Positions 1 through 64,000 of a stretch of 64,000 nt of DNA are shown here, piece by piece; the stretch's first letter is position 1; the number at the start of each line of letters is the position of its first letter. Made by a program: the position numbers and the translations under genes. This DNA is from an uncultured Nitrososphaerota archaeon (GTDB lineage Archaea; Thermoproteota; Nitrososphaeria; Nitrososphaerales; CADDZS01): assembly GCA_963799845.1 (NCBI GenBank), contig CAWCYI010000006.1:480001-544000 (forward strand), in the 5' to 3' direction. Under the pieces are notes generated by a model. It searched no databases and was not told the DNA's origin. It worked only from the letters and a program-made list of their open reading frames with translations.

Positions 1-126
1 AGAAGCAAGATAGACTTCAACTTGACGGGAAGGCTCAGTGATGCGCTACGAACGACCGATCTCTCGGGATTTTGGAGATTTTTGTGCTCTAAAAAGGATT
101 AAGTCGCCTGTGTTTCTTGATATCGA

Positions 127-405
127 TTGTCCCCCTGTCCGTGTCCCCAGGGCGACGTCACAATGCAGTGGGGCATGAACGTAACTTCCGTGCCAGGAAG
201 CACACTTGCGCACACCTTCACGATTCCCTCTTTAGGTGTCAATATACCAGTTGTCGGTGGGGACACAGTCATGGCCTATCTCCGCTTTGATCAAACTGGC
301 GTTTTCCAATGGTTCTGTCAGACTCCTTGCGGTCTTGGACCGACTGGCACGCTGGGAGCAATGTCACAGGCTGGCTGGATGGAAGGCCAGATAACAGTAA
401 CCTGA
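127..405 (+). pseudogene. Cupredoxin-fold protein, C-terminal part only (5' truncated or frameshifted)
   Basis: HTFTIP...WFCQTPCG...M..GWMEGQITV copper-ligand pattern; no signal peptide or convincing start. Confidence 0.6.
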
Positions 406-459
406 GACTCAATTCTGAGCCTTGATAAGAAAAGTTTCGACCTACGTAGATGACATTCG

Positions 460-1086
460 TTGAGAAGACTCTGGATGGTTGTCTCGGGCGTCGTAGTCGC
501 TCTTGCCCTCCTTCTGATAATAATCGCAGGGTATGTTCTTGACTATCAGTCAGGGACTTCGATGTCGAACATAATAGGTCAGATGATGGGAGGCCAGTAT
601 TCTGGCCTTGTGAATCCTATGCCCACTCACGTTTGGTTAACGATGATTGCGCTAATCGCAGCGTTGGCAGCTAGTGTAATCGGAACTCTGTACTATGTTA
701 TGTATCCAGAGATAAAACAAACAGCGGAGCCCACAGACACCGAGAAGAGCCTATCAAATTCGGATGCAGTCGATAAGGCTCCTCCAACTAATTCGACTAG
801 CGATTCCACAGCACCTTCAAAAGAAAGTTGGTCGATGCTTATGCGGACTTCCAAGCCAGAGGAAAAGAAGATCTTGGAGGTCCTTTCAGCCCACAACGGA
901 GTCTATCTGCAAAAATTAATAGTCAAGGAATCTGGTCTGAGCAAACTGAAAACTCATCGAATAATTTCTCGCTTCGTGGAGCGTGGAATCGTGACTGCAA
1001 TGAAGAGTGGTAACACCAATGAAGTGAGATTATCCCCGTGGTTGAATCAACCTTCTCAAACAGATAAACCCTCGAAAAACGAGTGA
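460..1086 (+). CDS. Membrane-anchored winged-helix (MarR-like) transcriptional regulator
   Basis: Two N-terminal TM helices with an MMGG motif; C-terminal EKKILEVL...LQKLIVKESGLSKLKTHRIISRFVERGIV wHTH. Confidence 0.75.
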   Translation: MRRLWMVVSGVVVALALLLIIIAGYVLDYQSGTSMSNIIGQMMGGQYSGLVNPMPTHVWLTMIALIAALAASVIGTLYYVMYPEIKQTAEPTDTEKSLSNSDAVDKAPPTNSTSDSTAPSKESWSMLMRTSKPEEKKILEVLSAHNGVYLQKLIVKESGLSKLKTHRIISRFVERGIVTAMKSGNTNEVRLSPWLNQPSQTDKPSKNE

Positions 1087-1148
1087 TATTGAAAGTCATT
1101 TTCTCGCAACTCATCGGTACTTCTCTACTGCCTCTTGCATGACTCTTC

Positions 1149-1171
1149 GAAACGTGAAACGGTTTCGTTTC
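1149..1171. promoter_or_regulatory. Palindromic candidate operator upstream of the cupredoxin gene
   Basis: GAAAC-GT-GAAAC-G-GTTTC-GTTTC inverted repeat about 55 bp before the ATG at 1226. Confidence 0.4.
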
Positions 1172-1225
1172 AGCGAACTTCCATACGCCCCTTGTTTCCA
1201 TATACTAAGGCTAGGTTGAAATAAA

Positions 1226-1783
1226 ATGAAAACAAGGACAATGATCGTATTAGGAACCGCAGTCGCCGTAGCCGTCGGATTGACTTTGCCGTTCGCCAGC
1301 GCGTATGGAACTTCTGGTGGACTACAGGGGTTGATCAGCGGAATGATGGGGAGAAACACACAGGAGTCATCATATCCATCAATGATGGGTAATGGTTACA
1401 GCTATGGAGGCGGGATGATGGACCAAGGTGGGATGATGTCGTCAGGATCGATGATGGGTAGTAATTATGGCAGCTCCTGCTATCAGTATATGCAGAACTA
1501 TTACTCCACCAATGTTAGCCGAGGAAACCTGGTCATCATCTCTGGATATTCCTTCCATCCGTCTAGCTTGACAGTTACAAGGGGCACGACCGTCACTTGG
1601 ATCAATATGGATTTCGCCACTCTCACGGTAACTTCTGGAACCGAGCAAAACCCTACAAATCTCTTTGATTCTCACGAACTCTCACATATGGAGAGCTTCA
1701 GCTATACTTTCACATTCCCAGGTGTCTACCAGTACTATTGCGATATTCATCCAGGAATGGTCGGAACGATAACCGTGACTTAG
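1226..1783 (+). CDS. Secreted plastocyanin/azurin-family blue copper protein with a Met/Gly-rich N-terminal region
   Basis: Signal peptide; GTTVTWIN and YYCDIHPGMVGTITV type 1 Cu motifs; the first His ligand position appears altered (DFATLTV). Confidence 0.85.
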   Translation: MKTRTMIVLGTAVAVAVGLTLPFASAYGTSGGLQGLISGMMGRNTQESSYPSMMGNGYSYGGGMMDQGGMMSSGSMMGSNYGSSCYQYMQNYYSTNVSRGNLVIISGYSFHPSSLTVTRGTTVTWINMDFATLTVTSGTEQNPTNLFDSHELSHMESFSYTFTFPGVYQYYCDIHPGMVGTITVT

Positions 1784-1814
1784 GGAAAAGGCGATTCTCA
1801 GATTTGGTAATCAT

Positions 1815-2390
1815 GTGGTCGTCTTTTATTTCATCGAGGACATTGAAGTTAGGGTCTGGGAGTACTCAAGATCGGAGTGGACATTTGATTTGAGCAGAGA
1901 CGGAATCTCAAAGGTCGTTGTCATCTCCCTCGCTGCGATTGTGATTGCAATCGCGATTTTCGGAGGCTACTTGGCATATTCTCTGAATAATCCTAATAGA
2001 AACGCCTCTTCCAGCTCGAAAACGAATGCTAGCATCTCGCTCGCAGGTTTTTCCATCGATCCTGTCAGTTCAAATCTTTCAGGAACTGTCTTGGTAAGAA
2101 GTAGTTCACCCCTAGTTCAGACAGACCTTTACATCAATGGGACTTTCATGGGTTCAGTGAACTACACAAAGGGAATGATGTCGAATTCAACTTATTCCCT
2201 GATGTACTCAACTAATCCGAGATTCATGCCGATGATGTCTAGAATGCAGATGGTCGCTGGGAGAAGCTACATGATCACGTTGATGGCAGTGTTCAGCGAC
2301 GGAACGAGGTTCAATGCATCTTCGGCTGTCGTTGCTGGAGAGAAATATCAAATGGGGTCTTCGTCAAACGGAATGATGTCTTCAACTTAA
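1815..2390 (+). CDS. Met-rich membrane-anchored hypothetical protein (true start probably TTG near 1890)
   Basis: Single TM, Ser/Met-rich extracellular domain, located in the copper cluster. Confidence 0.6.
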   Translation: MVVFYFIEDIEVRVWEYSRSEWTFDLSRDGISKVVVISLAAIVIAIAIFGGYLAYSLNNPNRNASSSSKTNASISLAGFSIDPVSSNLSGTVLVRSSSPLVQTDLYINGTFMGSVNYTKGMMSNSTYSLMYSTNPRFMPMMSRMQMVAGRSYMITLMAVFSDGTRFNASSAVVAGEKYQMGSSSNGMMSST

Positions 2391-2439
2391 CATACGATCC
2401 CAGATTTGATAGTGAAAGAAGATAAATCTAACAATCAAA

Positions 2440-2820
2440 TCACGTAGTTGACGTTGGAGAGTCAGTACTTTCTGAAAAAATAATCAGATGTCGATCAGGA
2501 TCGCATACCACAAATTCTTTCATGCCGTATTCCTTTTGCGCCAAGTGGCCGCTGACGATATCTTTTGCAAGACATTGTTCATAGAGTTCATCAATCCCCC
2601 TCATGCCTATGTAACAAACAGATCTCTTTGGATTTTCGGACGGCTCGAAGAGATTGAAGTGAATTTCAATTCCGTCCCGCTCAATTATCAGGAAACCCTC
2701 GTCCTTGTAAGCCGGTTGGAAACCCAATTTTTGGTAGAAATCAACCGTTTCATCAAAGTTTGTTGAGGCAAAACGAGGGGCTATGCTCAGTAGTTCACTC
2801 TTGGTTTTCTATTGAGTCAT
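2440..2820 (-). CDS. VOC/glyoxalase-bleomycin resistance family protein (in-frame TAG at codon 4 after ATG 2820)
   Basis: SIAPRF...ETVDFYQKLGF...YGMKEFVVCDPDRHLIIF; homology extends upstream of the called ORF. Confidence 0.75.
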
Positions 2821-2949
2821 GATGAATTCGTTCACTCAGTTGAGATGAAACAATTACGTTTTCTGTCGCGATTTCAATAATTGGACGGGTGAGAAATCCT
2901 CGCTGGGAATACGATTCTTTGAAATATCAGCAAGGGCCAGATTTACTCC

Positions 2950-3369
2950 ATGCACTTGCGACTTTGGCGGAGCAAGTATCATTCTGGCTCCGCGTTGCCA
3001 GTAATAAATGAGAGAAACCTGGAGCAGCCCCCTTGGTGCTATCTGCTATGGGGAGCGCCTGCGGTTCTCGCTTTTGTGACATCATACGGCTACGACCGTT
3101 ATTTCTTATCCGTTACTGAGGCAGGAATTTTCTGGACTTTGTCAGTGGCCTGGATTGGAATTGGATGTTTGCTCAATGGCAGGTTTTGTGGCAGAGTACA
3201 CTGTTTGATAGATGGAATCTCCTTTCCGCTTCTGGCCATCATAGGAGTGCTCAATATTCTCTCAGTAATAGCAATCAGTTGGAGCCTGTTTTGGGCATCG
3301 TTCTTTGTGATACTGGCTACAAGTTTTGGTGCAGAGCTGGTTTTGGGAAGGTACCGTCCAAGGAGTTAA
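2950..3369 (+). CDS. 4-TM membrane protein with a Cys/His motif (possible metal transport or binding)
   Basis: GCLLNGRFCGRVHC motif between TM helices. Confidence 0.6.
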   Translation: MHLRLWRSKYHSGSALPVINERNLEQPPWCYLLWGAPAVLAFVTSYGYDRYFLSVTEAGIFWTLSVAWIGIGCLLNGRFCGRVHCLIDGISFPLLAIIGVLNILSVIAISWSLFWASFFVILATSFGAELVLGRYRPRS

Positions 3370-3371
3370 GA

Positions 3372-3524
3372 GTGAATTTGTCTATCAAATGCGCAGACTG
3401 CAATTGTTTACCTGCCGAATGCGCTGCAAGTGAATCTGCCATATCCTGTCCTAATTGCAATCAAGAGATATGCTGTTGCTGGGAAGCAATCCATGAAACT
3501 GGAACGTTCTCTAACTTGAAATGA
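3372..3524 (+). CDS. Small Cys-rich (metallothionein-like) protein, 50 aa
   Basis: AGGAG RBS at 3361 and GTG at 3372; 9 Cys (CxxCxC...C...CxxC...CCC). Confidence 0.55.
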   Translation: MNLSIKCADCNCLPAECAASESAISCPNCNQEICCCWEAIHETGTFSNLK

Positions 3525-3683
3525 TCAAACCCAATAAAATCGCAATAAACATCGGGACGTAATCTGGACGGAAGTTATCGCTACTATTGGAAGAAAGAAC
3601 TTTCCGAATCAGGTTGCGATTTAACAAAATTCCGAGATACCCAGTGATGCGTAAGAAGCTAAATACCCTTGTTTTCAGCCTCT

Positions 3684-3711
3684 GTTACTAGTAAACACGT
3701 GCGCGAATCCC
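3684..3711 (+). repeat. 28-bp repeated site, copy 1
   Basis: GTTACTAGTAA-ACACGT-GCGCGAATCCC; matches the copies at 7913 and 16137. Confidence 0.75.
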
Positions 3712-3948
3712 GTGTCTAGCCAGAGTTCATATTTCAGCAAATTATTTGAAACGGATCGGAGAATGGTAGGTTGACGGAGAAAGTCGCGATGGTTATTGGT
3801 GCTCTTCAGGTGCCATATGGTCCCCCTGAAGGTCCTAAACGGTCAATCATGTCTAGGTCGGACTTGCTGAGGCTTAGTTGAGTCGCAGCCACACTCTCTT
3901 CGAGCTGTTGTTCTGACTTCAACACAGTCAGTGATAGTGATCATTCAC

Positions 3949-4767
3949 TCAAGTTGACCCCGAGTCCTCTTCCTGTTCGATCATTTCCCTACCAGGCGAT
4001 ACGCGACTGAGGGGAGCAAGTGACCTGGCGTTTCGGTAGAGACAATACGTTGCGACAACGATCAATATTTGGAAGACATTGTAGCCAATGGCATAGATTC
4101 CTTTGTAGGCAAGAAAGTAGAGGAATCCGCTTGGAAATGCTCCGCCCGACGAGCCTTGGATCACTAACGAAATCGCTATAATCGCGGCCAGAACGAACAA
4201 GACGAAAAGACCGAACCATTTTAGATTCGTCCTTCGCGCGTCGCTCCTCGTTCTCCTTGCCGTGAGCAGGAGTGCGGGAGCTCCTGCAAGAAAAGTCGGT
4301 AAGTACACCGCTATGATCAAGACTGTCGCTACCGTTGCAACGGGAACCCCGGTGGCTGTTTCTAAGACGAGCAACCCAAAATAGAATGCAATCATCGCAA
4401 GGGTCATGCCCCAAACGCCGAACCGAAGTTTGCTCCATTTGAGAGTGTCCCTGAAGAGCGGATCAGATCGGCGGGCGGTGCGGACGGTACCGTCTATCCA
4501 GGCAAGCAGTACTATCGGCAGAGCTCCGACGTAGAAAACACTGATCACAAGCTGGGTGAGCGGGTCTGTGCTCATCGGTGTCGGGAGTACGGGTATCAAA
4601 AAGATGCAGACAACGCCAAGCCAAAGAGCTTGGCTCCGCGAAAATCGATTCCTGAGCACTCGTCTCAATACGAACGCCCAGTAAGCGGCATAAGCCAGGA
4701 TTGCACCTGCGACGATATCCTCCGCAAAGACCGCACCTATCATCATCAATATAATGTCACTTGGCAT
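3949..4767 (-). CDS. Polytopic (about 7 TM) membrane protein, putative sensor
   Basis: Multiple hydrophobic helices; ATG 4767 overlaps the stop of the upstream KaiC-like gene. Confidence 0.7.
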   Translation of the reverse strand: MPSDIILMMIGAVFAEDIVAGAILAYAAYWAFVLRRVLRNRFSRSQALWLGVVCIFLIPVLPTPMSTDPLTQLVISVFYVGALPIVLLAWIDGTVRTARRSDPLFRDTLKWSKLRFGVWGMTLAMIAFYFGLLVLETATGVPVATVATVLIIAVYLPTFLAGAPALLLTARRTRSDARRTNLKWFGLFVLFVLAAIIAISLVIQGSSGGAFPSGFLYFLAYKGIYAIGYNVFQILIVVATYCLYRNARSLAPLSRVSPGREMIEQEEDSGST

Positions 4768-5434
4768 ATGCACTAACCTCCATCCCCTTAGAAGTAAAAG
4801 ATACATCATAGTATCCAGGGTGAGGGGGAACTCCCCTCATCTTCCTGATCCTCAACAACGGGAGGACTTTGAATCCTTCCTCGTAGAGTTTGAATTCGAT
4901 TACGCCGTCGAAGAGTTGTCGCATCGAGCTCAGCGTCTTCGTATCGTGCATCCCTTCATCCATCGTCGCAAGCAACACAATGTCGTACTGTTTGAGATCC
5001 GACAATAGTTGAGAGAGGAAGCTGTACATCATCTCCGGGGGATTCAGGACAAGGAGCGGAGAAAGAACGTCGGTAACAATCCTTATCCTTCGTTTACTGT
5101 TGCTCCTTGCGAGCTCCTTGAGCTTCACCGATATGGCAGTCAAGTCATTTATGTCAAATTTGATCTGCCCACCTTCACTTGCAAACCACACCGGACTCGC
5201 TTGACTCAAGTCGATTTTGTATCCCCTGACGTCCTCGAGAACATCATGGACGGGCAGCCTCGTCATGTAGACGCAAAAATCTCCGAGGTCGAGGCCCGAC
5301 TTCGTGAAGAAGTAGCCCAGTACTTCCTTTCCGGCGTCAGGACTCCCAAAGACTAGCACTGCGGACTTACTTGGATAGCCATCTCCACCTAAAATCGCGT
5401 CAAGGGATCCAAAGCCGGTGGAAACCAAAGTCAA
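4757..5434 (-). CDS. RAD55/KaiC-like single-domain ATPase
   Basis: STGFGSLDAILGG, degenerate Walker A GSPDAGKE, LFDGVIEF, LRIRKMRG. Confidence 0.85.
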   Translation of the reverse strand: MTLVSTGFGSLDAILGGDGYPSKSAVLVFGSPDAGKEVLGYFFTKSGLDLGDFCVYMTRLPVHDVLEDVRGYKIDLSQASPVWFASEGGQIKFDINDLTAISVKLKELARSNSKRRIRIVTDVLSPLLVLNPPEMMYSFLSQLLSDLKQYDIVLLATMDEGMHDTKTLSSMRQLFDGVIEFKLYEEGFKVLPLLRIRKMRGVPPHPGYYDVSFTSKGMEVSAYAK

Positions 5435-5561
5435 CAGCGACCGAAGAAGACTTTCAAGATAAACGTTTGCTCACAGCCCGGGACGATTAAGAAAACCTGT
5501 TTCCGCGGCAGGCCAATTTCGGAAAAGTATTTATCGAGTTAGGAAAGCTCCAGCGCACTCA

Positions 5562-5858
5562 ATGCCAGATGAAAATAACGGAAAGGGTACGCTGAAAGAA
5601 TTTGTTGACAGACTAAACAACGATCCGGCGACTCGTACGCAATTTCTCTCCAATCCCGTAGAAATCCTTCGAGGCTACGGGATAACGCTGTCGAAGTCAG
5701 CAGAAGAAGGACTGATGCAAATCATAGAAGAGTATCGCGAAAAGATCGCGTCGATTAGAGAATTACAAGGTAAGACAATAACAACAACTACAACAACAAC
5801 GACGACAGAAAGGAATGACTCCATAGAACCAGTTGGAGGTACGATGGACTTCATCTGA
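5562..5858 (+). CDS. Putative RiPP precursor with an NHLP/Nif11-like leader and a poly-Thr tract
   Basis: LKEFVDRLNNDPATRTQFLSNPVEILRGYGITLS resembles NHLP-clan leaders; ends TITTTTTTTTT...VGG-TMDFI. Confidence 0.6.
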   Translation: MPDENNGKGTLKEFVDRLNNDPATRTQFLSNPVEILRGYGITLSKSAEEGLMQIIEEYREKIASIRELQGKTITTTTTTTTTERNDSIEPVGGTMDFI

Positions 5859-5909
5859 GCGAGAATTGACCGAAAGCCCAATCTACTCAGAATTCGGTTC
5901 GGAGATAGG

Positions 5910-6845
5910 GTGGATAAGGAGGACCGTCAGCGAGCACGCCCTAATGCTGCCTTCGGTTTTCAAGCATTCCTTCATTATTATCTCAATGATAGACTAAAGA
6001 TCCTTACGAATGCGGTTCCAAAGGAAGCGAAGCTTGGCAGAGTATTTCCCTACTCGATCTTCTGGTTAGCCAATGCCCTTCCCAAATCAGAGCTTGCGAA
6101 TGTTCGCAAGCTCGCTCTTTCGGGAGTTTACGATTGCCTGAGTGTTACGATTGCAGATGACTTGCTGGATCGCCAAATCGAAGCGGATCGCGCAATACTA
6201 GTCGCGCTCGCCGGCGAGTATGCCAACATGCGCGCCAAACTACAAAGAGAACTTTTCGTTCCCAAATCAAGATTTTGGGATATCGTTTCATATTGCAGAG
6301 CCGACGCGGCCAAATACAACAGATGGAATTCGATCTGTACCGCATGGTCGGAGCCTTTGTCGGATAAATTCCTTCGGGATTCCTCGCGGTATGTTGTCTC
6401 TGTATTGCTGCCAGGTCTTGCTGGCGTCGCTATACTAGCTAGAAGTGAAAACAGGATAGAGGAGATCTCACGCTTCCTGAGGACTTTCTCCATGGCTTGG
6501 CGCATAGTTGACGATATCTGGGACTGGGAGGAAGACCTCCACGTGCGAAACTTGAACAATTCAACAATCCTCCATCTGATAAGGGCAAAGTCCGGAGCCG
6601 ATAAAATGTCAAACGAGATTGTCCTAGCCAAGTTCCTCGATGATAATTTTGTACGAGAAATTTACCAAAGGGCGTTAGAGCTCTTGAAAAGAGCTAAGAA
6701 AAGCTCGCACCAATTGAATTGCCCATATTTAGAGGAGTTCATGGAGAGCCAGATTGATTACCACGCCAGTCAGCGCGACTCGCTGCTGGGCTCCAACAAG
6801 TCTTTCCGGAGAGAGCTGACGAGTTTGCTCCCTGCAATCTCATAG
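5910..6845 (+). CDS. Class I isoprenoid synthase/prenyltransferase-fold enzyme
   Basis: Two Asp-rich motifs, DDLLD and DDIWDWEED, in an all-helical protein. Confidence 0.75.
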   Translation: MDKEDRQRARPNAAFGFQAFLHYYLNDRLKILTNAVPKEAKLGRVFPYSIFWLANALPKSELANVRKLALSGVYDCLSVTIADDLLDRQIEADRAILVALAGEYANMRAKLQRELFVPKSRFWDIVSYCRADAAKYNRWNSICTAWSEPLSDKFLRDSSRYVVSVLLPGLAGVAILARSENRIEEISRFLRTFSMAWRIVDDIWDWEEDLHVRNLNNSTILHLIRAKSGADKMSNEIVLAKFLDDNFVREIYQRALELLKRAKKSSHQLNCPYLEEFMESQIDYHASQRDSLLGSNKSFRRELTSLLPAIS

Positions 6846-7137
6846 GACAGCTAGGATTCGGAGTATTCGCCACAACCAGCGCTAAGAACTTCGCTGTTAC
6901 CGATCGCGATCAACTCCGTGATCCAGTTGACAAGTGAACAGCTGGAGACTTCTCTACAAAATTTAGAACGTTGAACGATGCGTGGAATGTGATTTTGCTT
7001 TCCAGTTTTTGGAGGACAGAAGGGAAATCCGTGCTTGAGAACCAGCGGTTAAGCGAAGTAACCGCGAACGAGAAGAAATTTCTCAAGAAGTGGAAGCGTT
7101 CGAAAAAGTCTGAAGATGAATCCAGACAAAAGGAGGA

Positions 7138-7655
7138 TCGAAAATTCGAAGATGGGAGACGGCTTTGCGCCATTATGATCACTGACATTGTTGGTTACAG
7201 TGCCCTATCTCAAGAAAATGAGACGCATTCTCTTGAAGTTCTACAGAAGCACAATAGTTTGCTACGCGAGTTCTTCCGGAAGTACGGTGGTGTCGAGGTG
7301 AAGACAATGGGCGATTCTTGGTGGACGTACGGTTGGCTGGCCGGACTGGTTTGGGCATACGCTAGATCGGGCAAAGAAGGAAGAAGCCAAGAAAATTCAA
7401 GAGCAAGTCCAAGAATTTTCAAAGACACATTATGTAAGGTCGGATTGGCTGATTGTTATTCATCAGAGATTGGGCGAGAACGACGAGGCCATCCGGCTCC
7501 TAGAAAAAGCCTACGATATGCGGGAATACGATTCGTTGACCGGCATAAACGTTGAACCAATGTATGACGTCATACGTTCTGACCCGCGGTTCGTAGCGCT
7601 ATTGAAGAAAATAGGACTGGACGAATACGGCAATCTCGCGATTCCTTCTGGGTAA
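7138..7655 (+). pseudogene. Class III adenylate/guanylate cyclase-TPR gene remnant (internal deletion plus frameshift)
   Basis: RRLCAIMITDIVGYS...VKTMGDS joins directly to the TPR C-terminus ...RSDPRFVALLKKIGL. Confidence 0.8.
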
Positions 7656-7912
7656 CCTGACGCGGCTGGAGAGAGCTTACGAGTAACATTCTGGTTATCT
7701 GGTTGCGATCAGCTTCTAACAAACTTTCGACGACCTTCATCATGACCCCAGATTTCAGGCTTAACTGAAGAAAATTGGTTTTCCCGACGCAGGGTGATTC
7801 GATCGAATCTACCATCTAAACGCTGGCCTAGAGACGAACAAGAGGCCAACTTGGAAGCAAGAAAAAGAGTAACATTTTGACTCAAATCTTAATGTTCTGA
7901 GCTATTGCAATC

Positions 7913-7950
7913 TTTACTAGTGAATACGTGTCCGAATCCCGTACCTCGCA
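7913..7950 (+). repeat. 28-bp repeated site, copy 2 (similarity extends to TACCTCGCA)
   Basis: TTTACTAGTGA-ATACGT-GTCCGAATCCC-GTACCTCGCA. Confidence 0.8.
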
Positions 7951-8801
7951 AACCTTTTCTTTAGGGCGTGATCGCCCTAAGACAGAGTACTGAGAGTACT
8001 GAATCAGATACTTCTTCTAATAAAAGTCGGAACCAACCAAGCCGCTCGCCGCCCAGCTCCGATAGGAGTTCCAACACCAACTAGTGCTGCTCGCATCGTA
8101 AGTAAATGCGCAAAACGAAGAACTATCGAGTTCATTAAGCACTCCTAAGGAAAATTATCGTATTCTTTCTTTGGAACGAAAAGTAAAGTCGAGCTGTTCA
8201 AGGAGAACGAGGAGAGGTCGAAAGGAAAACTACTGGAGCGCATACCTCAATAGTTCACAGTATGATTCCACAGACCAGATGACTTCGATTGCATTCACAT
8301 CCTCGAATCCGCAGAACGGATTCAGAGTCGGATTCATGCGGTAGAAACGCTCACCTGCCAGTTTGCGTGAATAGTCCTCTGAGACAAACAACTCCTCAAA
8401 GATTAGTTCGATAGGAAGCGCTTGTTCTTGTATCTGCATCTATTCTTTTTCACCTGGAATTTTGGGTCTGAATCCAGTGATGTTCGCTAAGATTCCTGTT
8501 GATATTAGATTAACAATATCTGACATTTCTACTAAGCCTCTTTCTCGACACTTAGACAGGGGAAAACTTCCCACATGGATGTGGACGAAAAACTAGTGAT
8601 AGCAAAATAGCTATCGGCGGCAGAAAGTTAGATCTTTTGAGTGGGCGATTCATGCTTATTCAGAAACTTTTACGGGTTTTCCCAAATATGTGCGGGATGT
8701 TCAGTTATCGTAAGGATTTTGAGCAACAATTGATTTAGACTGCCCTAAAGTGACAAGAAATGTTTTGGAGGGACCTGTGTTTTGGGTAAATAATACACAT
8801 C

Positions 8802-8862
8802 GGTGCCAGGGATGAACTCTGGATTCGGATCGGGTGCCAGGGATGAACTCTGGATTCGGATC
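8802..8862. repeat. Tandem duplication of a 30-bp unit
   Basis: GGTGCCAGGGATGAACTCTGGATTCGGATC at 8802 and 8833; single copy in segment B. Confidence 0.9.
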
Positions 8863-9035
8863 CGAATTTCTTTCCAAGAGGAAAATTGCAGAAAAGTAAG
8901 TTTGGGATAATCTTGAAGTTCTTCTTACATGAGCAAAATGGCCCATTTATTGAAAGTCCGATTCAGAATTGAGATTTTCTGATCCGCTGCGAAAACACGC
9001 GACTCAACTTCGAGATTGAAAGAGCTAACAAACGT

Positions 9036-9184
9036 AATCATTCGATTTTGACCAACATCGCGAATTGGGTGCCCCAATTTGATTAAAAAACCACTTTGGG
9101 GATTTTTTTACGTGTTTGGGAGAATTCATGCTTTAGCCCAAACCCCTCATTCATCAAATTAGCGGTTTCCCCGAAGATTACGAT
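9036..9184 (-). ncRNA. Candidate structured 3' element, copy A
   Basis: Near-identical to 10840-10984; nested stems AATTTGAT/ATCAAATT and GTTTGGG/CCCAAAC. Confidence 0.4.
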
Positions 9185-9484
9185 TTATGCCAGCGGCGCG
9201 ATCAATTGAAGGGATCCAACTTGTCCTAATACATTTGCATAAGTTTCTACAACTCGAGCACCTTTCTCAGTGAGCACGTAATTTTTTCTGCCCCGTACAT
9301 CGCTCGGGCTCACCAACCCCAATTCTTCGAGACTCCTAATGAAATTCCTGCAGACAGCCCATGAAAGCTTTGTTCGGTACATGATGTGAGTCGGCCTACC
9401 AGCTCCATCAAAAATAGCTTGGAGAATATCAATTTTCACTTCCATGTTGGATCTTCTTGGACGTGATGTTATCATTGTTGGCAA
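9185..9484 (-). CDS. Winged helix-turn-helix transcriptional regulator, paralog A
   Basis: RRSNMEVKIDIL...PTHIMYRTKLSW...YVLTEKG, typical archaeal small wHTH. Confidence 0.85.
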   Translation of the reverse strand: MPTMITSRPRRSNMEVKIDILQAIFDGAGRPTHIMYRTKLSWAVCRNFIRSLEELGLVSPSDVRGRKNYVLTEKGARVVETYANVLGQVGSLQLIAPLA

Positions 9485-10049
9485 AATTATGTCATTCTGG
9501 TCACTTTAAGAAGCTCTCGCATTCTGTACGGCTGATCACCAATTCATGTTATGAGTACGCAACACGGTTACCTCTTAGGACTCTATGTTTGATCGAAAGG
9601 GACACAACTTCCTAAATCGGAACAACAAAAGATCGCATCATATCGAATCCCGAACAAACGATAAAGATCAGTTTAAGGCTAGCTATTTTTCAGACGAACG
9701 AATGATTTTTGACCGCATTTACTTCGAGATTCTGACCTTCGGCTTTCTCGTGACTGTAATCGTTGGAACAGCTTCGATTTCTTTCTGAGGACTTTCTTAA
9801 AAGAAATTTCACTGTCCAGTTCGAGTATGCCTTAAGTCATTCAAAATCCCAGCCGCGATCCCGAACGTCTGATTGACACAAACGCAATCAAGCCGTTCGC
9901 GCAATTCTGACTCGAAAGACACATGGAATCCTTCCGAAGCCTGAGATTAGATACCTGAAGCGATATGTGAGCACATTGAGAGAGTTTCGGGTCAAGTTGG
10001 TATGAATTAAGCAAACTGAGCTAGTAGTTCCTGGTATAAAGGCGGAACA

Positions 10050-10443
10050 GTGAGTGCTCAAGCGCAGCTCGAGGTTATTAGAAAGATGGTTGGGCAACTA
10101 AATTCGAAACGTCCGAAGTGCAAGGAAGTTGGAGCGAGCTATGATTTCCGTGGTCGTGAAGGTGTGGTCAAGATAAAGTACAAGGGCACAACGCATTTCC
10201 CCGTAGATGACCTACGAGTATCTCGAGGGACCGTTTGCGGGTTCGAAGCTCTTTCAATACTACATCCCGAAAGGTGACAAGACGGAGGTCGTGATGGTGG
10301 GCAACCTCGTCTCTCCGAACCTACCCGATGACAAGCTCAAGGCACTCTACGATGATTATGTGCAGGTTGTCTTCGACGAAGATAACGTCTCCAGAATCGT
10401 ATATGGTATACTCAGATATGTGCGAGATGTTCAGTTATCGTAA
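10050..10443 (+). pseudogene. Frameshifted/truncated hypothetical protein (SRPBCC-like)
   Basis: Two overlapping ORFs; MTYEYLEGPFAGSK motif; the 3' end runs into the duplicated block at 10416. Confidence 0.45.
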
Positions 10444-10839
10444 GGGTTTTGACCAACAATTGATTTCGTCTGCCCTAACATGAGGAAATGTTTTGGAGGG
10501 GCCCAGGTTTTGGGTAAATATAATATCGGTGCCAGGCATAAACTCTGGATCTAAATTTCCCTCCAAAGAGGAAAGTTAAAGAAATTTGAGTTCAAGGTAG
10601 TTTGAAGTTCGTTATACTTGAGGAAAGGTAATTCGCAGCCGATTTGACCAGTTCAGAAAGCACTTGATGACTCCAAAGGCTTACTCAGTTATCATTTTTA
10701 GCATGTCGGATCCAACCTCAAGAAGGCTTGACAATAGCGTAAGGCCGTTTATGCTATTCCATTCCTGTTTTTCTCTGATTTAATGTGATTTTTTGCGTTG
10801 CAGGGAACATGACTTTCTACACGAATGATCGGTTGAACA

Positions 10840-10984
10840 AATCATTCGATTTTGACCAACATTGCGAATTGGGTGCCCTAATTTGATTAAAAAACCACTT
10901 TGGGGATTACGTGTTTGGGAGAATTCATGCTTTAGCCCAAACCCCTCATTCATCAAATTAGGCGGTTTCCCCAAAGATTACGAT
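10840..10984 (-). ncRNA. Candidate structured 3' element, copy B
   Basis: Outer stem CCTAATTTGAT/ATCAAATTAGG is perfect in this copy. Confidence 0.4.
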
Positions 10985-11287
10985 TTATGCCAACGGTGCG
11001 ATCAATTGAGGAGATTCTAGTTGCCTTCTAACATTTGCATAGGTATCTAGAACTCGGGCACCTTTCTGGGTGAGTGTGTAGTTCTTTCTGCCCTCCGCAT
11101 CGCTCGAGCTGACCAGTCCCTGCTCTTCGAGAGCCTTTACGAAATTCCGCATAGGTGCCCATGAAAGGTTTGATTGGTACATGATGTGTGTTGGCCTGCT
11201 AGCTCCTTCCGAAATCGCCTGGAGGATATCGATCTTGACATCTAGCTTGGATCTTCTTGGACCCGCTGTTGTTATTGATGTAGTCAT
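10985..11287 (-). CDS. Winged helix-turn-helix transcriptional regulator, paralog B
   Basis: About 70% identical to 9185-9484 by manual alignment. Confidence 0.85.
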   Translation of the reverse strand: MTTSITTAGPRRSKLDVKIDILQAISEGASRPTHIMYQSNLSWAPMRNFVKALEEQGLVSSSDAEGRKNYTLTQKGARVLDTYANVRRQLESPQLIAPLA

Positions 11288-11467
11288 TGTATTTCATAGA
11301 TATGTAATAGGTATGTCGTACTATATACATCTATGTCGAAGATTCCCTGAGGATTTCCATTTGATCCGTCCAGGGGAAGTTAACAAGATCGCAACATATC
11401 GGATTACGAGCAAACGCCTAAATTTATTTCCAAAAATCATCAGAAATCTACAAGGAAAGCAAACGAC

Positions 11468-11630
11468 TTGTCTCATCATGTAATCCTAGGTTGCAGGATC
11501 GGCGCATTCGATTTCCTGAATTGGGGAGACATTGAACCAATTGAGAAAAATAGCGTTCTTCTCGCGGCAAAAGATCACGATTTACAGAGGAACGAACGAG
11601 GAATACTGTTCTTTCATAACCCCGTTGCCC
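11468..11630 (+). pseudogene. Tyrosine integrase fragment
   Basis: LGCRIGAFDFLNWGDIEPI resembles the box I (catalytic Arg) region of thaumarchaeal integrases; the rest is missing. Confidence 0.55.
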
Positions 11631-11933
11631 TAGTCTCAGTCTGGATCCTCACGCTTTGCGGCTCTTACTTCTATAGTCCCATCCATCGACTCGTAAGTAA
11701 TGACCTGACCCTTTGGTAATCCAAGAATCGGCTCGAATGACATACTCGTCACTTTGAGAAGATAGATCCCTTATTCTCTCTTCTAGTTGTTTTTTTGTGG
11801 CAAATGAAGGACGTGCCTCAGACACGGACAACGTTGAACGATGGATTTATTGTTGGATATTTTTCTAATGCCATATCGATCTAACGATAGGGCGTTCTAC
11901 ATGTCATACGTGGATGCAGCGGTGGCGCATGCA

Positions 11934-11950
11934 CGTCAATGATATTGACG
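11934..11950. promoter_or_regulatory. Perfect palindrome upstream of the Lrp pair
   Basis: CGTCAAT-GAT-ATTGACG. Confidence 0.35.
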
Positions 11951-12142
11951 GGGTAAAGGCGCAAAAAGGCGCATCTCCCTTTACCACAATCCGAAGTATC
12001 GCAAGACGTTGATGCCATCGCCATTAACGCAAACGACTTGTCCGACGGTCTGAAACGAGGAATGTCACTTTATATAGCATAGAAAACTGTTATAGGCAGT
12101 TATTTACCTATCCCTCCCCAACTATAACTGCTGAACCTGGCG

Positions 12143-12604
12143 ATGTATTCGCAACTGTCGGATTTGGACAGGAAGATGCTAAGGCTACTTCTGGATTCTG
12201 AGGGGAGCATGCCGACTCATGAAATGTCTATGCAGCTCGGTATTCCCTTGAGCACCGTCCAAAGAAGAAGGAAGAGATTAGAGGAAGAATATCTCATCAA
12301 GCATTATTCGTTAGATCCGATGAAATTTGGATATAGACGGATCGACCTCTTAATTTACACTCAAGGTGGCGAGACGATGAACATTGGAAAAGAATTGTTG
12401 GAGCGTGAAGAGGTAACCTACGCTGCAAGAACCATCGGAGAACATACTATAGACTTGCGCGTCGAAGTATTTGTAAAGGACAACGGTATTTTGCTCAATC
12501 TCCTTGAAGACGTAAAGGCCATGAAGGGAGTGAGAGACGTAGTCTGGACTGAAGTGATAGAGACTATCGGACGAAAGAATCCTCCAAATCACTTCGTTCT
12601 GTAA
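12143..12604 (+). CDS. Lrp/AsnC family transcriptional regulator, paralog 1
   Basis: LSDLDRKML...LGIPLSTVQRRRKRLEE HTH plus RAM domain. Confidence 0.9.
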   Translation: MYSQLSDLDRKMLRLLLDSEGSMPTHEMSMQLGIPLSTVQRRRKRLEEEYLIKHYSLDPMKFGYRRIDLLIYTQGGETMNIGKELLEREEVTYAARTIGEHTIDLRVEVFVKDNGILLNLLEDVKAMKGVRDVVWTEVIETIGRKNPPNHFVL

Positions 12605-12722
12605 TTAGTTTACTTTGAAAATTCGATCCTAAATTCTTTCACCCGAAACGCCTTCTCGTTCCTCTGATAACGAAACAGAATCCCAAATATTTATCTTGGG
12701 CATTTTTTGATTTTATGCCAAA

Positions 12723-13184
12723 ATGCTTTCTCAGCTTTCAGAAGCTGACAGGGAGATGCTACTTCTTCTTCTGGATTCTGAGGGAGGGGTGTCCTCTATT
12801 GAATTATCCCGTCAGCTCAAAGTCTCGATAGGTTCTATCCGAGAACAACGAAAGAGATTGGAAGAAACTTGTCTCATCAAAGATTATTCGTTAGATCCAA
12901 CGAAGTTTGGGTGGAGACGAATTGATCTTCTCATCTATACTGAAGGTAGAGAGACAATGAGCATAGGGAAAGCGCTACTGAAACGCAAAGAGGTTACATC
13001 TGTTACCAGAATGATTGGAGAACACACAATCGACTTGAGGGTTGAAGTATTCGTCAGAGATAATGGCGAACTGCTCAATCTCATCGAGAAAATAAAGACT
13101 ATGATAGGCGTGAGAGACGTAGTCTGGACTGAAGTAGTAGAGACCGTAGGAAGGAAAAATTGGCCGAATCGCATTTTAGTTTAG
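12723..13184 (+). CDS. Lrp/AsnC family transcriptional regulator, paralog 2
   Basis: Tandem paralog of the same length with a diverged HTH helix. Confidence 0.9.
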   Translation: MLSQLSEADREMLLLLLDSEGGVSSIELSRQLKVSIGSIREQRKRLEETCLIKDYSLDPTKFGWRRIDLLIYTEGRETMSIGKALLKRKEVTSVTRMIGEHTIDLRVEVFVRDNGELLNLIEKIKTMIGVRDVVWTEVVETVGRKNWPNRILV

Positions 13185-13669
13185 GCTATACCTAGATCAG
13201 ATCGAAGTTAGGGCACCAAATAGACATTTTTGGTATAAATCCAATGATTTTCTTGGCCAATGTCTTATATCAAGGTCATCTCCATTTTAACGCAAAAAAC
13301 TGTACCAGTGATGAACTGGAATGGAACCCGAAAAGGAGAAGAACTAGGCAATGGCAATCTATATACCAAAATCAAACAACTGCTCAAAGATGAGACCTTG
13401 GTTGGATAATACTTCACTTTCAATTGCTCCTGATGACTAATTTAGTTGGATTAGGCACTGTTTGTTGCATTTTGTAGTAAGCTCGCTGCTGAGAAATGTC
13501 GGGTCGCGTTTTATATGAATCCTAGATACATAGACGCCCTAAGTATTCAGCAGATAAACCACATATTGGATTTACTCTTCTGCTACTGTCTCTTAATTCA
13601 TAATTGATTTAATCTGCATAGTATTTCATATACTCAAGGAAAATCGAGAATTGCCATCTGATACAACTT

Positions 13670-14728
13670 ATGATGTTGATACAGCAGCAAGAATGGACGA
13701 AATGGTGGAAAACGAAAAGATTGCAGCTGATAGTGCGATCTGCAAGACCCCAAGTCTCGGTTATCGGAGTCGGCGGCGCAGGCTGCAACATCGTCTCCTG
13801 GGTCAAGCAGAAGAAGGGCGGCATAGCCGGCACGAAATTGATTGCGGCAAATACTGATGCGACGCACCTCAGCATAATCAAAGCAGATCGGAGGATCCTG
13901 CTCGGGGAGAAGACAACTCGAGGAATGGGAGCAGGAGGATATGCGGAGAGAGGCGTAGCAGCTGCTAGAGAATCAATCGAGCAGGTCAAGAAAGACACTG
14001 CTGGATCAAACATAATTTACATCGCAGCCGGACTTGGAGGAGGAACCGGTACCGGAGCTTCGTGGGTTATTGCGGACGCTCTTCGACCAACGGGCGCTCT
14101 GATAATTGGAGTAGTTACTCTTCCCTTTGCAGTTGAAAGGTTCAGGTTCCAGAGCTCAAAGGACGGACTTCATAAGTTGAAAGGTTACTGCGACACTGTC
14201 GTTGTCATCGACAACAACCGACTAGCTAAAGTTGCAGGTGATCTTCCATTGAAGGAAGCGCTCGGAGTTGCAAACGAGCTTGTCGGCGAATTTGTCAAAG
14301 GAATCACCGAGACAATTACAACCGCGAGTTTGATCAACATCGACTTTGCGGACTTAAGGGCGATCATGGAGAAGCGAGGAATCGCAGCGATTGGAGTTGG
14401 CGAGTCTACTGGCGAATCGAGAGTAGAGAGAGCCGTTCAGATGGCGCTCGATGCTCAGCTGCTCGATATCAAGGATGCGACTAAGGCCTTTGGTGTGCTG
14501 ATCCACGTTTCTGGTGGTGACGACATCACTCTGGACGAAGTTACCCAGGCAGGAGAGATGGTCACGAGATCTCTTCCAGCAAAGGCGCAAGTCGTCTGGG
14601 GAGCGAGAGTTGACCCCACGCTGCAGGGAAAGGTCAGGGTCATGGTAGTTCTCACCGGAATTGAGAGCACGTTTGATACGGAAAAAACTAACTCCATATC
14701 CCGGATGATCAGATCAAGATCCAAGTAA
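13670..14728 (+). CDS. ftsZ: Cell division GTPase FtsZ (N-terminus probably in another frame, from 13651)
   Basis: VIGVGGAGCN, NTD, GLGGGTGTG, NIDFADL, VVWGARVD motifs. Confidence 0.95.
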   Translation: MMLIQQQEWTKWWKTKRLQLIVRSARPQVSVIGVGGAGCNIVSWVKQKKGGIAGTKLIAANTDATHLSIIKADRRILLGEKTTRGMGAGGYAERGVAAARESIEQVKKDTAGSNIIYIAAGLGGGTGTGASWVIADALRPTGALIIGVVTLPFAVERFRFQSSKDGLHKLKGYCDTVVVIDNNRLAKVAGDLPLKEALGVANELVGEFVKGITETITTASLINIDFADLRAIMEKRGIAAIGVGESTGESRVERAVQMALDAQLLDIKDATKAFGVLIHVSGGDDITLDEVTQAGEMVTRSLPAKAQVVWGARVDPTLQGKVRVMVVLTGIESTFDTEKTNSISRMIRSRSK

Positions 14729-14845
14729 TCTGATATCGGAAGCACGCGTCATTTCTCGGGGCGAAAAATAGAAAATCCCTTTTATTTTTCCAGAATTGGG
14801 ATATTCGGCCCAAACAAAGCAAGAGAATCTAAAGTAAGAAGACGA

Positions 14846-15193
14846 TTGGCGCATGAGCTGGGAATCTGTTCATTCTGCCTTAAGCAGAAAAACAATCGAA
14901 AGATAATATGTTGCTCTGAAGAATGCTATAGACAATTCAGAAATAACTTTTCCTTTTGGATAAAATCTCGGCAAGATTTGAGGGATAATGCATTACAGAG
15001 AGATGGATACAAATGCAAAAAGTGCGGTAAAAAAGCAACCGATATAGATCATATTATAGAAATCATAGATGGCGGCCCAGAATTTGAACTAGATAATTTA
15101 CAGTCGCAATGCGAGGATTGCCATAAGAAAAAGACGCGGGAGAGCTGGAAGATAAGAGCAAATAGCGGGGCTAATCTAACCGAGCGAAACTAA
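14846..15193 (+). CDS. HNH endonuclease
   Basis: RDGYKCKKCG...DHIIEIIDGG...NLQSQCEDCHKKKT. Confidence 0.9.
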   Translation: MAHELGICSFCLKQKNNRKIICCSEECYRQFRNNFSFWIKSRQDLRDNALQRDGYKCKKCGKKATDIDHIIEIIDGGPEFELDNLQSQCEDCHKKKTRESWKIRANSGANLTERN

Positions 15194-15206
15194 GGGAAAT
15201 TTCCCG

Positions 15207-15515
15207 TTATCGAGATGAACGAAACCGAAATTTGCTTCCGTAAATGACTCGGAACCGCAACAAATGAAACCATTCGCTCGTTCTGATTTCACTCCGATCA
15301 GTTTCAGAACTTCCCTTAGAAATGAAACCATCAGCAAAATGGGCAACTGAGAAACTTGGAAGTTTGTGAATCTCTTCGATTAGTTCTTGACGAGACTTAG
15401 CAAGGTGAGAAACGATTCGAATTAATCCTTCGTCCGAGGAGAGCTGATCGCATAGATCATGCAACGATTCTTCGTATTCGTCTAGCGGATTCTTCGATGT
15501 TTCTTTGACGGTCAA
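15207..15515 (-). CDS. Hypothetical protein
   Basis: ORF with plausible composition; no recognisable motif. Confidence 0.35.
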   Translation of the reverse strand: MTVKETSKNPLDEYEESLHDLCDQLSSDEGLIRIVSHLAKSRQELIEEIHKLPSFSVAHFADGFISKGSSETDRSEIRTSEWFHLLRFRVIYGSKFRFRSSR

Positions 15516-15664
15516 TTTGCTTCAATCTCTTCAATATCTGCTTCTTTCGTCTCTGCAATTCTACTAGCTCATACTTTTGAAGCCCCATCTTCTTGGCTAT
15601 TGTTTTACGGATCTTCAGATAGAACCTTCTACGGCCTGAATATTTCTACGATTGATTTCTGCAT
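15512..15664 (-). pseudogene. Degenerate AbrB/MazE-like small DNA-binding protein
   Basis: FYLKIRKTIAKKMGLQKYELVEL on the minus strand, out of frame with ATG 15664. Confidence 0.35.
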
Positions 15665-16136
15665 GTCGATCATCAAGAGAACGATGGACGTCGATATTGC
15701 TTCGTACCTGAATAAACCGGAGCACGCCCTCAGGGCCAGAACTTGACTCCTGTAAAGCCGACGTGAAATAGTAAGCCAAATCCATGTCTAACAAAAGCGA
15801 TGGGATAAACTTCCTCCTCCGAGCGGTCCGCTCGAACTACCGGGATAGCAGATCCTCCCGATTTGAGAGATCTGTATTCACTGAAAGCTTCGCCGAGTAG
15901 ATCGCATCTCCAGTACACCTCACCAGACGGATTTTGACGCAGGGTATGTATAAGAACCGGCGACCGCATCCTTCGATTGCTTCAGAGTTGAACTGACTGG
16001 GTTCTGGTTAAATTCAAAGATGGGAGGAAATCGACCAATTCGTGATTGATTTGGGTCAAATCAAACTATTCATTTTGAATCCAAGAAATGACCTCAGGTG
16101 GCTTTGAAATCCCAGAGATTTGGACTTGAATTGGCT

Positions 16137-16174
16137 TTTACTAGTAAATACGTGTCCGAATCCCCTACCTCGCA
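16137..16174 (+). repeat. 28-bp repeated site, copy 3
   Basis: TTTACTAGTAA-ATACGT-GTCCGAATCCC-CTACCTCGCA. Confidence 0.8.
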
Positions 16175-18166
16175 TATTTACCTCTCAGGAAAATCTCTGG
16201 GAGCTTTCTCCTAAACTGCTCAGGATTGTCCTCCGGCATTTGAAGTGCTAGCTTTGCTACCAATGACCTAAACCTCGGCTCCCCATGAAAGGAAGCAAAT
16301 CCCGGGTCTATGTTGAGAAGCGGATCCCCGATCACGGTATGCTCCTCATAAGATTTTTCCAACCAATCGAGAGCTTCAGCATTTTTGCCAATGGCAGCAA
16401 ATACCTGTGCCAGGAAGAGTCCATTTATGTCCCGCTTTGCACGCATCTCCAACAATTCATCTAGGATTTTCGAAGCATCCTGGCTTCTACCGGCCTTTGC
16501 GTACGCGAACCCCAAATTCGAAAGACAGAAAGGGGAACGACCAGAAAGTTCTGTCGCTCTTTCAAGACTTCTTACTCCCTCATCAAACCTTCCCAAGAAA
16601 ACTTGAGAAAGGCCAATGTCGCTGTGAATGAAAGGAAAATCAGGATCCATTTCGAGCGCTTTCTCATATTCAGATATTGCCAGCTCGTTTAGCCCACAGA
16701 GCGACAATGCAGTCCCCACATGTGCCCTTGAAGCAGGGGATAAAGGATTCAGTTCCGCACCCTTACGCGCTTCGTCAATCGCATCTTCATGATGACCAAA
16801 GTTGGCCAGAAAAAGGGCGTAATAAGTATGGGCTTCAGAATAGCTGGGGTTTAGCTCCAAAGCTCGAGTGAGTTCTGCTCTTGAAGTCTCCCAGTGAGCA
16901 TCGAAAAATGCTACTCGGCCCATGGCGAAATGGGCTTCGGGGATTGTATCGTCAAGCTTCAAAGCTCTGAGGGCTAATTCCTTAGCTTTTGGATAAGCCT
17001 CTCTAGGAGGCTCGAAACCAAAGTATCCCAATCCACAGTAACAGTAAGCAAGCCGCGCAATTGCGGCGGCATACTCTGGGTCTAGGTCGATTGCCTTTTG
17101 AAAGAGTTCCTCAGCCTTTCTGTAATCTGGTCCGTTATACTTTTGTAAAAAGTACAGCCCTCGAACATAGAAGACGTAGGCTTCCGGATTCGTAGTGGAC
17201 CTTTTTCCAAGCAGCTTCCTATCTGAATCCAACAGTTTGAGCTTCAGGGCGTCTGCGACATTTTCTGCCACACCCTTCTGAATCGAAAATACATCTTCCA
17301 TCTCTCGGTCATAGCTCTCCGACCAGAGATGTTGATCGGTTGTTGTATCAATTAATTGGGTGGTTATTCTTAGTCTTGTTCCGGATTTTCTCACGCTCCC
17401 CTCGAGGATTTTCGCAACCCCCAGCTCTCGTCCGATCTCCCTCGCATCCTTGTTCGTATTTCTGTATTTCATCGCAGACGTACGGGAGATAACGATGAGC
17501 GAAGGAATTTTTGAAATGGTCGAGATGACTTCTTCGGTCATGCCGTCGGCGAAGTAAGCATCATTGGGATCGGGACTCATATTGACGAATGGAAGGACCG
17601 CTAGCCTGTTGGGTTCTGTTCCTCAGCTCCCGGCTCTTCTCCCAAGGCAACTGAACTTTGTAAATTTCCAATGGAGAGGCCACGTTCTTCAGCGACTTTG
17701 CTCCAAGACTTACGAGCGGGAGCTCGATCTTGTTTTGTACCTGGTCGTAGACTTGACGGGTCAAAGAAATACCGTCAATATCCGCAAGGGATTGAACTCT
17801 GGAGGCAATGTTGACAGCATCACCAAAAATATCTCCGTTGCTTGATTCGACAATGTCTCCCAGGTGGATTCCCACTCTAAGATGGATTTGTTTTTCGACC
17901 GACAAACCGATGTTAAACTCCCTGGCGGCTCTCTGAATGTCGTAGGAGCACCTCGTAGCATCCAGCGCGTTCGGAAAATCCACCAAAAATGAGTCTCCTA
18001 TCATCTTTACCACGTTCCCTTTGTGTCTCTGAAAAATGGGGCGTAGCAGTTTGTCATGCTCTTCAAGCAGAACTAGCGAGAGCGACTCGTTTCTCTGCCC
18101 CATCGCCGTGAAACCGACAATATCGGTAAACATTATGGCCGCAAGCCGACGCTGTCCCTGAGACAA
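16165..18166 (-). pseudogene. Class III adenylate/guanylate cyclase + TolB-like + TPR protein, split by a frameshift near 17610-17640
   Basis: RRLAAIMFTDIVG...GDAVNIASR, then in another frame NRLAVLPFVNMSPD...YFADGMTEE and TPR repeats. Confidence 0.85.
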
Positions 18167-18262
18167 GATTCTCTATTCATCTCGATGCTTGATTGATAAA
18201 TCCGTTGCGGGATTGTCGACAGCCCAGCTCGCCGTATTACGCTAAACCGTGTGAGGGTGTCG

Positions 18263-18347
18263 TCCCGATCCTTACCTACATTGAAACAACTAGGAAAGGG
18301 AGCAGAGACGGGGGTCTCACATTCTTTATTTCAATGGAGGTTCGGGA
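18263..18347. other. Long imperfect hairpin at the island/core boundary
   Basis: TCCCGA/TCGGGA, ACCT/AGGT, CATTGAAA/TTTCAATG and GAGAC/GTCTC nested stems. Confidence 0.5.
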
Positions 18348-18564
18348 GGCCGCGATGTGGTTCTTTATGTAGGAATTCCCATTGATTCATTAAGAAAAGA
18401 ATTTTCTACGTTTCTACACATGTGAGCACTTTTTGGCCGAAGAGCTGCGTCCAAGCTCTGTTCAATTGAAACAGCTTGTTTCACCTGTCCGGAGCTTAAA
18501 CAGAGTTCGAAACGCCGAGTTCGATTTTTTCATTTGAAAATGATTGATTAGATCCGATTGAAGA

Positions 18565-19191
18565 TCAGGCGATGGGCTGGGAAGCTTGCTTCTCGACTGT
18601 CTGAGCTTTCGACACGAGTCCCTGCTTTGCGACCTGCTTTCTCTGCTGATCGGGATCATGGCTGAGCCCAAAATAATCTGCGAACGCATCGGTCGTCGTG
18701 AAAACTCTCGACCTCCCTCTTCTTTCATACTTCAGAAAGCCGACTTCGCTCAGCTCCTTCAGATGGGAGTACGCCTGCGATCCCCGCCGCTGAACCAGTT
18801 CGTGCGCACTTACCGGCTGCAGGTACACTATGTAAGAAAGTGTCCTCAGCGTTGACGTGGACAGGAGAGCCTTTGTCGCAAATCGCTTAGCAATCGAGTT
18901 GTATATTGGCTTCAGCTGTAGGGAGTACATCGGCCCCTCGATCTCCTTGAGCTCGATGGAGACGAATGTGGAATTGATTTTGCCAGCCAGCTCTCGCATG
19001 ATTTCATTCAGTCTTCTCTTCGAAACAATCCTTGAGACCCGGGAGAGTTCGTCGAGAGTAAGTGGCCGGCCGGACGCGTAGAGAGCCACCTCGATTCTCG
19101 CCTGGGCTTCTTTCGAGAGAACTATGGATGAATCTGGCTCGACAGTTGGACTCGACGATACCTCCTCTTCAACACGGGAAACTGAAGCCAT
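18565..19191 (-). CDS. scpB: SMC-Scp complex subunit ScpB
   Basis: IEVALYASGRPL, TLSYIVYLQPV, TTDAFADYFGL; lies downstream of smc/scpA. Confidence 0.9.
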   Translation of the reverse strand: MASVSRVEEEVSSSPTVEPDSSIVLSKEAQARIEVALYASGRPLTLDELSRVSRIVSKRRLNEIMRELAGKINSTFVSIELKEIEGPMYSLQLKPIYNSIAKRFATKALLSTSTLRTLSYIVYLQPVSAHELVQRRGSQAYSHLKELSEVGFLKYERRGRSRVFTTTDAFADYFGLSHDPDQQRKQVAKQGLVSKAQTVEKQASQPIA

Positions 19192-19203
19192 TTTGTTACA
19201 TCC

Positions 19204-19884
19204 CTACACCGTAGTAATCGGGACGCCCGAAATGAGAATGTCCTCGTTCTCTGTTTGCTCGAGCACAATGGTCCCCTCCATCGCAAGAAACAGGAAGAAG
19301 ATGAAAAACTGGGTCTTCTCAAGAGGATCTTTTCCAGCGGAAAAATCAGAAAAGAGAAAGGAGACCTTGACGCGGATTTCGGCGAGAATCCTGATTCTGA
19401 ATTCGTTCACAAGTTCGGAGATCTTGTTGAGAAACTTGTCCGGCTCAAAGGAGTACACCGGTTCGAGAAGCATGTTTGCTCTCTCCTGCTGCTTTCTCCT
19501 TCCGCGAATGATATCTTCGAGGATCGATTCTAGCGTCGAGACGAGATCCTCGATCGACGTCGAATAAATCTCCTGCCTGAATGGCATTTCGAGAATGAGC
19601 GGAACCTCGCCGGAGATGTCGATCCGCTGCATCCTCGCTTCCTTGATCTTGTCCAAGAGAAACAGGGTCTCGACCTTCAACCTGTAGATCAAAGCAGAAG
19701 AGAGCGCGGCGGAACCGCAGAGCCGAAGATCAATAAACTCGCTGCTGGAAATGATGTCCATAAACATCTTCAGCAGCCGTTCGAGATCGACCTCCCACGG
19801 CTTGTTGATCTTGTTACCGTCGGGATTCAGAAGCAGGTTGAGGGGCGGCCTGGACAGCTCGCGCTTTCTCTGTGGATCGGGCAC
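19204..19884 (-). CDS. scpA: Segregation and condensation protein ScpA (kleisin)
   Basis: PWEVDL, SALIYRLKV, FLFLAMEG; operon context. Confidence 0.85.
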   Translation of the reverse strand: MPDPQRKRELSRPPLNLLLNPDGNKINKPWEVDLERLLKMFMDIISSSEFIDLRLCGSAALSSALIYRLKVETLFLLDKIKEARMQRIDISGEVPLILEMPFRQEIYSTSIEDLVSTLESILEDIIRGRRKQQERANMLLEPVYSFEPDKFLNKISELVNEFRIRILAEIRVKVSFLFSDFSAGKDPLEKTQFFIFFLFLAMEGTIVLEQTENEDILISGVPITTV

Positions 19885-19888
19885 TATT

Positions 19889-22800
19889 TCACTCGTTTCT
19901 CACTTCGACCTCCATTCCGCTCTTGTACCTGATCACTTTGGAGCTTCCCTGCGTCATGTAGACTCCAATGACCGAGGTAGCTTTCGAAACTACGGTGTCT
20001 TTCAGGCTGACAATGATGATCTGAGAGTGGGCGCACCGCTCTGCGAGAATTGCCGCAAGGTTGCCGGAGTAAACGCTGTCAAGATGCGCGTCAACTTCGT
20101 CGAACACGTAGAAGGGCGAGGGAAAGACTGCCTGAATCGCGAGGATGAACGCAAGCGCCGACATTGTTTTTTCGCCGCCGCTGACCGAGCTCGAATCCCT
20201 CGGGAGTTTTCCGGGAAATTGCGCCATGAGGAAGACTCCGCTGTCGAAAATCGAATCGGGCTTTTCAATTTCAAGCCATGCGCTCCCTCCCGTCACCTTC
20301 GCGAAGATCACACGTAGCTCTCGATCGATCCTCTCGAACGCGTCCATGAACACCTTTCTTTTTTCGGAATCAATCGTCTCGATGAATGTGACAATTGCGT
20401 TTCGCTCTTTTTCTAGATCGTTTTTCCTGACGGAGGAGTACTTGTAATTCTCAAAGATTTCTCGATAGTTCTTGTCGGCGTTGAAGTTGACATTCATTCG
20501 CAGGGAATCGAATTCAGCCTGGAGCTCCTTCAGGAGCTCATCGACTCCTTCAAAGACCTCAACCGGTTCCGCGTACCCAAGCATTGCGAGCTCGCTAACT
20601 AGACTCCTCTCGGATTCCAAGTATCTGGAAAGGTCGTTGTTCGCGGAAAAATATTCCCGATCTGCAATAGCCAAATTCTTTCTAACAGATTCTTCTTCCA
20701 TTTTCAGCGACTTTAGACTGGAGTCAAGTGAATCAAGCAGCGGCTGGTACTTTGCGGCCCTGTCAAGGGTCTCGGCCTCTTTGATCTTCAGCTGATCAAG
20801 ATCCTTAAGCAGTTGCTCTAACCTTGCCGCAGTATCTAGCAGGAACTTTGATCGGTCGGCAAATCTCGTCTCGCTCTCCAGCTTCTGAGCGCGAAGACGC
20901 TCCAGAGCGGGCTTCTGGTTGTTCTCGAGCTCGCCGCGAATCCTCGTTATCTCGGTGGTGGTTTCTCTGATGTCGGACGAAACTCTGTCCATCTTGGCGT
21001 CGAGATCATTACGCCTACGATTTAGAGCACCGGACTTCACGTCAAACGTTGTCAGATCGAAAACGGAAAGCAGCGACCCTAACTTGTCGGAGCCGAGAGA
21101 CAAAGCAGAAATTCTTTTCTGAAAGGAACCAATTTCACTCAAAATTCTTGCAATTTCCTTATTGGATTGCTTTTGGCGCTCGATGAGAAGTTTGGTGTCG
21201 TCCGCATAGCGGGAGACAAACTGCCTGGTAGTTTCAAGCCGCGTCTCGATCTTGGATATTTCGAGGTCGTGCTCGTGCTCTCCACTTTCCAGATTCTGGC
21301 CCTTCGAATGCAGATTCGAGATCGAGGACCTTCTCCGCGCTATCAATTTTTGGAGCGAAGTCAGAACGTTCCTGATCCCATCGTCACTCTGTTGCTGGGC
21401 GAGAAGAGTTGCAACCTGAAGATACTTTTTCGAATAACCAGTCTGGAATGCAAGAACATCCGGCTCAAAAATATCACCTTGGAGGGTCACAGCCCTAAAT
21501 CCCTTCCTCGCCAAGATGAAAGCATTCTTCGCCGAATCGACGATAACCGCATCGCCGAAGACAAAATCGACGACATCACGCAACTCGATGTCAGTATCTA
21601 TGATATCTGACACGTAGGCGAGTACTCCCGGCAGCTCCAACTTCTCCTGAGTTTCTATCTTGCCTACTTCGCGAAGTGGGATCGCCGTCAAACGACTGAT
21701 CTTCATCTTCCGAGCCGCTTCCGTCACTCGAAGTAAGGCCGAGAGATCGCTTACGATCACCGCGTTCAGCCAGTCCTTGCCGACGGCAGTAACGGATTGA
21801 GCATATTCCTGATCATAGCTGACCAGAGATCGCAGCGGGCCATAGTATCCTCTGAGCGCGTTCGACCGTCCAAGCTCGTCGAGCTTCATTATTGCAATGT
21901 CCTCGCCCGCGACATTTTCAATCGCGGAAAATTCCGAATCATAGTCCCTTACAGCTTCCGTTGCCTTTTCGAGAATCATTAAAGCGATGCCGAGCTGCGC
22001 CTCAACCTTCCTACCGAGCTTTTCCATTTTGACCCTCGAAGACCTGAGATCATCTAGTTCGGAGCGCTGAAAGCCCAGCAGGTCTTCCAATGACTGGATG
22101 TTTTTCTTCGCCGACGCCAGGTTTTCTTCAAAAAACTTGATCTTCTCTTGAGTCGAAGACTTTCTGTTCCGAGCAGACTGGAGCTCGGAATTCAGCTTGT
22201 TGTATCTGTCCCGGGCAGCTTGAAGCTTTTGATCCTGCAGTTCCTTGGAGCTTCGTAGCTCGCTCAGCCGCTTTCGAGATAGCTCCATTTCCTTCTCGAA
22301 ATCGGTTCGATCTGTGGAGAGCTGATTTTGATGGATAACAAGATCGCGTTTTTCAGATTCAAATCCCGCAATCTTCTGCTGGAGCGAGACTACTTGCTCT
22401 TCCAGCTGGATTATCCTTGTTTGCTGAGATGAACTCATCTGGTCGAGCGTGGGTATTATCTGCCGGATCTTATCGACGTAGTCGCCGGCTTCGAGTCTTT
22501 CACGTTTCAGAGATTCGATCTCGTTTGTCAGTTTACCTACTTCGAGCTCGACCTTTGCAGCGCCGGAATCCATCGCAGATTTGATTAGCAGACTCCTCTG
22601 GAGATCGGATGAATCGATCAAAGATCTAATTTCTGTTAACCGTGATTGCATCTGCTCTAACTTCGTACCCGAGTCAGAGACCATCGCCTTTCTCTGAGCG
22701 ATTGTCGCCTTGACCCGGAAAAGCCTTGAAGACAAGGAAACCGCGCGCATCCAGCTCACCTGTTCTTCCAGCTGTCTTACCCTCAGCTGATCGTTTCTCT

Positions 22801-23440
22801 CCGCTTCAAGCTGCTGGACCCTGTCCCTTATCTCGCCGATTTTTGCCATCGCGACCTCGAGCTTCCTGTCCGCTTCGTCTAGATTCTTCATGGCGAGGTC
22901 CTTTTTCTCGTCAAATTGCGCTACTCCGACCATCTGCTCTATGAGTTTTCGCTTTTCGTCAGGAATAAGCTCCGAAATCCGGGTGATCATGCCCTGAAGG
23001 ACGATATTCAGCCCTCTGGAGGTGATCAGAGCAACTTCTAGCAGTTCTGACAGGTTGTTGCGCTGGATATGCTTCCCGTTGAGCGAGTAGATGCTTTCGC
23101 CGCTCTGCTTCAGTTCGCGAGAAATTGTGACGGAATCGCTATCCAACGGAATCCTTCGATCTGAATTGTCGAACTGCAGCGTCACTTTCGTGGAAGATGG
23201 CTTCTGCTCCTCGACAGAACCATCGTAAATCAGACCACCGAGATTCGGAACTCTGAGAGTCTTCGCGCTGTTCTCGCCAAGGCAGAATAGCGTAGCGTCC
23301 AGGAGGTTGCTCTTGCCCGAACCGTTGGGTCCTGTGATTGCGATAAAGCCCTTTTCGATGGGGATCGACATTAACTTTGATCCGAGAGACTTGAAACCTC
23401 TCGTCTCAATTTTCTTGAGATATACCAAGACGCTGAACAC
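19889..23440 (-). CDS. smc: Chromosome segregation protein SMC
   Basis: GPNGSGKSN, coiled coils, hinge, SGGEK and FDEVDAHLD. Confidence 0.97.
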   Translation of the reverse strand: MFSVLVYLKKIETRGFKSLGSKLMSIPIEKGFIAITGPNGSGKSNLLDATLFCLGENSAKTLRVPNLGGLIYDGSVEEQKPSSTKVTLQFDNSDRRIPLDSDSVTISRELKQSGESIYSLNGKHIQRNNLSELLEVALITSRGLNIVLQGMITRISELIPDEKRKLIEQMVGVAQFDEKKDLAMKNLDEADRKLEVAMAKIGEIRDRVQQLEAERNDQLRVRQLEEQVSWMRAVSLSSRLFRVKATIAQRKAMVSDSGTKLEQMQSRLTEIRSLIDSSDLQRSLLIKSAMDSGAAKVELEVGKLTNEIESLKRERLEAGDYVDKIRQIIPTLDQMSSSQQTRIIQLEEQVVSLQQKIAGFESEKRDLVIHQNQLSTDRTDFEKEMELSRKRLSELRSSKELQDQKLQAARDRYNKLNSELQSARNRKSSTQEKIKFFEENLASAKKNIQSLEDLLGFQRSELDDLRSSRVKMEKLGRKVEAQLGIALMILEKATEAVRDYDSEFSAIENVAGEDIAIMKLDELGRSNALRGYYGPLRSLVSYDQEYAQSVTAVGKDWLNAVIVSDLSALLRVTEAARKMKISRLTAIPLREVGKIETQEKLELPGVLAYVSDIIDTDIELRDVVDFVFGDAVIVDSAKNAFILARKGFRAVTLQGDIFEPDVLAFQTGYSKKYLQVATLLAQQQSDDGIRNVLTSLQKLIARRRSSISNLHSKGQNLESGEHEHDLEISKIETRLETTRQFVSRYADDTKLLIERQKQSNKEIARILSEIGSFQKRISALSLGSDKLGSLLSVFDLTTFDVKSGALNRRRNDLDAKMDRVSSDIRETTTEITRIRGELENNQKPALERLRAQKLESETRFADRSKFLLDTAARLEQLLKDLDQLKIKEAETLDRAAKYQPLLDSLDSSLKSLKMEEESVRKNLAIADREYFSANNDLSRYLESERSLVSELAMLGYAEPVEVFEGVDELLKELQAEFDSLRMNVNFNADKNYREIFENYKYSSVRKNDLEKERNAIVTFIETIDSEKRKVFMDAFERIDRELRVIFAKVTGGSAWLEIEKPDSIFDSGVFLMAQFPGKLPRDSSSVSGGEKTMSALAFILAIQAVFPSPFYVFDEVDAHLDSVYSGNLAAILAERCAHSQIIIVSLKDTVVSKATSVIGVYMTQGSSKVIRYKSGMEVEVRNE

Positions 23441-23569
23441 TCCCGAATTTTTCGAATGGCTGCCATCAAATATTCTCGTTATTTCGTATTTTGATGAATT
23501 TGCTAGACGGCCGTTTCCGTCCCTACGTTTGAGAAGATGTTAAACATTGTGCCGATTTGAAACCGGTTC

Positions 23570-24520
23570 TCAAACAAATCGCGGCCCGCTCTGAATCAGG
23601 TCCGATTCGAATATCGCGTGGCGAGGGATAAATTCTGAAAACCGTTTCGAGAATATTCTTCGCTGCGCTTTTTCGACCAGACAGTGTATCGCATTACCTA
23701 TCATGTTCGGCGTGGCCCCCAACGCTCCTGAATCGACCGCCTTATCGGACAGCTCCAGCAACTTCTTCGAAGCTAGACCTGTTTTTTCTGAAAAGACTCT
23801 CGCTTGTTTCAGCAGATTCTCAGGAGTTGGATCATCAAGGATCTTTTCAAGAGATATTCTTCCGAACTTGTTTATCTTGTCGCGAGTACTTTCTTTCGAA
23901 AGAATGGGCGACTTTCTGATCGGACCGAAAGTGGCACAAGCAAGATAAAATTCATTGTAATCGGCTAGAATTGTTTCCGTCCTTCCAATCGAGTAACTGC
24001 CAGGCTCGGTCACTAGTCCTATGGCGCCCCCGCCCGAGGCAAGCGAAACAACGGTCCCCAAACCGGTCAAGTTTTGCACCTCTGCTGTATGGGCGAATCC
24101 GGATGCTCTAGAAAGCGTGAATTTGAGGTTAAACAGGTCGCTAATTGCAATCGAAGTAGCCAGAGCTCCGGCTCCGCTCGTTCCAAACCCCTGACCGATT
24201 GGAGGAGTAATTTCATGGTATACTTGAACTGGCGGAATCCCGAATTCTTCCCGGATTAGTTGAACTACTCGAAGAGAAGTTCTGGCACCCTTTGCTATTC
24301 GCCCTGCGAACCTTATTTCGTCCTTTTTCAAGTTAGAATTTGACGATACGAATGTAGTCGTACCTTTTTTGATTATGAATCCCCCTCCTCTGGCGCCAAT
24401 TCTGAGAGGATCTCGGATTTTTGTCCCATCTTGATTGCGATCGCAGATTTCGAAAAAACTGGAAACGCCCGATGGAACGTAGCACTTCTTCGATGTTTTC
24501 GGACTAAATTCTACGGGCAT
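23570..24520 (-). CDS. Pantoate kinase (GHMP family)
   Basis: PIGQGFGTSGAGA, AHTAEV...TGLGTV. Confidence 0.85.
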   Translation of the reverse strand: MPVEFSPKTSKKCYVPSGVSSFFEICDRNQDGTKIRDPLRIGARGGGFIIKKGTTTFVSSNSNLKKDEIRFAGRIAKGARTSLRVVQLIREEFGIPPVQVYHEITPPIGQGFGTSGAGALATSIAISDLFNLKFTLSRASGFAHTAEVQNLTGLGTVVSLASGGGAIGLVTEPGSYSIGRTETILADYNEFYLACATFGPIRKSPILSKESTRDKINKFGRISLEKILDDPTPENLLKQARVFSEKTGLASKKLLELSDKAVDSGALGATPNMIGNAIHCLVEKAQRRIFSKRFSEFIPRHAIFESDLIQSGPRFV

Positions 24521-24544
24521 TTGTTACGGACTGGTAGTTTCAAG

Positions 24545-25423
24545 TTATGCTGGAGATTTCTGCTCGGTACTCATCTTCGGTCGTGGAGATATCTGAGGTA
24601 GAAATGCTCCAATTACAAGGACAGCTATTGCAGAAAAAACGAACAAGACTTCCCAATTGACCGATCCTCCAAAGGCACTGACAACCGTCTTGACTCCTGT
24701 CAATCCCGAAATGAGCGCTACTGCGAGTCCGGCTAACACCAGAATTGCAACCAATATCGACCATGTCCAAACAATTTTCTTGTTCGGTTCACTAAGGTTG
24801 GGATACTCACGACCGACGGATAACTGGCTTGCGTATGGCCTCATAATTCGGATGAGTGGTGGAACGAGAATTATTACAAACGGAAACATCGTCCCAAACC
24901 AAAAAAGAAGAAGCCCAATCACCCATCCTACCGCCGATATACTACTCATTCCGGGAAACGGGTTTAAAGCGGAAAGAGGCAGGAATAACAAACCTAGAAA
25001 TACAACGCCAACCGCGGCAACCAAGTTCCCAACGAACAGTCCTGTCGTGGTCCCTAGGACAAAACCCCTCCAACTTTTCATTTTTTGGTAAACCCACCCC
25101 AGAGCGAGGAATCCTAGGAAATTGCCAATTCCTCCTCCTCCGACAGCCCAGAGGAATGTGCTCTTTCCAGCTGGAACAAGCGACAACATGTCACCGATGA
25201 ACGATCCAATAGCAGCTCCTAAGGCCGCAGGAAGAGGTCCAGCGGTTACGGCAAAGAAAGCTGGAATTACTACTCCGGGTCTAAATTCACCCACTCCGAA
25301 AGGAGTCTGGATGAAACTCGTTGCAATGTTAACAACTGCATAAAGTGCCGCGCAGATCGCTGCAGTAGAAACTAAAGAGGACCGACTTTTTGTTTGTGCG
25401 ACCAACAATAATAGTCGATGCAT
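24545..25423 (-). CDS. ECF transporter S-component-like membrane protein
   Basis: AALYAVV...EFRPGVVIPAFF...GSFIGD; ORF-track start trimmed because it overlaps the PhoU gene. Confidence 0.7.
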   Translation of the reverse strand: MHRLLLLVAQTKSRSSLVSTAAICAALYAVVNIATSFIQTPFGVGEFRPGVVIPAFFAVTAGPLPAALGAAIGSFIGDMLSLVPAGKSTFLWAVGGGGIGNFLGFLALGWVYQKMKSWRGFVLGTTTGLFVGNLVAAVGVVFLGLLFLPLSALNPFPGMSSISAVGWVIGLLLFWFGTMFPFVIILVPPLIRIMRPYASQLSVGREYPNLSEPNKKIVWTWSILVAILVLAGLAVALISGLTGVKTVVSAFGGSVNWEVLFVFSAIAVLVIGAFLPQISPRPKMSTEQKSPA

Positions 25424-25470
25424 AAGCAATATATTAAGACTATATCTAAAATCTCTAGAGTTATCTAGAT

Positions 25471-26457
25471 ATGCAGATGCGCAAGCTGCAGGAAATGGGA
25501 GGAGCAACTCTACTCGTATCTCTGCCCAAGGAGTGGGCTCGGAGTGCAGCCCTAAAGAAAGGCTCTCTTGTGACCATAGATCAATCATCGGACGGAGGGC
25601 TTCTAATTTACCCTACGAAGGAAGCCAACGACGAACATGTGGGGCGAGAAATTGAGATTCAGTATCCCTCGAAGTTCAGCAACGAGGGTGTTTCCAATGA
25701 AGTAACGGCCGCATACCTTCTGGGTTACGATCTTATCAAGGTCAGCGGTCAGATTAGAATCTCTCCACGGGATCGAGACAGAATAATCTCGTCGATAAAA
25801 CTTCTGATAGGACTAGAAGTAGTTGAAGAAGATGCACACAGCATTACCAGCCAATTTCTGGTTGACAACACAGTCGTCGAACCCAGCAAGATATTTCGAA
25901 GAATAAGCTCCATAGTGAGAGCAATGATCTCGGACACCATTAGGCAGCTTACTTCTAGCGAATCCACTGTGTTTGAATCGGTGGCTAAAAGGGACGACGA
26001 GGTGGACAGACTCCATTTTCTGCTGGTCAGGCTAATTCGAACGGCGGTAAGAGAACCACGTTCTGCAAGCAAGTTCGGTCTGTCTGCGATTGATTGCCTG
26101 GACTATCGAGTCGCAGCAAGCTCGTTGGAGACTGCGGGAGACTATGCCGTCGAACTTTCCAATTCGATACCTAGGCTCGGTCGCATCAGTCGAGACCTTC
26201 AAGTCCAAATGGCTGAAGTGAGCAATCTCCTCGACACGATCCAGTCCAACGCGGTGAGAAGTTTTATCCAGAGAGACTTCAAACTCGCGCAGCGAGTACT
26301 TGACGATTCTCTGAGATTGGAGAGGTTGATAACGGGACTCAGGGACTTTACTGACGGTTCGCTTCCCGAAGTTCTTCACCTTGCGGATACGATTGAACGG
26401 ATATCACGATGCCAGCGGGATGTCGCGGATCTCGTTTCCCCGATGGGCCCCGCATGA
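25471..26457 (+). CDS. PhoU-family phosphate uptake regulator with an N-terminal AbrB domain
   Basis: RKLQEMGGATLLVSLPKEW; RDDEVDRLHFL. Confidence 0.9.
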   Translation: MQMRKLQEMGGATLLVSLPKEWARSAALKKGSLVTIDQSSDGGLLIYPTKEANDEHVGREIEIQYPSKFSNEGVSNEVTAAYLLGYDLIKVSGQIRISPRDRDRIISSIKLLIGLEVVEEDAHSITSQFLVDNTVVEPSKIFRRISSIVRAMISDTIRQLTSSESTVFESVAKRDDEVDRLHFLLVRLIRTAVREPRSASKFGLSAIDCLDYRVAASSLETAGDYAVELSNSIPRLGRISRDLQVQMAEVSNLLDTIQSNAVRSFIQRDFKLAQRVLDDSLRLERLITGLRDFTDGSLPEVLHLADTIERISRCQRDVADLVSPMGPA

Positions 26458-26486
26458 AATTGATCTTGGATTCGGGTCTCCAAAAC

Positions 26487-27521
26487 TCTCTTATCAAACA
26501 ATTATTTCGCTCCATAGTCAACAAGGTTAGGCTGGGGGACTATTGGAGGAGCATCTGGAAGAAGCATGGCTATGGGTCAAGAAGCTTTCAGAGGAAAAGG
26601 TGGTGTGGGTGGTCAAGGCTAGAGAGAGCGGCCTTGCAGCCAGGGATATCGCATCAACCCAGAACATCACCGTGAGAAGAGTGGAGCAGCTTTATGCCCA
26701 ATACAGGGAATCCGGAGAGATACCATCTCTCAAGAAGGCAGGCAGAAAAAGAATCGAGATCCCAATTGAGGAGAGGAATGCGATCATCGAAGCTTCAAGG
26801 AAGTTTGGCGTCGGAGCCTGCTACCTCGTTTCAATCCTCAAGAGAGATTACGGCATCGATGAAACAAACCACATGCGAGTCTATAGCGTATTGAAGGAGG
26901 AAGGATTGTTGTACAATACAGCAAGGACGCGCTTCAAGCGCAAGTGGATCAGATATGAAAGGGAGCATTCCAATTCGTTGTGGCACGTCGATTGGCACGA
27001 GATGAAATCGTCAGTATACAGGGGCAAGTGGCTGGTAATCTACGAGGATGACGCATCGAGGTACATCCTGGGTTATGGCGTGTTTGACTCTCCGTCGTCT
27101 GAAAATGCAGTGAGCGTCCTGAAGGAAGCGATCAGGGAACATGGCAGACCAGCATCAATCCTCTCAGACAGAGGTACATCCTTCTATGCGGTCGAAGCTG
27201 AAACAAAAACGAAAGGTCTCACTGAATTCGAGCTCTATCTGATGAGGAATCACATCAAACATATTCTTTCAAGAGTGAGACATCCCCAAACCAATGGAAA
27301 ATTGGAGAAGCTCTTTGATACGGTTGAAAGAGGACTCGCGAAGGGATTCTCTCCGATTGAGGAGTGTGTACGCTGGTACAACTGCATCAAGCCCCACGGA
27401 GCCCTTGATCTGGAGAGAGCTGAAACTCCACTGGAAGCCTACTACAGGAAGATGGAAATAAAAGAGGAACTCATAGATCCTTCAATCATGTGGGAGAGCG
27501 AAATGATTCTTTGATAGAACA
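26487..27521 (+). mobile_element. IS481-family insertion sequence with a 15-bp target duplication
   Basis: Imperfect TIRs TATCAAAcAATtATTTCGCTC; TCGGGTCTCCAAAAC at 26472-26486 and 27522-27536. Confidence 0.9.
26543..27514 (+). CDS. IS481-family DDE transposase (rve)
   Basis: LWHVD, DDASR, SDRG, HPQTNGKLE, YN..KPH. Confidence 0.93.
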   Translation: MEEHLEEAWLWVKKLSEEKVVWVVKARESGLAARDIASTQNITVRRVEQLYAQYRESGEIPSLKKAGRKRIEIPIEERNAIIEASRKFGVGACYLVSILKRDYGIDETNHMRVYSVLKEEGLLYNTARTRFKRKWIRYEREHSNSLWHVDWHEMKSSVYRGKWLVIYEDDASRYILGYGVFDSPSSENAVSVLKEAIREHGRPASILSDRGTSFYAVEAETKTKGLTEFELYLMRNHIKHILSRVRHPQTNGKLEKLFDTVERGLAKGFSPIEECVRWYNCIKPHGALDLERAETPLEAYYRKMEIKEELIDPSIMWESEMIL

Positions 27522-27572
27522 TCGGGTCTCCAAAACGGAAACGAATATAAGATTAAGCTGACAATCAAAATT

Positions 27573-29237
27573 ATGCCCGCAGTCTCTGAATATTCTACGC
27601 TTTCTCCCAATTCTTCCACGCCCCGCAAGTATGTCTTTGTGACAGGAGGCGTCATGTCTGGTCTTGGTAAGGGAATCTCCTCAGCCTCGATAGCCAAGCT
27701 TCTGCAGTTGTGCGGCTTTTCTGTTAGTTGTTTGAAAATAGATCCGTATCTCAACGTCGATGCGGGTACCATGAACCCCGTGGCACACGGCGAGGTTTTC
27801 GTGACCGATGACGGTGGCGAAACCGACATGGACATCGGCAACTATGAACGATTCCTGGACGTCAATCTAACTAGAGATCACAACATGACCACCGGGTCAG
27901 TCTATCTCAAGGTCATTCAAGAAGAGAGAAGCGGCAAGTATCTCGGAAAGTGCGTCCAGATCATTCCGCACATAACCGACGCAATAAAGGAAAGAATCAG
28001 ACATGTAGCTAATCAAGCAAACACCGATATTCTGCTCGTCGAGTGCGGTGGCACGGTCGGCGACATAGAGAGCCTCCCATTTCTTGAGGCATTCAGACAG
28101 ATGAGACTCGAAGAGGGTGCATCCAATTCTGTTTTTGTTCATGTTACCTTAGCTCCTGTACTTGAGACTGTGGGCGAACAGAAAACAAAACCTACCCAGC
28201 ACAGCGTTCAGGAACTTCGCAGAATCGGTATACAGCCAGATGTGATTGTTGTTAGATCCAAGAATAAGCTGACGAAGGAGTCCCGCGAAAAAATTTCGCT
28301 ATTTACCAGTGTCGAGTTGAAGAGTGTTATCTCAAATCCCAATGCAAAGTCGATTTACCAGGTACCTGAGATTCTCCGTTCAGAGGGCATAGTCGAAACC
28401 ATTTGTGAAAAATTGAGACTGACCCCGAACACGTTCAACTACGAAGCATGGCAGAAAGTGGCGGACCAGTTCGTCACTACAAAAGACGCGATAAAGATTG
28501 CGATGGTCGGGAAATACGTTTCGCTAACAGACAGCTACGCCTCGGTTAATGAGGCGCTGTCGCACGCGGGAGCGCAACAGGGATTGAGTGTAATTGTCGA
28601 AAACGTCGATTCGCAAGAGTTCGAGATAAGTCCCGACTCGATATCCAAACTGGCCGAGTACCATGGTATTTTGATCCCACAAGGATTCGGGAAAAGGGGA
28701 AGCGAAGGAAAAATACTTGCAGCTAATTACGCGAGAGAAAACGCGATCCCGTATCTCGGTTTGTGTTTTGGATTTCAAATGGCGATAGTCTCTTTCGCTA
28801 GATTTGTTTTAGGACTCGTGGACGCGAACTCGACCGAACTGAATTCTGCGACAAAAAATCCCGTAATCGACCTTCTTCCCGAACAAAAGCAGGTAAAAGA
28901 CCTCGGTGGTTCGATGAGACTAGGAGGGCACGAGATAAACATCGTTGACGGGACGATGGCTTCAAGGATTTACCAAAAGCAACAAATTCGAGAGAGGCAT
29001 CGGCATCGGTACGAACTGAACCAATCGTACTTGCCATTATTCGAGAAGGCTGGGATGCATTTCTCGGCTTTTAGCGACAGCGGAAAAAGAACAGAGATTC
29101 TAGAGATCAGGGAACACCCGTTCTTTTTCGCGACTCAGTACCATCCCGAATACATTAGCCGGCCTGGGAAACCGGAGCCGAGTGACTTTAGTTTCGTAAA
29201 GGCCGCCGCCTCAAGAAAGGTTACCGTACTTGCTTAG
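27573..29237 (+). CDS. pyrG: CTP synthase
   Basis: VTGGVMSGLGKG, KTKPTQHSV, GLCFGFQ, QYHPE. Confidence 0.98.
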   Translation: MPAVSEYSTLSPNSSTPRKYVFVTGGVMSGLGKGISSASIAKLLQLCGFSVSCLKIDPYLNVDAGTMNPVAHGEVFVTDDGGETDMDIGNYERFLDVNLTRDHNMTTGSVYLKVIQEERSGKYLGKCVQIIPHITDAIKERIRHVANQANTDILLVECGGTVGDIESLPFLEAFRQMRLEEGASNSVFVHVTLAPVLETVGEQKTKPTQHSVQELRRIGIQPDVIVVRSKNKLTKESREKISLFTSVELKSVISNPNAKSIYQVPEILRSEGIVETICEKLRLTPNTFNYEAWQKVADQFVTTKDAIKIAMVGKYVSLTDSYASVNEALSHAGAQQGLSVIVENVDSQEFEISPDSISKLAEYHGILIPQGFGKRGSEGKILAANYARENAIPYLGLCFGFQMAIVSFARFVLGLVDANSTELNSATKNPVIDLLPEQKQVKDLGGSMRLGGHEINIVDGTMASRIYQKQQIRERHRHRYELNQSYLPLFEKAGMHFSAFSDSGKRTEILEIREHPFFFATQYHPEYISRPGKPEPSDFSFVKAAASRKVTVLA

Positions 29238-30221
29238 AGCAGGCCACAATTCATCCTGAACGGACTTCTCATTGATTCTCCGCCTACTTCCAGCAGACAT
29301 GATCCACTCGCCTTGCTCTCGTGGCAGGAATCTTCCGATCTCGGTGCAAAGAATTTTCTCAGCTTTCAATTGATTCACAATCGAATCAACATCCGACTTT
29401 TCACATGCGATCAGCAAAGAGCCCGATCCTATAAGTTTCAACGGATCGATTTTCAACTTTGAGCAAATGACTTTTGTCGAGCTGTCCAAAGGCACACGGT
29501 CTCCGAATAACTCGAATCCAAGCTCGGATGCCAAGCTCATCTCCAGGAGACACCCAATCACTCCTCCTTCGGTTAGATCATGCATCGCGTGAACCTTTCC
29601 GGTGGCGAAAGCTTCGCTGGCATCCTTCATTATGCTCAGTTTGTCCAATAATTTTCGACCCCGTTTCAATATCTTGGGATCTACCAATCTTGCAATTGCC
29701 GGCAGTCTCGAAAGTATGGACGTTCCCTCTATTCCTGCCGTTTTCGTCAGCAAGATAGAATCGTGGACTTTTGCGTCGGCCGCCGTGACGAACTTATCGC
29801 CCGATCCAAACGCAGTGACCATGATTATTTGCCGTTTGAGATTGGGAGTAATCTCCGTGTGCCCACCTGCTACGGTAATTCCGAGAGAGGACGCGGTCTC
29901 GTTTATTTCGTCCATGACTTTGACGATTGCATCACTTCGAGTGTCCTCGGGAAAGAGAGCGATTATGTTCAAAGTATCTGGCATGATCCCGCTAGTTGCC
30001 ACGTCATTCGCACTAACATTCACGGCGTGCCATCCGATCCGTTCAACAGCTCCTGTAATTGGATCAGAAGATGACACTAGATATTTTCCCTTAGATCGAG
30101 TGACGCCGACGTCGATCCCAATATTGGGAGCAACCACCAGACCTCTACTATTCATTGATCGAAGCATCGGCTCCAATATTTCGATCGGCAATTTTCCCTG
30201 AGGAAGCTTCTGACTGCTCAA
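29211..30221 (-). CDS. AIR synthase-related (HypE/PurM-like) protein
   Basis: DPITG, NDVA, GGHTE, MHDLTEGG. Confidence 0.85.
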   Translation of the reverse strand: MSSQKLPQGKLPIEILEPMLRSMNSRGLVVAPNIGIDVGVTRSKGKYLVSSSDPITGAVERIGWHAVNVSANDVATSGIMPDTLNIIALFPEDTRSDAIVKVMDEINETASSLGITVAGGHTEITPNLKRQIIMVTAFGSGDKFVTAADAKVHDSILLTKTAGIEGTSILSRLPAIARLVDPKILKRGRKLLDKLSIMKDASEAFATGKVHAMHDLTEGGVIGCLLEMSLASELGFELFGDRVPLDSSTKVICSKLKIDPLKLIGSGSLLIACEKSDVDSIVNQLKAEKILCTEIGRFLPREQGEWIMSAGSRRRINEKSVQDELWPALSKYGNLS

Positions 30222-30378
30222 AATTAAGCGGTCTTCTGAAAGTCGAGAATTAACTGTTTTGGAAGAGTTCCTGATAAATTGGAGCGCCTTGGAGGGAAGA
30301 TTCAGATGACACGGCGACGAGCCGTGAAGTTCCTGCTTCGATAGCCATTATTAGCAGCCGAGAAACCATCCAATCCGT

Positions 30379-31278
30379 TTGTCATCTGCGCAAGTTGCTG
30401 CCAAAGCGATCAAAGACTTGGAACCTGAGGACTGGGCTGTTTTACACGCCATTGAAAAATCTATTTCAGATCATGAATCCGTTCCGATAAAATTGATCGA
30501 ACGAGACAGTATGCTCCATCGCGATCAGGTAGAGTTCAGGCTGGGGCGCTTAAACTACATCGGATTCGTTATGAGGACTAGATTCGGCTATATTATGAAT
30601 ACGGCCGGGCTGGACGTTCTCGCCCTAAATTCATTCGTGAAGAAAAACCTTGTCTCTGGTATGGGGAGATCCATCGGCATGGGAAAGGAATCGGACGTGT
30701 ATGAGGTCATTAATGAAAGCGGGAGACAGCTGGTCATCAAATTCTATAGAATAGGTCGGATTAGTTTCAGATCTACGAGACGATCCAGGTCGTACATGAA
30801 TCCGCAAAATCAGCATCAGTGGCTGGCGATAAACGTAGGCGCGGCACAGATAGAGGCACTCGGCTTGAAACAAGCAAGAGACGCAGGGGTCACCGTACCC
30901 GAACTAGTTGCGAGAGACAGACACGCAGTCCTGATGTCAGAAATACCCGGTGCAATGCTGTTCAAATGTACGAGAGAAGATATCAAGAGACCAAAGCAGC
31001 TGTTAAGAAAAATCCTCGAGAATATCAGGAAGGCCTACAAGGCTGACATGATAAACGGAGACATTAGCGAATTCAACATACTGTATGATGGGGTAAAGCC
31101 GTGGATTATCGATTGGCCCCAGTTTGTACCAACAACTCACGCCAACGCAAAAGAGATGCTCAGGAGGGACGTGGAGAATTCGATCTTGTTTTTCACGAGA
31201 AAGTTTGACTTTGTGGCTTCAATTGATGATGCTGTTTCGTATGTAAGCGGTCAAATCGACAAAGTAAAGATTTCCTAA
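30379..31278 (+). CDS. rio2: RIO2-type serine/threonine kinase
   Basis: N-terminal wHTH, GMGKESDVY, GDISEFN, IDWPQ. Confidence 0.9.
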   Translation: MSSAQVAAKAIKDLEPEDWAVLHAIEKSISDHESVPIKLIERDSMLHRDQVEFRLGRLNYIGFVMRTRFGYIMNTAGLDVLALNSFVKKNLVSGMGRSIGMGKESDVYEVINESGRQLVIKFYRIGRISFRSTRRSRSYMNPQNQHQWLAINVGAAQIEALGLKQARDAGVTVPELVARDRHAVLMSEIPGAMLFKCTREDIKRPKQLLRKILENIRKAYKADMINGDISEFNILYDGVKPWIIDWPQFVPTTHANAKEMLRRDVENSILFFTRKFDFVASIDDAVSYVSGQIDKVKIS

Positions 31279-31520
31279 ACTTGGAAACCGCTGGCGATTT
31301 TGATGAAAAGAACGTTGTTACCCCGGATCACGACTTTACCATAGTTGGCAGAAGGATTTCCGCCACTGTATTCGGTTGCGTCGACTAGAATTACATTCAT
31401 GTACGGATCTACGTTAGTCATTTTGCCGCGATACTCAAGATCCATCTTCAACCGTACTGATACTTCTTTGTTGATGGCCTTTTGCAACACGTTCAGCGGC
31501 CTTTTTCCCTGCTGCGACAC
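31275..31520 (-). CDS. Sm-like (Lsm/SmAP) protein
   Basis: Sm1 motif YRGKMTNVDPYMNVIL and Sm2 motif IRGNNV. Confidence 0.93.
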   Translation of the reverse strand: MSQQGKRPLNVLQKAINKEVSVRLKMDLEYRGKMTNVDPYMNVILVDATEYSGGNPSANYGKVVIRGNNVLFIKIASGFQV

Positions 31521-31652
31521 CGGCTAATCCTTGAGCCGGCTTTCTTCGAATTCCGAGATAAAAACCTATCCGGCTATATTTTACCTGCAGCGCCAACTTT
31601 GAAATTTAAGCGATCCTGAATGGATGCTACTTCGGCCTGAGGCAAAATCGCG

Positions 31653-32394
31653 TTGAACAATTCAGAAGAACCGACTGACGAATTCTCATTCACTCGTCGT
31701 TTAATCCCGAGAATTACAACCGGGTCATTGGTGTTTGATTCACTGTTAGGCGGAGGTCTCCCTGTCTGCTGTGTTGTTGATGTTTTTGGAGCAGCTGGCA
31801 CTGGGAAGACTCAGTTCTGTTTTCAAAATATTGTAACTACATCTCATTTCCTCAACAGATTTGATCAGGAAGGCACGAAAGTCTGTCTTCGTTGATTGCT
31901 CTGGGTCCTTCAGACCCGAGAGGATAGTCGAGATCGCAGAGAATCGTTCATTGGGTTCTGCGAAGATTTTAGATAATATATCAACTATTTCTGCAAGGAG
32001 CTCTGCAGAACAGTTTGAGATAAGTCGAAAGATTGGGACCGAACCTTCTTTTTCGAAGTGCAGACTGGTGATAGTTGACGACATCACTACCAATTTCGTC
32101 TCGGATTATCCTAAGGAAAGTGAAATCCCCGCGAGACAGAGGGCACTGTCTCTGTACGCGCGAGGCTTGTCTTACATTGCGAACAAGAAAGGGGTGTCGG
32201 TCCTTTTGACCAATTCTGTTAGATCAAGAGGAGATCTTGGGGAGGGCGAAACGACCGGAGAGGTATTATCAGAATTCGCCCTTTACAGGCTGCACTTTTC
32301 AAGAATAGACAGGCAACGACTCGCGACTCTAGTCCAGCCGAGTCTATCAAAGCAACAAATCATTTTCGAGATTAATCAATCTGGTATTATCTAG
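31653..32394 (+). pseudogene. RadA paralog (RadB/aRadC-like), +1 frameshift near 31880
   Basis: GAAGTGKTQ in ORF1, VFVDCSGSFRPER in ORF2; removing one base at gtcTgtc restores KVVFVD. Confidence 0.8.
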
Positions 32395-32804
32395 ATGTGG
32401 CAAGCACTGAATAGAACACAATAGTTGTAAGTGTTAAACAAAATCCAAGTAAAAATGAACATCATGATGTACGTTCCTATTCCCTGCGTGAAGAGTCTGT
32501 TCTTGTCTTTTGGTGCTATTCCTTTCAGGATTGTGTATTTCGCGAAATAGTATGACAGAAAGTAGATGACTATGGCAATGTAGATGCCATAGTAAGCGTT
32601 CGGATTTACAATAATTTGATTCGTGTTGTTTACGACAGATGAGGAGTTTACAATGGGCGTCACAAGTCCAAGAATTCCAGAAAGAAATCCACCTAGTGCC
32701 CCAAAACCCACTCTATACCAAGCCAACTGGCCCAGCCTTTGCCTCTGTACAGATGGGTCAAGTGAAGGAGCGGACGGAACGGCGTTTTTGGAAGGTCGAG
32801 ACAA
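32391..32804 (-). CDS. 3-TM membrane protein, EMC6-like
   Basis: WYR...GFLSGILG...GIGTYIMMFIFTWILF pattern resembles EMC6/Rab5ip. Confidence 0.55.
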   Translation of the reverse strand: MSRPSKNAVPSAPSLDPSVQRQRLGQLAWYRVGFGALGGFLSGILGLVTPIVNSSSVVNNTNQIIVNPNAYYGIYIAIVIYFLSYYFAKYTILKGIAPKDKNRLFTQGIGTYIMMFIFTWILFNTYNYCVLFSACHI

Positions 32805-32954
32805 CTTAATTCATCTTTTGAAAATGGATCCTATTTGATCGTATGCCCAACCGATTATCGGGATTTTCAAAAGAGAAAGTGCTCGACATCTTTTTAGGGT
32901 TTCGGTTCTTTTCTGGTAATTCTCTCTGTAAATAAGCGTGGAACGATATTTCTT

Positions 32955-35012
32955 ATGGAAATTTCAGCGATCGAAATTCATCTACTTTGCAAAAAAATTT
33001 CCGAATCCGTATCTGACTATTTTGTAAGCGGAATTTATTCGATGGAGCAAGGTGCAATGATAAGGCTCAATCATTCGTCAAAGCCCGAGAAGTTGGTTGC
33101 AATTTCGTCTTTCGCCAATTGGATCACGACGAAGAACCTCACGATATCCCAGGCAACAAAATTTGTTTCACGGCTTCGAGTCTTGGAGAGAGTCGGACTG
33201 CATTCTGTCGAACAGGTGGGCAATGAACGAATTGCAAGATTCTCTTTCGTAAGCAGAAAGGGAGAAAAGAGAATTTTGTACGCGGAATTTTTTTCACACG
33301 GCAATCTGATTCTGACTGACCCGGAAGCTAACGATTCGATAATTGATGTTGAAAATCCGCAAACATTTCGGCACAGGAGTCTCGTTGTGGGAGAGAAATA
33401 TGTTCTGCCTCCGACGAGGGGAATTTCGCTTCAAGATATTGACCTTCAAAAACTCCTCTCTGCGCATTCTACGGCTATTGGTGGCGCCGAATCTCTATCG
33501 GCCGTCCGGTGGTTTGGTCGAACTGTCGGGACTTCCAGAAAATTTGTTGAAGAAATATTCTTTAGAGCAAATGTCGATCCAGAGACTCCTGCAAAGTCGC
33601 TGCTTCTAGACGATTTGCATTCCCTCGCAGATGCTTGTGATCGACTAAGGTCCGACCTTCAAATCAGCGACACCGGTTACATCTTGGTCCCGAATGAAGA
33701 CAGCGATTTGGATATTGATGTCTGTCAGATAGTTCCCAATTCTTGGAAAACACTTTCCGAGCAGGGACTCGCGACAATCCGTGCTTTTCCCAGCCTAAGT
33801 GAGGCGCTCGATGAAGTTCAGGTCCAGTCATTGGTTCTTGATAGAAAGAGATTCGTTTCCAAAAAGGCTCGCGCAAAGGCCTCCGAGCTCGCTTCCGCGA
33901 TTGCAAAACAAGCCTCCCAGATTGAACTAAACAAGGCGTGGGCGAGTGAATTGAGGGAGGAGGCAAAGAGGCTCATGTCTCTCGGACTCCCAACTGTCGG
34001 TCCGGAAAGCGAAATTGCGGGAAAATTGAAGTCGTACGATTTGATCGAGGTCTCGGAGAACTCTGGAAATCAAGCGCGATTCGTGACGGAGCCAAGGTCC
34101 TTTCTCAAATCGTACTCCGGGACCGCGCTGGCATCAAGATTGTTTGACGAGGCAAAACGTATGGACTCGGAGACGCGCAGCTTGGAGAAAATTATGCTCG
34201 AGTTGGAGGACCAAAAGGGAGACCTACTCGAAAAGACGAGGACGCAAGAAGAAAAAGCAGAAAGAAAAATGGTCACCGAGCGTCGCGAGAGACAGTGGTT
34301 CGAGAGGTACAGGTGGTTTGTCACTTCAAACGGAAAGCTCGCGCTTGGAGGGAGGGACAGCACTTCAAACAGCATAGTCGTCAACAAGTACGTGACAAAG
34401 AATGACATCGTATTCCACGCTGATCTGCACGGCTCACCTTTTTTCGTTTTGCGAAATAGGGATCAGCAATCCACACCACCGTCAGACGACGTTGCTCTGG
34501 AAATGTCTCAAGCAACGGTTGGATTTAGTCGAGCTTGGAAGGACGAACTTGGCTCGGCCGATGCTTATTGGGTTTATCCCGACCAGATAAAGAAGGGAGC
34601 TCCATCCGGCGAATATCTCCCGCGCGGTTCATTTTTCATCGAGGGGAAAAAGAATTTTGTGCGTCACGTCAAAGTAGAACTTTCGGTCGGAATAATGTCA
34701 AGTTCCGACCTTCCTGAGGGCGACGGTAAAGGCCTAGAGGATTCGAACGAAGAGAAGCCGGCGGATGTCAGCGAGCTTCTGGTTGTTTGCGGGCCCGAAA
34801 AGTCAATTGCAAATTACTGCTATTCGACTGTTCGGATCGCCCCTGGAAAGGAGAAGGCGAGCTATTTTGCAAAGCGGCTGAAACAGCAACTTGTCAACAA
34901 GATAAAAGAATCTGAAGTGAAAGAGTCGAGCAAGAAACTGCAACTTGATGATATCATGAGAGCCCTACCGTCGGGGACGTACAAATTCGTCGCAGAGAAA
35001 CAAAACAATTAA
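32955..35012 (+). CDS. rqcH: Ribosome rescue factor Rqc2/NEMF (NFACT)
   Basis: EFFSHGNLIL, WFERYRWF, GGRD, FHAD, GEYLPRGSF. Confidence 0.92.
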   Translation: MEISAIEIHLLCKKISESVSDYFVSGIYSMEQGAMIRLNHSSKPEKLVAISSFANWITTKNLTISQATKFVSRLRVLERVGLHSVEQVGNERIARFSFVSRKGEKRILYAEFFSHGNLILTDPEANDSIIDVENPQTFRHRSLVVGEKYVLPPTRGISLQDIDLQKLLSAHSTAIGGAESLSAVRWFGRTVGTSRKFVEEIFFRANVDPETPAKSLLLDDLHSLADACDRLRSDLQISDTGYILVPNEDSDLDIDVCQIVPNSWKTLSEQGLATIRAFPSLSEALDEVQVQSLVLDRKRFVSKKARAKASELASAIAKQASQIELNKAWASELREEAKRLMSLGLPTVGPESEIAGKLKSYDLIEVSENSGNQARFVTEPRSFLKSYSGTALASRLFDEAKRMDSETRSLEKIMLELEDQKGDLLEKTRTQEEKAERKMVTERRERQWFERYRWFVTSNGKLALGGRDSTSNSIVVNKYVTKNDIVFHADLHGSPFFVLRNRDQQSTPPSDDVALEMSQATVGFSRAWKDELGSADAYWVYPDQIKKGAPSGEYLPRGSFFIEGKKNFVRHVKVELSVGIMSSSDLPEGDGKGLEDSNEEKPADVSELLVVCGPEKSIANYCYSTVRIAPGKEKASYFAKRLKQQLVNKIKESEVKESSKKLQLDDIMRALPSGTYKFVAEKQNN

Positions 35013-35058
35013 GAGCGCTAAGGTCAGCTGATCATTAGCTAGTCAGGCGACAAGTGCC

Positions 35059-35661
35059 ATGCCCTCCAAATTTTCTTCATCGGTGAGGACTAGAGTTCTC
35101 GTCCGCGAAGTGATGAACAGTCCAGTCATAACAGCAGATCCCGACGAGTCGATTAAACAGGTTTCCGAAAAAATGACCGCCTCGAAAGCAGGGAGCGTAG
35201 TCATAACCAAAAACGAGCGACCCATCGGAATAGTCACCGACGGGGATATAGTAACAAAAGTGGTTAGCATGGATTCCAAGCCTAGTTCAGTCAGGGCCGA
35301 GGATGTCATGTCAAAGCCTTTGTACACAATCGAAAGCGAGAGGGAAATTATTGAAGCAGCACGGGTGATGAGAAAGTTTGGAATTAAGAGGCTGGGTGTA
35401 AACTACAAAAACAGTCTCGTCGGGATTATCTCCATTTCTGACATCCTTGCTATCACGCCCGAGCTTTTCGACATAATTTCGGAAAAGGCGATGATCATGA
35501 CTGGTCAGGCCTCAAAAGAGCCCGCGTTCCTCGCCGGATACTGCGATTCCTGCAATCAGTGGTCCGATGGACTGCTCGAAATTGACGGCCGATTCATGTG
35601 CGAGGAATGTACCACAGGAAAAACCGAAGAAGAACTTCAGAACCCTATCGACGGGGCTTGA
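35059..35661 (+). CDS. CBS domain pair protein with a C-terminal Zn ribbon
   Basis: Tandem CBS domains; CDSC...CEEC. Confidence 0.9.
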   Translation: MPSKFSSSVRTRVLVREVMNSPVITADPDESIKQVSEKMTASKAGSVVITKNERPIGIVTDGDIVTKVVSMDSKPSSVRAEDVMSKPLYTIESEREIIEAARVMRKFGIKRLGVNYKNSLVGIISISDILAITPELFDIISEKAMIMTGQASKEPAFLAGYCDSCNQWSDGLLEIDGRFMCEECTTGKTEEELQNPIDGA

Positions 35662-35721
35662 AGTACTTTCACGATTGATCAAGCTTCCGAATTTCCGGAA
35701 AAAGAGCAACCCAGATTTCTC

Positions 35722-36174
35722 TTGGATGGGATGCTCGGCTCTCTTGCAAGAAAGCTGCGAATCCTAGGATTTGATGCCGTGTACGATCCAAAATCTGAAG
35801 ACGACGAGCTTAGAACATTGGCGATGGCAGATGGCAGAATCTTGCTTACGGGCGACTTTGAATTGTTCAAATCTGCCAAGAGATCTAACATTAACTCGAT
35901 TCTGATAGATTCTCCAAACGAGCGAGACAGACTCTTTGAAGTGCTTAAAATGTCGGGAACAACCACAATTCATACTGAGCAACTGGTTTCCAGATGTTCG
36001 CAGTGCAATGGAGAACTTTATGACACGGGTAAGATGAACAGAAACAGTCCTGTATTTTCCTGCCGAACCTGCGGCAAGAATTACTGGAAGGGAAGCCACT
36101 GGAATAAACTAAACGCATTGTTCGAGGATGTGAACGAAATGCTGCTCCAAGAACAAGAAAAAAATGATGTGTAG
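35722..36174 (+). CDS. Mut7-C RNase (PIN) domain protein
   Basis: DGMLGSLARKLRILGFD, RCSQCNG, YWKGSHW. Confidence 0.9.
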   Translation: MDGMLGSLARKLRILGFDAVYDPKSEDDELRTLAMADGRILLTGDFELFKSAKRSNINSILIDSPNERDRLFEVLKMSGTTTIHTEQLVSRCSQCNGELYDTGKMNRNSPVFSCRTCGKNYWKGSHWNKLNALFEDVNEMLLQEQEKNDV

Positions 36175-36182
36175 ATTGAAAT

Positions 36183-36812
36183 TTGAAATCTCAAAATCCC
36201 TTTGACACCACGTTCGGAGAAGAGGACGGTCCATTCCTGCTCTCAGTGACCAGAAATGTCATTTCCACATATTTGGAAACCAAGAAGAGAACGATCCCCA
36301 CTTCTTTGTTGTCCGATCCGCGCTTCAAGCAAAAAATGGGTTGCTTTGTGACTTTGAAATTAGACGATTCGGAAAAAACATTGCGGGGCTGCATTGGATT
36401 TCCCGAACCTGTATACGAGCTTTCAAAGGCTCTAACTCATGCGGGAATTGCTGCCGCGGCTGAAGATCCCAGATTCACTCCTGTAAAATCCGCAGAGCTG
36501 GAATATCTTTTGCTTGAGATCAGTTTATTGACAAAACCAGTCGAAATTACTGTAAGAGATCCCAGAGATCTCTTGAACAAAATCGAGGTTGGAATGGACG
36601 GACTGATGCTACGATGGGCGTACGGCTCGGGGCTATTGCTCCCTCAGGTTGCTACAGAATACAATTGGAGCGTTGAAGATTTTCTTTGCAACCTTAGCAT
36701 GAAGGCGGGAGCACCGCCTGATCAGTGGCTAGTTCCCGGGACCCTAGTCTATCAGTTCAGAGCCCAAGTTTTTCAAGAGAATTCACCCGGGGGACACGTG
36801 TCGATGCATTGA
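36183..36812 (+). CDS. AMMECR1 domain protein
   Basis: LRGCIG, DPRF, GLLLPQV. Confidence 0.93.
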   Translation: MKSQNPFDTTFGEEDGPFLLSVTRNVISTYLETKKRTIPTSLLSDPRFKQKMGCFVTLKLDDSEKTLRGCIGFPEPVYELSKALTHAGIAAAAEDPRFTPVKSAELEYLLLEISLLTKPVEITVRDPRDLLNKIEVGMDGLMLRWAYGSGLLLPQVATEYNWSVEDFLCNLSMKAGAPPDQWLVPGTLVYQFRAQVFQENSPGGHVSMH

Positions 36813-36988
36813 GTTTGTACTCATCACTTTCCGAATTAAGCTGGAATAATGAAATTCATGATTCCGGGGACAACCCGAATTGGTTTCGGGCTCGACGCAA
36901 CACCTTCTTACACCGTTTCAAGAGCGAATAATTCAAAAGCAGACTACGACTCGAGTGTTAATTAGATCCGGAAAAAGGAAAATTTCGA

Positions 36989-38308
36989 ATGACTGTTCAC
37001 GAAGCAACTAGACCCAAGAGTCGAACACATACCGTCGCCCAGGCTTTGGCCTCGCCAGCTGGGACCATGGTAACGATCATGGGATGGATCGCCACTAAAA
37101 GTTCGATCGGAGGGATCAAGTTCGCTTCAATCAGGGACGGTACGGGTTACATACAGGTTGCGTGCAAAAAGGACAAAGTGCCACCTCAATCTTTTGCTGA
37201 TTTCGAATCGGCGACTCGAGAATCCGCGGTTGCCGTTGAAGGTATCATTCGTGAAGACAAACGGGCGCCTGGTGGCAAGGAAATTTCCGTCACGGGATTC
37301 TGGATAATCTCGCTGGCTGAAGACTGGCCGATCACGAAGAGCGCGGTAAAATCTCTATCGTTTCTCTACGACAAGAGGCACCTTGCCATAAGGGGAAGGA
37401 AGGCGTCTGCTGTTATTCGAATTAGAGCGGAAATCGTCTATGCCGCGTTCGACCACTTTGTCAAGAATGGCTTTACTCTGATATCGGCGCCCTCCATCGT
37501 TCAAAACGCCGTCGAAGGAGGATCCACTTTGTTTGAATTAAACTACTTTGGCAAGAAGGCATATCTGAGCCAGAGCGCACAGCTCTATGAGGAAGCCGCG
37601 CTTGGAGCGCTGGGCAAGGTCTTCATCTACCAGCCCGCATTTAGAGCGGAGAAATCCAAGACAAACAAGCATCTGACTGAGTTTTGGATGATCGAGGCGG
37701 AACAGGCATTTACGGATCAGGATGACAACATGAGACTTCAGGAGAACCTTGTCAAGTCGATGGCGGAAAGGGTACGAGTGAACCGGGCTGAGGATCTCAA
37801 GACCCTGGGTCGAAGCTTCAAATTTCCGGAAGTCCCCTTTCCGAGAATAACCTACGACGAAGCAAGAGAAATCTCAATCAAAAAAGGTGTGTTATTCGAA
37901 TGGGGCGAGGATCTCCCAACAGAAGGCGAGAGATTAGTGTCAAAGGAGTTTGAAGTTCCATTCTTTGTCACCGGTTACCCTCTCACCGCTCGTTCATTTT
38001 ATCACATGACAGAAGAGACCAACGACAAAGTGACGAAATCTGCCGATCTCATTGCTCCCGAAGGCTACGGCGAAATTGCGACGGGTGGCCAGAGGATTCA
38101 CGATTATTCGCAGCTAATGGAGCGGATAGCAAGACAGGAGCTCCCAACCGAATCTTTCGAGTGGTATCTGGAACTGAGAAAATACGGTATGCCGGAGCAC
38201 TCTGGATTTGGAATAGGGGCCGAACGAACCACGAGGTGGATCTGCGGGCTGAAACACATTCGAGCAACGAGTTTGTTCCCCAGGACGATTAGCAGAGTAA
38301 AGCCCTAA
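36989..38308 (+). CDS. asnS: Asparagine-tRNA ligase
   Basis: OB fold, YLSQSAQLY, HLTEFWMIEAE, PEGYGEI, GFGIGAER. Confidence 0.88.
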   Translation: MTVHEATRPKSRTHTVAQALASPAGTMVTIMGWIATKSSIGGIKFASIRDGTGYIQVACKKDKVPPQSFADFESATRESAVAVEGIIREDKRAPGGKEISVTGFWIISLAEDWPITKSAVKSLSFLYDKRHLAIRGRKASAVIRIRAEIVYAAFDHFVKNGFTLISAPSIVQNAVEGGSTLFELNYFGKKAYLSQSAQLYEEAALGALGKVFIYQPAFRAEKSKTNKHLTEFWMIEAEQAFTDQDDNMRLQENLVKSMAERVRVNRAEDLKTLGRSFKFPEVPFPRITYDEAREISIKKGVLFEWGEDLPTEGERLVSKEFEVPFFVTGYPLTARSFYHMTEETNDKVTKSADLIAPEGYGEIATGGQRIHDYSQLMERIARQELPTESFEWYLELRKYGMPEHSGFGIGAERTTRWICGLKHIRATSLFPRTISRVKP

Positions 38309-38351
38309 TTTTGAATAAAGATTCCGAAAAGTTCTGCGTTTTGATCAGGTT

Positions 38352-39425
38352 GTGTTCCATAAATTGACAAAAGAGGAAACGAATGAATCCGACGCCACAG
38401 GGAGCTCGCCAGATCCGAGAAATGACAAGATAATTGCCAACCTTGAGATCGATGAACTTGATGGGATAGGTCCTGCAACAAAAGCGAAACTGAACGAAAT
38501 AGGAATCTCCACCGTCTTGGATTTAGCGGTAAAGTCGCCAAGCGAGGTTGCGGATGCGATTGGCTCTGATCTTGCACGCGGTACTGAGCTTTGTAGTAAA
38601 GCGAGAGCCAAGCTGGTCGAGCTGAAGTATTTCGACGATGATTTCGTATCCGCGTCCGAAATCTACAAGCGGCGGAAAGCGATAGAACGAATTTCTACAG
38701 GTTCCAGAAACTTGGACGACTTGTTAGCCGGCGGCATCGAGACCCAGGCGGTCACGGAATTTTACGGGGAATTTGGTTCCGGCAAGACCCAGATCTGCCA
38801 CACTCTGTGCGTCATGACCCAACTTCCGAAAGACCTGGGAGGATTGGGCGGGAGCGTGGTCTACGTTGATACGGAAAATACGTTTAGACCCGAACGAATC
38901 GCTGAGATTGCCCGGGCCCGCGGACAGAACTCTGACGCTATTCTGGATGGGATCATAGTCGCCAAAGCTTTCAATTCGTCTCATCAGGAATTAATACTGG
39001 GCGCGCTCGGCGCACAGATTAGAAGCCACGGAATCAGACTCGCAATCGTAGACAGCGCAGTCGCACATTACCGGGCAGAATTTCTCGGGAGAGGAACCCT
39101 TTCCGAGCGACAGCAGCGCCTGAACAGATTCATGCATACTTTAGTTAGGACAGCTGAAGTCTACAACATTGCTGTGGTTGCGACAAACCAAGTGCAATCC
39201 TCGCCGGACACTTTCTTTGGAGATCCGACAAAAGCAACCGGTGGAAATGTTGTGGCCCACACCAGCACATACAGGATCTATGCAAGAAAATCGGGAAAAA
39301 ACAGAGTCGCAAGAATGGTGGACAGTCCCTATCATGCAGAAAGAGAAGTAGTATTCGTTTTGAATGAGAGAGGAATTGACGATCCTTCGGAAGAAACCAC
39401 TTCCCGCAGACGAAGTTCAAACTGA
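38352..39425 (+). CDS. radA: DNA repair and recombination protein RadA
   Basis: HhH N-domain, GEFGSGKTQ, GRGTLSERQQ. Confidence 0.97.
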   Translation: MFHKLTKEETNESDATGSSPDPRNDKIIANLEIDELDGIGPATKAKLNEIGISTVLDLAVKSPSEVADAIGSDLARGTELCSKARAKLVELKYFDDDFVSASEIYKRRKAIERISTGSRNLDDLLAGGIETQAVTEFYGEFGSGKTQICHTLCVMTQLPKDLGGLGGSVVYVDTENTFRPERIAEIARARGQNSDAILDGIIVAKAFNSSHQELILGALGAQIRSHGIRLAIVDSAVAHYRAEFLGRGTLSERQQRLNRFMHTLVRTAEVYNIAVVATNQVQSSPDTFFGDPTKATGGNVVAHTSTYRIYARKSGKNRVARMVDSPYHAEREVVFVLNERGIDDPSEETTSRRRSSN

Positions 39426-39510
39426 GAAATTCATTGCGTGATAAAATTATTTCTGAATTACAAATTGCAAACTTTATAACGCCAATTCGGAACCTTTTTC
39501 CGAAAATGCA

Positions 39511-42204
39511 TTGCGTGCAAGCAGCATCGTTTTTCTCGTGCTAGCCATTTCAGCCCTTTTGGTAACACCCATCGTTTTTACCTTTGGCAATGGAGTCCCA
39601 AATTCAAAGTTTCTGGCGCCTTCGACCTCATCGCCCTATTCCGAGAACCTTTCGCTTTATCTGACCTCGAGCGAGACTTTTTGGCGGGTGGATCTATTTG
39701 GCGGGAACATCACCGTTAGCTCGGTTTCACCCCCGTCATCGGTTTCAGGTTACTCGATCACTCTAACTCATTACGATACTTGGAAGTCACAGTTCGAAAT
39801 ATTCACGAAATACGGCTACGGTCTTCTCGGGGGCAGTGAACCTTATCCGGATGGCGCGGTTTTAGTTGTGAATACCACCTCCCAGTCTGATGCGTCCCAG
39901 CTTGCAAATTCGCTTAGCCAGCACTTCGGCTTGGCTTTTGAGCAGATTGCGTCTTCCTCCGGCAGTTTTACTTTCTTCTCCCCGATCTCATACGTAACCG
40001 AGATCCATGTGTATTTCTTTCCCCTGATTCCGCAATCAGCAAAAGGATTTGCTTCAATGTTCACTGAATCACAACTCGAATCGAACGATCTCGACTATTT
40101 CAAACTCAGCTATTCCTCCAGCTCATCAGAATACTCGCTGTCGTATGGAGGACTTGCGGCGCTCAGCTCAACATCATTCTCGCTGTACAGCCAGCTCGGG
40201 TTGATTCAGAGCGCCTACAATTATTCATCGGATGCCACAAGTTCGACGATACAAATACATGTTCTGGGCGGTCTGATCAGCGCGTCAAACGCCACCTTCG
40301 TGAATAATTTTTCCAATCTCTCTGCGTCATTGACCGCCAGCGCTGCGACCGCGACGGGAAATAGTTCCAATACAGTCCCGAACATTAACGCAACTTTGGA
40401 CTTTTCATTTCCCACAATTCTGGCTTACAGACAGATCACGCCTACGCTGACTCCTTCTCACGACGCGAACGTATCCGTAACGGTTTACGTCAGAAACGTC
40501 AGTCCAACCAGCGCTCCGACAGCAAATAACGTGCAGTTCAACGATTCTTGGATTTACAATAACAAGAACGACTTCAATCTGACCGTGGGACAGACAGGGA
40601 AGGATGCTAACCTTTCCTCCGGCACCACGGAAACAGTCGCTTACGCATTTACCGTTGTTGGTTCTAACGGAACAATACATGTACCGGCAACTCCAGTCAC
40701 TTATCAGTTCAGTTCTGCTGGAAACAAGACTGTGACTGCAACTGCATACCTGAACCCGGAGACTATTGTAATTGGAGGGGCAAATACCCCCCTGCTCGAA
40801 GCAACTGAGAGCCTGCCTAGCGGCACAATTCAAGCAGGGCAAACCTTTTCGGTGAACGTCTCGATTACAAACAAGGGTAGCGGCCCCGCAATCAACCTAG
40901 TTTCAGGGACTCTGAAGAAAGCAAACCTCCCCGTTGGATCAACGTGGAGCTTCCTGTCAAATGCAAGCTCGGGTGGTCTCACTTCAACAAATTCCACCGT
41001 ATCGTATCCGGTTTCTTGGTTTGACGCGAGTGGAGCTGCGCACAACACTACGACGAATACTATGAGCGCCGTTTTCAGCTTCAGTTCGCCGGGAACGCCA
41101 GCCATGTACCTGATAAAGTCGGTTCAACTTTCTAACACATCTGAATCTGCGAATGTCACGCTTACGGTCTTTAACGGATCTCCGAACGAAGTGTCGAACG
41201 TTTCGATCCTGGACTCTTTTCCGACCGGATTGATGTTCTCGAAGAGCTTCAATACTACAAGCCTTCATTCCAGCGGACAGTCGGTTAACGTCAACATTTC
41301 ATCACTGCCGGGAAGTTCGAACGAGTCATTCATTTATTCGATGAATGTAACGGCTCAGAACCAGAATTTCATCTTCCCTCCTGCAAATATTTCTGCCAGT
41401 TGGAATAATGAAACCATAGTCCACTACAGCGGGGGTTACGGTCTTCCTCTAGGAGTCAAAGCTACTAAAATGATTACGCCGTCGGAGGGATTTCAGGGAA
41501 CCAACGTAACGATTTCCCTTGATGTTGTCAACAACGGTTCTCTGCCGGTTTATGATGCCAGCCTCGGCATAGTTCAGGATTCGTTCCTGCAAATAACTTC
41601 ATCGCAAAACTCTTCCCTCCAGTCAGTTCTCGGAGCCGGACAGACGTTAGCCGAGTCGCTAAACGGATATCTTACCGGGACGCAGGGGACATACAACGCT
41701 TCATCAGCAGTCGCGAGCTTCCTCTTTGCGGGAACAAATCAAACGGCGTCGAGCAACACATTCAACGTAACGGTCTACGCCCTACCCAGCGCAAATCTCA
41801 CTTTCAGCGGCCTCAAGATCGAGGAGGATCACAACATTGTCGTTTCAGAAACGGTCGAAAATCCGTCTAACGTCGTAATCAGTGATGTAACATTTAGAAT
41901 TGCGGTTCCGAAGGGGTTGACAGTCGAAAGCGGTCAGAGCCCCAACTTTACTATACCGTCAATCGCTGCAAACTCCAACGCCACCCACCAGTTCACGATA
42001 ATAACCAGCCAGCCCAACGCATACGAGTTCGGAAAGGGCAACCTGACATTCTACTACCAGAACCACATCGTCTTTGGAAACAGCAGCGTTGTAATAGTAA
42101 ATATCAGTGACGACATCACTTTGAGGTACGGCATTCCAATAATAATCGGGCTCGTAATTGTCGTCGGAACTATACTTTACGTTCGCAGGCTGACTCCAAA
42201 GTAA
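39511..42204 (+). CDS. Large S-layer-like surface glycoprotein (Ig/CARDB-like repeats)
   Basis: Signal peptide, Ser/Thr/Asn-rich with many NxS/T sequons, C-terminal TM anchor. Confidence 0.75.
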   Translation: MRASSIVFLVLAISALLVTPIVFTFGNGVPNSKFLAPSTSSPYSENLSLYLTSSETFWRVDLFGGNITVSSVSPPSSVSGYSITLTHYDTWKSQFEIFTKYGYGLLGGSEPYPDGAVLVVNTTSQSDASQLANSLSQHFGLAFEQIASSSGSFTFFSPISYVTEIHVYFFPLIPQSAKGFASMFTESQLESNDLDYFKLSYSSSSSEYSLSYGGLAALSSTSFSLYSQLGLIQSAYNYSSDATSSTIQIHVLGGLISASNATFVNNFSNLSASLTASAATATGNSSNTVPNINATLDFSFPTILAYRQITPTLTPSHDANVSVTVYVRNVSPTSAPTANNVQFNDSWIYNNKNDFNLTVGQTGKDANLSSGTTETVAYAFTVVGSNGTIHVPATPVTYQFSSAGNKTVTATAYLNPETIVIGGANTPLLEATESLPSGTIQAGQTFSVNVSITNKGSGPAINLVSGTLKKANLPVGSTWSFLSNASSGGLTSTNSTVSYPVSWFDASGAAHNTTTNTMSAVFSFSSPGTPAMYLIKSVQLSNTSESANVTLTVFNGSPNEVSNVSILDSFPTGLMFSKSFNTTSLHSSGQSVNVNISSLPGSSNESFIYSMNVTAQNQNFIFPPANISASWNNETIVHYSGGYGLPLGVKATKMITPSEGFQGTNVTISLDVVNNGSLPVYDASLGIVQDSFLQITSSQNSSLQSVLGAGQTLAESLNGYLTGTQGTYNASSAVASFLFAGTNQTASSNTFNVTVYALPSANLTFSGLKIEEDHNIVVSETVENPSNVVISDVTFRIAVPKGLTVESGQSPNFTIPSIAANSNATHQFTIITSQPNAYEFGKGNLTFYYQNHIVFGNSSVVIVNISDDITLRYGIPIIIGLVIVVGTILYVRRLTPK

Positions 42205-42261
42205 TTACGTTATTTCTAACTGCTATGCTAAAAAGCGGGAATTATCTACGTTGTTCTGATC

Positions 42262-43044
42262 TTGACTTCGCAACCCGTCGGCGAAAAGACCAGGCGAATC
42301 TTGCAGGATCTTGGTCTCACTGACTATGAGATCAAGGCATACATCAGTCTGCTTTCTAATCCAGGGGTTCAGGCAAGCGAGGTCAGCAAGGGATCGGACG
42401 TTCCAGTGTCCAAAATTTACGAAATCTTGGGAAACCTCGAACGTAAGGGATGGGTCGAGTCCCAGCACAGCCGACCAACCAGGTATTTCCCAAAGTCGCC
42501 TTCGACCGCCCTTCAAGCTCTCCGCCTGAGGATGGAGGCCGAACTGAAGCAAAATGAGGACCACCTTCTCAGCGAACTGATGCCCCTCTATGAGATGAAG
42601 GAGATACAGGAGAGGCCCGACATCTGGATAATTCGCGGCGACTACAACATCATTGCGAAGATAACTGAATCGATCGACCGCTGCAAGAAGGAACTTCTCG
42701 TCGTAATCCCGCCTGCTCTAAATTCTGTGGTCGAACTTGTTATCCCCGCTCTCACCAACGTCAAGGCTGCCGGGGTAAATGTCAGAATCTTGATGAGCGG
42801 AGAGGTTGCCGAACGATCGATGGTGAAGATAGCGTCGCTGGCGGAGCTGCGCATGAAGGAGAATATGTTCGGGGGCGGAGTCATCGTGGATGCAACCGAG
42901 GTGATCTTGTTGTTAGGGCGTAGCTCGGAGAACAGAGAAGCTCTCGCAATCTGGTCTGACCACGCTGGTCTTGCTTCTTTTGCCAAGAACTATTTTGAGT
43001 TCCTCTGGACCGAAGCTCTCCCAAAGGAAAAAGTACGTTCGTAG
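42262..43044 (+). CDS. TrmB family transcriptional regulator
   Basis: LGLTDYEIKAY...VPVSKIYEILGNLERKGWV. Confidence 0.92.
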   Translation: MTSQPVGEKTRRILQDLGLTDYEIKAYISLLSNPGVQASEVSKGSDVPVSKIYEILGNLERKGWVESQHSRPTRYFPKSPSTALQALRLRMEAELKQNEDHLLSELMPLYEMKEIQERPDIWIIRGDYNIIAKITESIDRCKKELLVVIPPALNSVVELVIPALTNVKAAGVNVRILMSGEVAERSMVKIASLAELRMKENMFGGGVIVDATEVILLLGRSSENREALAIWSDHAGLASFAKNYFEFLWTEALPKEKVRS

Positions 43045-43140
43045 AGACTCTGAAGTGCACTCACTATTCGTTTTGAAAGGTCGATTATTTTTTATATGAT
43101 TTGCAAACTGGAAGTTGTTTGGAACAAGACAGGGTAGAAT

Positions 43141-43587
43141 ATGATCGAGGAAACGTCGGCGGGAGCGGTTGTTTTTCGAGAAGATCCCGTTCGGTCCGCC
43201 CGTCTGTTTCTCGTGCTCCATTATCCTGCCGGACACTGGGACTTCCCAAAGGGAGCCGTCGAGAAGGGAGAAACTGAAGAGCAGGCGGCAAAGAGAGAGA
43301 TATTCGAAGAAACCGGAATACGAGTTGATTCATTTATTTCGAATTTTCGAAAGCAGATCGAGTACTACTACAGGAGGCAGGATAACCTCGCCCACAAACG
43401 CGTGATATTTTTCCTCGCCAAGACTAACGAGAGCAAGGTGCGTATCTCATTCGAGCATTCCGGCTATGATTGGCTCACGTTCGAGCAACTACTGCGCAGA
43501 TTGACGTTCGAAAATGCGAAGAACGTTTTACGGGAAGCTAATTCATTCCTCACGAAGGAAGCATCATCGTCTCAAAAATCTGCCTAG
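43141..43587 (+). CDS. NUDIX hydrolase (Ap4A hydrolase-like)
   Basis: PKG...GETEEQAAKREIFEETG NUDIX box. Confidence 0.92.
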   Translation: MIEETSAGAVVFREDPVRSARLFLVLHYPAGHWDFPKGAVEKGETEEQAAKREIFEETGIRVDSFISNFRKQIEYYYRRQDNLAHKRVIFFLAKTNESKVRISFEHSGYDWLTFEQLLRRLTFENAKNVLREANSFLTKEASSSQKSA

Positions 43588-44341
43588 CCGCCGCTCGCGG
43601 ATCGGGTTCTGAGATGATAGATCTCCCGAATATCAAATAATCGGCTCCTGCCTCTATCGCGGCCCTCGCATCTCCGCCCTGCGCGCCTGAGCCCGGGGAA
43701 ATTATCTTGATGTCTTTCTTCAACCTAGAACGCGCGATCCTGATCTTTTCTGTCCGCGTCGTTCCCAATACGACTCCATCTGATCCCCAGGTATTTGCTC
43801 TTTCGAGCATAAGATCAAAGATAGAACTGCCGTTTTTCAGCTCAAGACCATAGCCCTCATCAGCGCCCGGGTGACTCATGTACGCGAGGCTGATCACACC
43901 TTTTCCGAGTTTGTGGGAGGTTTCGTAGACTTCATCGAGAGCTCCCTTGAAGCCGACAAACGGATTCACGATCACCGCGTCAAACCCGGAGTCCCAGAGA
44001 TAATCCGTTGCAACCACATCGGTGCTGTCGATGTCGTTCAGCTTGATGTCAGCTATGGAGACCAATCCGTCGGAGTGAACGCTATCGTTCAGCGCCGAAA
44101 TCTCATGAAGCGAAAGCGGAATGATCAAATGGAAATTGATCTTTACGCAGCAGACAAAATCAGAAACAAATTCGACTAATTTCAGGGAATCGCTCAGGAG
44201 ATTCCCCGTTTTCTTTCTGTGGGGGATATCTAGCGCCAGAATAATTTTTGATTTTGTTTTCTTCGAACATTCATCAAGAAGTTTGTTAAAAGGCTCTGTC
44301 GCTGGTGAACCAGATTTTCTGTCATCCGACACCCGGTTCAA
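43550..44341 (-). CDS. pyrF: Orotidine 5'-phosphate decarboxylase
   Basis: ADIKLNDI, SPGSGAQGG, IFGRSI. Confidence 0.92.
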   Translation of the reverse strand: MNRVSDDRKSGSPATEPFNKLLDECSKKTKSKIILALDIPHRKKTGNLLSDSLKLVEFVSDFVCCVKINFHLIIPLSLHEISALNDSVHSDGLVSIADIKLNDIDSTDVVATDYLWDSGFDAVIVNPFVGFKGALDEVYETSHKLGKGVISLAYMSHPGADEGYGLELKNGSSIFDLMLERANTWGSDGVVLGTTRTEKIRIARSRLKKDIKIISPGSGAQGGDARAAIEAGADYLIFGRSIISEPDPRAAARQIFETMMLPS

Positions 44342-45051
44342 TCAGATTCGACTAGGGGGTGCCTCTCTTTAAGCCTAATAATCTTTACATAGAAACTGCC
44401 ATGTTCATCTGTTCTGTTTGTAAAGAAGGCTTGAGCTTTTGACGTGGAGTACCCTACAAAGTTTTGCTCGGGCTTCGAATCCTGCTCATAAAAAAAGAAA
44501 ATTGACGCCTCTTCAAATTCTTCAATCCTCGTAAATGCCCCCACAATCCATTTTCCCTTTCCTGAGGGAAAGGCAAATATCGGCAGAGGGGGTTCCTCGA
44601 ACATTATTTTGTAAGTTGCCACTTTCACCAGACTCATCAGGTCTTTGACCTGCAGGGAAAGAAATTTCGGACTTTTTCGTTTTCTAGTTTTCAAATCGTC
44701 CTCGAAGATCTTTGGGAAACGTAAGACCTCGATTATCGGAGCGTAAACCACGGAGGGGTTAACCGGCACGTCAACCAGGCTAATCTCCTCCCCGGCGGAA
44801 GTTGTTCGATAACCTAGGAAATGTTTTGAATCCACCGCCTTTGCGTAGTAGAAGACCGGTGATCCAACGAAAAAGTCGAGCTGGGTCGAGATCCGAAAAT
44901 TATCCCCGTCACGGCTGATGAACGTCGGAAGTGGAGCACGCTCCAGTGCGCAGGCAAGCCGAGCGAGGTCGTTAAGAGATTCCAATTCGATGAATGTCGC
45001 GGGTCTCAGACTTTTTTCGAGACCTTCGGTTCTGGATTGGGCTCTAGGCAA
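44338..45051 (-). CDS. Conserved archaeal hypothetical protein (internally duplicated domain)
   Basis: Repeated ELESLNDLARL / QVKDLMSLVKV units. Confidence 0.7.
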   Translation of the reverse strand: MPRAQSRTEGLEKSLRPATFIELESLNDLARLACALERAPLPTFISRDGDNFRISTQLDFFVGSPVFYYAKAVDSKHFLGYRTTSAGEEISLVDVPVNPSVVYAPIIEVLRFPKIFEDDLKTRKRKSPKFLSLQVKDLMSLVKVATYKIMFEEPPLPIFAFPSGKGKWIVGAFTRIEEFEEASIFFFYEQDSKPEQNFVGYSTSKAQAFFTNRTDEHGSFYVKIIRLKERHPLVESD

Positions 45052-45125
45052 ACAAAAATTTCGCGTCTAATTAATTAGATAAGGTTTGCATATCCAAATC
45101 TCCGGATTTCATTTCGAGATCTTTT

Positions 45126-45587
45126 GTGAGCGTCGGAATTCGAATGAGTACCAAACAAGAAAGAGGAATTTCCTTGGTTTATGAAAGGATCAAGAGATCG
45201 CAAAATCGGGTGATTTCGCTAAATAATGAAAATCGACTCAGAGATTTGAACGAAATCTGGGAAGCTTACTACGATGTCGAGGAGGCCATTCTTATCTCAA
45301 AAATCATCTTCGGAGGGTTTGATAAGCCGGGCAAGTTGAGAAAATTAAACGTCCCGCCAAATTTCGACTTTTCCAAATTGACTGACCGTGAAATTAGGGC
45401 AAGGTTTGAATTCACTGGAAAAAACCTTTCCTCCGCGGAAAGCAAGCTCGGAATTAGATCGGGAGACGAGACGATCGAATACTTGCGCAAAGCTCGTGAT
45501 GAACTCAAAGTTATGCTTTTGAGTCCAGAGAAGCTTTCTAGGAAAGTACCCAGAACAGGAAGCGCCAGGCGGCGAGCCCGGACCTAG
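45126..45587 (+). CDS. Hypothetical helical protein
   Basis: Intergenic-filling ORF with coding-like composition. Confidence 0.55.
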   Translation: MSVGIRMSTKQERGISLVYERIKRSQNRVISLNNENRLRDLNEIWEAYYDVEEAILISKIIFGGFDKPGKLRKLNVPPNFDFSKLTDREIRARFEFTGKNLSSAESKLGIRSGDETIEYLRKARDELKVMLLSPEKLSRKVPRTGSARRRART

Positions 45588-45598
45588 ATTCGCATGAA

Positions 45599-45910
45599 CT
45601 ACTCTTTCTTTTCAGGAGAAGTTTCTTTCTCCTTCTCTTCTTCATCTTCTTTTTCGAGTTTCTTCTTCACGAAAGTTAGCGAACCGCCCTCGCTGAGCAA
45701 TCGAAATTGCTTTTTCAAATCTTTGGCGTGGAGGAACCGCTTAAGATAAGTCCTGACCTCTGGCGATGTTACGTGTGACCTAGGCGACTTGTCATCAAAC
45801 GTAATGACGTCTCCATCCTTGTCGCTCTTTACCGGAAGTTTACTCTCTATGAATGTGACAACATCATCCTTCAAATCCGAATCCAGTGACGAAACGTCTA
45901 TGCTTACCAT
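45599..45910 (-). CDS. Putative eL22 (L22e)-like ribosomal protein
   Basis: IDV...FIESKL...VRTYLKRFLHAKDLKKQFRLLS plus a charged tail resembles eL22. Confidence 0.55.
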   Translation of the reverse strand: MVSIDVSSLDSDLKDDVVTFIESKLPVKSDKDGDVITFDDKSPRSHVTSPEVRTYLKRFLHAKDLKKQFRLLSEGGSLTFVKKKLEKEDEEEKEKETSPEKKE

Positions 45911-46941
45911 TTCCTGCTTTCCTTTCTCCTTTCTATTATATCCTCAGCTTCCGGGCCGGTCCCGATATAAACTACAGGTGTCCCCAATTCTGCTTCAATC
46001 TTATCAATAAACGCTTTCGCATCGGGCGGGAGGCGGTCATACTCTCTCTCGTGGCTTGATTCGGGGAACAGCGCGTCCAATTTTGTTAGACCGATCTGGG
46101 TTGCTGAATTGAGGACGACGGATTCTTTGGCGAGCTTGAAGTTGAATGGAGCGGCCCTGCGAAGTCTACCCGTAACGCTGCCGTATTCCTGCCACCCCCT
46201 CTTCACTGTCTCCTCCAGAGTCAATTCACCTTCTAAAGCGCCCGAACCGACCCTAGTAAGAAACGACTTGAACACGACTAACACATCGTCGACCCGCTTT
46301 GGCCCTATTCCTACGTCGGAGCAGATCCCGGAAGCGCTGACATCCTTGCTCGTTACATAGGGATAATCGCCATGGTAAAGCGAGAGCAAAGCGCCCTGAG
46401 TTCCCTCGACCAAAACCAGCTCCTTTCTGTCTAGGGCCGAGTTCACTTCGACCGAAACGTTCTCGACGTAATCATGGAGAATCGGATCATCCAACGCTAT
46501 CTTGCCAGCCCTCAGGACTCTGTCAGCATTCGCCGGCCCGGTGCCCGTCCCAGTAGTCCCGATGACTTCTTTCAAACGACCCTCCTTGTCCATCTCCAAG
46601 TGCTTTTTTTCAATTATAGCGCAGTTCCTGTCCACTTTGGTTCGTGAGTAAGAATTTGTTTCTGCAACTTCTTTCAGGAAAACCTCGGGATCTATGAGAA
46701 CCCCCGCGCCCAGTAAGAGAGTTGTCTTCTCATTCACGACCGCGCACGGGAGCATGCGCAGTTTCATTATTTTTCCGTGATAGAGCACGGTGTGCCCTGC
46801 ATTGGGGCCGACCCCTCCTCTAACGGCAATGGTCGGATTTTGTCTCAGGGCAAGGTACGAGATGATCTTTCCCTTCCCTTCATCCCCATAAGCTCCACCA
46901 ACAACAACGCAACAACCCATTTGAAAACACTTTGACAGCAT
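45904..46941 (-). CDS. purA: Adenylosuccinate synthetase (short archaeal type)
   Basis: GDEGKGK, GPNAGHT, EGTQG, YPYVTS, VTGRLRR. Confidence 0.96.
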   Translation of the reverse strand: MLSKCFQMGCCVVVGGAYGDEGKGKIISYLALRQNPTIAVRGGVGPNAGHTVLYHGKIMKLRMLPCAVVNEKTTLLLGAGVLIDPEVFLKEVAETNSYSRTKVDRNCAIIEKKHLEMDKEGRLKEVIGTTGTGTGPANADRVLRAGKIALDDPILHDYVENVSVEVNSALDRKELVLVEGTQGALLSLYHGDYPYVTSKDVSASGICSDVGIGPKRVDDVLVVFKSFLTRVGSGALEGELTLEETVKRGWQEYGSVTGRLRRAAPFNFKLAKESVVLNSATQIGLTKLDALFPESSHEREYDRLPPDAKAFIDKIEAELGTPVVYIGTGPEAEDIIERRKESRKW

Positions 46942-46979
46942 ATTCTCTGAGAAAATGTATTTGTTAGACTATCGTCAGG

Positions 46980-47759
46980 TTAGCGACCAAAACGCCTGGA
47001 TCTCCGCTGGTAGGTGCGAACGGCTCTCATCAAATCGATTTTTCGAAAATCCGGCCAGTACTCATCCATGAAGACAAGTTCAGAATAAGCACTCTGCCAC
47101 AAAAGGAATCCCGAGAGCCTTTCCTCGCCGGAAGTCCTGATAACGAGATCAGGATCAGGATTGGGCAGATACGAGGTATAAAGAGAGTGCTCAATCGTTT
47201 TCTGATCAATCTCGTCCGGAGAGAGCTTACCCTCTTTGACCAATTTTGCAATAGATCTTACCGAATCAACTATCTCTGCTCGTCCTCCGTAGGCTATCGC
47301 GATATTCAAGAAATGATCTGAATAGCCCGCAGTTTGTTCTTCTATTTTTACTAGTATTTCCCTCATTCTTGGAGTAACGAGTTCAAGCCTTCCAATCGCT
47401 TTGACCCTCACTTTGAAACGAGTTATCCGCTCGTCGCTGAGTAGACGGTTCAGACGTTCCGTAAAAAGCTCAAAGAGTTCCTTCAGCTCGTCAGGAGACC
47501 GGTTGAGGTTCTCCGTCGACAAAAGGTAAAGCGTAATTGTCTTGATTCCTATCTCGTGACACCATTCCAAAAGATCCTCCGCGGTGTTTGCTCCCTCGAT
47601 GTGCCCGATTACCCGTTCAATCGACTTCTTGCTGGCCCACCTTCTATTGCCGTCCAAGATAATCGCTATGTGTCTGGGGACTTCCTCCCTCCTGATACTT
47701 CTCGAAAGAATTGATCCGTATATCTGGTAAACGCCGAGATAATTCAGGATCGAAGCCAT
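46980..47759 (-). CDS. uppS: Cis-polyprenyl diphosphate synthase
   Basis: ILDGNRRW, RTSGEERLSGFLLWQ. Confidence 0.95.
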   Translation of the reverse strand: MASILNYLGVYQIYGSILSRSIRREEVPRHIAIILDGNRRWASKKSIERVIGHIEGANTAEDLLEWCHEIGIKTITLYLLSTENLNRSPDELKELFELFTERLNRLLSDERITRFKVRVKAIGRLELVTPRMREILVKIEEQTAGYSDHFLNIAIAYGGRAEIVDSVRSIAKLVKEGKLSPDEIDQKTIEHSLYTSYLPNPDPDLVIRTSGEERLSGFLLWQSAYSELVFMDEYWPDFRKIDLMRAVRTYQRRSRRFGR

Positions 47760-47956
47760 TTGCGCAACTCACTATCCAATTTGCCAGGGGCTAGTCCAGG
47801 TTTTTCTCACTGACACTGATGTCTATCTACTTTCACGATGGAAAGTTTCAATAGTTTTCAACGGCAAGCCAATGTTAGGGAACTAGGATTCTTCCTAGAA
47901 AGTCACTAAGTAAATAGGGCGTTATAACTTTTGACCCTAAACTAGTCCAACAGCGA

Positions 47957-49186
47957 TCAAACTTCGATAGCTTGGGTTTCCCTTCTTCTTCTGCTGAAAA
48001 ATCGGTACAGATATGCAGCGATAGTGAAATTCACTGCCAATGCAAACATGATTATTGCCACGAAGAAATCGCTGTTGTTTTGCGGGGAAATAAGGACGTT
48101 TGCAAAGATAGCCACTGGAAAATACAGCAATCCTAACACGAAAAGTTCGACCAGATACCTCGCAATTCTCCTGGAACCGGGACGGATTAAATTGAAGAAA
48201 ATCGTCGTCGTGATATAAATTGCAAATCCCATCCAGACGAAGAGCTGTGAAGTTCGAATGAAATACCCTGCCATCTGGGGCGCATCGTTCAGGAATAACG
48301 AAGGCGTTTTCGAAACCTCTTTCGCCAGCATACACGGGGTGGAAGAACAAGTAGCTGCCGCTCCTATCGGAAAGAACGCTGCCACTCCTGTCGCAATTCC
48401 GACGAGCACGATAAGGACGCTCGCGATTACCGAGAACAGCCGCAGGTATCCGGTCGCAGAAAGTTTCCCTATCGACTCAATTCTCCTGTCAATGTCAAAA
48501 CCTCTAATTATGAATACGACGCCGATGAAAACGACAAGTATCAAGGGAGTATCTGCATTGGGAAAAAAATACGAAGTCAAGACCAACGCAACGAAAATTA
48601 TTCCCGGCACGCCCAGGGCGTACTTTGCGTATCTCGAATCAAAAACGAGCATCCGGAGGTATCTTCCGAGAACCTGATACGATTCCTCCACGGAGCGGCT
48701 GTGCTTGACAATTACCTTTCTAATCGAAACTATTGGCACTAGACTCTGTATGACAGGGGCGAGCTCTTCACCTTCAGCCCCATCCGAAACCAATACAGCC
48801 GAATCTGCGGGATATCCTTTGAGGACATCGGCAACCTGATTTCTAATTTTCTTGTCTCCCAACACCCCGCGCTCAAACAAGCCACTGACGATCACTACCT
48901 CGCAAAACTCGCCCTTTGAAAGAAGATTATCGTATTCCTTTATCGCGGCAAATATCGCATTTGCATCAGCTTCCTCAGGATCTGAAATAGAGAGTTTGGT
49001 CGCCGCTGAAACACACGCATCCCTACCGATTATAGGAGTCTTCATCCCTGTTTTGACGCCAATGTCGTCGTCCCGATCAATGCAGATAATTAGAGTCCGT
49101 GAAGGTTTCGTACTTCCGGATTCGGCACTGCTGGACAAAGTAGAACGACTGAAACTCGATGCACGTATTGGTGTGTCTTGTTTCAT
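47957..49186 (-). CDS. DUF373 family membrane protein
   Basis: CIDRDDDIG, DPEEADAN, VSDGAE; C-terminal TMs. Confidence 0.85.
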   Translation of the reverse strand: MKQDTPIRASSFSRSTLSSSAESGSTKPSRTLIICIDRDDDIGVKTGMKTPIIGRDACVSAATKLSISDPEEADANAIFAAIKEYDNLLSKGEFCEVVIVSGLFERGVLGDKKIRNQVADVLKGYPADSAVLVSDGAEGEELAPVIQSLVPIVSIRKVIVKHSRSVEESYQVLGRYLRMLVFDSRYAKYALGVPGIIFVALVLTSYFFPNADTPLILVVFIGVVFIIRGFDIDRRIESIGKLSATGYLRLFSVIASVLIVLVGIATGVAAFFPIGAAATCSSTPCMLAKEVSKTPSLFLNDAPQMAGYFIRTSQLFVWMGFAIYITTTIFFNLIRPGSRRIARYLVELFVLGLLYFPVAIFANVLISPQNNSDFFVAIIMFALAVNFTIAAYLYRFFSRRRRETQAIEV

Positions 49187-49205
49187 GGGCTCAAAACGGC
49201 TTGCA

Positions 49206-50084
49206 TCACTTTAGGATCTCGTTGTCGTCTCCAAAGACTAGCTTCAGCTCGTCAAGACTGAGCTTTTCGCCTTGTTCGTATTTTTTCCTCGCATCCTCTC
49301 TAGCTCGATCGATTATCCCCCTTGTTTTCGCCTTGTTCGTCTCGTAATCCCTGGATCGCCTTCCGTCGAGCTGGCTACGTCTCTGGTTCCTGAAACCGTC
49401 CAGATCGCCGGTGGCCTTGGTAATGTTAGTGTCCAGTTCCATCAGAGTATTATTAATTCCCTCGATTTCTTGAAACAGCTGATGCCTTTGGTTGAGCATC
49501 GTGGCAACGCGCTCATGTTTTGCCTTGACTTCGGTATCGTTCTCCGCTCTAAACCGATTCATCTCATCCAATTTCGATTTTAGCGCCTTTATTTGGTCCA
49601 GGAGAACACCGCGCTCCTGCTTCGTGGAATACGCTTTCTTCCAAACCTTCAACTTCTTTTCAAGGTCTTTAATTACGCTGACAAGCTGTTTTTCCTCGTC
49701 CCGCGATAATCGTTCAGTTTGAAGCTTCCATTCTGCCTTTTTCCGTCTCTCGTCCAGAGCTTCGCCTCCCTTTGGTATGCTCTTTTCGAACCCTTTGAGG
49801 ACTTTGTCGACTTCGTCAGACTTTGCCTTGATTTCACGGATTTTTGTGAGAAGCTCTCTTCTGTTTGCCTTGAACGTCCCCATTTTCTCATAATATTCGT
49901 CGAGAGACTTTCTATCCGCATTAATCTTCTCGGTAAGCTCCCTGATCTCTTTTCTTATCTCACGCCTTCTCTGATCAAGACGTCGATACTCATTGATCAT
50001 ATCGAGTCTTTGAGCAGCAAGAGCGTCGATCTTTTGGCTGAGAGCCTCTAGGTCAACCTCTCCTTGAGGTTGCATTATTCCCAA
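49206..50084 (-). CDS. Archaeal coiled-coil protein (COG1340-like)
   Basis: EWKLQT..LS..EEK..V; GEKLSLDELKL. Confidence 0.8.
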   Translation of the reverse strand: MGIMQPQGEVDLEALSQKIDALAAQRLDMINEYRRLDQRRREIRKEIRELTEKINADRKSLDEYYEKMGTFKANRRELLTKIREIKAKSDEVDKVLKGFEKSIPKGGEALDERRKKAEWKLQTERLSRDEEKQLVSVIKDLEKKLKVWKKAYSTKQERGVLLDQIKALKSKLDEMNRFRAENDTEVKAKHERVATMLNQRHQLFQEIEGINNTLMELDTNITKATGDLDGFRNQRRSQLDGRRSRDYETNKAKTRGIIDRAREDARKKYEQGEKLSLDELKLVFGDDNEILK

Positions 50085-50147
50085 AATTCACCCTGTTCGC
50101 TTAATATCTATTTTTACGCGCTTTGTAATAGCAAATCTAGTTATCCT

Positions 50148-50813
50148 TTATGGTATGTTAAATGTATGGTATTTGCCGCGAAGCTCTCTCATGAGAGAGG
50201 TTGCCGTCACTGTGGAAAGCCAGTCTATATTTCCGAACGACGGTTTTGACCTTCCTTTAATGATATCGAGAACTCTTCGAGCGATTGTCTCAGATTTTAC
50301 CCGCGAGGTATCGAATTCCGCTATTTTCTCGTACTTGTATTCTTTGAGACACACTGAGGCAATCAACCCGATCAATTCTGCTTCCAAGTTTTCGCGAATT
50401 TTGGCCTCTGAGTACCCCCGCGCGTCGTATCTTTTTCTGAGTACTGTCGGAGAGCAGCGTAGAACTATTACGAGGTCAAGATCTCTGTCCGGAATGACAT
50501 AAGGTAAGAGGTGTCCAGATATTATCCGATTTCCAGTCTTGATTTTTCCTCCCAGTCTTCGCACATCTACAACAAAGTCATCATCTGACTTCTTTCCGTA
50601 CCCTTCTCTAACTGCAAAATCGTTGATTGACACGAATTCTTCCTTCAAAATTTTCGACAAATGTTTTCCAAGAGTTCTCTTTCCGGTACCGGGAGATCCG
50701 GTTATTCCTATCCTTTTTGGTTCGGAAACTCGATTAATTTCAGAGTCTGGACACAACGATTTAATCGGTTTGATTTCTTGTATCCGTTGCAATTTTCTGG
50801 ATTTCATGTCCAA
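50148..50813 (-). CDS. Adenylate kinase AK6/Fap7-like
   Basis: ITGSPGTGK, SGHL, RGYSEAKIRENLEAE. Confidence 0.88.
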   Translation of the reverse strand: MDMKSRKLQRIQEIKPIKSLCPDSEINRVSEPKRIGITGSPGTGKRTLGKHLSKILKEEFVSINDFAVREGYGKKSDDDFVVDVRRLGGKIKTGNRIISGHLLPYVIPDRDLDLVIVLRCSPTVLRKRYDARGYSEAKIRENLEAELIGLIASVCLKEYKYEKIAEFDTSRVKSETIARRVLDIIKGRSKPSFGNIDWLSTVTATSLMRELRGKYHTFNIP

Positions 50814-51216
50814 CCTTCAACCCTCTTTGCTAAGTTCTCAATTCGGATAATTCTGTGTAATAGTATACTCGCCTCAACTTTCGTATTAATGATTGAGGGC
50901 AACCTTGGAAAGACTGTTTTTGTCATTTAGACGAATAAGCTTTCAATAAACAGAACTTCTTTCACTCACTTTCAATACCACGATGATGATGAAAATGATA
51001 CGACCATCCATATAGACCTGCGCCCCACGGTATTATCGAAACGTTCATACCATCGAAACCCATCGCTATGTTTTATCCAAATGAAAAAGAAATATCATGC
51101 AAACCTAGATTATTTCGTCCTCTACCTTTTTGATTTCTCCAGCAGATTTTTTTTAGAATGAATTAGATCCAATTATCCTATAAAACAAAATTTATTGGGC
51201 GGAAAGTTGGAACATA

Positions 51217-52410
51217 TTGAACAAAGAAACTGACATCGCGATCATCGGAGGGGGCTCCACTGGTTCGAGCATACTCTATCATCTCGCAAAACGTGGATTG
51301 ACCGACGCGACACTTTTGGAACGCGGCGAGCAGATTGCGGCTGGGCAGACCTCCAGATCAACGGCGCTTTTACGGTCACATTACAGCATCCCGACGGTTG
51401 CAAAGATGGCCTGGGATAGTTACCAGTTTTTCAAGAATTTCGATGGAGAGGTTGGTACTTCTTGTGGGTTTCGAAAAACAGGGCTTCTGGTTTGTGGTGA
51501 TGCGACAACGGAAAAAGGACTGCTAACGAATTCACAGATGCTTCGAGGAATTGGCATTACCTCTGAACCTGTGGATAAAGGAAAAGCAAAGCAGATCGAG
51601 CCATTCCTAGATGCCGCGATATTTTCGGTCATAGTAAATGAGCCTGAGAGCGGATACGCTGATCCTTCGATAACAGCTAGCGCATTTGCGAATAAAGCAA
51701 AAGATCTTGGTTCTAGCATTCTCACAAATACCAACGTAACGAGCGTCAAGAAGGGTTCGCATTCGAAAGGCTACGAGGTCGAAACGAATAATGGCACAAT
51801 TAGAGCAAAGAAAGTCGTTGTCGCAACCGGCCCCTGGAGCAAAAATTTTTTCGGGAGTATTGGGGTCAAGATTCCCATAAAACCTGTACGACACCCGGTA
51901 GCGATTTTTCAGAGACCTGAAGAATATTCAGGGAATCATCCATTAATCTTTGATTTCCCCCGAGAGGCGTACTACAAACCTGAAGGAAACCATTTTTTCT
52001 ACACAGGCACCCTCGCGAGTGAGCTCGACTTCATGGAAATTGATCCAGACAACTACAATCAGACGGTGAGCTTCGATGAAATTACAAGATTTTCAGAAAA
52101 TGCGGCAACTGCTATTCCTATAATGGGAGCCGGCGGAAGATACCAGCGCGGGTACACGGGAGTGTATGACGTTACGCCGGACCAGCAGCCGATTATCGAT
52201 GAATTTTCAGATGTGGGTTACGAGGATCTTTTCTGCTTAATTGGTTTGAGCGGGCACGGGTTTAAGTTGTCGCCGGCTTTTGGCAGGATCATGAGCGACT
52301 TTCTCATTGGTGAGAAGACATCGAACTACGACCGCTCCATATTCCGAAGGTCCAGGTTTGAAGAGGGCAAGCTCCTATTGAGTCGCTACAGTCTGTCCAC
52401 TGTTGGATAG
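51217..52410 (+). CDS. FAD-dependent amine/amino-acid oxidoreductase (DAO/sarcosine oxidase beta-like)
   Basis: IIGGG, TPDQQPII, SGHGFKLSP. Confidence 0.9.
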   Translation: MNKETDIAIIGGGSTGSSILYHLAKRGLTDATLLERGEQIAAGQTSRSTALLRSHYSIPTVAKMAWDSYQFFKNFDGEVGTSCGFRKTGLLVCGDATTEKGLLTNSQMLRGIGITSEPVDKGKAKQIEPFLDAAIFSVIVNEPESGYADPSITASAFANKAKDLGSSILTNTNVTSVKKGSHSKGYEVETNNGTIRAKKVVVATGPWSKNFFGSIGVKIPIKPVRHPVAIFQRPEEYSGNHPLIFDFPREAYYKPEGNHFFYTGTLASELDFMEIDPDNYNQTVSFDEITRFSENAATAIPIMGAGGRYQRGYTGVYDVTPDQQPIIDEFSDVGYEDLFCLIGLSGHGFKLSPAFGRIMSDFLIGEKTSNYDRSIFRRSRFEEGKLLLSRYSLSTVG

Positions 52411-52623
52411 TTCTTCAGCCACTCTTTCAAGAAATGCTCCTCGACAGCGGTCGATTAGAGACTGATAGGAACTCCAATCCGGGCCCGTTGGAGAGAACTT
52501 TCATTGATCTCAACTTTCACTTCATCTTGAAACGCGGTCTCCCATTCCTGATTACCGATACCGATTTCAAAGCCATCTGTTATTTCTACTCCCTTCCATA
52601 GGATCTTACCGCAGCTGATATTT

Positions 52624-53367
52624 GTGGACACAAACTTTAGAGCTCGCGCCGTTGTTTTTGATCTATTTAGCGCAGTAGTAGACCCTGACGAATTCCGTCC
52701 AAAAGAATTCAACATCATAGCAAAGATCGCCGAGGTGTTTAATCTCGACCCAACTGTTTTCAACAAATACTGGAATGAATCAGCTCATGTTAGGAACACG
52801 AGCAGATCGAGAAAACCGCTTGACCTTATTGAAGACTATTTGGCGAGAAACAATTGCAGACGCCCATCAAAGGGTGACATGTTAATCGCTGATACACTGC
52901 TCGGCAGGTACTTCGATATGGCATTGCAAAATCCAAAGTCGGACGTCACTTTCGCTCTGCACAACCTGAAGTACCAAGGTCTGAAGCTGGGCGCTATTTC
53001 GAACACGAACTCCAGAGAGATTTCGACATGGTTTCGCTCGCCTCTTTCGGGAGTATTCGAAACGACGAGTTTTTCCTGTAACACTGGATTTGAGAATCCC
53101 TCTTTGGAGGCGCATAATTTCATCCTCAATCGTCTGGGCATAGTTTCGAGCTCCTGTGTTTATGTCAGTGGCGGAGATGCTCGTATGTTGAAGGGAGCTA
53201 AAGATGTGGGATACGGGATGATAATTTTCATGGAGGGATTCGTTGCAAAGCATCACAGTCTGCCAGATCAAGAAATTGCAGATTCTGAGGCAATGGCTGA
53301 CGCAACAATTCAGAGGATTTCAGAACTCGAGGAGCTCCTAAGACCGGGGCAGACCCAGCTTGTCTAA
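52624..53367 (+). CDS. HAD-superfamily hydrolase-like protein (degenerate motifs)
   Basis: VVFDL, ISNT; motif III K and motif IV GD altered. Confidence 0.7.
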   Translation: MDTNFRARAVVFDLFSAVVDPDEFRPKEFNIIAKIAEVFNLDPTVFNKYWNESAHVRNTSRSRKPLDLIEDYLARNNCRRPSKGDMLIADTLLGRYFDMALQNPKSDVTFALHNLKYQGLKLGAISNTNSREISTWFRSPLSGVFETTSFSCNTGFENPSLEAHNFILNRLGIVSSSCVYVSGGDARMLKGAKDVGYGMIIFMEGFVAKHHSLPDQEIADSEAMADATIQRISELEELLRPGQTQLV

Positions 53368-53562
53368 AATTAGGCAGTAATTCGTTTCGATTAGTTACTA
53401 AGAGTCCATCTTCACTTGTGGTCAGTTTGGAGATTTACTGAACTATGAAATAGGTGCTCCGGCCGAGAATTGCACCAATAAGTGTAAATCCCCTTTTTCT
53501 AGAGAAGTCAGGGAATCAACGACTCGGCAGTCCTATTTTAGAACCTGAATTTGATACCTGGC

Positions 53563-54291
53563 CTACTCCTCCGCAGCACCCCCTCGTTCCCGCAGATGCC
53601 TACGGAGAGTATAGGAAGGATCTGAATTACGCTTTGCTAGGTACCCATCTAAGTCCAATTGTTCAGAAAGCTTCTTTCCGTCCTGAATAGCCTCTGCTTG
53701 TTGCCGCTCGACCTTCCAAATGGACTTGCCAGCTTCCAGCACTTCTTCGATTGTGGCCGATGGCACGAAAAGTACGCCATCTTCATCCGCAAAAACCACA
53801 TCATCACCGTCAACAGTGAAACCGTCCCATTGAGCTGAAGAAAGATCCTGGGGAATCCTCTTATCGACGCGACGAGGACCCGCTGGATACGACCCATAGC
53901 TGAACACGGGAAAGCCCAACCGCACCAACTCTTTCGTGTCCCGATGATAACCCCGCACGACCAAACCCGCTACGCCCCACGCCCGGGCCTCCATAACAGT
54001 CAAATCACCCACGCAACTCTCGTCGCTTCGACCATCGTTATCCACAACCAGCACGTCTCCAGGCAGCGCCTTCCTCAAGACCTCAAGGAAAACGTCTACA
54101 CTCCCTCGGTGATGAGCGGGTAGCGCCCGACCTGCAACGCGCGTGTCAGGCACTAACGGACGTATGCCAGACGGGGCGATGCGCAAGGGGACTTGAAGGC
54201 GCACACATGCATCGGCGATAAGAGGAGTAGAAAGATTGGAAAAGGCGCTTTCCAACAATTTGTTGTCCATTGCGATCGTCCATTTTTTCAT
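53563..54291 (-). CDS. RraA/HMG aldolase family protein
   Basis: GDVLVVD, GDL, HRD, FADEDGV. Confidence 0.88.
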
Positions 54292-54753
54292 GCCTGTAAT
54301 TAAGCATGAATGGCAAGTTGCAGGCGAAGGAGTTACACTACCTTTGTCGTCAAAGGGACTGTCACTGCGGAGTGAAATAAATCAGAACGAGTTAAGTGAT
54401 CTTACTTTCTTAATGATGGCAGAGAAGACCGCAACTCTGTGAGTAACCTATCTAGTTGAAAACGGAATAAGCCTGTCCAAAGAATAGGAGTTATCTTGAA
54501 GAAAAGAATCTGCCAGCGAAATGCGACAATTCACGAGGAAAGTATTGCTCGGTGAATTTAAGACAAGACTTATTCGTTAGCGCAATTTTCGATGGCTCGA
54601 CAGCAAGACAGTTTGTAAAGAAGCCATATTATCCAAATTGTTCACCGACTCGAGAAAGACCGACAAACCTTTGGCCTTCTACCTCTCGCGTCCGTTTCGA
54701 GATACTGATAAATCAGAGATTAAGTTACGCATTGAGCAAATCTGGAGGTTTTC

Positions 54754-55635
54754 ATGGATATGTCATTAGTTGAACAGGTTCGAAGCTTCAATCGGACCAT
54801 GACAGAGCGCGTTGGTGTACTCAACGATCACTTCCTGGGCCGAAACCATCCTCTTGGTGAAGCACGGCTCTTGTGGGAGATCGGAGAAGAGGGGGCGAGA
54901 ATTCGGGAACTCCGACGTCGGCTTGGGCTCGATTCTGCTAACGTCAGCCGCCTGCTGCGCTCTCTTGAGAAACAAGGCTTGATTTTGGTGAGGACGAGTG
55001 AGAATGACGGAAGAGTTCGCCTAGTCCAGCTTACCGATGCTGGCCTTCGTGAGCGAGCAGAGCTTGATCACCGAGCCGATGCTTTCGCCCGTTCTCTCGT
55101 GGAGCCACTCAGCAAGAGCCAGCGCGTCAAACTAGTCGCAGCAATGTCACAGGTAGAGCGGCTTCTGATCGCATCAATGGTCCAGGTCACAGTTGCCGAT
55201 CCAACCAGTCAGGATGCCAGATGGTGCTTTGAGCAGTACTTCACCGAACTGGGGCGGCGCTTTGATAGTGGTTTCGATCCTACCCTTAGCATTTCGGCGA
55301 ATGCGCACGAACTCACTTCCCCAGCTGGTCTGTTGCTCGTTGCCTATCTGCGAGAGGAGCCTGTGGGCTGTGGTGCATTAAAGTTTCACGAGAACACTGT
55401 CGGGGAACTCAAACGTATGTGGGTAGCTCCACGAGCGCGTGGTCTTGGGCTGGGACGGCGTCTGCTCGTGGCGCTGGAGCAATCAGCAAGGGAAGCGGGA
55501 ATCACGATCCTTCACCTGGAAACGAACCGCACACTCATTGAAGCCATCGAGCTGTACCGAAACTCTCGATACCAGGAGGTAGAAGCCTTCAACGAAGAGC
55601 CCTATGCACATCACTGGTTTGAAAAGCGCCTTTGA
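54754..55635 (+). CDS. MarR-GNAT fusion protein
   Basis: wHTH N-terminus; ELKRMWV..ARGLGLGRRLL; YAHHWFEK. Confidence 0.9.
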   Translation: MDMSLVEQVRSFNRTMTERVGVLNDHFLGRNHPLGEARLLWEIGEEGARIRELRRRLGLDSANVSRLLRSLEKQGLILVRTSENDGRVRLVQLTDAGLRERAELDHRADAFARSLVEPLSKSQRVKLVAAMSQVERLLIASMVQVTVADPTSQDARWCFEQYFTELGRRFDSGFDPTLSISANAHELTSPAGLLLVAYLREEPVGCGALKFHENTVGELKRMWVAPRARGLGLGRRLLVALEQSAREAGITILHLETNRTLIEAIELYRNSRYQEVEAFNEEPYAHHWFEKRL

Positions 55636-55646
55636 ACGTGCGCCAC

Positions 55647-55675
55647 GGGGAGACCAATCGCAATCGGTTTTCCCC
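55647..55675 (+). terminator. Stem-loop downstream of the MarR-GNAT gene
   Basis: GGGGAGACC-N10-GGTTTTCCCC. Confidence 0.35.
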
Positions 55676-55926
55676 CCAATAACCTCTTTCTCAAAAAATA
55701 CAATCCCTCTTTAGACAATCACACGATTTACTACATCGATTGAGATCACTCCTCTTACGTTGAGAGAGTCCCCTTTTTCTCATTGTGACCGAGGTGAAAT
55801 CAGGGCTTTCCCACCAATTTCGTTGGATGGTTCAGGCAGTTCGTAACAAAGCATAGTGATTCATGGAAAATGATTTTCCATTCGGTGTTTAGTTTCAGTA
55901 TGCTTAGCTTTGGAATTTTTCATCCC

Positions 55927-56856
55927 TTATCGAAACACTTCTGTCGTCAGGTACTTCAGCCCGGTGTCCACGGCAATCGTTACAATGTTCTTTTCTCCAC
56001 CTAATTTCTTTGCAATCTGGAGCGCGCAGAGAACATTCGCACCCGTAGAGGTGCCTGAAAATATTCCCTCATCTCTCGCCAATCTTCTAGCAGTTTCCTG
56101 CGCCTCCTCGGTCGAAACAGTTACAATTTCATCGTAGAGATCCTGCCTAAGAAGCGGTGGGACAAATCCTACGCCTATACCTTCGATGTGGTGGGTTCCT
56201 TTGATTCCCTTAGAGACCTGCGGTGTTTCTGTAGGTTCTACAAGGAAAACACCGATTTCCTTTCTTTTAGCTTTGAGCACTTCCGCCACTCCCATGGCAC
56301 AGCCAGCAGTACCAAATGCCGCCACGAATGCATCTAGATTGCCATAAAGCTGATTCAGGATCTCAGTTCCGATTGTATTGTACCCTTTCAGTTGATTTTT
56401 GTTGTAAAACTGATTTGTGCGATAAGTGTGAGGCTCCTTGTCCATTACTTCCGCTACCTCCATCATTCTAGGTATAAGATCGGGAGTCATCTTACCGTCT
56501 TCACTTGGCACAATGGTCAAGTCCGCGCCGAATGCTTTCATTGTATTCCTTTTTTCTTCCGAGAACGCGTCCGAGGTCACTATCTTGAGTCTGTAACCTT
56601 TGAATGCACAAACGAAGGCAAGTGAGGTTCCAGTGCTACCTGCAGTCTATTCTAGGACCGTATCGCCCCGCTTCAACAGCTCCTGCCTTTCCGCTCCTTC
56701 TATCATCGCGAGAGCCATTCTGTCCTTCATGCTTCCTGTAGGATTGAAGAACTCCAGTTTGACGAAAACATTCGCATCAAGCCCTCTGGTCATCTTGTTT
56801 AGCCTAACTAGCGGGGTATCTCCTATAGAGAGAAGAACACTGTTTCTGACATTCAT
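55927..56856 (-). pseudogene. cysK: Cysteine synthase family protein interrupted by an in-frame TAG
   Basis: NPTGSMKDR...TVLE-TAG-TAGSTGTSLA continues in frame into the 55927-56580 ORF. Confidence 0.85.
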
Positions 56857-56953
56857 GTTAAGTAATCCGTCTGATCACGGAGAAGAATGTCATATTTCCA
56901 ACATAATGCTCCGTTTGCAATCCAAAAAAGATCCTCAATAGAAATCGACATAG

Positions 56954-57790
56954 CTACACGTCCAGCTTGAAAATCTTTCTGACCTGACCTTCGAACCTAG
57001 ATTGGGGTAGGAGCCTCTTGAATAAGAGGGCTGTCTTCTCTCTACCGACAGCATAACGAAGTTTGGGCTTTTCAGTCTCGATTACTCTAAGTACTGTTTC
57101 TGCAACAAGTCTAGGATCCTGCGCATTCTCGGAGCGTTTCCTGATTTCCGATAGAAATCTCATGCGAACTTGATTGTAATCATCGATTCTCACCTTGACA
57201 ATCTTGGCGGAGCTAGCGATGTTTGTACGGAAGAACCCAGGCTCAAGGATCGAAACGTTGATGCCAAGTCTCTTCGTCTCGTGCCTAAGCGCTTCAGTAA
57301 ACCCTTCGAGCGCGAATTTGGAGACAGCGTAAAATCCATGAAAGGGGAGAGCGAATTGCCCCGCGAGCGACCCTATGTTGATGATTTGTCCACTACGTTG
57401 CTTTCGCATCGTCGGTAGGACTGCCCTAACTATTCTAAGTGCTCCGAACAGGTTCGTTTCAAGTTGCAGTTTCGCCTCCTCAATGGTTGTTTCTTCTATC
57501 CTACCGATTGACACGAATCCTGCGTTGTTCACGAGCACATCGAGATGACCTTCAGTCTTTTGTTTTAGAGCGTCAACACATGGACCTGCGGACTCGTCTG
57601 AGTTCACATCGAGTGGAAGCACCTCGAACTTACGGGTCGATTGACCGTCTCTGGAGGGATTGCGACTTGTCCCAAACACCTTATACCCGCGCTCAGCGAG
57701 AAGATTAGATGTGGCCTTGCCAAAGCCTGACGAGGCTCCCGTGACGAGAACAACTTTCGGGCGAGAGGATGTATTGTTTTTGTAAGCCAA
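56954..57790 (-). CDS. Short-chain dehydrogenase/reductase
   Basis: TGASSGFG, NNAG, YAVSK. Confidence 0.93.
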   Translation of the reverse strand: MAYKNNTSSRPKVVLVTGASSGFGKATSNLLAERGYKVFGTSRNPSRDGQSTRKFEVLPLDVNSDESAGPCVDALKQKTEGHLDVLVNNAGFVSIGRIEETTIEEAKLQLETNLFGALRIVRAVLPTMRKQRSGQIINIGSLAGQFALPFHGFYAVSKFALEGFTEALRHETKRLGINVSILEPGFFRTNIASSAKIVKVRIDDYNQVRMRFLSEIRKRSENAQDPRLVAETVLRVIETEKPKLRYAVGREKTALLFKRLLPQSRFEGQVRKIFKLDV

Positions 57791-57926
57791 TTAGTCTTCA
57801 CGCCATTTGAACAATCGAACTGCTAACGCGAAGAACGCGATGGATGCGACTGCGAGCACAGCAAGGTCTGTAAGTGCAACGCTGTAGTTTCCGTAAACCA
57901 TGACGTTGATCAGCCCGTCTATCGCG
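57791..57926 (-). pseudogene. C-terminal remnant of an ABC-2 type permease
   Basis: AIDGLINVMVYGN...LAVRLFKWRED*; 5' part missing. Confidence 0.6.
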
Positions 57927-58092
57927 CACGAACTTATCTCATTCCTCTAGGAATCCTTCTCCCACCTGCAAAGATCAATGCCATTTGTTCATGACAATTT
58001 CTCTAATTTGCAATAGTTGAAAAGTAGTATCAATTACTCTCGTTAATATAAGTTGGAGTGGCGTCGACGACCTCGGGAGATTTAATCTGAAA

Positions 58093-58800
58093 TTATGAAA
58101 CCGCTTCCAAGCTTATGAATGGATGTAACGAATTGAGAATCTTGTTCTCGGCTTTTCTCAAGTGATCGACGAAACTCGAGCGGGGAATACGCATCGCCTT
58201 TGCTACTTTGGCCGCGTTCGCCCCTCTCGGTTTCTTGTAGTATCCGATATCAAGTGCCGTTTGCAATGCGGTTTTCTGCTTCGAGGTCAGCTCGCCGAAC
58301 AAACTGGATCTTGATATATTCAGATTATCGCGAACTACGTCGCCGTCCACCTTCCTCCTTGACAGCATCTCGATTTTTCCGTAGCTATCAAGGTTGGAGA
58401 ATAATTTCCTGATGTCCGTCTGGGAAAATGCTATGACGCGACACAATTCCGAACCTTGCTGAAATATGTACGGCTGCAACACCAGGCAGTTGAATCGATC
58501 TATGGTCACCAGTGGAGGAGAAATGACTTTCTTGCAGATACACTGGCTGAAGACTATGCGGAGAGTGCTCTTTGTTAGAGATTTTCGTATAATCTTGGAC
58601 TGGAGGTTCTTCGCTAAATCCTGGATGTCTCCCTGAATCTCCTTATCGATTGAAGACAGTCCACCGATCTCGATATAGTCCTTGTGCCAGTTGCACCACT
58701 GTGAAATCGACACGCCTTGATGAGTTGAAGTGAAACGCCCAAACGGGGAATCGTACTGTATTCTGAATGTAATCTCATAGTGGGTCATAAGATTCTGCAA
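58093..58800 (-). CDS. Bat-like HTH_10 transcriptional regulator
   Basis: LTSKQKTALQTALDIGYY..PR...HLRKAENK. Confidence 0.88.
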   Translation of the reverse strand: MQNLMTHYEITFRIQYDSPFGRFTSTHQGVSISQWCNWHKDYIEIGGLSSIDKEIQGDIQDLAKNLQSKIIRKSLTKSTLRIVFSQCICKKVISPPLVTIDRFNCLVLQPYIFQQGSELCRVIAFSQTDIRKLFSNLDSYGKIEMLSRRKVDGDVVRDNLNISRSSLFGELTSKQKTALQTALDIGYYKKPRGANAAKVAKAMRIPRSSFVDHLRKAENKILNSLHPFISLEAVS

Positions 58801-58851
58801 ACATTGAGCGCATTTATAGTAACAACTGTACCGTGACGGTAGTGTGAAACA

Positions 58852-59301
58852 TTAGTTGATTTTGGGTAACAGGCGGGAAATATTCGGCCCATCGACTCGA
58901 TTAGAGTTGGGAATGTCTTTCATGCTTTTGATCGAATCAGATACGGGGACATCCTTCATGATCTGCGAAAAGACTGAATCTGGTAGGAAGATCGCCGGCG
59001 CGCCGGGGAATTTCTTGAAAGTTGAGTTCAACAGTCGCTCGAAGACTCCAAGCTTTGAAAGATCTACTATCTTGACCGATAGACCAGCTTGTACGGCCAG
59101 ATCCGTGGCGTACTGGACCATGAGCTTCTGAGTCTCTTCTAGCTGATCCTCGTATAGAACCTTGCGTTCTGGGAGAGTCGTAAGAGGGATGACCCACCGA
59201 GCTGGCATAGGGACAATGATGCAGCTGACAGCCACACGCTTTGATCTCACGAAGACCTTTACAATCCGAGGTTTATGTTTGGTCCCCAAGTCCTTTTGCA
59301 C
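58852..59301 (-). CDS. Hypothetical protein
   Basis: ORF with coding-like composition. Confidence 0.5.
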   Translation of the reverse strand: MQKDLGTKHKPRIVKVFVRSKRVAVSCIIVPMPARWVIPLTTLPERKVLYEDQLEETQKLMVQYATDLAVQAGLSVKIVDLSKLGVFERLLNSTFKKFPGAPAIFLPDSVFSQIMKDVPVSDSIKSMKDIPNSNRVDGPNISRLLPKIN

Positions 59302-59785
59302 TTCTATTCCAGAATAACGTGGGAATTACACTTGGTTCTTGTGCCGTTCCCTGCCGGGTATTCTTTTAGTGGGGCAGGAAATGGGGTCCGACTTTTGGAT
59401 GAGTCGCCGCGTGTCTACTGCAACTCATAGGGAAGCACGCGTAGCCGTTCAAGATAGTATCAGCACTCCATGTGTATTAAGTACCCCGCGCGCGCTAGAG
59501 AGTCGAGTACTTTTCGGTGCTTCTTCATATTTTTCTTGGCTATTTTTAGGAAGTCTCGATGGACTGCCATAATTCTGCACTTCTTTAGCAAGTAATAGAG
59601 CCGCACGACTCCCCCGGCGTCGAACTTCGAAGCCAATCTAAGATACGAACCGAAAGAGCCGTACAAAGTCCTCTTAAGCTGAAACTCGATTTAAGTAAAA
59701 GAAGAGTTCTAGCGCTCGGTGATCGAGAACTCTCGTATATCGGGTTCAGAAAGACTCGAAATAGATTAGCCGTTTCTGGCGTCTT

Positions 59786-59813
59786 TATTCTAGTAAATTG
59801 GGGTTCAAATCCC
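59786..59813 (+). repeat. Divergent fourth copy of the 28-bp site
   Basis: TATTCTAGTAA-ATTGGG-GTTCAAATCCC, same spacing as the other copies. Confidence 0.5.
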
Positions 59814-59979
59814 AAATCTCACGTTTAGGAATTATACAATGTAGAGGATTTACTACAAGGTTTGCATATGAAAGTAATGTGCCGTCATTGGCTTGAGTGG
59901 TGTTAGAGCAGAGCCATGCCCTAAACTTTAGACGGCCAAGCATGAGAAGTTCTAGCTGCACAGAATAATAGTAAAAGCA

Positions 59980-60141
59980 TGCTCCGGCCGGGATTTGAAC
60001 CCGGGTCAGTGACTCTGGAGTTCCCCTTGCAAGGGAAATATCTCCCATATTTCTACGACGAGAGGCCACTATGCTTTTCCGTTAGATTCCGACGAAACGT
60101 ACTTTTCCAGCGAAATCAAGGCCGGGCTACACCACCGGAGC
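59980..60141 (-). tRNA. tRNA-Glu(CTC) with multiple introns (87 nt intervening)
   Basis: GCTCCGG/CCGGAGC acceptor, GTGGC-CT-CTC-GA-GTCAC anticodon arm after splicing, TTCAAAT T-loop. Confidence 0.92.
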
Positions 60142-60155
60142 GCTCTTCTTCACAA

Positions 60156-60380
60156 CTATTGCCCGCCGAGAATATTCTTTGCGGCGAGCCTTATATCTGA
60201 AGCTTTCACCGTATGTCTGCCCGCATGCAATGACAACTCGATTGCACTTTTCGCGATCTGGTTTGCAAGGTTTTGAACCACACGGCGGAGTTCCTCTGCC
60301 GCTTCATCGCTGACACGTTCGGCCCCAGATTTTTTGATTATCCGGTACACGGCAGCAAGACCGAATTCTGTTTCAGACAA
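60156..60380 (-). CDS. Archaeal histone (HMf family)
   Basis: GAGGAG RBS and TTG start; RIIKKSGAERVS...HAGRHTVKASDI. Confidence 0.95.
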   Translation of the reverse strand: MSETEFGLAAVYRIIKKSGAERVSDEAAEELRRVVQNLANQIAKSAIELSLHAGRHTVKASDIRLAAKNILGGQ

Positions 60381-60499
60381 GTGACTCCTCGAAATCGAAA
60401 CGCATGCCGCGAGCATATTTTAACTTTGAGCGGCGCCATCTAAAAAGCAGAAATACGTCAAGGGACAGGCTTACTCTGTTAGTTTTTTTCTAGCCGAGA

Positions 60500-61531
60500 G
60501 TGAAATTAAATTTGCGTATCGCTGTAGTCGGCCTTGGAGTCGCGGGAAGTTATCTTCTAAACCGTCTCAGTAAGGAGCATGAAGTTACTGGATATGAAAT
60601 GCAGAAGGAGGGGGAATTCCAGGCAGTATGTGCGTGGGGTACTTCCAAAAATGAATTGAAGAAGATAATGAAGCCTCTTGGGATCGATTTCGAGAAATAC
60701 GTTCTGTTTAACGGGAAGGAAATGGCCGTCGATACCGGAAAGGAGGAATTTAGACGAATCCCACTGATAGGGCTCGTCACTTACGACAAGCACCAGCTCG
60801 AAGTCGATCTTACGAAGGGAAAGAATGCGAAATTCGGAGTAAAGGCAACGCCATCGCTTCTCAAAGACGAGAATTACGATATGATAATAGACTGCACCAG
60901 CATCCACCGAGCATTTTTACCAAAAGTTAAGGAAGATCTGTGGGTGCCATGTGTAGAGTACAGGGTCGACTATGGCAAGGGGAACACTCCCTATCAGGAT
61001 TTCTTCATCCGACCGTTCGAGGGCTTGAGTGGATATTTTTGGTATTTCCCGCTTGAAGACGGACTCGCCTACGTCGGGGCGGGAGATTTTAACAAACACC
61101 ACAACGAATTCCTGGATAAATTCAATTCGGACAACCCGGGCAAACTGATCAAGAAGATTGGCAGACCGATCAGGATTTCGCCGCCAAAGTACTGCGAGCC
61201 GTTCTACATCGGGAATGTTGTTGGCTGCGGCGAATCGATCGGCACTGTGTTTCCACTCCTGGGTGAAGGAATTATTCCCAGCCTCCAGTGCGCGGACCTG
61301 CTTTGTAAGAATCTGACCGATCTTCCGGCATACAGGAAAGCTGTCTTGGAAAAGTTCGAATACTTCAATTACGTTTACGACATTATCAAACTGAAATTCG
61401 CTGGAAAGTTCAACATGGTGAGACACCTGCCCTTAATGCTGAAGACCTACCGCGAGATGAAGAAGATGGAAGATCGGTTTGGTCTCGAAGTCAGGTTGGC
61501 TGATTTCAAAGATATCATTTCAACCTACTAG
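60500..61531 (+). CDS. Geranylgeranyl reductase-like FAD oxidoreductase
   Basis: VVGLGVAG, GYFWYFP, GESIG..PLLGEGI. Confidence 0.8.
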   Translation: MKLNLRIAVVGLGVAGSYLLNRLSKEHEVTGYEMQKEGEFQAVCAWGTSKNELKKIMKPLGIDFEKYVLFNGKEMAVDTGKEEFRRIPLIGLVTYDKHQLEVDLTKGKNAKFGVKATPSLLKDENYDMIIDCTSIHRAFLPKVKEDLWVPCVEYRVDYGKGNTPYQDFFIRPFEGLSGYFWYFPLEDGLAYVGAGDFNKHHNEFLDKFNSDNPGKLIKKIGRPIRISPPKYCEPFYIGNVVGCGESIGTVFPLLGEGIIPSLQCADLLCKNLTDLPAYRKAVLEKFEYFNYVYDIIKLKFAGKFNMVRHLPLMLKTYREMKKMEDRFGLEVRLADFKDIISTY

Positions 61532-61573
61532 ATTTTATCTTCGAGAGTTCTCTGGACACCTCCCTGAGAATAA

Positions 61574-61978
61574 TTGATTTCTTACGAAAAAGCGCCCGAC
61601 GTCGAACAGCTCGCAGCCCTCGTCATTCGGGCGCTTACTCTGGATTATATCGACACCAACAGGCTACATTTTTACAGGAGCACCGGCAGCAGGTCAAGGC
61701 GAGTCCAGGCTAGAATTCATGGCATGGGGAAAATCTGGTTTGACGCGCTGGGATTGAAACCGCATTATATCATCGAAGTGATTTCCGAAGAGTTCGACCG
61801 GCTTGAACAGATCGAAAAAGAGAGGGTTGTCATCCATGAGCTGATGCATATCCCTTCAAAATTCAGCGGCGGTTTTGTGCCCCACAAGGGAAAAATAAAT
61901 CGAAGATCGGTCGAGAAAATGCACAAGGTATATTCTGAACGGAAAAATTCTCTCGACTCGTTTGTGAAGTCGCAGTGA
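61574..61978 (+). CDS. Putative metallopeptidase
   Basis: VVIHELMHIP..F.GG..PH. Confidence 0.8.
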   Translation: MISYEKAPDVEQLAALVIRALTLDYIDTNRLHFYRSTGSRSRRVQARIHGMGKIWFDALGLKPHYIIEVISEEFDRLEQIEKERVVIHELMHIPSKFSGGFVPHKGKINRRSVEKMHKVYSERKNSLDSFVKSQ

Positions 61979-62062
61979 TCACTAGACAATATTACGGAAC
62001 GTTTTTTTAACAGCTGAAGGATTGGGATCGGGTGGCTTAGGAGTGCATCAACCAGGCATCGA

Positions 62063-62372
62063 ATGGGAGCCAGGCAAAACCAAAGAGGAGGAGCTCGACG
62101 TCGTCAGGCAGTTCTTGTAGACTTTGAATTTCCTCCGCCATCAATTTCCCCAATTTATGCAAAGCCGGTATCCTACCTGATGATAGCAGCGCTCGCACTC
62201 ACTTTTTCCGGATTTGAGCTCGCCAGGCCACACATGGCGAAATTTACAAAGTCTCAAATGTCTTTCATTAAGCTGATCGCATTCGTTGGGATCGCTCTAG
62301 CTGCGTACGAAGTTTTCTACAACTTTGCCATCTGGACAGCAGAGATTGCGACAAATTCCCTCTTGGGTGTTC
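62063..62372 (+). pseudogene. Membrane protein truncated by a mobile insertion
   Basis: TM helices to ...NSLLGV, then the reading frame runs into hairpin/IS sequence. Confidence 0.55.
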
Positions 62373-62394
62373 GTGACATCCTCCCACGGCTGAA

Positions 62395-63573
62395 CAGTAG
62401 ATGCGAATCAAGTATGCTTTCCTCTCATGTCAAATGACCCACTCATTATTAGACCGATGAGATAGAGTTTCATTTGGATTACTTTGATCGATACATAGTC
62501 ATTCGGATGGAGTATCTCTCGATCGGCATTGTACATGACCCACGCGTTGTATACAAGACATGCAAAGAGATAGTAAAATAACCTTACAACATAGTTCCTT
62601 GATGTTGTTTTTACCAGGAACTGATTTGACATCCGGTAGCTCGTCTCTATGCCCCAACGATTCTTGAACAATCTCAATACTGTCTCAGCTTTGTAGGGAA
62701 GATTGGTTGCAAACAGGTACTTGTAATCCTTTGATTTGTCGTAGACCACGACCACATCAAATGACGTTTGTTCGGACTTTCTTCTCCTGTGTCCACTAGT
62801 CGTGTATGTGAATCTCCTGCCATTCCAGAGCCTCATTTTCTTTGTGCTGTAGGTCGGAGCCATTCGGACGATGTACTTGAGTCCAGATTCCTCAAGAAAT
62901 CTCAGGAAGCCTGTGCTAAGGAATCCACCGTCAAACACCAAGTATCGAATTCTGATTTCCAGCTCTTCTCGCAGTTTTCGCACAATTTGTTCGGCAGATG
63001 AAGCAAGTTCCGCAGCTGATTCTAACCCTGTAACAGCTACGATCAGTCTTTCCCCATCTACCAGAACAGAAGCTGTAAGATACTTGAACGCATAATTGCT
63101 TCCATCTCGGTGCATGGTTCCGATGACCATCGGTGTTTCTTCATGATCGCCGTAATACATGACATCGTGCAGATCCACCGCTACGGGGACTGGAAGTCGT
63201 AATTTCCGTCGTTTTCGGAGCTTCTTTACATTCATGTCTACCAAATCATCGAAGATTCGTTTGAGCCTCTCTTCTCTTTGTGATTTGATGTACGAAAGAA
63301 GAGTTTCTGCTGTCGGTGATTCGTCTAGAGACTTTGAAACACCTTCTGCAAACCCATTCACCAAGCTTGCAGAAATAAGCAGTTTTAGGTGATCGGCTTT
63401 TGAGTAAATGGCTCTCTCCTTGAGGTCGTATGTTAGCAATCCTGAGATACTTTTCTTCACGAATTCATGCAGCTTTCTTGAATTGACCTTCAATGAATGT
63501 CGGAAAGAAGCCCTAAGGCACGCTGGCCATAATAATTACGGCCGAAAACGCTTGAATTCATTCGCATCTACTG
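62395..63573 (-). mobile_element. ISH3/IS4-like insertion sequence
   Basis: Perfect 14-bp TIR CAGTAGATGCGAAT / ATTCGCATCTACTG. Confidence 0.9.
62408..63493 (-). CDS. ISH3/IS4-family DDE transposase
   Basis: AVDLH, FDGGF, FKNRWGIETSYR, LVYNAW. Confidence 0.9.
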   Translation of the reverse strand: MKVNSRKLHEFVKKSISGLLTYDLKERAIYSKADHLKLLISASLVNGFAEGVSKSLDESPTAETLLSYIKSQREERLKRIFDDLVDMNVKKLRKRRKLRLPVPVAVDLHDVMYYGDHEETPMVIGTMHRDGSNYAFKYLTASVLVDGERLIVAVTGLESAAELASSAEQIVRKLREELEIRIRYLVFDGGFLSTGFLRFLEESGLKYIVRMAPTYSTKKMRLWNGRRFTYTTSGHRRRKSEQTSFDVVVVYDKSKDYKYLFATNLPYKAETVLRLFKNRWGIETSYRMSNQFLVKTTSRNYVVRLFYYLFACLVYNAWVMYNADREILHPNDYVSIKVIQMKLYLIGLIMSGSFDMRGKHT

Positions 63574-63643
63574 TAAAGCATGTGGGATTTCCCGCTCGCA
63601 AGTGTTAACGATAGCTGGGAGAGAAGAAGACTATCACGAAAAA

Positions 63644-63774
63644 AGCCTCGGGCGGGATTCGGACCCGCGACCTCGAGAGTACTGAGCCGTCCAAGGTGGA
63701 AAAGCTCATCCTTACCAAGGTCGCGCTAAAGCCATCTGTTTGTCAGACTCTAGCTGAGGCTGAGCTACCGAGGC
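63644..63774 (-). tRNA. tRNA-Thr(GGT) with two non-canonical introns
   Basis: GCCTCGG/CCGAGGC acceptor; CGACC-TT-GGT-AA-GGTCG after removing a 33-nt 40/41 intron; about 22-nt D-arm intron. Confidence 0.85.
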
Positions 63775-64000
63775 ACTTGAAGGAATGAACCGAAACCTGC
63801 CAGATTCCGTTTAAAATCTTTCTCGGGATGATCTTTCAAATTTTCAGAAATTGTAAAGATTTATCTGAATTGCACAAACTGTCTTTGATCTTCTCAAATT
63901 GAAACTTGTCGACGCGCACATTCACTGTTCTGAGCTGCCCGATGACGAGCTGATCAATTTCGCGAGATTCAACGGTCTAGAATACAATCTCACGGAGCTC

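Follow-up and report, generated by a model that had tools for sequence, protein, structure and literature searches.

The window, the 64 kb stretch of DNA within which all positions are counted here, carries three same-orientation copies of a short repeat near 3684, 7913, and 16137. The copies lie in an accessory island and separate blocks of unrelated content. The features concerned are as follows.

1..18632, unstranded: window part of a 24.6 kb island (C6:474027-498632), delimited by comparison with the genomes G004 and G006
3684..3724, + strand: copy 1, a diverged family member (GTTACTAGTAAA + CACGTGCGCGAATCCCGTGTCTAGCC; nhmmer E 1.2e-8)
6971..7816, + strand: broken cyclase and TPR gene, with a cyclase fragment at 6971-7555 and a C-terminal TPR piece at 7664-7816
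7913..7950, + strand: copy 2, the palindrome (with G for A once) and a tRNA-Gly(CCC)-like T-arm and acceptor strand (nhmmer E 1.8e-9)
7951..7986, + strand: right flank of copy 2, consisting of AACCTTTTC and then the hairpin TTAGGGCG-TGAT-CGCCCTAA
7951..16136, unstranded: 8.2 kb segment between copies 2 and 3, described by its ORF and domain content
11468..11621, + strand: remnant of a divergent tyrosine recombinase (box I region, ...LGCRIGAFDFLNWGDIEP...), found by tblastn
16137..16174, + strand: copy 3, the exact palindrome and a tRNA-Gly(CCC)-like tail (nhmmer E 6.9e-10)
16165..18166, - strand: gene pair of a cyclase (17561-18166) and a TPR protein (16165-17580)
59790..59823, + strand: fourth, weaker family member (TCTAGTAAATTGGGGTTCAAATCCCAAATCTCAC; nhmmer E 3.3e-6)
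63644..63774, - strand: intron-bearing tRNA whose T-arm contains the 11-mer GTCCGAATCCC

The three copies reported in the original prediction are real. The 28-mer consensus matches at 7913-7940 (one mismatch) and 16137-16164 (no mismatches), both on the + strand, and zero matches in 100 dinucleotide-preserving shuffles make a chance origin unlikely. The copy at 3684-3711 is diverged (4/28 mismatches) and is recovered only with a looser setting. By alignment, the repeat unit measures about 38-40 bp, from the palindrome through to ...CCTCGCA, and copies 2 and 3 are identical at 36 of 38 bases. The cyclase-TPR stop codon abuts copy 3 as had been described, occupying 16165-16167 directly after base 16164. 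The repeat extends to 16174, so the last three TPR codons and the stop fall within it, and copy 3 overlaps the final 10 bases of this opposite-strand gene. The 471-aa TPR protein is full length relative to its paralogues (alignments reach residue ~446), and the cyclase-TPR pair is one among ~30 paralogous loci.

The modules between the window sites span 4 and 8 kb and hold many genes. The broken cyclase-TPR gene stops ~100 bases short of copy 2. The segment bounded by copies 2 and 3 as direct repeats harbors small ORFs, two duplicated wHTH (HTH_45) genes, the integrase remnant, two Lrp/AsnC genes, an FtsZ-family gene, and an HNH gene; it is read as a decayed integrative element.

One arm of the repeat had been described as a palindrome, and TTTACTAGTAAA is indeed a perfect 12-bp palindrome, found 40 times in exact form in the genome, where base composition predicts 0.4. 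Across the family consensus, the conserved blocks are this palindrome, then TnGnG, and TCCC. The proposed 11-6-11 anatomy did not hold up, as the two "arms" are unrelated in sequence rather than inverted copies of each other. The second arm had been equated with the T-arm of the window tRNA; the 11-mer GTCCGAATCCC is identical in both, but it is all that they share (the acceptor strand of this tRNA, CCGAGGC, has no match to the repeats), and the proposed origin falls away. Its source is instead the 3′ end of tRNA-Gly(CCC), represented in this genome at C7:113855-113947. That end, ACGGGTTCGAATCCCGTACCTCGCA, is matched by copy 2 at 23 and by copy 3 at 22 of 25 bases, and the match takes in the acceptor strand ACCTCGCA. 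In copy 1, the 7 bases 5′ of the palindrome (AGCCTCT) equal the 7 bases 5′ of AACACG in tRNA-Gly(CCC). The family profile also matches real tRNA-Gly 3′ ends in G000, G004, and G003. Between the sites and the resident tRNA there are 2-3 base differences, and for the other site types most cores have no exact counterpart among the resident tRNAs. As for the window tRNA itself, named tRNA-Thr in the original prediction, ARAGORN with introns assigns it to Val(GAC) and Rfam to "tRNA" only, while ARAGORN without the intron option finds no tRNA in the window.

An nhmmer search of the genome yields 61 sites at E <= 1e-3, clustered in same-strand arrays on contigs C4, C6, and C7, with cores that vary by tRNA type. 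Outside the window, the co-oriented arrays separate accessory modules of one to three genes. In two of them (C4:926-936k and C4:1370-1378k), single genes or small operons lie between the sites with no integrase inside; the cargo includes SDR, amidohydrolase, methyltransferase, ABC transporter, and cyclase-TPR genes. A set of "empty" palindrome-core-palindrome units with a spacing of 45 bases is also present.

The island starts 5,973 bases before the window, ends at 18632, and is absent between the ribosomal protein S8e gene and scpB in the same-genus genomes G004 and G006; its counterpart in G004 is an intergenic gap of ~100 bases. The view that the sites partition the accessory region does not extend to its limits, as neither edge lies at a family site in comparison with these two genomes. 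There is no tRNA between the S8e gene and scpB and no intact tRNA-Gly heading the array of the window. Elsewhere, an intact target tRNA does stand at an array end (tRNA-Gly in G004 and G003, and a tRNA on contig C8 of G000).

Homology with relatives breaks at copy 2. G004 has its left flank together with the site (window 7664-7967), and G002 has the site together with its right flank (7907-7986); no empty-site allele of the window modules was found in these comparisons. The shared left part, the TPR piece plus copy 2, has its homologue where a cyclase-TPR cassette ends beside tRNA-Gly(CCC) in G004. There, a 3.2 kb cassette with a 114-aa ORF and the cyclase-TPR gene comes after the tRNA gene, and a partial tRNA-Gly copy preceded by CTAGTAAAC comes next. 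The right flank of copy 2 resembles the sequence 3′ of the real tRNA-Gly(CCC) in G004 as well as that 3′ of one family site in G002. In G003, a family site lies 10 bases beyond tRNA-Gly(CCC), followed by a luciferase-like gene that is 96% identical to a gene in a G000 array; the tRNA-Gly(CCC) of G000 has neither an adjacent family site nor a cassette. Cassette genes are common to relatives at far higher identity than core genes, reaching 96% (G003), 86% (G004), and 90% (G007, another genus), against 68-74% for core scpAB within the genus (G002, G004, G005, and G006) and 67% in G007. In Logan contigs from four soil runs of one study, all three copies are bridged as in the window; the occupied form is the only one seen, none of the listed joints is at a site, and no circular or empty-site form occurs in these contigs, which drop rare forms.

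A tyrosine-integrase fragment had been placed at about 11470, and tblastn of three paralogous integrases against the 64 kb window recovers it at 11468-11621 (E 1.7e-4, 3e-4, and 0.002). In the intact paralogues its counterpart is about residues 135-213; ~50 residues are left, and a Pfam search does not detect the remnant. An intact 426-aa paralogue begins ~60 bases after the family site C4:1973173-1973212, at the end of an array; a second begins ~35 bases after an intact tRNA on C8, and an integrase fragment adjoins a tRNA-Ala on C3. The family has only 7 loci in the genome, 3 or 4 of them broken, against 61 sites, and a PF00589 search returns 4 loci, none within an array. The divergent integrase scores 13.2 bits with PF00589 (cut-off 27.1). 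One integrase junction has a visible break: C8:1-7821 and C7:16621-8796 are 98.4% identical, and the likeness ends inside the T-loop, with the full tRNA on C8 and AAATCCCATCCCCTCCACA only on C7. There is no palindrome at this junction.

With a probability of roughly 0.58, tyrosine integrases that target tRNA genes inserted DNA serially and left the three copies as att-type junctions. Each site would be a hybrid, in which a conserved "element-side" block on the left (the palindrome TTTACTAGTAAA and T(A/T)CGTG) is joined to the T-loop, T-stem, and 3′ acceptor strand of tRNA-Gly(CCC) on the right. The real tRNA-Gly(CCC) may act as a hot spot, followed in two same-genus genomes by such sites and differing cargo. 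Repeated integration into existing sites, accompanied by integrase decay, would produce co-oriented arrays with modules separated by sites. Copies 2 and 3 would then bound an 8.2 kb decayed element still holding its integrase remnant, and copy 1 would be an older, diverged junction. Counting against this reading are the island edges away from the sites, the missing tRNA-Gly at the array head, the inexact tRNA matches, the few integrase loci relative to sites, the C7/C8 junction free of a palindrome, the single tRNA tails of G042 and G043, the Methanohalarchaeum boundary at the palindrome, and the Logan contigs, which gave no direct sign of recombination and amount to a lack of support. Action of these integrases on the sites, the place of strand crossing, and the role of the palindrome are inferred; as a guess, the palindrome might be a binding site for the integrase or for an accessory dimeric protein. 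The original prediction of recombination scars in a cassette-accretion system survives in that the sites look like such scars and bound accessory modules, an integrase remnant lies between two of them, and arrays exist; its dif-like architecture and integron membership do not.

Known elements of ammonia-oxidising archaea provide the closest comparison. According to the sections of PMC6563490 drawn on here, which cover 74 elements in 20 genomes, tRNA genes are the location of 39 of 68 thaumarchaeal integrated elements, with a single exception in the 3′ part; their att sites are short (median 17 bp), and elements with tyrosine recombinases form arrays by re-use of a site. The present sites share with those elements (PMC6563490, same sections) the targeting of the tRNA 3′ part, the direct tRNA repeats that bound an insert, a tyrosine integrase gene directly after the tRNA or site, co-oriented arrays, and the setting in an accessory island of a soil ammonia-oxidising archaeon. 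They differ in their number (61 in one genome, mostly around 1-3 ordinary accessory genes with no integrase), in the perfect 12-bp palindrome within the repeated unit, in the "empty" units, and in tRNA-like parts that are inexact relative to the resident tRNAs. Those sections of PMC6563490 make no mention of a multi-copy palindromic site of the present kind.

Segments bounded by att sites but devoid of their own integrase, possibly moved in trans, recall the cis-mobilisable elements (CIMEs), integrase-less att-flanked islands known from bacterial ICE families; for the archaeal segments, movement is a prediction only. If the reading as att-type junctions is correct, much of the accessory content of large soil ammonia-oxidiser genomes would have been built module by module at tRNA-derived sites, and modules would be exchanged between genera (90-96% identity versus 67-74% for core genes). 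The sites offer a simple sequence handle for mapping module flux in metagenomes.

The pattern of a palindrome followed by a tRNA tail is widespread in public genomes, where 102 of 106 loci are archaeal, from many phyla, and share no neighbour gene. Records from many archaeal groups keep the 13-base palindrome next to a tRNA tail, and no published description of this conservation was found; it suggests that protein-DNA recognition is a conserved step of archaeal integration. Neither the complete Bathyarchaeota chromosome G042 nor G043 has a second copy, at <= 2 mismatches, of the palindrome-side tRNA tail, which counts against a fresh attL/attR pair, as such a pair would have one. Rfam gives no match in the window at gathering scores and none for 20 other loci at E <= 1. 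A piece of a split or intron-bearing tRNA was considered and rejected: within 300 bases upstream, the acceptor complement reaches at most 6/7 in 59 of 61 sites, as in the control (7/7 in the remaining 2), and among 207 public sites it reaches at least 6/7 in 16 versus 7 in the control, with T-stem pairs at 5/5 in only 2.

A less probable account holds that a widespread and undescribed system of archaeal gene cassettes, integron-like in outcome, recombines at the palindrome TTTACTAGTAAAT and the tRNA T-loop/acceptor tail, its site being based on a tRNA mimic. Such a system would extend from Nitrososphaerales to Bathyarchaeia, Thermoplasmatota, methanogens, and Asgard archaea, with dozens of cassettes in soil ammonia oxidisers and accessory genes moved between genera. 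Its integrase-less cassettes of 1-3 genes, with one site each, would rely for movement on a recombinase acting in trans from another chromosomal locus, and strand exchange would occur in the palindrome centre (ACTAGT) between the short inverted arms GGGATTT and AAATTCG. The integrase-free C4 arrays, the "empty" units, and the intact integrase that ends one array directly after a site agree with this account. Further agreement comes from sequence shared from the palindrome onward, both by copies 2 and 3 and by two Methanohalarchaeum sites; the latter share 233 bp beginning at the palindrome, a boundary that points to the palindrome and not to the T-loop. All three copies of an IS110-family element sit in the palindrome centre, and IS1111 elements target integron attC sites similarly. 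This element is also a second, independent probe of the site.

Several observations weigh against a cassette system of this kind, and the proposed integron membership is not borne out. The integrase is not IntI-like (TIGR02249, 12.8 bits versus a 265-bit cut-off), genes between the sites face both ways, and the consensus has no attC-like R″/R′ pair. In 86% of cells the hairpin 3′ of the T-arm is paired, with shuffles behaving likewise (229/500) and no covariation support. The window modules, with 4 and 8 kb, many genes, and an integrase remnant, also fit poorly, and the lack of circular or empty-site forms in the Logan contigs weakly adds to this. Relative to integrons, including archaeal ones as described in the part of PMC9668308 used here, the likeness lies in co-oriented arrays of short sites, small cassettes, and clusters with no nearby integrase; the difference lies in the absence of IntI and of attC-type sites, in the gene orientations, and in a tRNA-derived site. 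The word tRNA does not occur in the main text of PMC9668308.

It is rather improbable that the sites are a REP- or MITE-like repeat, spreading alone or together with flanking sequence, that merely interrupts the gene blocks and does not take part in their movement. The high copy number, intergenic placement, and palindromic units of ~57 bp would suit such a repeat, as would the recurrence of a longer composite (D-type core, 78 bases, B-type core, 45 bases, palindrome) and the mostly solitary sites between ordinary genes in other phyla. IS110 elements often target REP-like sites, and here one targets the palindrome. However, the variable part follows the tRNA 3′ ends of each host group, and 62 of 207 public sites carry CCA behind the discriminator; this argues against a self-copying repeat, which would not track tRNAs. 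Sites directly after real tRNA-Gly genes in two relatives (G004 and G003) and integrase genes or remnants beside sites in this genome and in G045 also oppose it, and no target-site duplications were seen by eye at a few copies.

It is quite unlikely that many accessory genes share the sites as a regulatory or termination signal, either an operator bound as a palindrome by a dimeric DNA-binding protein or a terminator working in both directions (T-runs on both strands of ATTTTTACTAGTAAAAA). The perfect palindrome and the wHTH and Lrp genes common nearby are in its favor, and 3′ gene ends face the sites more often: at the 49 of 61 sites that are intergenic by a long-ORF map, the flanking ends are 3′/3′ in 24, 3′/5′ in 10, 5′/3′ in 10, and 5′/5′ in 5. 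Distances to gene starts and ends are not fixed but vary from -10 to over 1000 bases, the sites coincide with homology breaks between genomes, and the tRNA-tail part, the link to tRNA-Gly genes, and the integrase links would be left unexplained.

Least probable is the action of host XerA on the sites, by analogy with XerCD on the pdif modules of Acinetobacter plasmids; conservation of the palindrome and tail across archaeal phyla with no shared neighbour gene fits a conserved host enzyme, and archaeal XerA is the best NCBIfam match of the divergent integrase (42.5 bits versus a 220-bit cut-off), but beyond the symmetric 12-bp palindrome there is no inverted pair of ~11-bp arms around a 6-8 bp spacer, contrary to the dif-like architecture proposed originally, and the sites in arrays are co-oriented, whereas those of pdif modules alternate in orientation. 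Near the other end of the window, the fourth family member (59790..59823) lies 160 bases from the 3′ end of an opposite-strand tRNA-Glu.

Three same-orientation repeats are present in the window, as originally noted.

3684, plus strand: copy 1, four mismatches to the proposed 28-bp consensus, picked up only at a looser setting
7913-7940, plus strand: copy 2, one mismatch
16137-16164, plus strand: copy 3, exact match

The consensus has no match in 100 shuffles. Aligned with their flanks, the copies have about 40 bp in common, namely the palindrome TTTACTAGTAAA, two bases, and CGTG(TC/CG)CGAATCCC(G/C)T(A/G)(C/T)CT(C/A)GC(A/C), and copies 2 and 3 are identical at 36 of 38 positions. The left part of the site, proposed as a palindromic arm, is indeed a perfect palindrome. 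However, the “arms” bear no sequence relation to each other, which leaves the partition into two 11-bp arms around a 6-bp spacer without basis. The cyclase-TPR stop codon abuts the 28-mer of copy 3 as claimed, the TPR ORF (16165-17580, minus strand) stopping directly after base 16164, and the end of this ORF (...A R stop) is encoded by the ...CCTCGCA part of the repeat.

The second arm had been equated with the T-arm of the tRNA in the window. This sole tRNA match (63644-63774, minus strand; called Val(GAC) by ARAGORN with introns) has GTCCGAATCCC in common with the repeats, but its likeness to copies 2 and 3 is confined to the T-arm 11-mer, and the origin lies elsewhere. The assembly of the archaeon (G000; 4.6 Mb, nine contigs, 86.7% complete) contains 35 tRNAs called by ARAGORN, with introns assigned to most. 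The 3′ end of tRNA-Gly(CCC) (C7:113855-113947), ACGGGTTCGAATCCCGTACCTCGCA, matches copies 2 and 3 at 23 and 22 of 25 bases, respectively, including the acceptor strand, which identifies the right part of the site as the tail of this tRNA. In the site, the T-stem is spoiled by a G-to-T change in the stem together with a T-to-C change in the T-loop.

The genome-wide motif scan proposed as a check reveals a large family. The palindrome occurs exactly 40 times in G000 versus 0.4 expected, and a profile built from the 44 matches at up to six mismatches extends the family to 61 sites (E <= 1e-3), of which 59790-59823 is the fourth in the window. The family consensus is tTTTACTAGTAAATTcGtG..cgaaTCCCacatctcgCac.cgggaTTTACTAGTAAA, with Gly-like (GTGTCCGAATCCCGT and GTGCGCGAATCCCGT), Leu/Ser-like (GGGGTTCAAATCCCAC), and derivative (GTGCGGGGGTCCCAC) core types. 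A second palindrome 45 bases past the first closes about one third of the sites, and longer unit chains recur. Same-strand islands of sites are found at five places.

C4:927-935k, same-strand site island
C4:1371-1377k, same-strand site island
C4:1947-1973k, same-strand site island
C6:899-990k, same-strand site island
C7:12-26k, same-strand site island

On a long-ORF map, 49 of the 61 sites are intergenic, and the distance from site to gene varies widely. At these 49 sites, 3′ ends of flanking genes are commoner (3′/3′ in 24, mixed in 20, and 5′/5′ in 5). One to three ordinary accessory genes in either orientation lie between sites (e.g., methyltransferases, SDRs, an amidohydrolase, a luciferase-like oxygenase, ABC transporters, RibD_C, and cyclase-TPR pairs). 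The adenylate/guanylate cyclase and TPR gene pairs form a large paralogous family of about 30 loci genome-wide (in the window, 16165-18166 and 6971-7816), several with palindrome sites at both ends, such as C6:905182-907104, flanked by sites at 904926-904964 and 907209-907311. The long intron of a tRNA at C6:376385-376551 (minus strand) holds CTTACTAGTGA and GACTAGTAATT; at a distance of 2.3 kb are two family sites, and a cyclase-TPR pair lies in between. Its anticodon looks like TAA, making it probably a tRNA-Leu, while ARAGORN calls Ser.

The tyrosine-integrase fragment noted at about 11470 proves to be a remnant of an integrase family of G000. Starting from the corresponding ORF (11384-11719), which reads ...LGCRIGAFDFLNWGDIEP..., we reached a frame of 441 codons at C4:1973229-1974551, in which R, H-x-x-R, and H...Y motifs were named by our own inspection. 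The C4 integrase has a weak Pfam match (13 bits). Among named families it most resembles archaeal XerA (42.5 bits versus a cut-off of 220 bits) and PHROG 1 integrase, and sequence search returned no solved relative. The family occupies seven loci in G000, among them the following.

C4: integrase, start about 60 bases past a family site
C8: integrase, start about 35 bases past an intact intron-bearing tRNA
C3: broken integrase, after tRNA-Ala
Window, between copies 2 and 3: integrase remnant, about residues 135-213

C8:1-7821 and C7:16621-8796 are 98.4% identical. The likeness ends within the T-loop: C8 carries the tRNA in full, and C7 has unrelated sequence in place of all but its last 19 bases. 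This break bears the signature of site-specific exchange in the T-loop-to-3′ region of the tRNA; the palindrome is absent from the junction.

The ribosomal S8e gene and scpB adjoin in the same-genus genomes G004 and G006, and 24.6 kb lie between them in G000 (C6:474027-498632; window -5973 to 18632). The three sites fall inside this island and none at its edges. The assemblies of the relatives are fragmented and often broken at repeats, and the unpublished genome G001 underlies none of the claims made here. In G004, the real tRNA-Gly(CCC) is followed by a 3.2 kb cyclase-TPR cassette and a partial tRNA-Gly copy behind CTAGTAAAC; the cassette end and site are homologous to window 7664-7967. A two-gene cassette adjoining this site recurs, in inverted order, between family sites at C6:1592-1593k in G000. 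In G003, of the same genus, a family site lies 10 bases past tRNA-Gly(CCC), and the gene behind it shares 96% identity with a C4-array gene of G000. In same-genus G002, only copy 2 and its right flank are in common with the window. A DUF1801 gene of the C4 array is 90% identical in G007, a genome of a different genus, and the scpAB stretch is 67% identical to G000 in G007 and 68-74% within the genus. A 100-170 bp repeat (window 18360-18530), located at the island's right edge, has dozens of copies in G000 and G003 and a Logan contig depth of 32 versus about 5 around it. Upstream of a cupredoxin-like ORF lies a repeat of 73 bp (window 38-110) with copies at C6:1107418, 477950, 479072, and 475433, and a G002 copy directly adjoins a family site.

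We favor, at a probability of roughly 0.6, the classical reading of the sites as att-type junctions from tRNA-targeted integration. The integrase would exchange strands in the T-loop-to-3′ part of the tRNA, the element side would bring the palindrome block, and arrays would be built through repeated use of the site. Most of the observations agree with this model. It accounts for the likeness to tRNA-Gly, the hot spot that the genuine tRNA gene forms in relatives, the integrase remnant between copies 2 and 3, the integrase genes directly past a site or tRNA, the T-loop break, and the cassette patchwork.

The site pattern recurs in many archaeal groups. The pattern TTTACTAGTAAATNNGNGNNNNNNTCCC (19 fixed bases; about 4 chance matches in 1.2e12 positions by our estimate) has 106 loci in a species-representative genome collection, 102 of them in archaea-titled records.

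Loci with the pattern, by record title
Bathyarchaeia/ota: 53
Thermoplasmat-: 23
Thaumarchaeota/Nitrososphaer-: 11
Methanohalarchaeum: 3
Methanothrix: 2
ANME-1/Methanophagales: 2
Halobacteria, Hadesarchaea, Micrarchaeota, Hermodarchaeum, and Euryarchaeota UBA202: 1 each
Plain “archaeon”: 3
Bacteria: 4

Three of the four bacterial matches, all in one conserved stretch, look fortuitous. An estimated 600 or so metagenome stretches carry the pattern, and a search for a viral attP gave no match in 2.9 million IMG/VR contigs. The tRNA tail after the palindrome differs each time. Of 207 public sites, 62 have CCA behind the discriminator, and a fully paired T-stem is seen in only 2. These features fit a hybrid make-up, with a conserved left block joined to the end of a host tRNA. 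No protein family is common to more than 3 of 118 metagenome sites (378 ORFs within 4 kb). By Pfam, PF00589 integrases account for only 2 of 148 right-hand and 1 of 141 left-hand ORFs at public sites, and housekeeping genes occur on both flanks. Three same-strand sites fall within 12 kb in Methanohalarchaeum, and 233 bp starting at the palindrome are common to two of these. No second copy of the tRNA tail was found at <= 2 mismatches in a complete Bathyarchaeota chromosome (G042) or in G043, and only similar tRNA-Leu ends in G041. The G000 integrase family was not found beside the sites of G041-G045; in G045, broken PF00589 pieces, unrelated to that family by tblastn, follow both sites within about 200-600 bases. 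The 45-base stretches that precede the palindrome in Bathyarchaeia form recurring classes (loci L029, L061, L122, and L129; L081, L105, L112, and L125), one carrying the hairpin GAGAGATTCGAACTCTC, and a motif like TTTTGAGGCTTATTTTGG recurs about 20-35 bases past the tRNA tail. From this recurrence, both sides of many Bathyarchaeia sites look element-derived.

The classical model leaves unexplained the palindrome within the repeated unit and its conservation across phyla, as well as the absence of an integrase from most cassettes and of a partner from old sites. An integron-like cassette system with exchange in the palindrome would account for each of these, but the defining integron features that could be tested were not found, and we consider it unlikely. 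A split-tRNA reading is rejected on the T-stem, rarely fully paired in public sites, and on the upstream complement of the acceptor strand, whose best match within 300 bases stays at or below 6 of 7 for 59 of the 61 G000 sites, as in the control, and reaches 7 of 7 for the other two.

In a search for circular or deletion junctions, Logan contigs from four soil runs of one study, aligned to window 1-19500, bridge copies 1, 2, and 3 unchanged; rare forms lie beyond the reach of such contigs. Apart from two small joints, the only ones observed link 9107 to 10907 (between the two wHTH duplicates) and 10627 back to 8976, and loose ends at 7912-7950 come from other family copies. The wHTH duplicates are two HTH_45 genes borne by an internal duplication (8675-9480 and 10405-11280; 82-85% identical). 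The contig joining 9107 to 10907 (55 bases fit either side) reflects either a variant without 1.8 kb or an assembly collapse. Recent segmental duplication within the genome accounts for further copies of the Lrp/AsnC pair (window 12128-13184; copy at C4:768864-769918) and of the FtsZ-family gene (window 13555-14748; copy at C4:780010-781203), which are 85-87% identical to those in the window.

Rfam searches for structured RNA gave no match in the window at gathering scores or in 20 public loci at E <= 1, and the hairpin after the T-arm has no covariation beyond shuffles. Literature on thaumarchaeal iMGEs, archaeal integrons, Nitrososphaera islands, and archaeal tRNA gene fragments, including passages of PMC6563490 and PMC9668308, yielded no account of the site family when searched, and the string TTTACTAGTAAA occurs in two unrelated papers.

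The palindrome is also occupied by an IS110-family element (DEDD_Tnp_IS110 and Transposase_20), which sits in its center in three of three copies.

C6:961378-962586: IS110-family copy (L013)
C6:903700-904905: IS110-family copy (L011)
C4:1954607-1957762: IS110-family copy (L006), split by a group II intron reverse-transcriptase gene

The junctions read ...TTTACTAG|GTGACATGATCGAC on the left and ...CGACATGGG|AGTAAAT on the right.

Follow-up and report, generated by a model that had tools for sequence, protein, structure and literature searches.

In the window, by which we mean the whole 64,000-nucleotide stretch of archaeal DNA that was analysed, the four open reading frames of the original prediction proved to be real and are arranged around a single intergenic region. 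On the plus strand, a precursor-like gene (positions 5562–5858) encodes 98 residues, in which an NHLP-clan-like leader (approximately residues 11–58) is followed by a Thr-rich linker containing a run of nine Thr and by a hydrophobic C-terminal tail, the sequence ending in EPVGGTMDFI. The gene for a putative enzyme with an isoprenoid-synthase fold follows on the same strand. A divergent intergenic region of 127 bp (5435–5561) separates the precursor-like gene from two genes on the minus strand, one encoding a KaiC/RecA-like single-domain protein of 225 residues (4757–5434) and the other, which overlaps its end, encoding a hydrophobic multi-pass membrane protein of 286 residues (3949–4809), in which about seven transmembrane segments were counted by eye from the sequence. 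The next gene downstream of the enzyme (6971–7555) is a truncated cyclase fragment that covers profile positions 9–63 of 183.

The block had also been described as lying between two copies of a 28-bp site. Repeat comparison showed that two copies of a 36-nt motif do flank it on the plus strand (3685–3720 and 7914–7949), but the motif is dispersed and does not define the ends of this block. The two copies are 81% alike and a third lies at 16138, where shuffled sequences lead us to expect none; about 19 copies with at most five substitutions occur in the 4.6-Mb genome. We considered whether these repeats might be attachment sites derived from a tRNA gene, and rejected this because no tRNA was found in positions 1–20000 of the window, the likeness between copies ends at about 40 nt, the copies are dispersed, and the motif matched no Rfam family.

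Where does the enzyme gene begin? The open reading frame as listed (5910–6845, 311 residues) starts with GTG, and homologues extend about 33 residues further at the N-terminus, a stretch for which the window has the coding sequence in a different frame. In tblastn comparisons, residues 1–33 of the homologue P0002 matched 5866–5964 in frame 1 and residues 32–325 matched 5958–6839 in frame 3; the first 33 or 35 residues of P0002, P0003 and P0007 aligned to 5866–5964 or 5866–5970, and the family profile matched the window at 5872–5973. Because the extra residues of the homologues are found in frame 1, we place the start at TTG 5866, 7 nt past the precursor stop, so that the GTG start at 5910 and the predicted 51-bp gap between the two genes are artefacts. 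The gene on the plus strand therefore consists of an N-terminal part in frame 1 (5866–5970), which encodes a conserved IYSEF...WIR helix, and a main body in frame 3 (5958–6845). The two are separated by a 1-nt frameshift at 5958–5970, located from the overlap of the tblastn segments and from the DNA itself, with the downstream frame one base earlier than the upstream frame. Most simply, a short T run would have lost one T, the precise position being inferred. A programmed frameshift was considered as well, but reading of the site by eye revealed no canonical slippery heptamer. Among the short-read runs X1–X4, only X1, which consists of independent contigs of the possible source sample, spans the site, and over 5918–6900 its contigs showed 0 differences and 0 gaps relative to the window. 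The frameshift is real, and it removes the conserved N-terminal helix.

What kind of enzyme does this gene encode? The 311-residue frame contains two Asp-rich motifs, DDLLD at residues 83–87 and DDIWD at residues 201–205, with Arg198 three residues ahead of the second. Its structure model (pLDDT 79, pTM 0.80) gave as top Foldseek matches in the PDB trans-prenyl diphosphate synthases, MoeN5 and Ord1 (TM 0.44–0.63), the best being the heterodimeric hexaprenyl diphosphate synthase 3aqb; the DDxxD/DDxxD isoprenoid-synthase fold that had been predicted is thus borne out by motifs, model and structure search. Across 31 family members both motifs are invariant or almost so; within the first, D98 shows no variation, and D99 and D102 are conserved to 90% or more. 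The Pfam family polyprenyl_synt (PF00348) was not matched above its cut-off of 27 bits (11.6 bits, E 0.16). In profile comparisons with hhalign, the family profile A2 matched 16 Paenibacillus proteins with a probability of 99.9% (E 1.8e-33, 293 columns) and PalQ of P. alvei DSM 29 (AMBZ01000001, the record cited in PMC10853753) with 99.3% (E 2.4e-20, 290 columns). By sequence, then, the family and PalQ are clearly homologous, if remotely, and enzymes of the ComQ/ChrPC kind are probably more distant relatives. It is rare, comprising 36 representative clusters at E ≤ 1e-30 among 1.84 billion and occurring in three of 401 genomes of the order Nitrososphaerales. Some distant relatives are fusion proteins: P0052 and P0053 are joined to radical SAM/SPASM domains, and P0080 and P0122, distant matches of the family profile, to squalene-hopene-cyclase-like domains.

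The relationship to PalQ is of interest because of the substrate of that enzyme. According to PMC10853753, PalQ is a Trp prenyltransferase of Paenibacillus whose in vitro substrate is the NHLP-type precursor PalX. In a 2026 review (PMC13290415, section 2.4), tryptophan is named as the target of all characterised trans-IDS-like peptide prenyltransferases (ComQ, PalQ and the P domain of ChrPC), and a Gln shortly before the second Asp-rich motif is given as the Trp-recognition determinant in Trp prenyltransferases and Ord1. In the window's family this position is occupied by Arg in 22 members and by Lys in nine, and by Gln in none of the 31.

The small protein was predicted to carry an NHLP/Nif11-like leader, and a likeness to the NHLP clan does recur among its homologues, albeit weakly and below every curated cut-off. 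The 98-residue protein scored 21.8 bits against NF038399 (E 1.5e-4; cut-off 40), 17.3 bits against TIGR04509 (cut-off 34) and 14.3 bits against TIGR03793 (cut-off 50.9), and the three models matched 10, 8 and 7 of the 11 precursors at E ≤ 0.01 (best 1.3e-6), again without exception under the cut-offs. The precursor profile also aligned with the PalX family of 74 sequences (65%, E 6.1e-5, 32 columns) and, weakly, with PalX alone (11%, E 0.0027). We therefore regard the small protein as showing a weak sequence resemblance to NHLP-clan RiPP leaders. What the 11 precursors have in common is a hydrophobic C-terminal tetrapeptide, mostly without Trp (MDFI, MDFI, VDFI, MLIV, FWPI, MLMV, PLVV, PMII, PLIV, MLLP and PMII), in which no conserved nucleophile is visible. 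Trp occurs near the C-terminus only in the precursor of genome G040 (FWPI), and the window's own tail, TMDFI, has none. Two features noted in the original prediction are not general: a Gly-Gly pair, of the kind at which NHLP leaders are often cleaved, is present in the window, P0165 and G040, is replaced by GY in the close homologue P0006 and is lacking in either form in the seven others, and the Thr run is limited to three of the 11.

Is the association of the two genes more than accidental? At all three archaeal genome loci of the enzyme family (G000, G040 and G284), on which our view of its genomic context rests, the precursor HMM matched the open reading frame directly upstream of the enzyme, so that the predicted linkage of a leader-type gene and the enzyme holds at each. 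Elsewhere in the 4.6-Mb genome the HMM had no further match (next best E 0.15). In G040, an 84-residue leader-type open reading frame and a RiPP radical SAM C-methyltransferase of family TIGR03975 (E 6.2e-186, above cut-off) precede the enzyme homologue. Among metagenome proteins, P0002 and P0165 are both on contigs of length 2952 and P0001 and P0005 both on contigs of length 17148, and each pair probably shares one contig. The family was otherwise hard to find. A metagenome scan with the close alignment A1 recovered only two distant, high-GC loci of bacterial type (L001 and L002, 28% identity), at which the precursor HMM detected no precursor; the same alignment recovered no enzyme-family locus in the species genomes scanned, and no additional locus was found in the phylum genome sample or in 97 genomes of a family-level sample around G284. 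A cluster look-up of ten enzyme-family representatives returned unnamed metagenome proteins only, with no contig matches to precursors. As noted originally, no protease or exporter is visible, and none was found among the neighbouring genes scanned.

A structural model of the complex further supports the binding of the leader to the enzyme. For the intact pair P0002 and P0165 the model scored 0.72, compared with 0.02 for the best of three controls; of 80 solved complexes 58 attained that score, and of 110 mismatched pairs two did. The runs agreed in at least 49% of contacts, with a partner pLDDT of at least 65. The predicted contacts join leader residues 11–68 to enzyme residues 218–259 and 303–323, and the C-terminal tail of the peptide was not confidently placed in this model.

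The homology to PalQ, the leader-type gene upstream of the enzyme at three of three loci and the complex model together support a peptide-plus-prenyltransferase reading. We therefore consider it rather probable that the locus represents a two-gene RiPP-type cassette in an archaeon, probably one of the Nitrososphaerales, in which an NHLP-clan precursor is served by a trans-IDS-like peptide prenyltransferase encoded 7 nt downstream. In the mechanism that we propose as part of this reading, the helical leader would dock on the C-terminal helices of the enzyme, as in the model; the two DDxxD motifs, by analogy with the fold and with PalQ, would bind Mg2+ together with a prenyl diphosphate, which is then ionised; and the prenyl group would pass to the short hydrophobic C-terminal tail. 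Since Trp is missing from most tails and no family member keeps the Trp-recognition Gln, all having Arg or Lys there, the acceptor cannot be Trp, and the prediction that the chemistry would differ from that of ComX seems to have been correct. Our best guess, which is speculative, has the free C-terminal carboxylate held by the basic residue, with prenylation falling on the tail or on that carboxylate. From the ComQX-like signalling or lipidated-peptide module that was envisaged at the outset, the peptide–enzyme core is accordingly retained, whereas a conserved Gly-Gly pair, a general Thr run and an intact enzyme gene were not borne out and the sensor role was weakened.

Whatever the family does elsewhere, the cassette in the source organism might be a decaying remnant without present function, and we regard this as a serious possibility, if one that falls somewhat short of probable. 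The frameshift, present also in the short-read contigs, points in this direction, and it suggests that the cassette was probably inactivated recently or yields a truncated enzyme only; P0001, a gene call with 99% identity on another contig, begins with the same out-of-frame residues and ends differently. The truncated cyclase fragment and the splitting of nearby paralogous KaiC-like and 7-TM genes are in keeping with local decay. On the other hand, the precursor gene is intact, the 311-residue frame remains open and still includes the two Asp motifs and the surface modelled as binding the leader, and a start at GTG 5910 could still give a truncated protein. From the sequence, we think that the peptide–enzyme cassette is probably inactive in the source genome. 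The window's copy is consequently of less value, and the intact pairs of G284 and G040 are more suitable for study.

The divergent KaiC-like and 7-TM genes were originally taken to be a coupled sensor; their arrangement was confirmed, but a sensor role was weakened. The KaiC-like protein matched the Pfam KaiC family (PF06745) with E 1.1e-18 (67.9 bits; cut-off 26.6), and single-domain archaeal KaiC-like ATPases have been proposed as signalling hubs. It lacks the canonical Walker A motif GxxxxGK[ST] and the two tandem domains of the clock protein: the Walker A-like sequence is GSPDAGKE, where Glu replaces the usual Ser or Thr, and in its paralogues GPPGIGKE. The membrane protein matched no Pfam or NCBIfam family and, in the Protein Atlas, only unnamed clusters with scores of at most 0.87. 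The pair belongs to a paralogous module with several copies. At least five of these, this one included, fall within a 36-kb part of the contig, on which the KaiC-like gene recurs at five other places with 52–64% identity, and some paralogous KaiC-like and 7-TM genes near the block are split. The 7-TM family occurs in 27 of the 401 Nitrososphaerales genomes, often in several copies.

Could this pair be the receptor and transducer of the modified peptide, the four genes forming a quorum-sensing module like ComQXP or PalPXQ? In P. alvei the membrane histidine kinase PalP adjoins PalX and PalQ, and the enzyme of G284 is immediately followed by genes of these two families, one KaiC-like (48% identity, E 8e-80) and one 7-TM (28%, E 4e-13); with about six copies per genome, chance adjacency would itself be unlikely, at a rough estimate of about 1% or less in each genome. 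This recurrence in one other genome gives a slight hint of a sensor role. Yet the arrangement in G284 is convergent, whereas that in the window is divergent, and the copy next to the enzyme there has the lowest similarity among the six KaiC-like paralogues of that genome (49–55% identity). The 7-TM family is far more widespread than the enzyme family; the precursor HMM found no match at the other 29 of 30 7-TM loci, with about 1.5 kb of flank searched at each; and G040, which has the peptide–enzyme pair, yielded no KaiC-like match at E ≤ 1e-10, and its 452-residue membrane protein has no similarity to the 7-TM family. Moreover, the paralogue at C6:466671 has a divergently placed cyclase-like gene, which suggests that the peptide–enzyme pair could be no more than an insertion into a unit of this type. 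A receptor role for the pair is thus possible, and a four-gene quorum-sensing module appears unlikely.

We regard as quite improbable the alternative that the product of the enzyme is a free isoprenoid, for instance a terpene or polyprenyl diphosphate, and that the small protein is a non-substrate regulatory or small subunit, as in heterodimeric synthases: the best structural match is such a synthase, the two DDxxD motifs are preserved, like those of chain-elongating enzymes, the tails have no conserved nucleophile and only the helical part of the peptide is bound in the model, but the polyprenyl_synt score is sub-threshold, all members have Arg or Lys for the Gln ahead of the second motif, a peptide prenyltransferase is the closest characterised homologue in profile comparison, relatives lie within or are fused to RiPP maturase contexts, and the small protein resembles the NHLP clan.

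On sequence evidence, the enzymes form a rare sister family of the trans-IDS-like peptide prenyltransferases, of which the archaeal variant is new. Literature searches found no archaeal peptide prenyltransferase of this kind, and the supplements of PMC10853753 may already list distant relatives. The retention of the catalytic Asp motifs and of the leader-peptide partner, together with the loss of the substrate Trp and the recognition Gln, points to a new acceptor chemistry. If the peptide–prenyltransferase reading is true, it would mean a lipidated ribosomal peptide in archaea, in which quorum-sensing mechanisms are still poorly characterised according to the abstract of PMC13464002. The most far-reaching version would make this the first peptide prenyltransferase system of archaea, and its enzyme the first of the trans-IDS-like kind to act on a residue or group other than Trp. 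Arg or Lys would hold the C-terminus, and the lipid would be attached to the tail at its carboxylate or some other non-indole position; in some Nitrososphaerales the resulting lipopeptide signal would be read by a KaiC-like ATPase coupled to a 7-TM protein rather than by a histidine kinase. As a whole, we consider this a long shot.

How does the locus compare with known systems? The closest counterpart is PalP-PalX-PalQ, with which it shares the fold, a nearly equal spacing of the motifs (D89/D93 and D200/D204 in PalQ; D83/D87 and D201/D205 in the window's ORF), an adjacent gene for an NHLP-like precursor, a very short C-terminal core and a membrane signalling gene next door. However, PalQ has only 19% identity to the window's family; the precursor lies downstream of the enzyme at 78 of 80 Paenibacillus loci but upstream here; Trp is within the last three residues in 74 of 74 unique PalX-like peptides, compared with one of 11 near the end here; Gln precedes the second motif in 16 of 16 PalQ-like proteins; and the neighbour is a histidine kinase, whereas the archaeal window has the KaiC-like/7-TM pair. 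ComQ-ComX-ComP of Bacillus subtilis likewise combines an enzyme of the isoprenoid synthase superfamily with a small ribosomal peptide that has a short C-terminal core. ComX is not known to have an NHLP leader. The G040 tail, AAFWPI, has its Trp third from the end, as ComX168 does according to the abstract of PMC13731918, while the second Asp-rich motif kept in the window's family sets it apart from ComQ, which lacks that motif according to PMC10853753. The cyclase fusions P0080 and P0122 have an architecture of the ChrPC kind, as outlined in PMC13290415 (section 2.4), whereas the window's enzyme is single-domain. Canonical trans-isoprenyl diphosphate synthases (PF00348), which share the fold and the two DDxxD motifs, also carry Gln before the second motif; the window's enzyme differs in its sub-threshold score, in the replacement of this Gln and in its coupling to a leader-type peptide gene. 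NHLP/proteusin systems with TIGR03975 have a counterpart in the maturase beside the G040 precursor, and the leaders show a weak likeness to the core motif of the NHLP clan, but the window has no radical SAM gene, its leader scores are below cut-off and each core spans just a handful of residues. Finally, the window's KaiC-like protein resembles other archaeal single-domain KaiC-like ATPases in having one Pfam KaiC domain and being coupled to a membrane protein, and differs from them in its GKE in place of GK[ST] and in belonging to a lineage-specific family expansion.

The locus comprises four open reading frames, as the original prediction had described. On the forward strand, a 98-aa precursor ORF (5562-5858), which contains nine consecutive Thr and has EPVGGTMDFI at its C-terminus, is followed by the ORF of a PalQ-like prenyltransferase candidate, the enzyme, listed at 5910-6845 (311 aa). 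On the reverse strand, a 225-aa KaiC-like ORF (4757-5434), the end of which is overlapped by a 286-aa hydrophobic 7-TM ORF (3949-4809), is divergent from the precursor across a 127-bp intergenic region (5435-5561). The source is a 4.6-Mb genome in nine contigs, 87% complete, in which the window occupies C6:480001-544000. Against Pfam and NCBIfam the enzyme gave sub-threshold matches only (polyprenyl_synt, E 0.16, 11.6 bits; cut-off 27). It contains two DDxxD motifs, DDLLD at residues 83-87 and DDIWD at 201-205, and its structure model (pLDDT 79, pTM 0.80) is all-helical, with trans-prenyl diphosphate synthases and the prenyltransferases MoeN5 and Ord1 as structural matches (TM 0.44-0.63); the isoprenoid-synthase-type fold proposed for it is thus borne out.

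The enzyme family is rare. A word-indexed search of 5.8 billion returned four proteins, and a profile search of 1.84 billion gave 179 representatives at E ≤1e-3, 55 at 1e-10 and 36 at 1e-30. Strong matches occur in three of 401 genomes of the order (the source genome, G040 and G284), together with six further weak partial matches, all within one genus, and the family was found in 2 of 401 genomes of the phylum sample. Some distant relatives carry additional fused domains, radical SAM/SPASM in P0052 and P0053 or squalene-hopene-cyclase-like in P0080 and P0122. Others are Paenibacillus proteins of ~310 aa with Asp pairs at 89 and 200, the positions reported for PalQ in PMC10853753. With such proteins as the query, species genomes yielded 80 Paenibacillaceae loci, one of which, in Paenibacillus alvei DSM 29 (AMBZ01000001, the genome cited there), encodes PalQ alongside a PalX-like ORF and a membrane histidine kinase of 653 aa. 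The archaeal-type family is homologous to these proteins: its profile reached 99.9% with the Paenibacillus group (E 1.8e-33, 293 columns) and 99.3% with PalQ itself (E 2.4e-20, 290 columns, identity 19%). At the DSM 29 locus (L070, 5008-5295), the PalX frame continues past ...DNVRRF with five T in its T run, where the published core DNVRRFFW would require six; in the sister strain TS-15 (L074) the PalX-like ORF terminates in DNVRRFFW. The difference in the T run is probably a homopolymer error of the draft record.

How constant is the pairing of precursor and enzyme? A leader-type gene adjoins the enzyme in all three archaeal loci; at two distant high-GC loci (28% identity) the precursor HMM detected no precursor-type ORF. 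In G284, an 87-aa precursor homologue (L016, 5968-6231) stops 6 nt upstream of the enzyme (6238-7233). In G040, from another family within the order, the enzyme homologue is overlapped at its start by an 84-aa leader-type ORF with GGAAFWPI at its C-terminus; this ORF is preceded by a radical SAM C-methyltransferase of the RiPP family TIGR03975 (E 6.2e-186, 619 bits; cut-off 282). These three genes (L006, contig C47, 5819-9135) form a complete-looking archaeal RiPP locus; after the enzyme homologue, the opposite strand encodes two proteins without a family, one of 577 aa and the other a multi-pass membrane protein of 452 aa. When the precursor HMM was run against six-frame ORFs of the whole genome and the loci collected, matches were confined to these three places, one each in the source genome, G040 and G284 (next E 0.15). 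Judging from contigs of equal size, two more precursor/enzyme pairs probably share contigs.

Modelling of the complex supports binding of the leader to the enzyme. Of the intact pairs, P0002 with its paired precursor homologue P0165 is the closest to the window; a model of it, built with an alignment for each protein, had a score of 0.72, and none of three controls exceeded 0.02. Among solved complexes, 58 of 80 attained a score of 0.72, as did 2 of 110 mismatched pairs. At least 49% of contacts agreed between runs, with a partner pLDDT of at least 65. In the predicted contacts, enzyme residues 218-259 and 303-323 would face leader residues 11-68; the model did not position the tail.

The best family matches of the precursor are NHLP-clan models. 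Each match in the window lies below its cut-off, but the likeness recurs among its homologues: at E ≤0.01, NF038399 matched 10 of 11 homologues, TIGR04509 8 and TIGR03793 7. A profile of these 11 also aligned with 74 PalX-like sequences (65%, E 6.1e-5, 32 columns) over a common core motif, DPxFRxxLLxxPxxxLxxxGIxL; PalX as a single sequence matched the precursor profile weakly (11%, E 0.0027). Neither the Gly-Gly taken for a cleavage feature nor the Thr run is conserved among the homologues.

The start of the enzyme gene had to be revised. Its homologues, ~325-340 aa long, have a conserved IYSEF...WIR helix at the N-terminus, a stretch that the window encodes in another frame. In translated matching, P0002 aligns in two segments: residues 1-33 to 5866-5964 (frame 1) and 32-325 to 5958-6839 (frame 3). 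The start of the gene is hence TTG 5866, 7 nt from the precursor stop instead of after the supposed 51-bp gap, and its reading frame shifts by 1 nt within 5958-5970. One base appears to have been lost, a reading that fits the lengths on either side and in which the choice of base is deduced from the DNA. Contigs of the short-read run X1, the only one of the read runs to cover the site, span 5918-6900 with no differences and no gaps relative to the window; therefore, the shift is present in reads and does not stem from a slip in assembly. These contigs bear an Illumina-type adaptor tail, and X1 may come from the window's source sample. P0001, a gene call of 99% identity from a 17-kb contig, has the same out-of-frame residues at its start. 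The window's copy of the cassette is probably inactive.

What, then, is the role of the divergent pair? The 225-aa protein is a lone KaiC domain with GKE instead of GK[ST], and no family was found for the 7-TM protein in Pfam, NCBIfam or the protein Atlas. Elsewhere on the contig there are five KaiC-like places (52-64% identity) and three 7-TM places, mostly at C6:450643-469551, upstream of the window, and some split by frameshifts or stops; with 3949-5434 of the window, these make at least five pairs within ~36 kb. Of 401 genomes of the order, 27 have the 7-TM family, frequently in six or more copies, and the cluster resembles a signalling module that has expanded in particular lineages (families f1 and f9 of the order). 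Beside one paralogous copy there are divergent cyclase-like genes, or one such gene, and a truncated cyclase fragment lies directly downstream of the enzyme; therefore, the peptide-enzyme pair may have been inserted into a KaiC-like/7-TM/cyclase-type unit. The fragment at 6971-7555 covers profile positions 9-63 of 183 of an adenylate/guanylate cyclase catalytic domain, a separate short ORF at 7470-7655 resembles by eye the C-terminal end of such proteins, and the two together appear to be a broken gene. That the pair senses the peptide seems doubtful. In G284, the enzyme is followed immediately, on the opposite strand, by a KaiC-like gene (48% identity, E 8e-80), the least similar of the six in that genome, and by a 7-TM gene (28%, E 4e-13). 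In G040 there was no KaiC-like match at E ≤1e-10 and the membrane protein is unrelated to the 7-TM family, and at the other 7-TM loci collected the HMM found no precursor within ~1.5 kb.

The neighbours scanned included no protease and no exporter, as originally stated. The block does lie between copies of a ~36-nt motif (TTACTAGT..ACGTG..CGAATCCCGT...) at 3685-3720 and 7914-7949, but a third lies at 16138-16166 and the genome has 19 (≤5 substitutions), spread over several contigs and short in every case. The motif showed no tRNA, Rfam family or extended flanking similarity, and could be a regulatory site or small repeat element. Elsewhere in the window, paralogous winged-helix proteins of 99-100 aa (9185-9484, matching Pfam HTH_45, and 10985-11287, reverse strand) are followed by similar short ORFs (8925-9077 and 10780-10974), forming a tandem duplicated unit of ~1.8 kb. 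A cupredoxin of the plastocyanin/azurin family (1226-1783) exceeds its Pfam cut-off, and a COX2-like match (127-405) is sub-threshold (20 bits against 22); such copper proteins are common in Nitrososphaerales.

The archaeal-type family differs from the PalQ/PalX system in several respects. First, the PalX-like gene is downstream of PalQ in 78 of 80 Paenibacillus loci, whereas the archaeal precursor is upstream. Second, PalX-like peptides have Trp within the last three residues in all 74 unique sequences (as the final residue in 66). In contrast, the 11 archaeal-type tails (MDFI, MDFI, VDFI, MLIV, FWPI, MLMV, PLVV, PMII, PLIV, MLLP and PMII) are hydrophobic and share no nucleophilic side chain; Trp occurs in one of them and, as originally stated, is absent from the window's core. 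Third, section 2.4 of PMC13290415 describes every characterised peptide prenyltransferase resembling trans-isoprenyl diphosphate synthases as acting on Trp, and names the Gln just before the second Asp motif as a key determinant of Trp recognition. This Gln is present in 16 of 16 PalQ-like proteins, whereas the archaeal-type family has Arg (22 of 31) or Lys (9 of 31) and never Gln; the window has Arg198. A literature search of openly accessible papers returned no report of an archaeal or non-Trp member. We propose that the leader would dock on the enzyme, as modelled, that a prenyl diphosphate would be ionised in a Mg2+-dependent manner, and that the prenyl group would be transferred to the C-terminal tail of the peptide. 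More speculatively, the basic residue might hold the C-terminal carboxylate, and either that carboxylate or some other site that is not an indole might accept the prenyl group. The family represents a new archaeal version of the PalQ/ComQ type.
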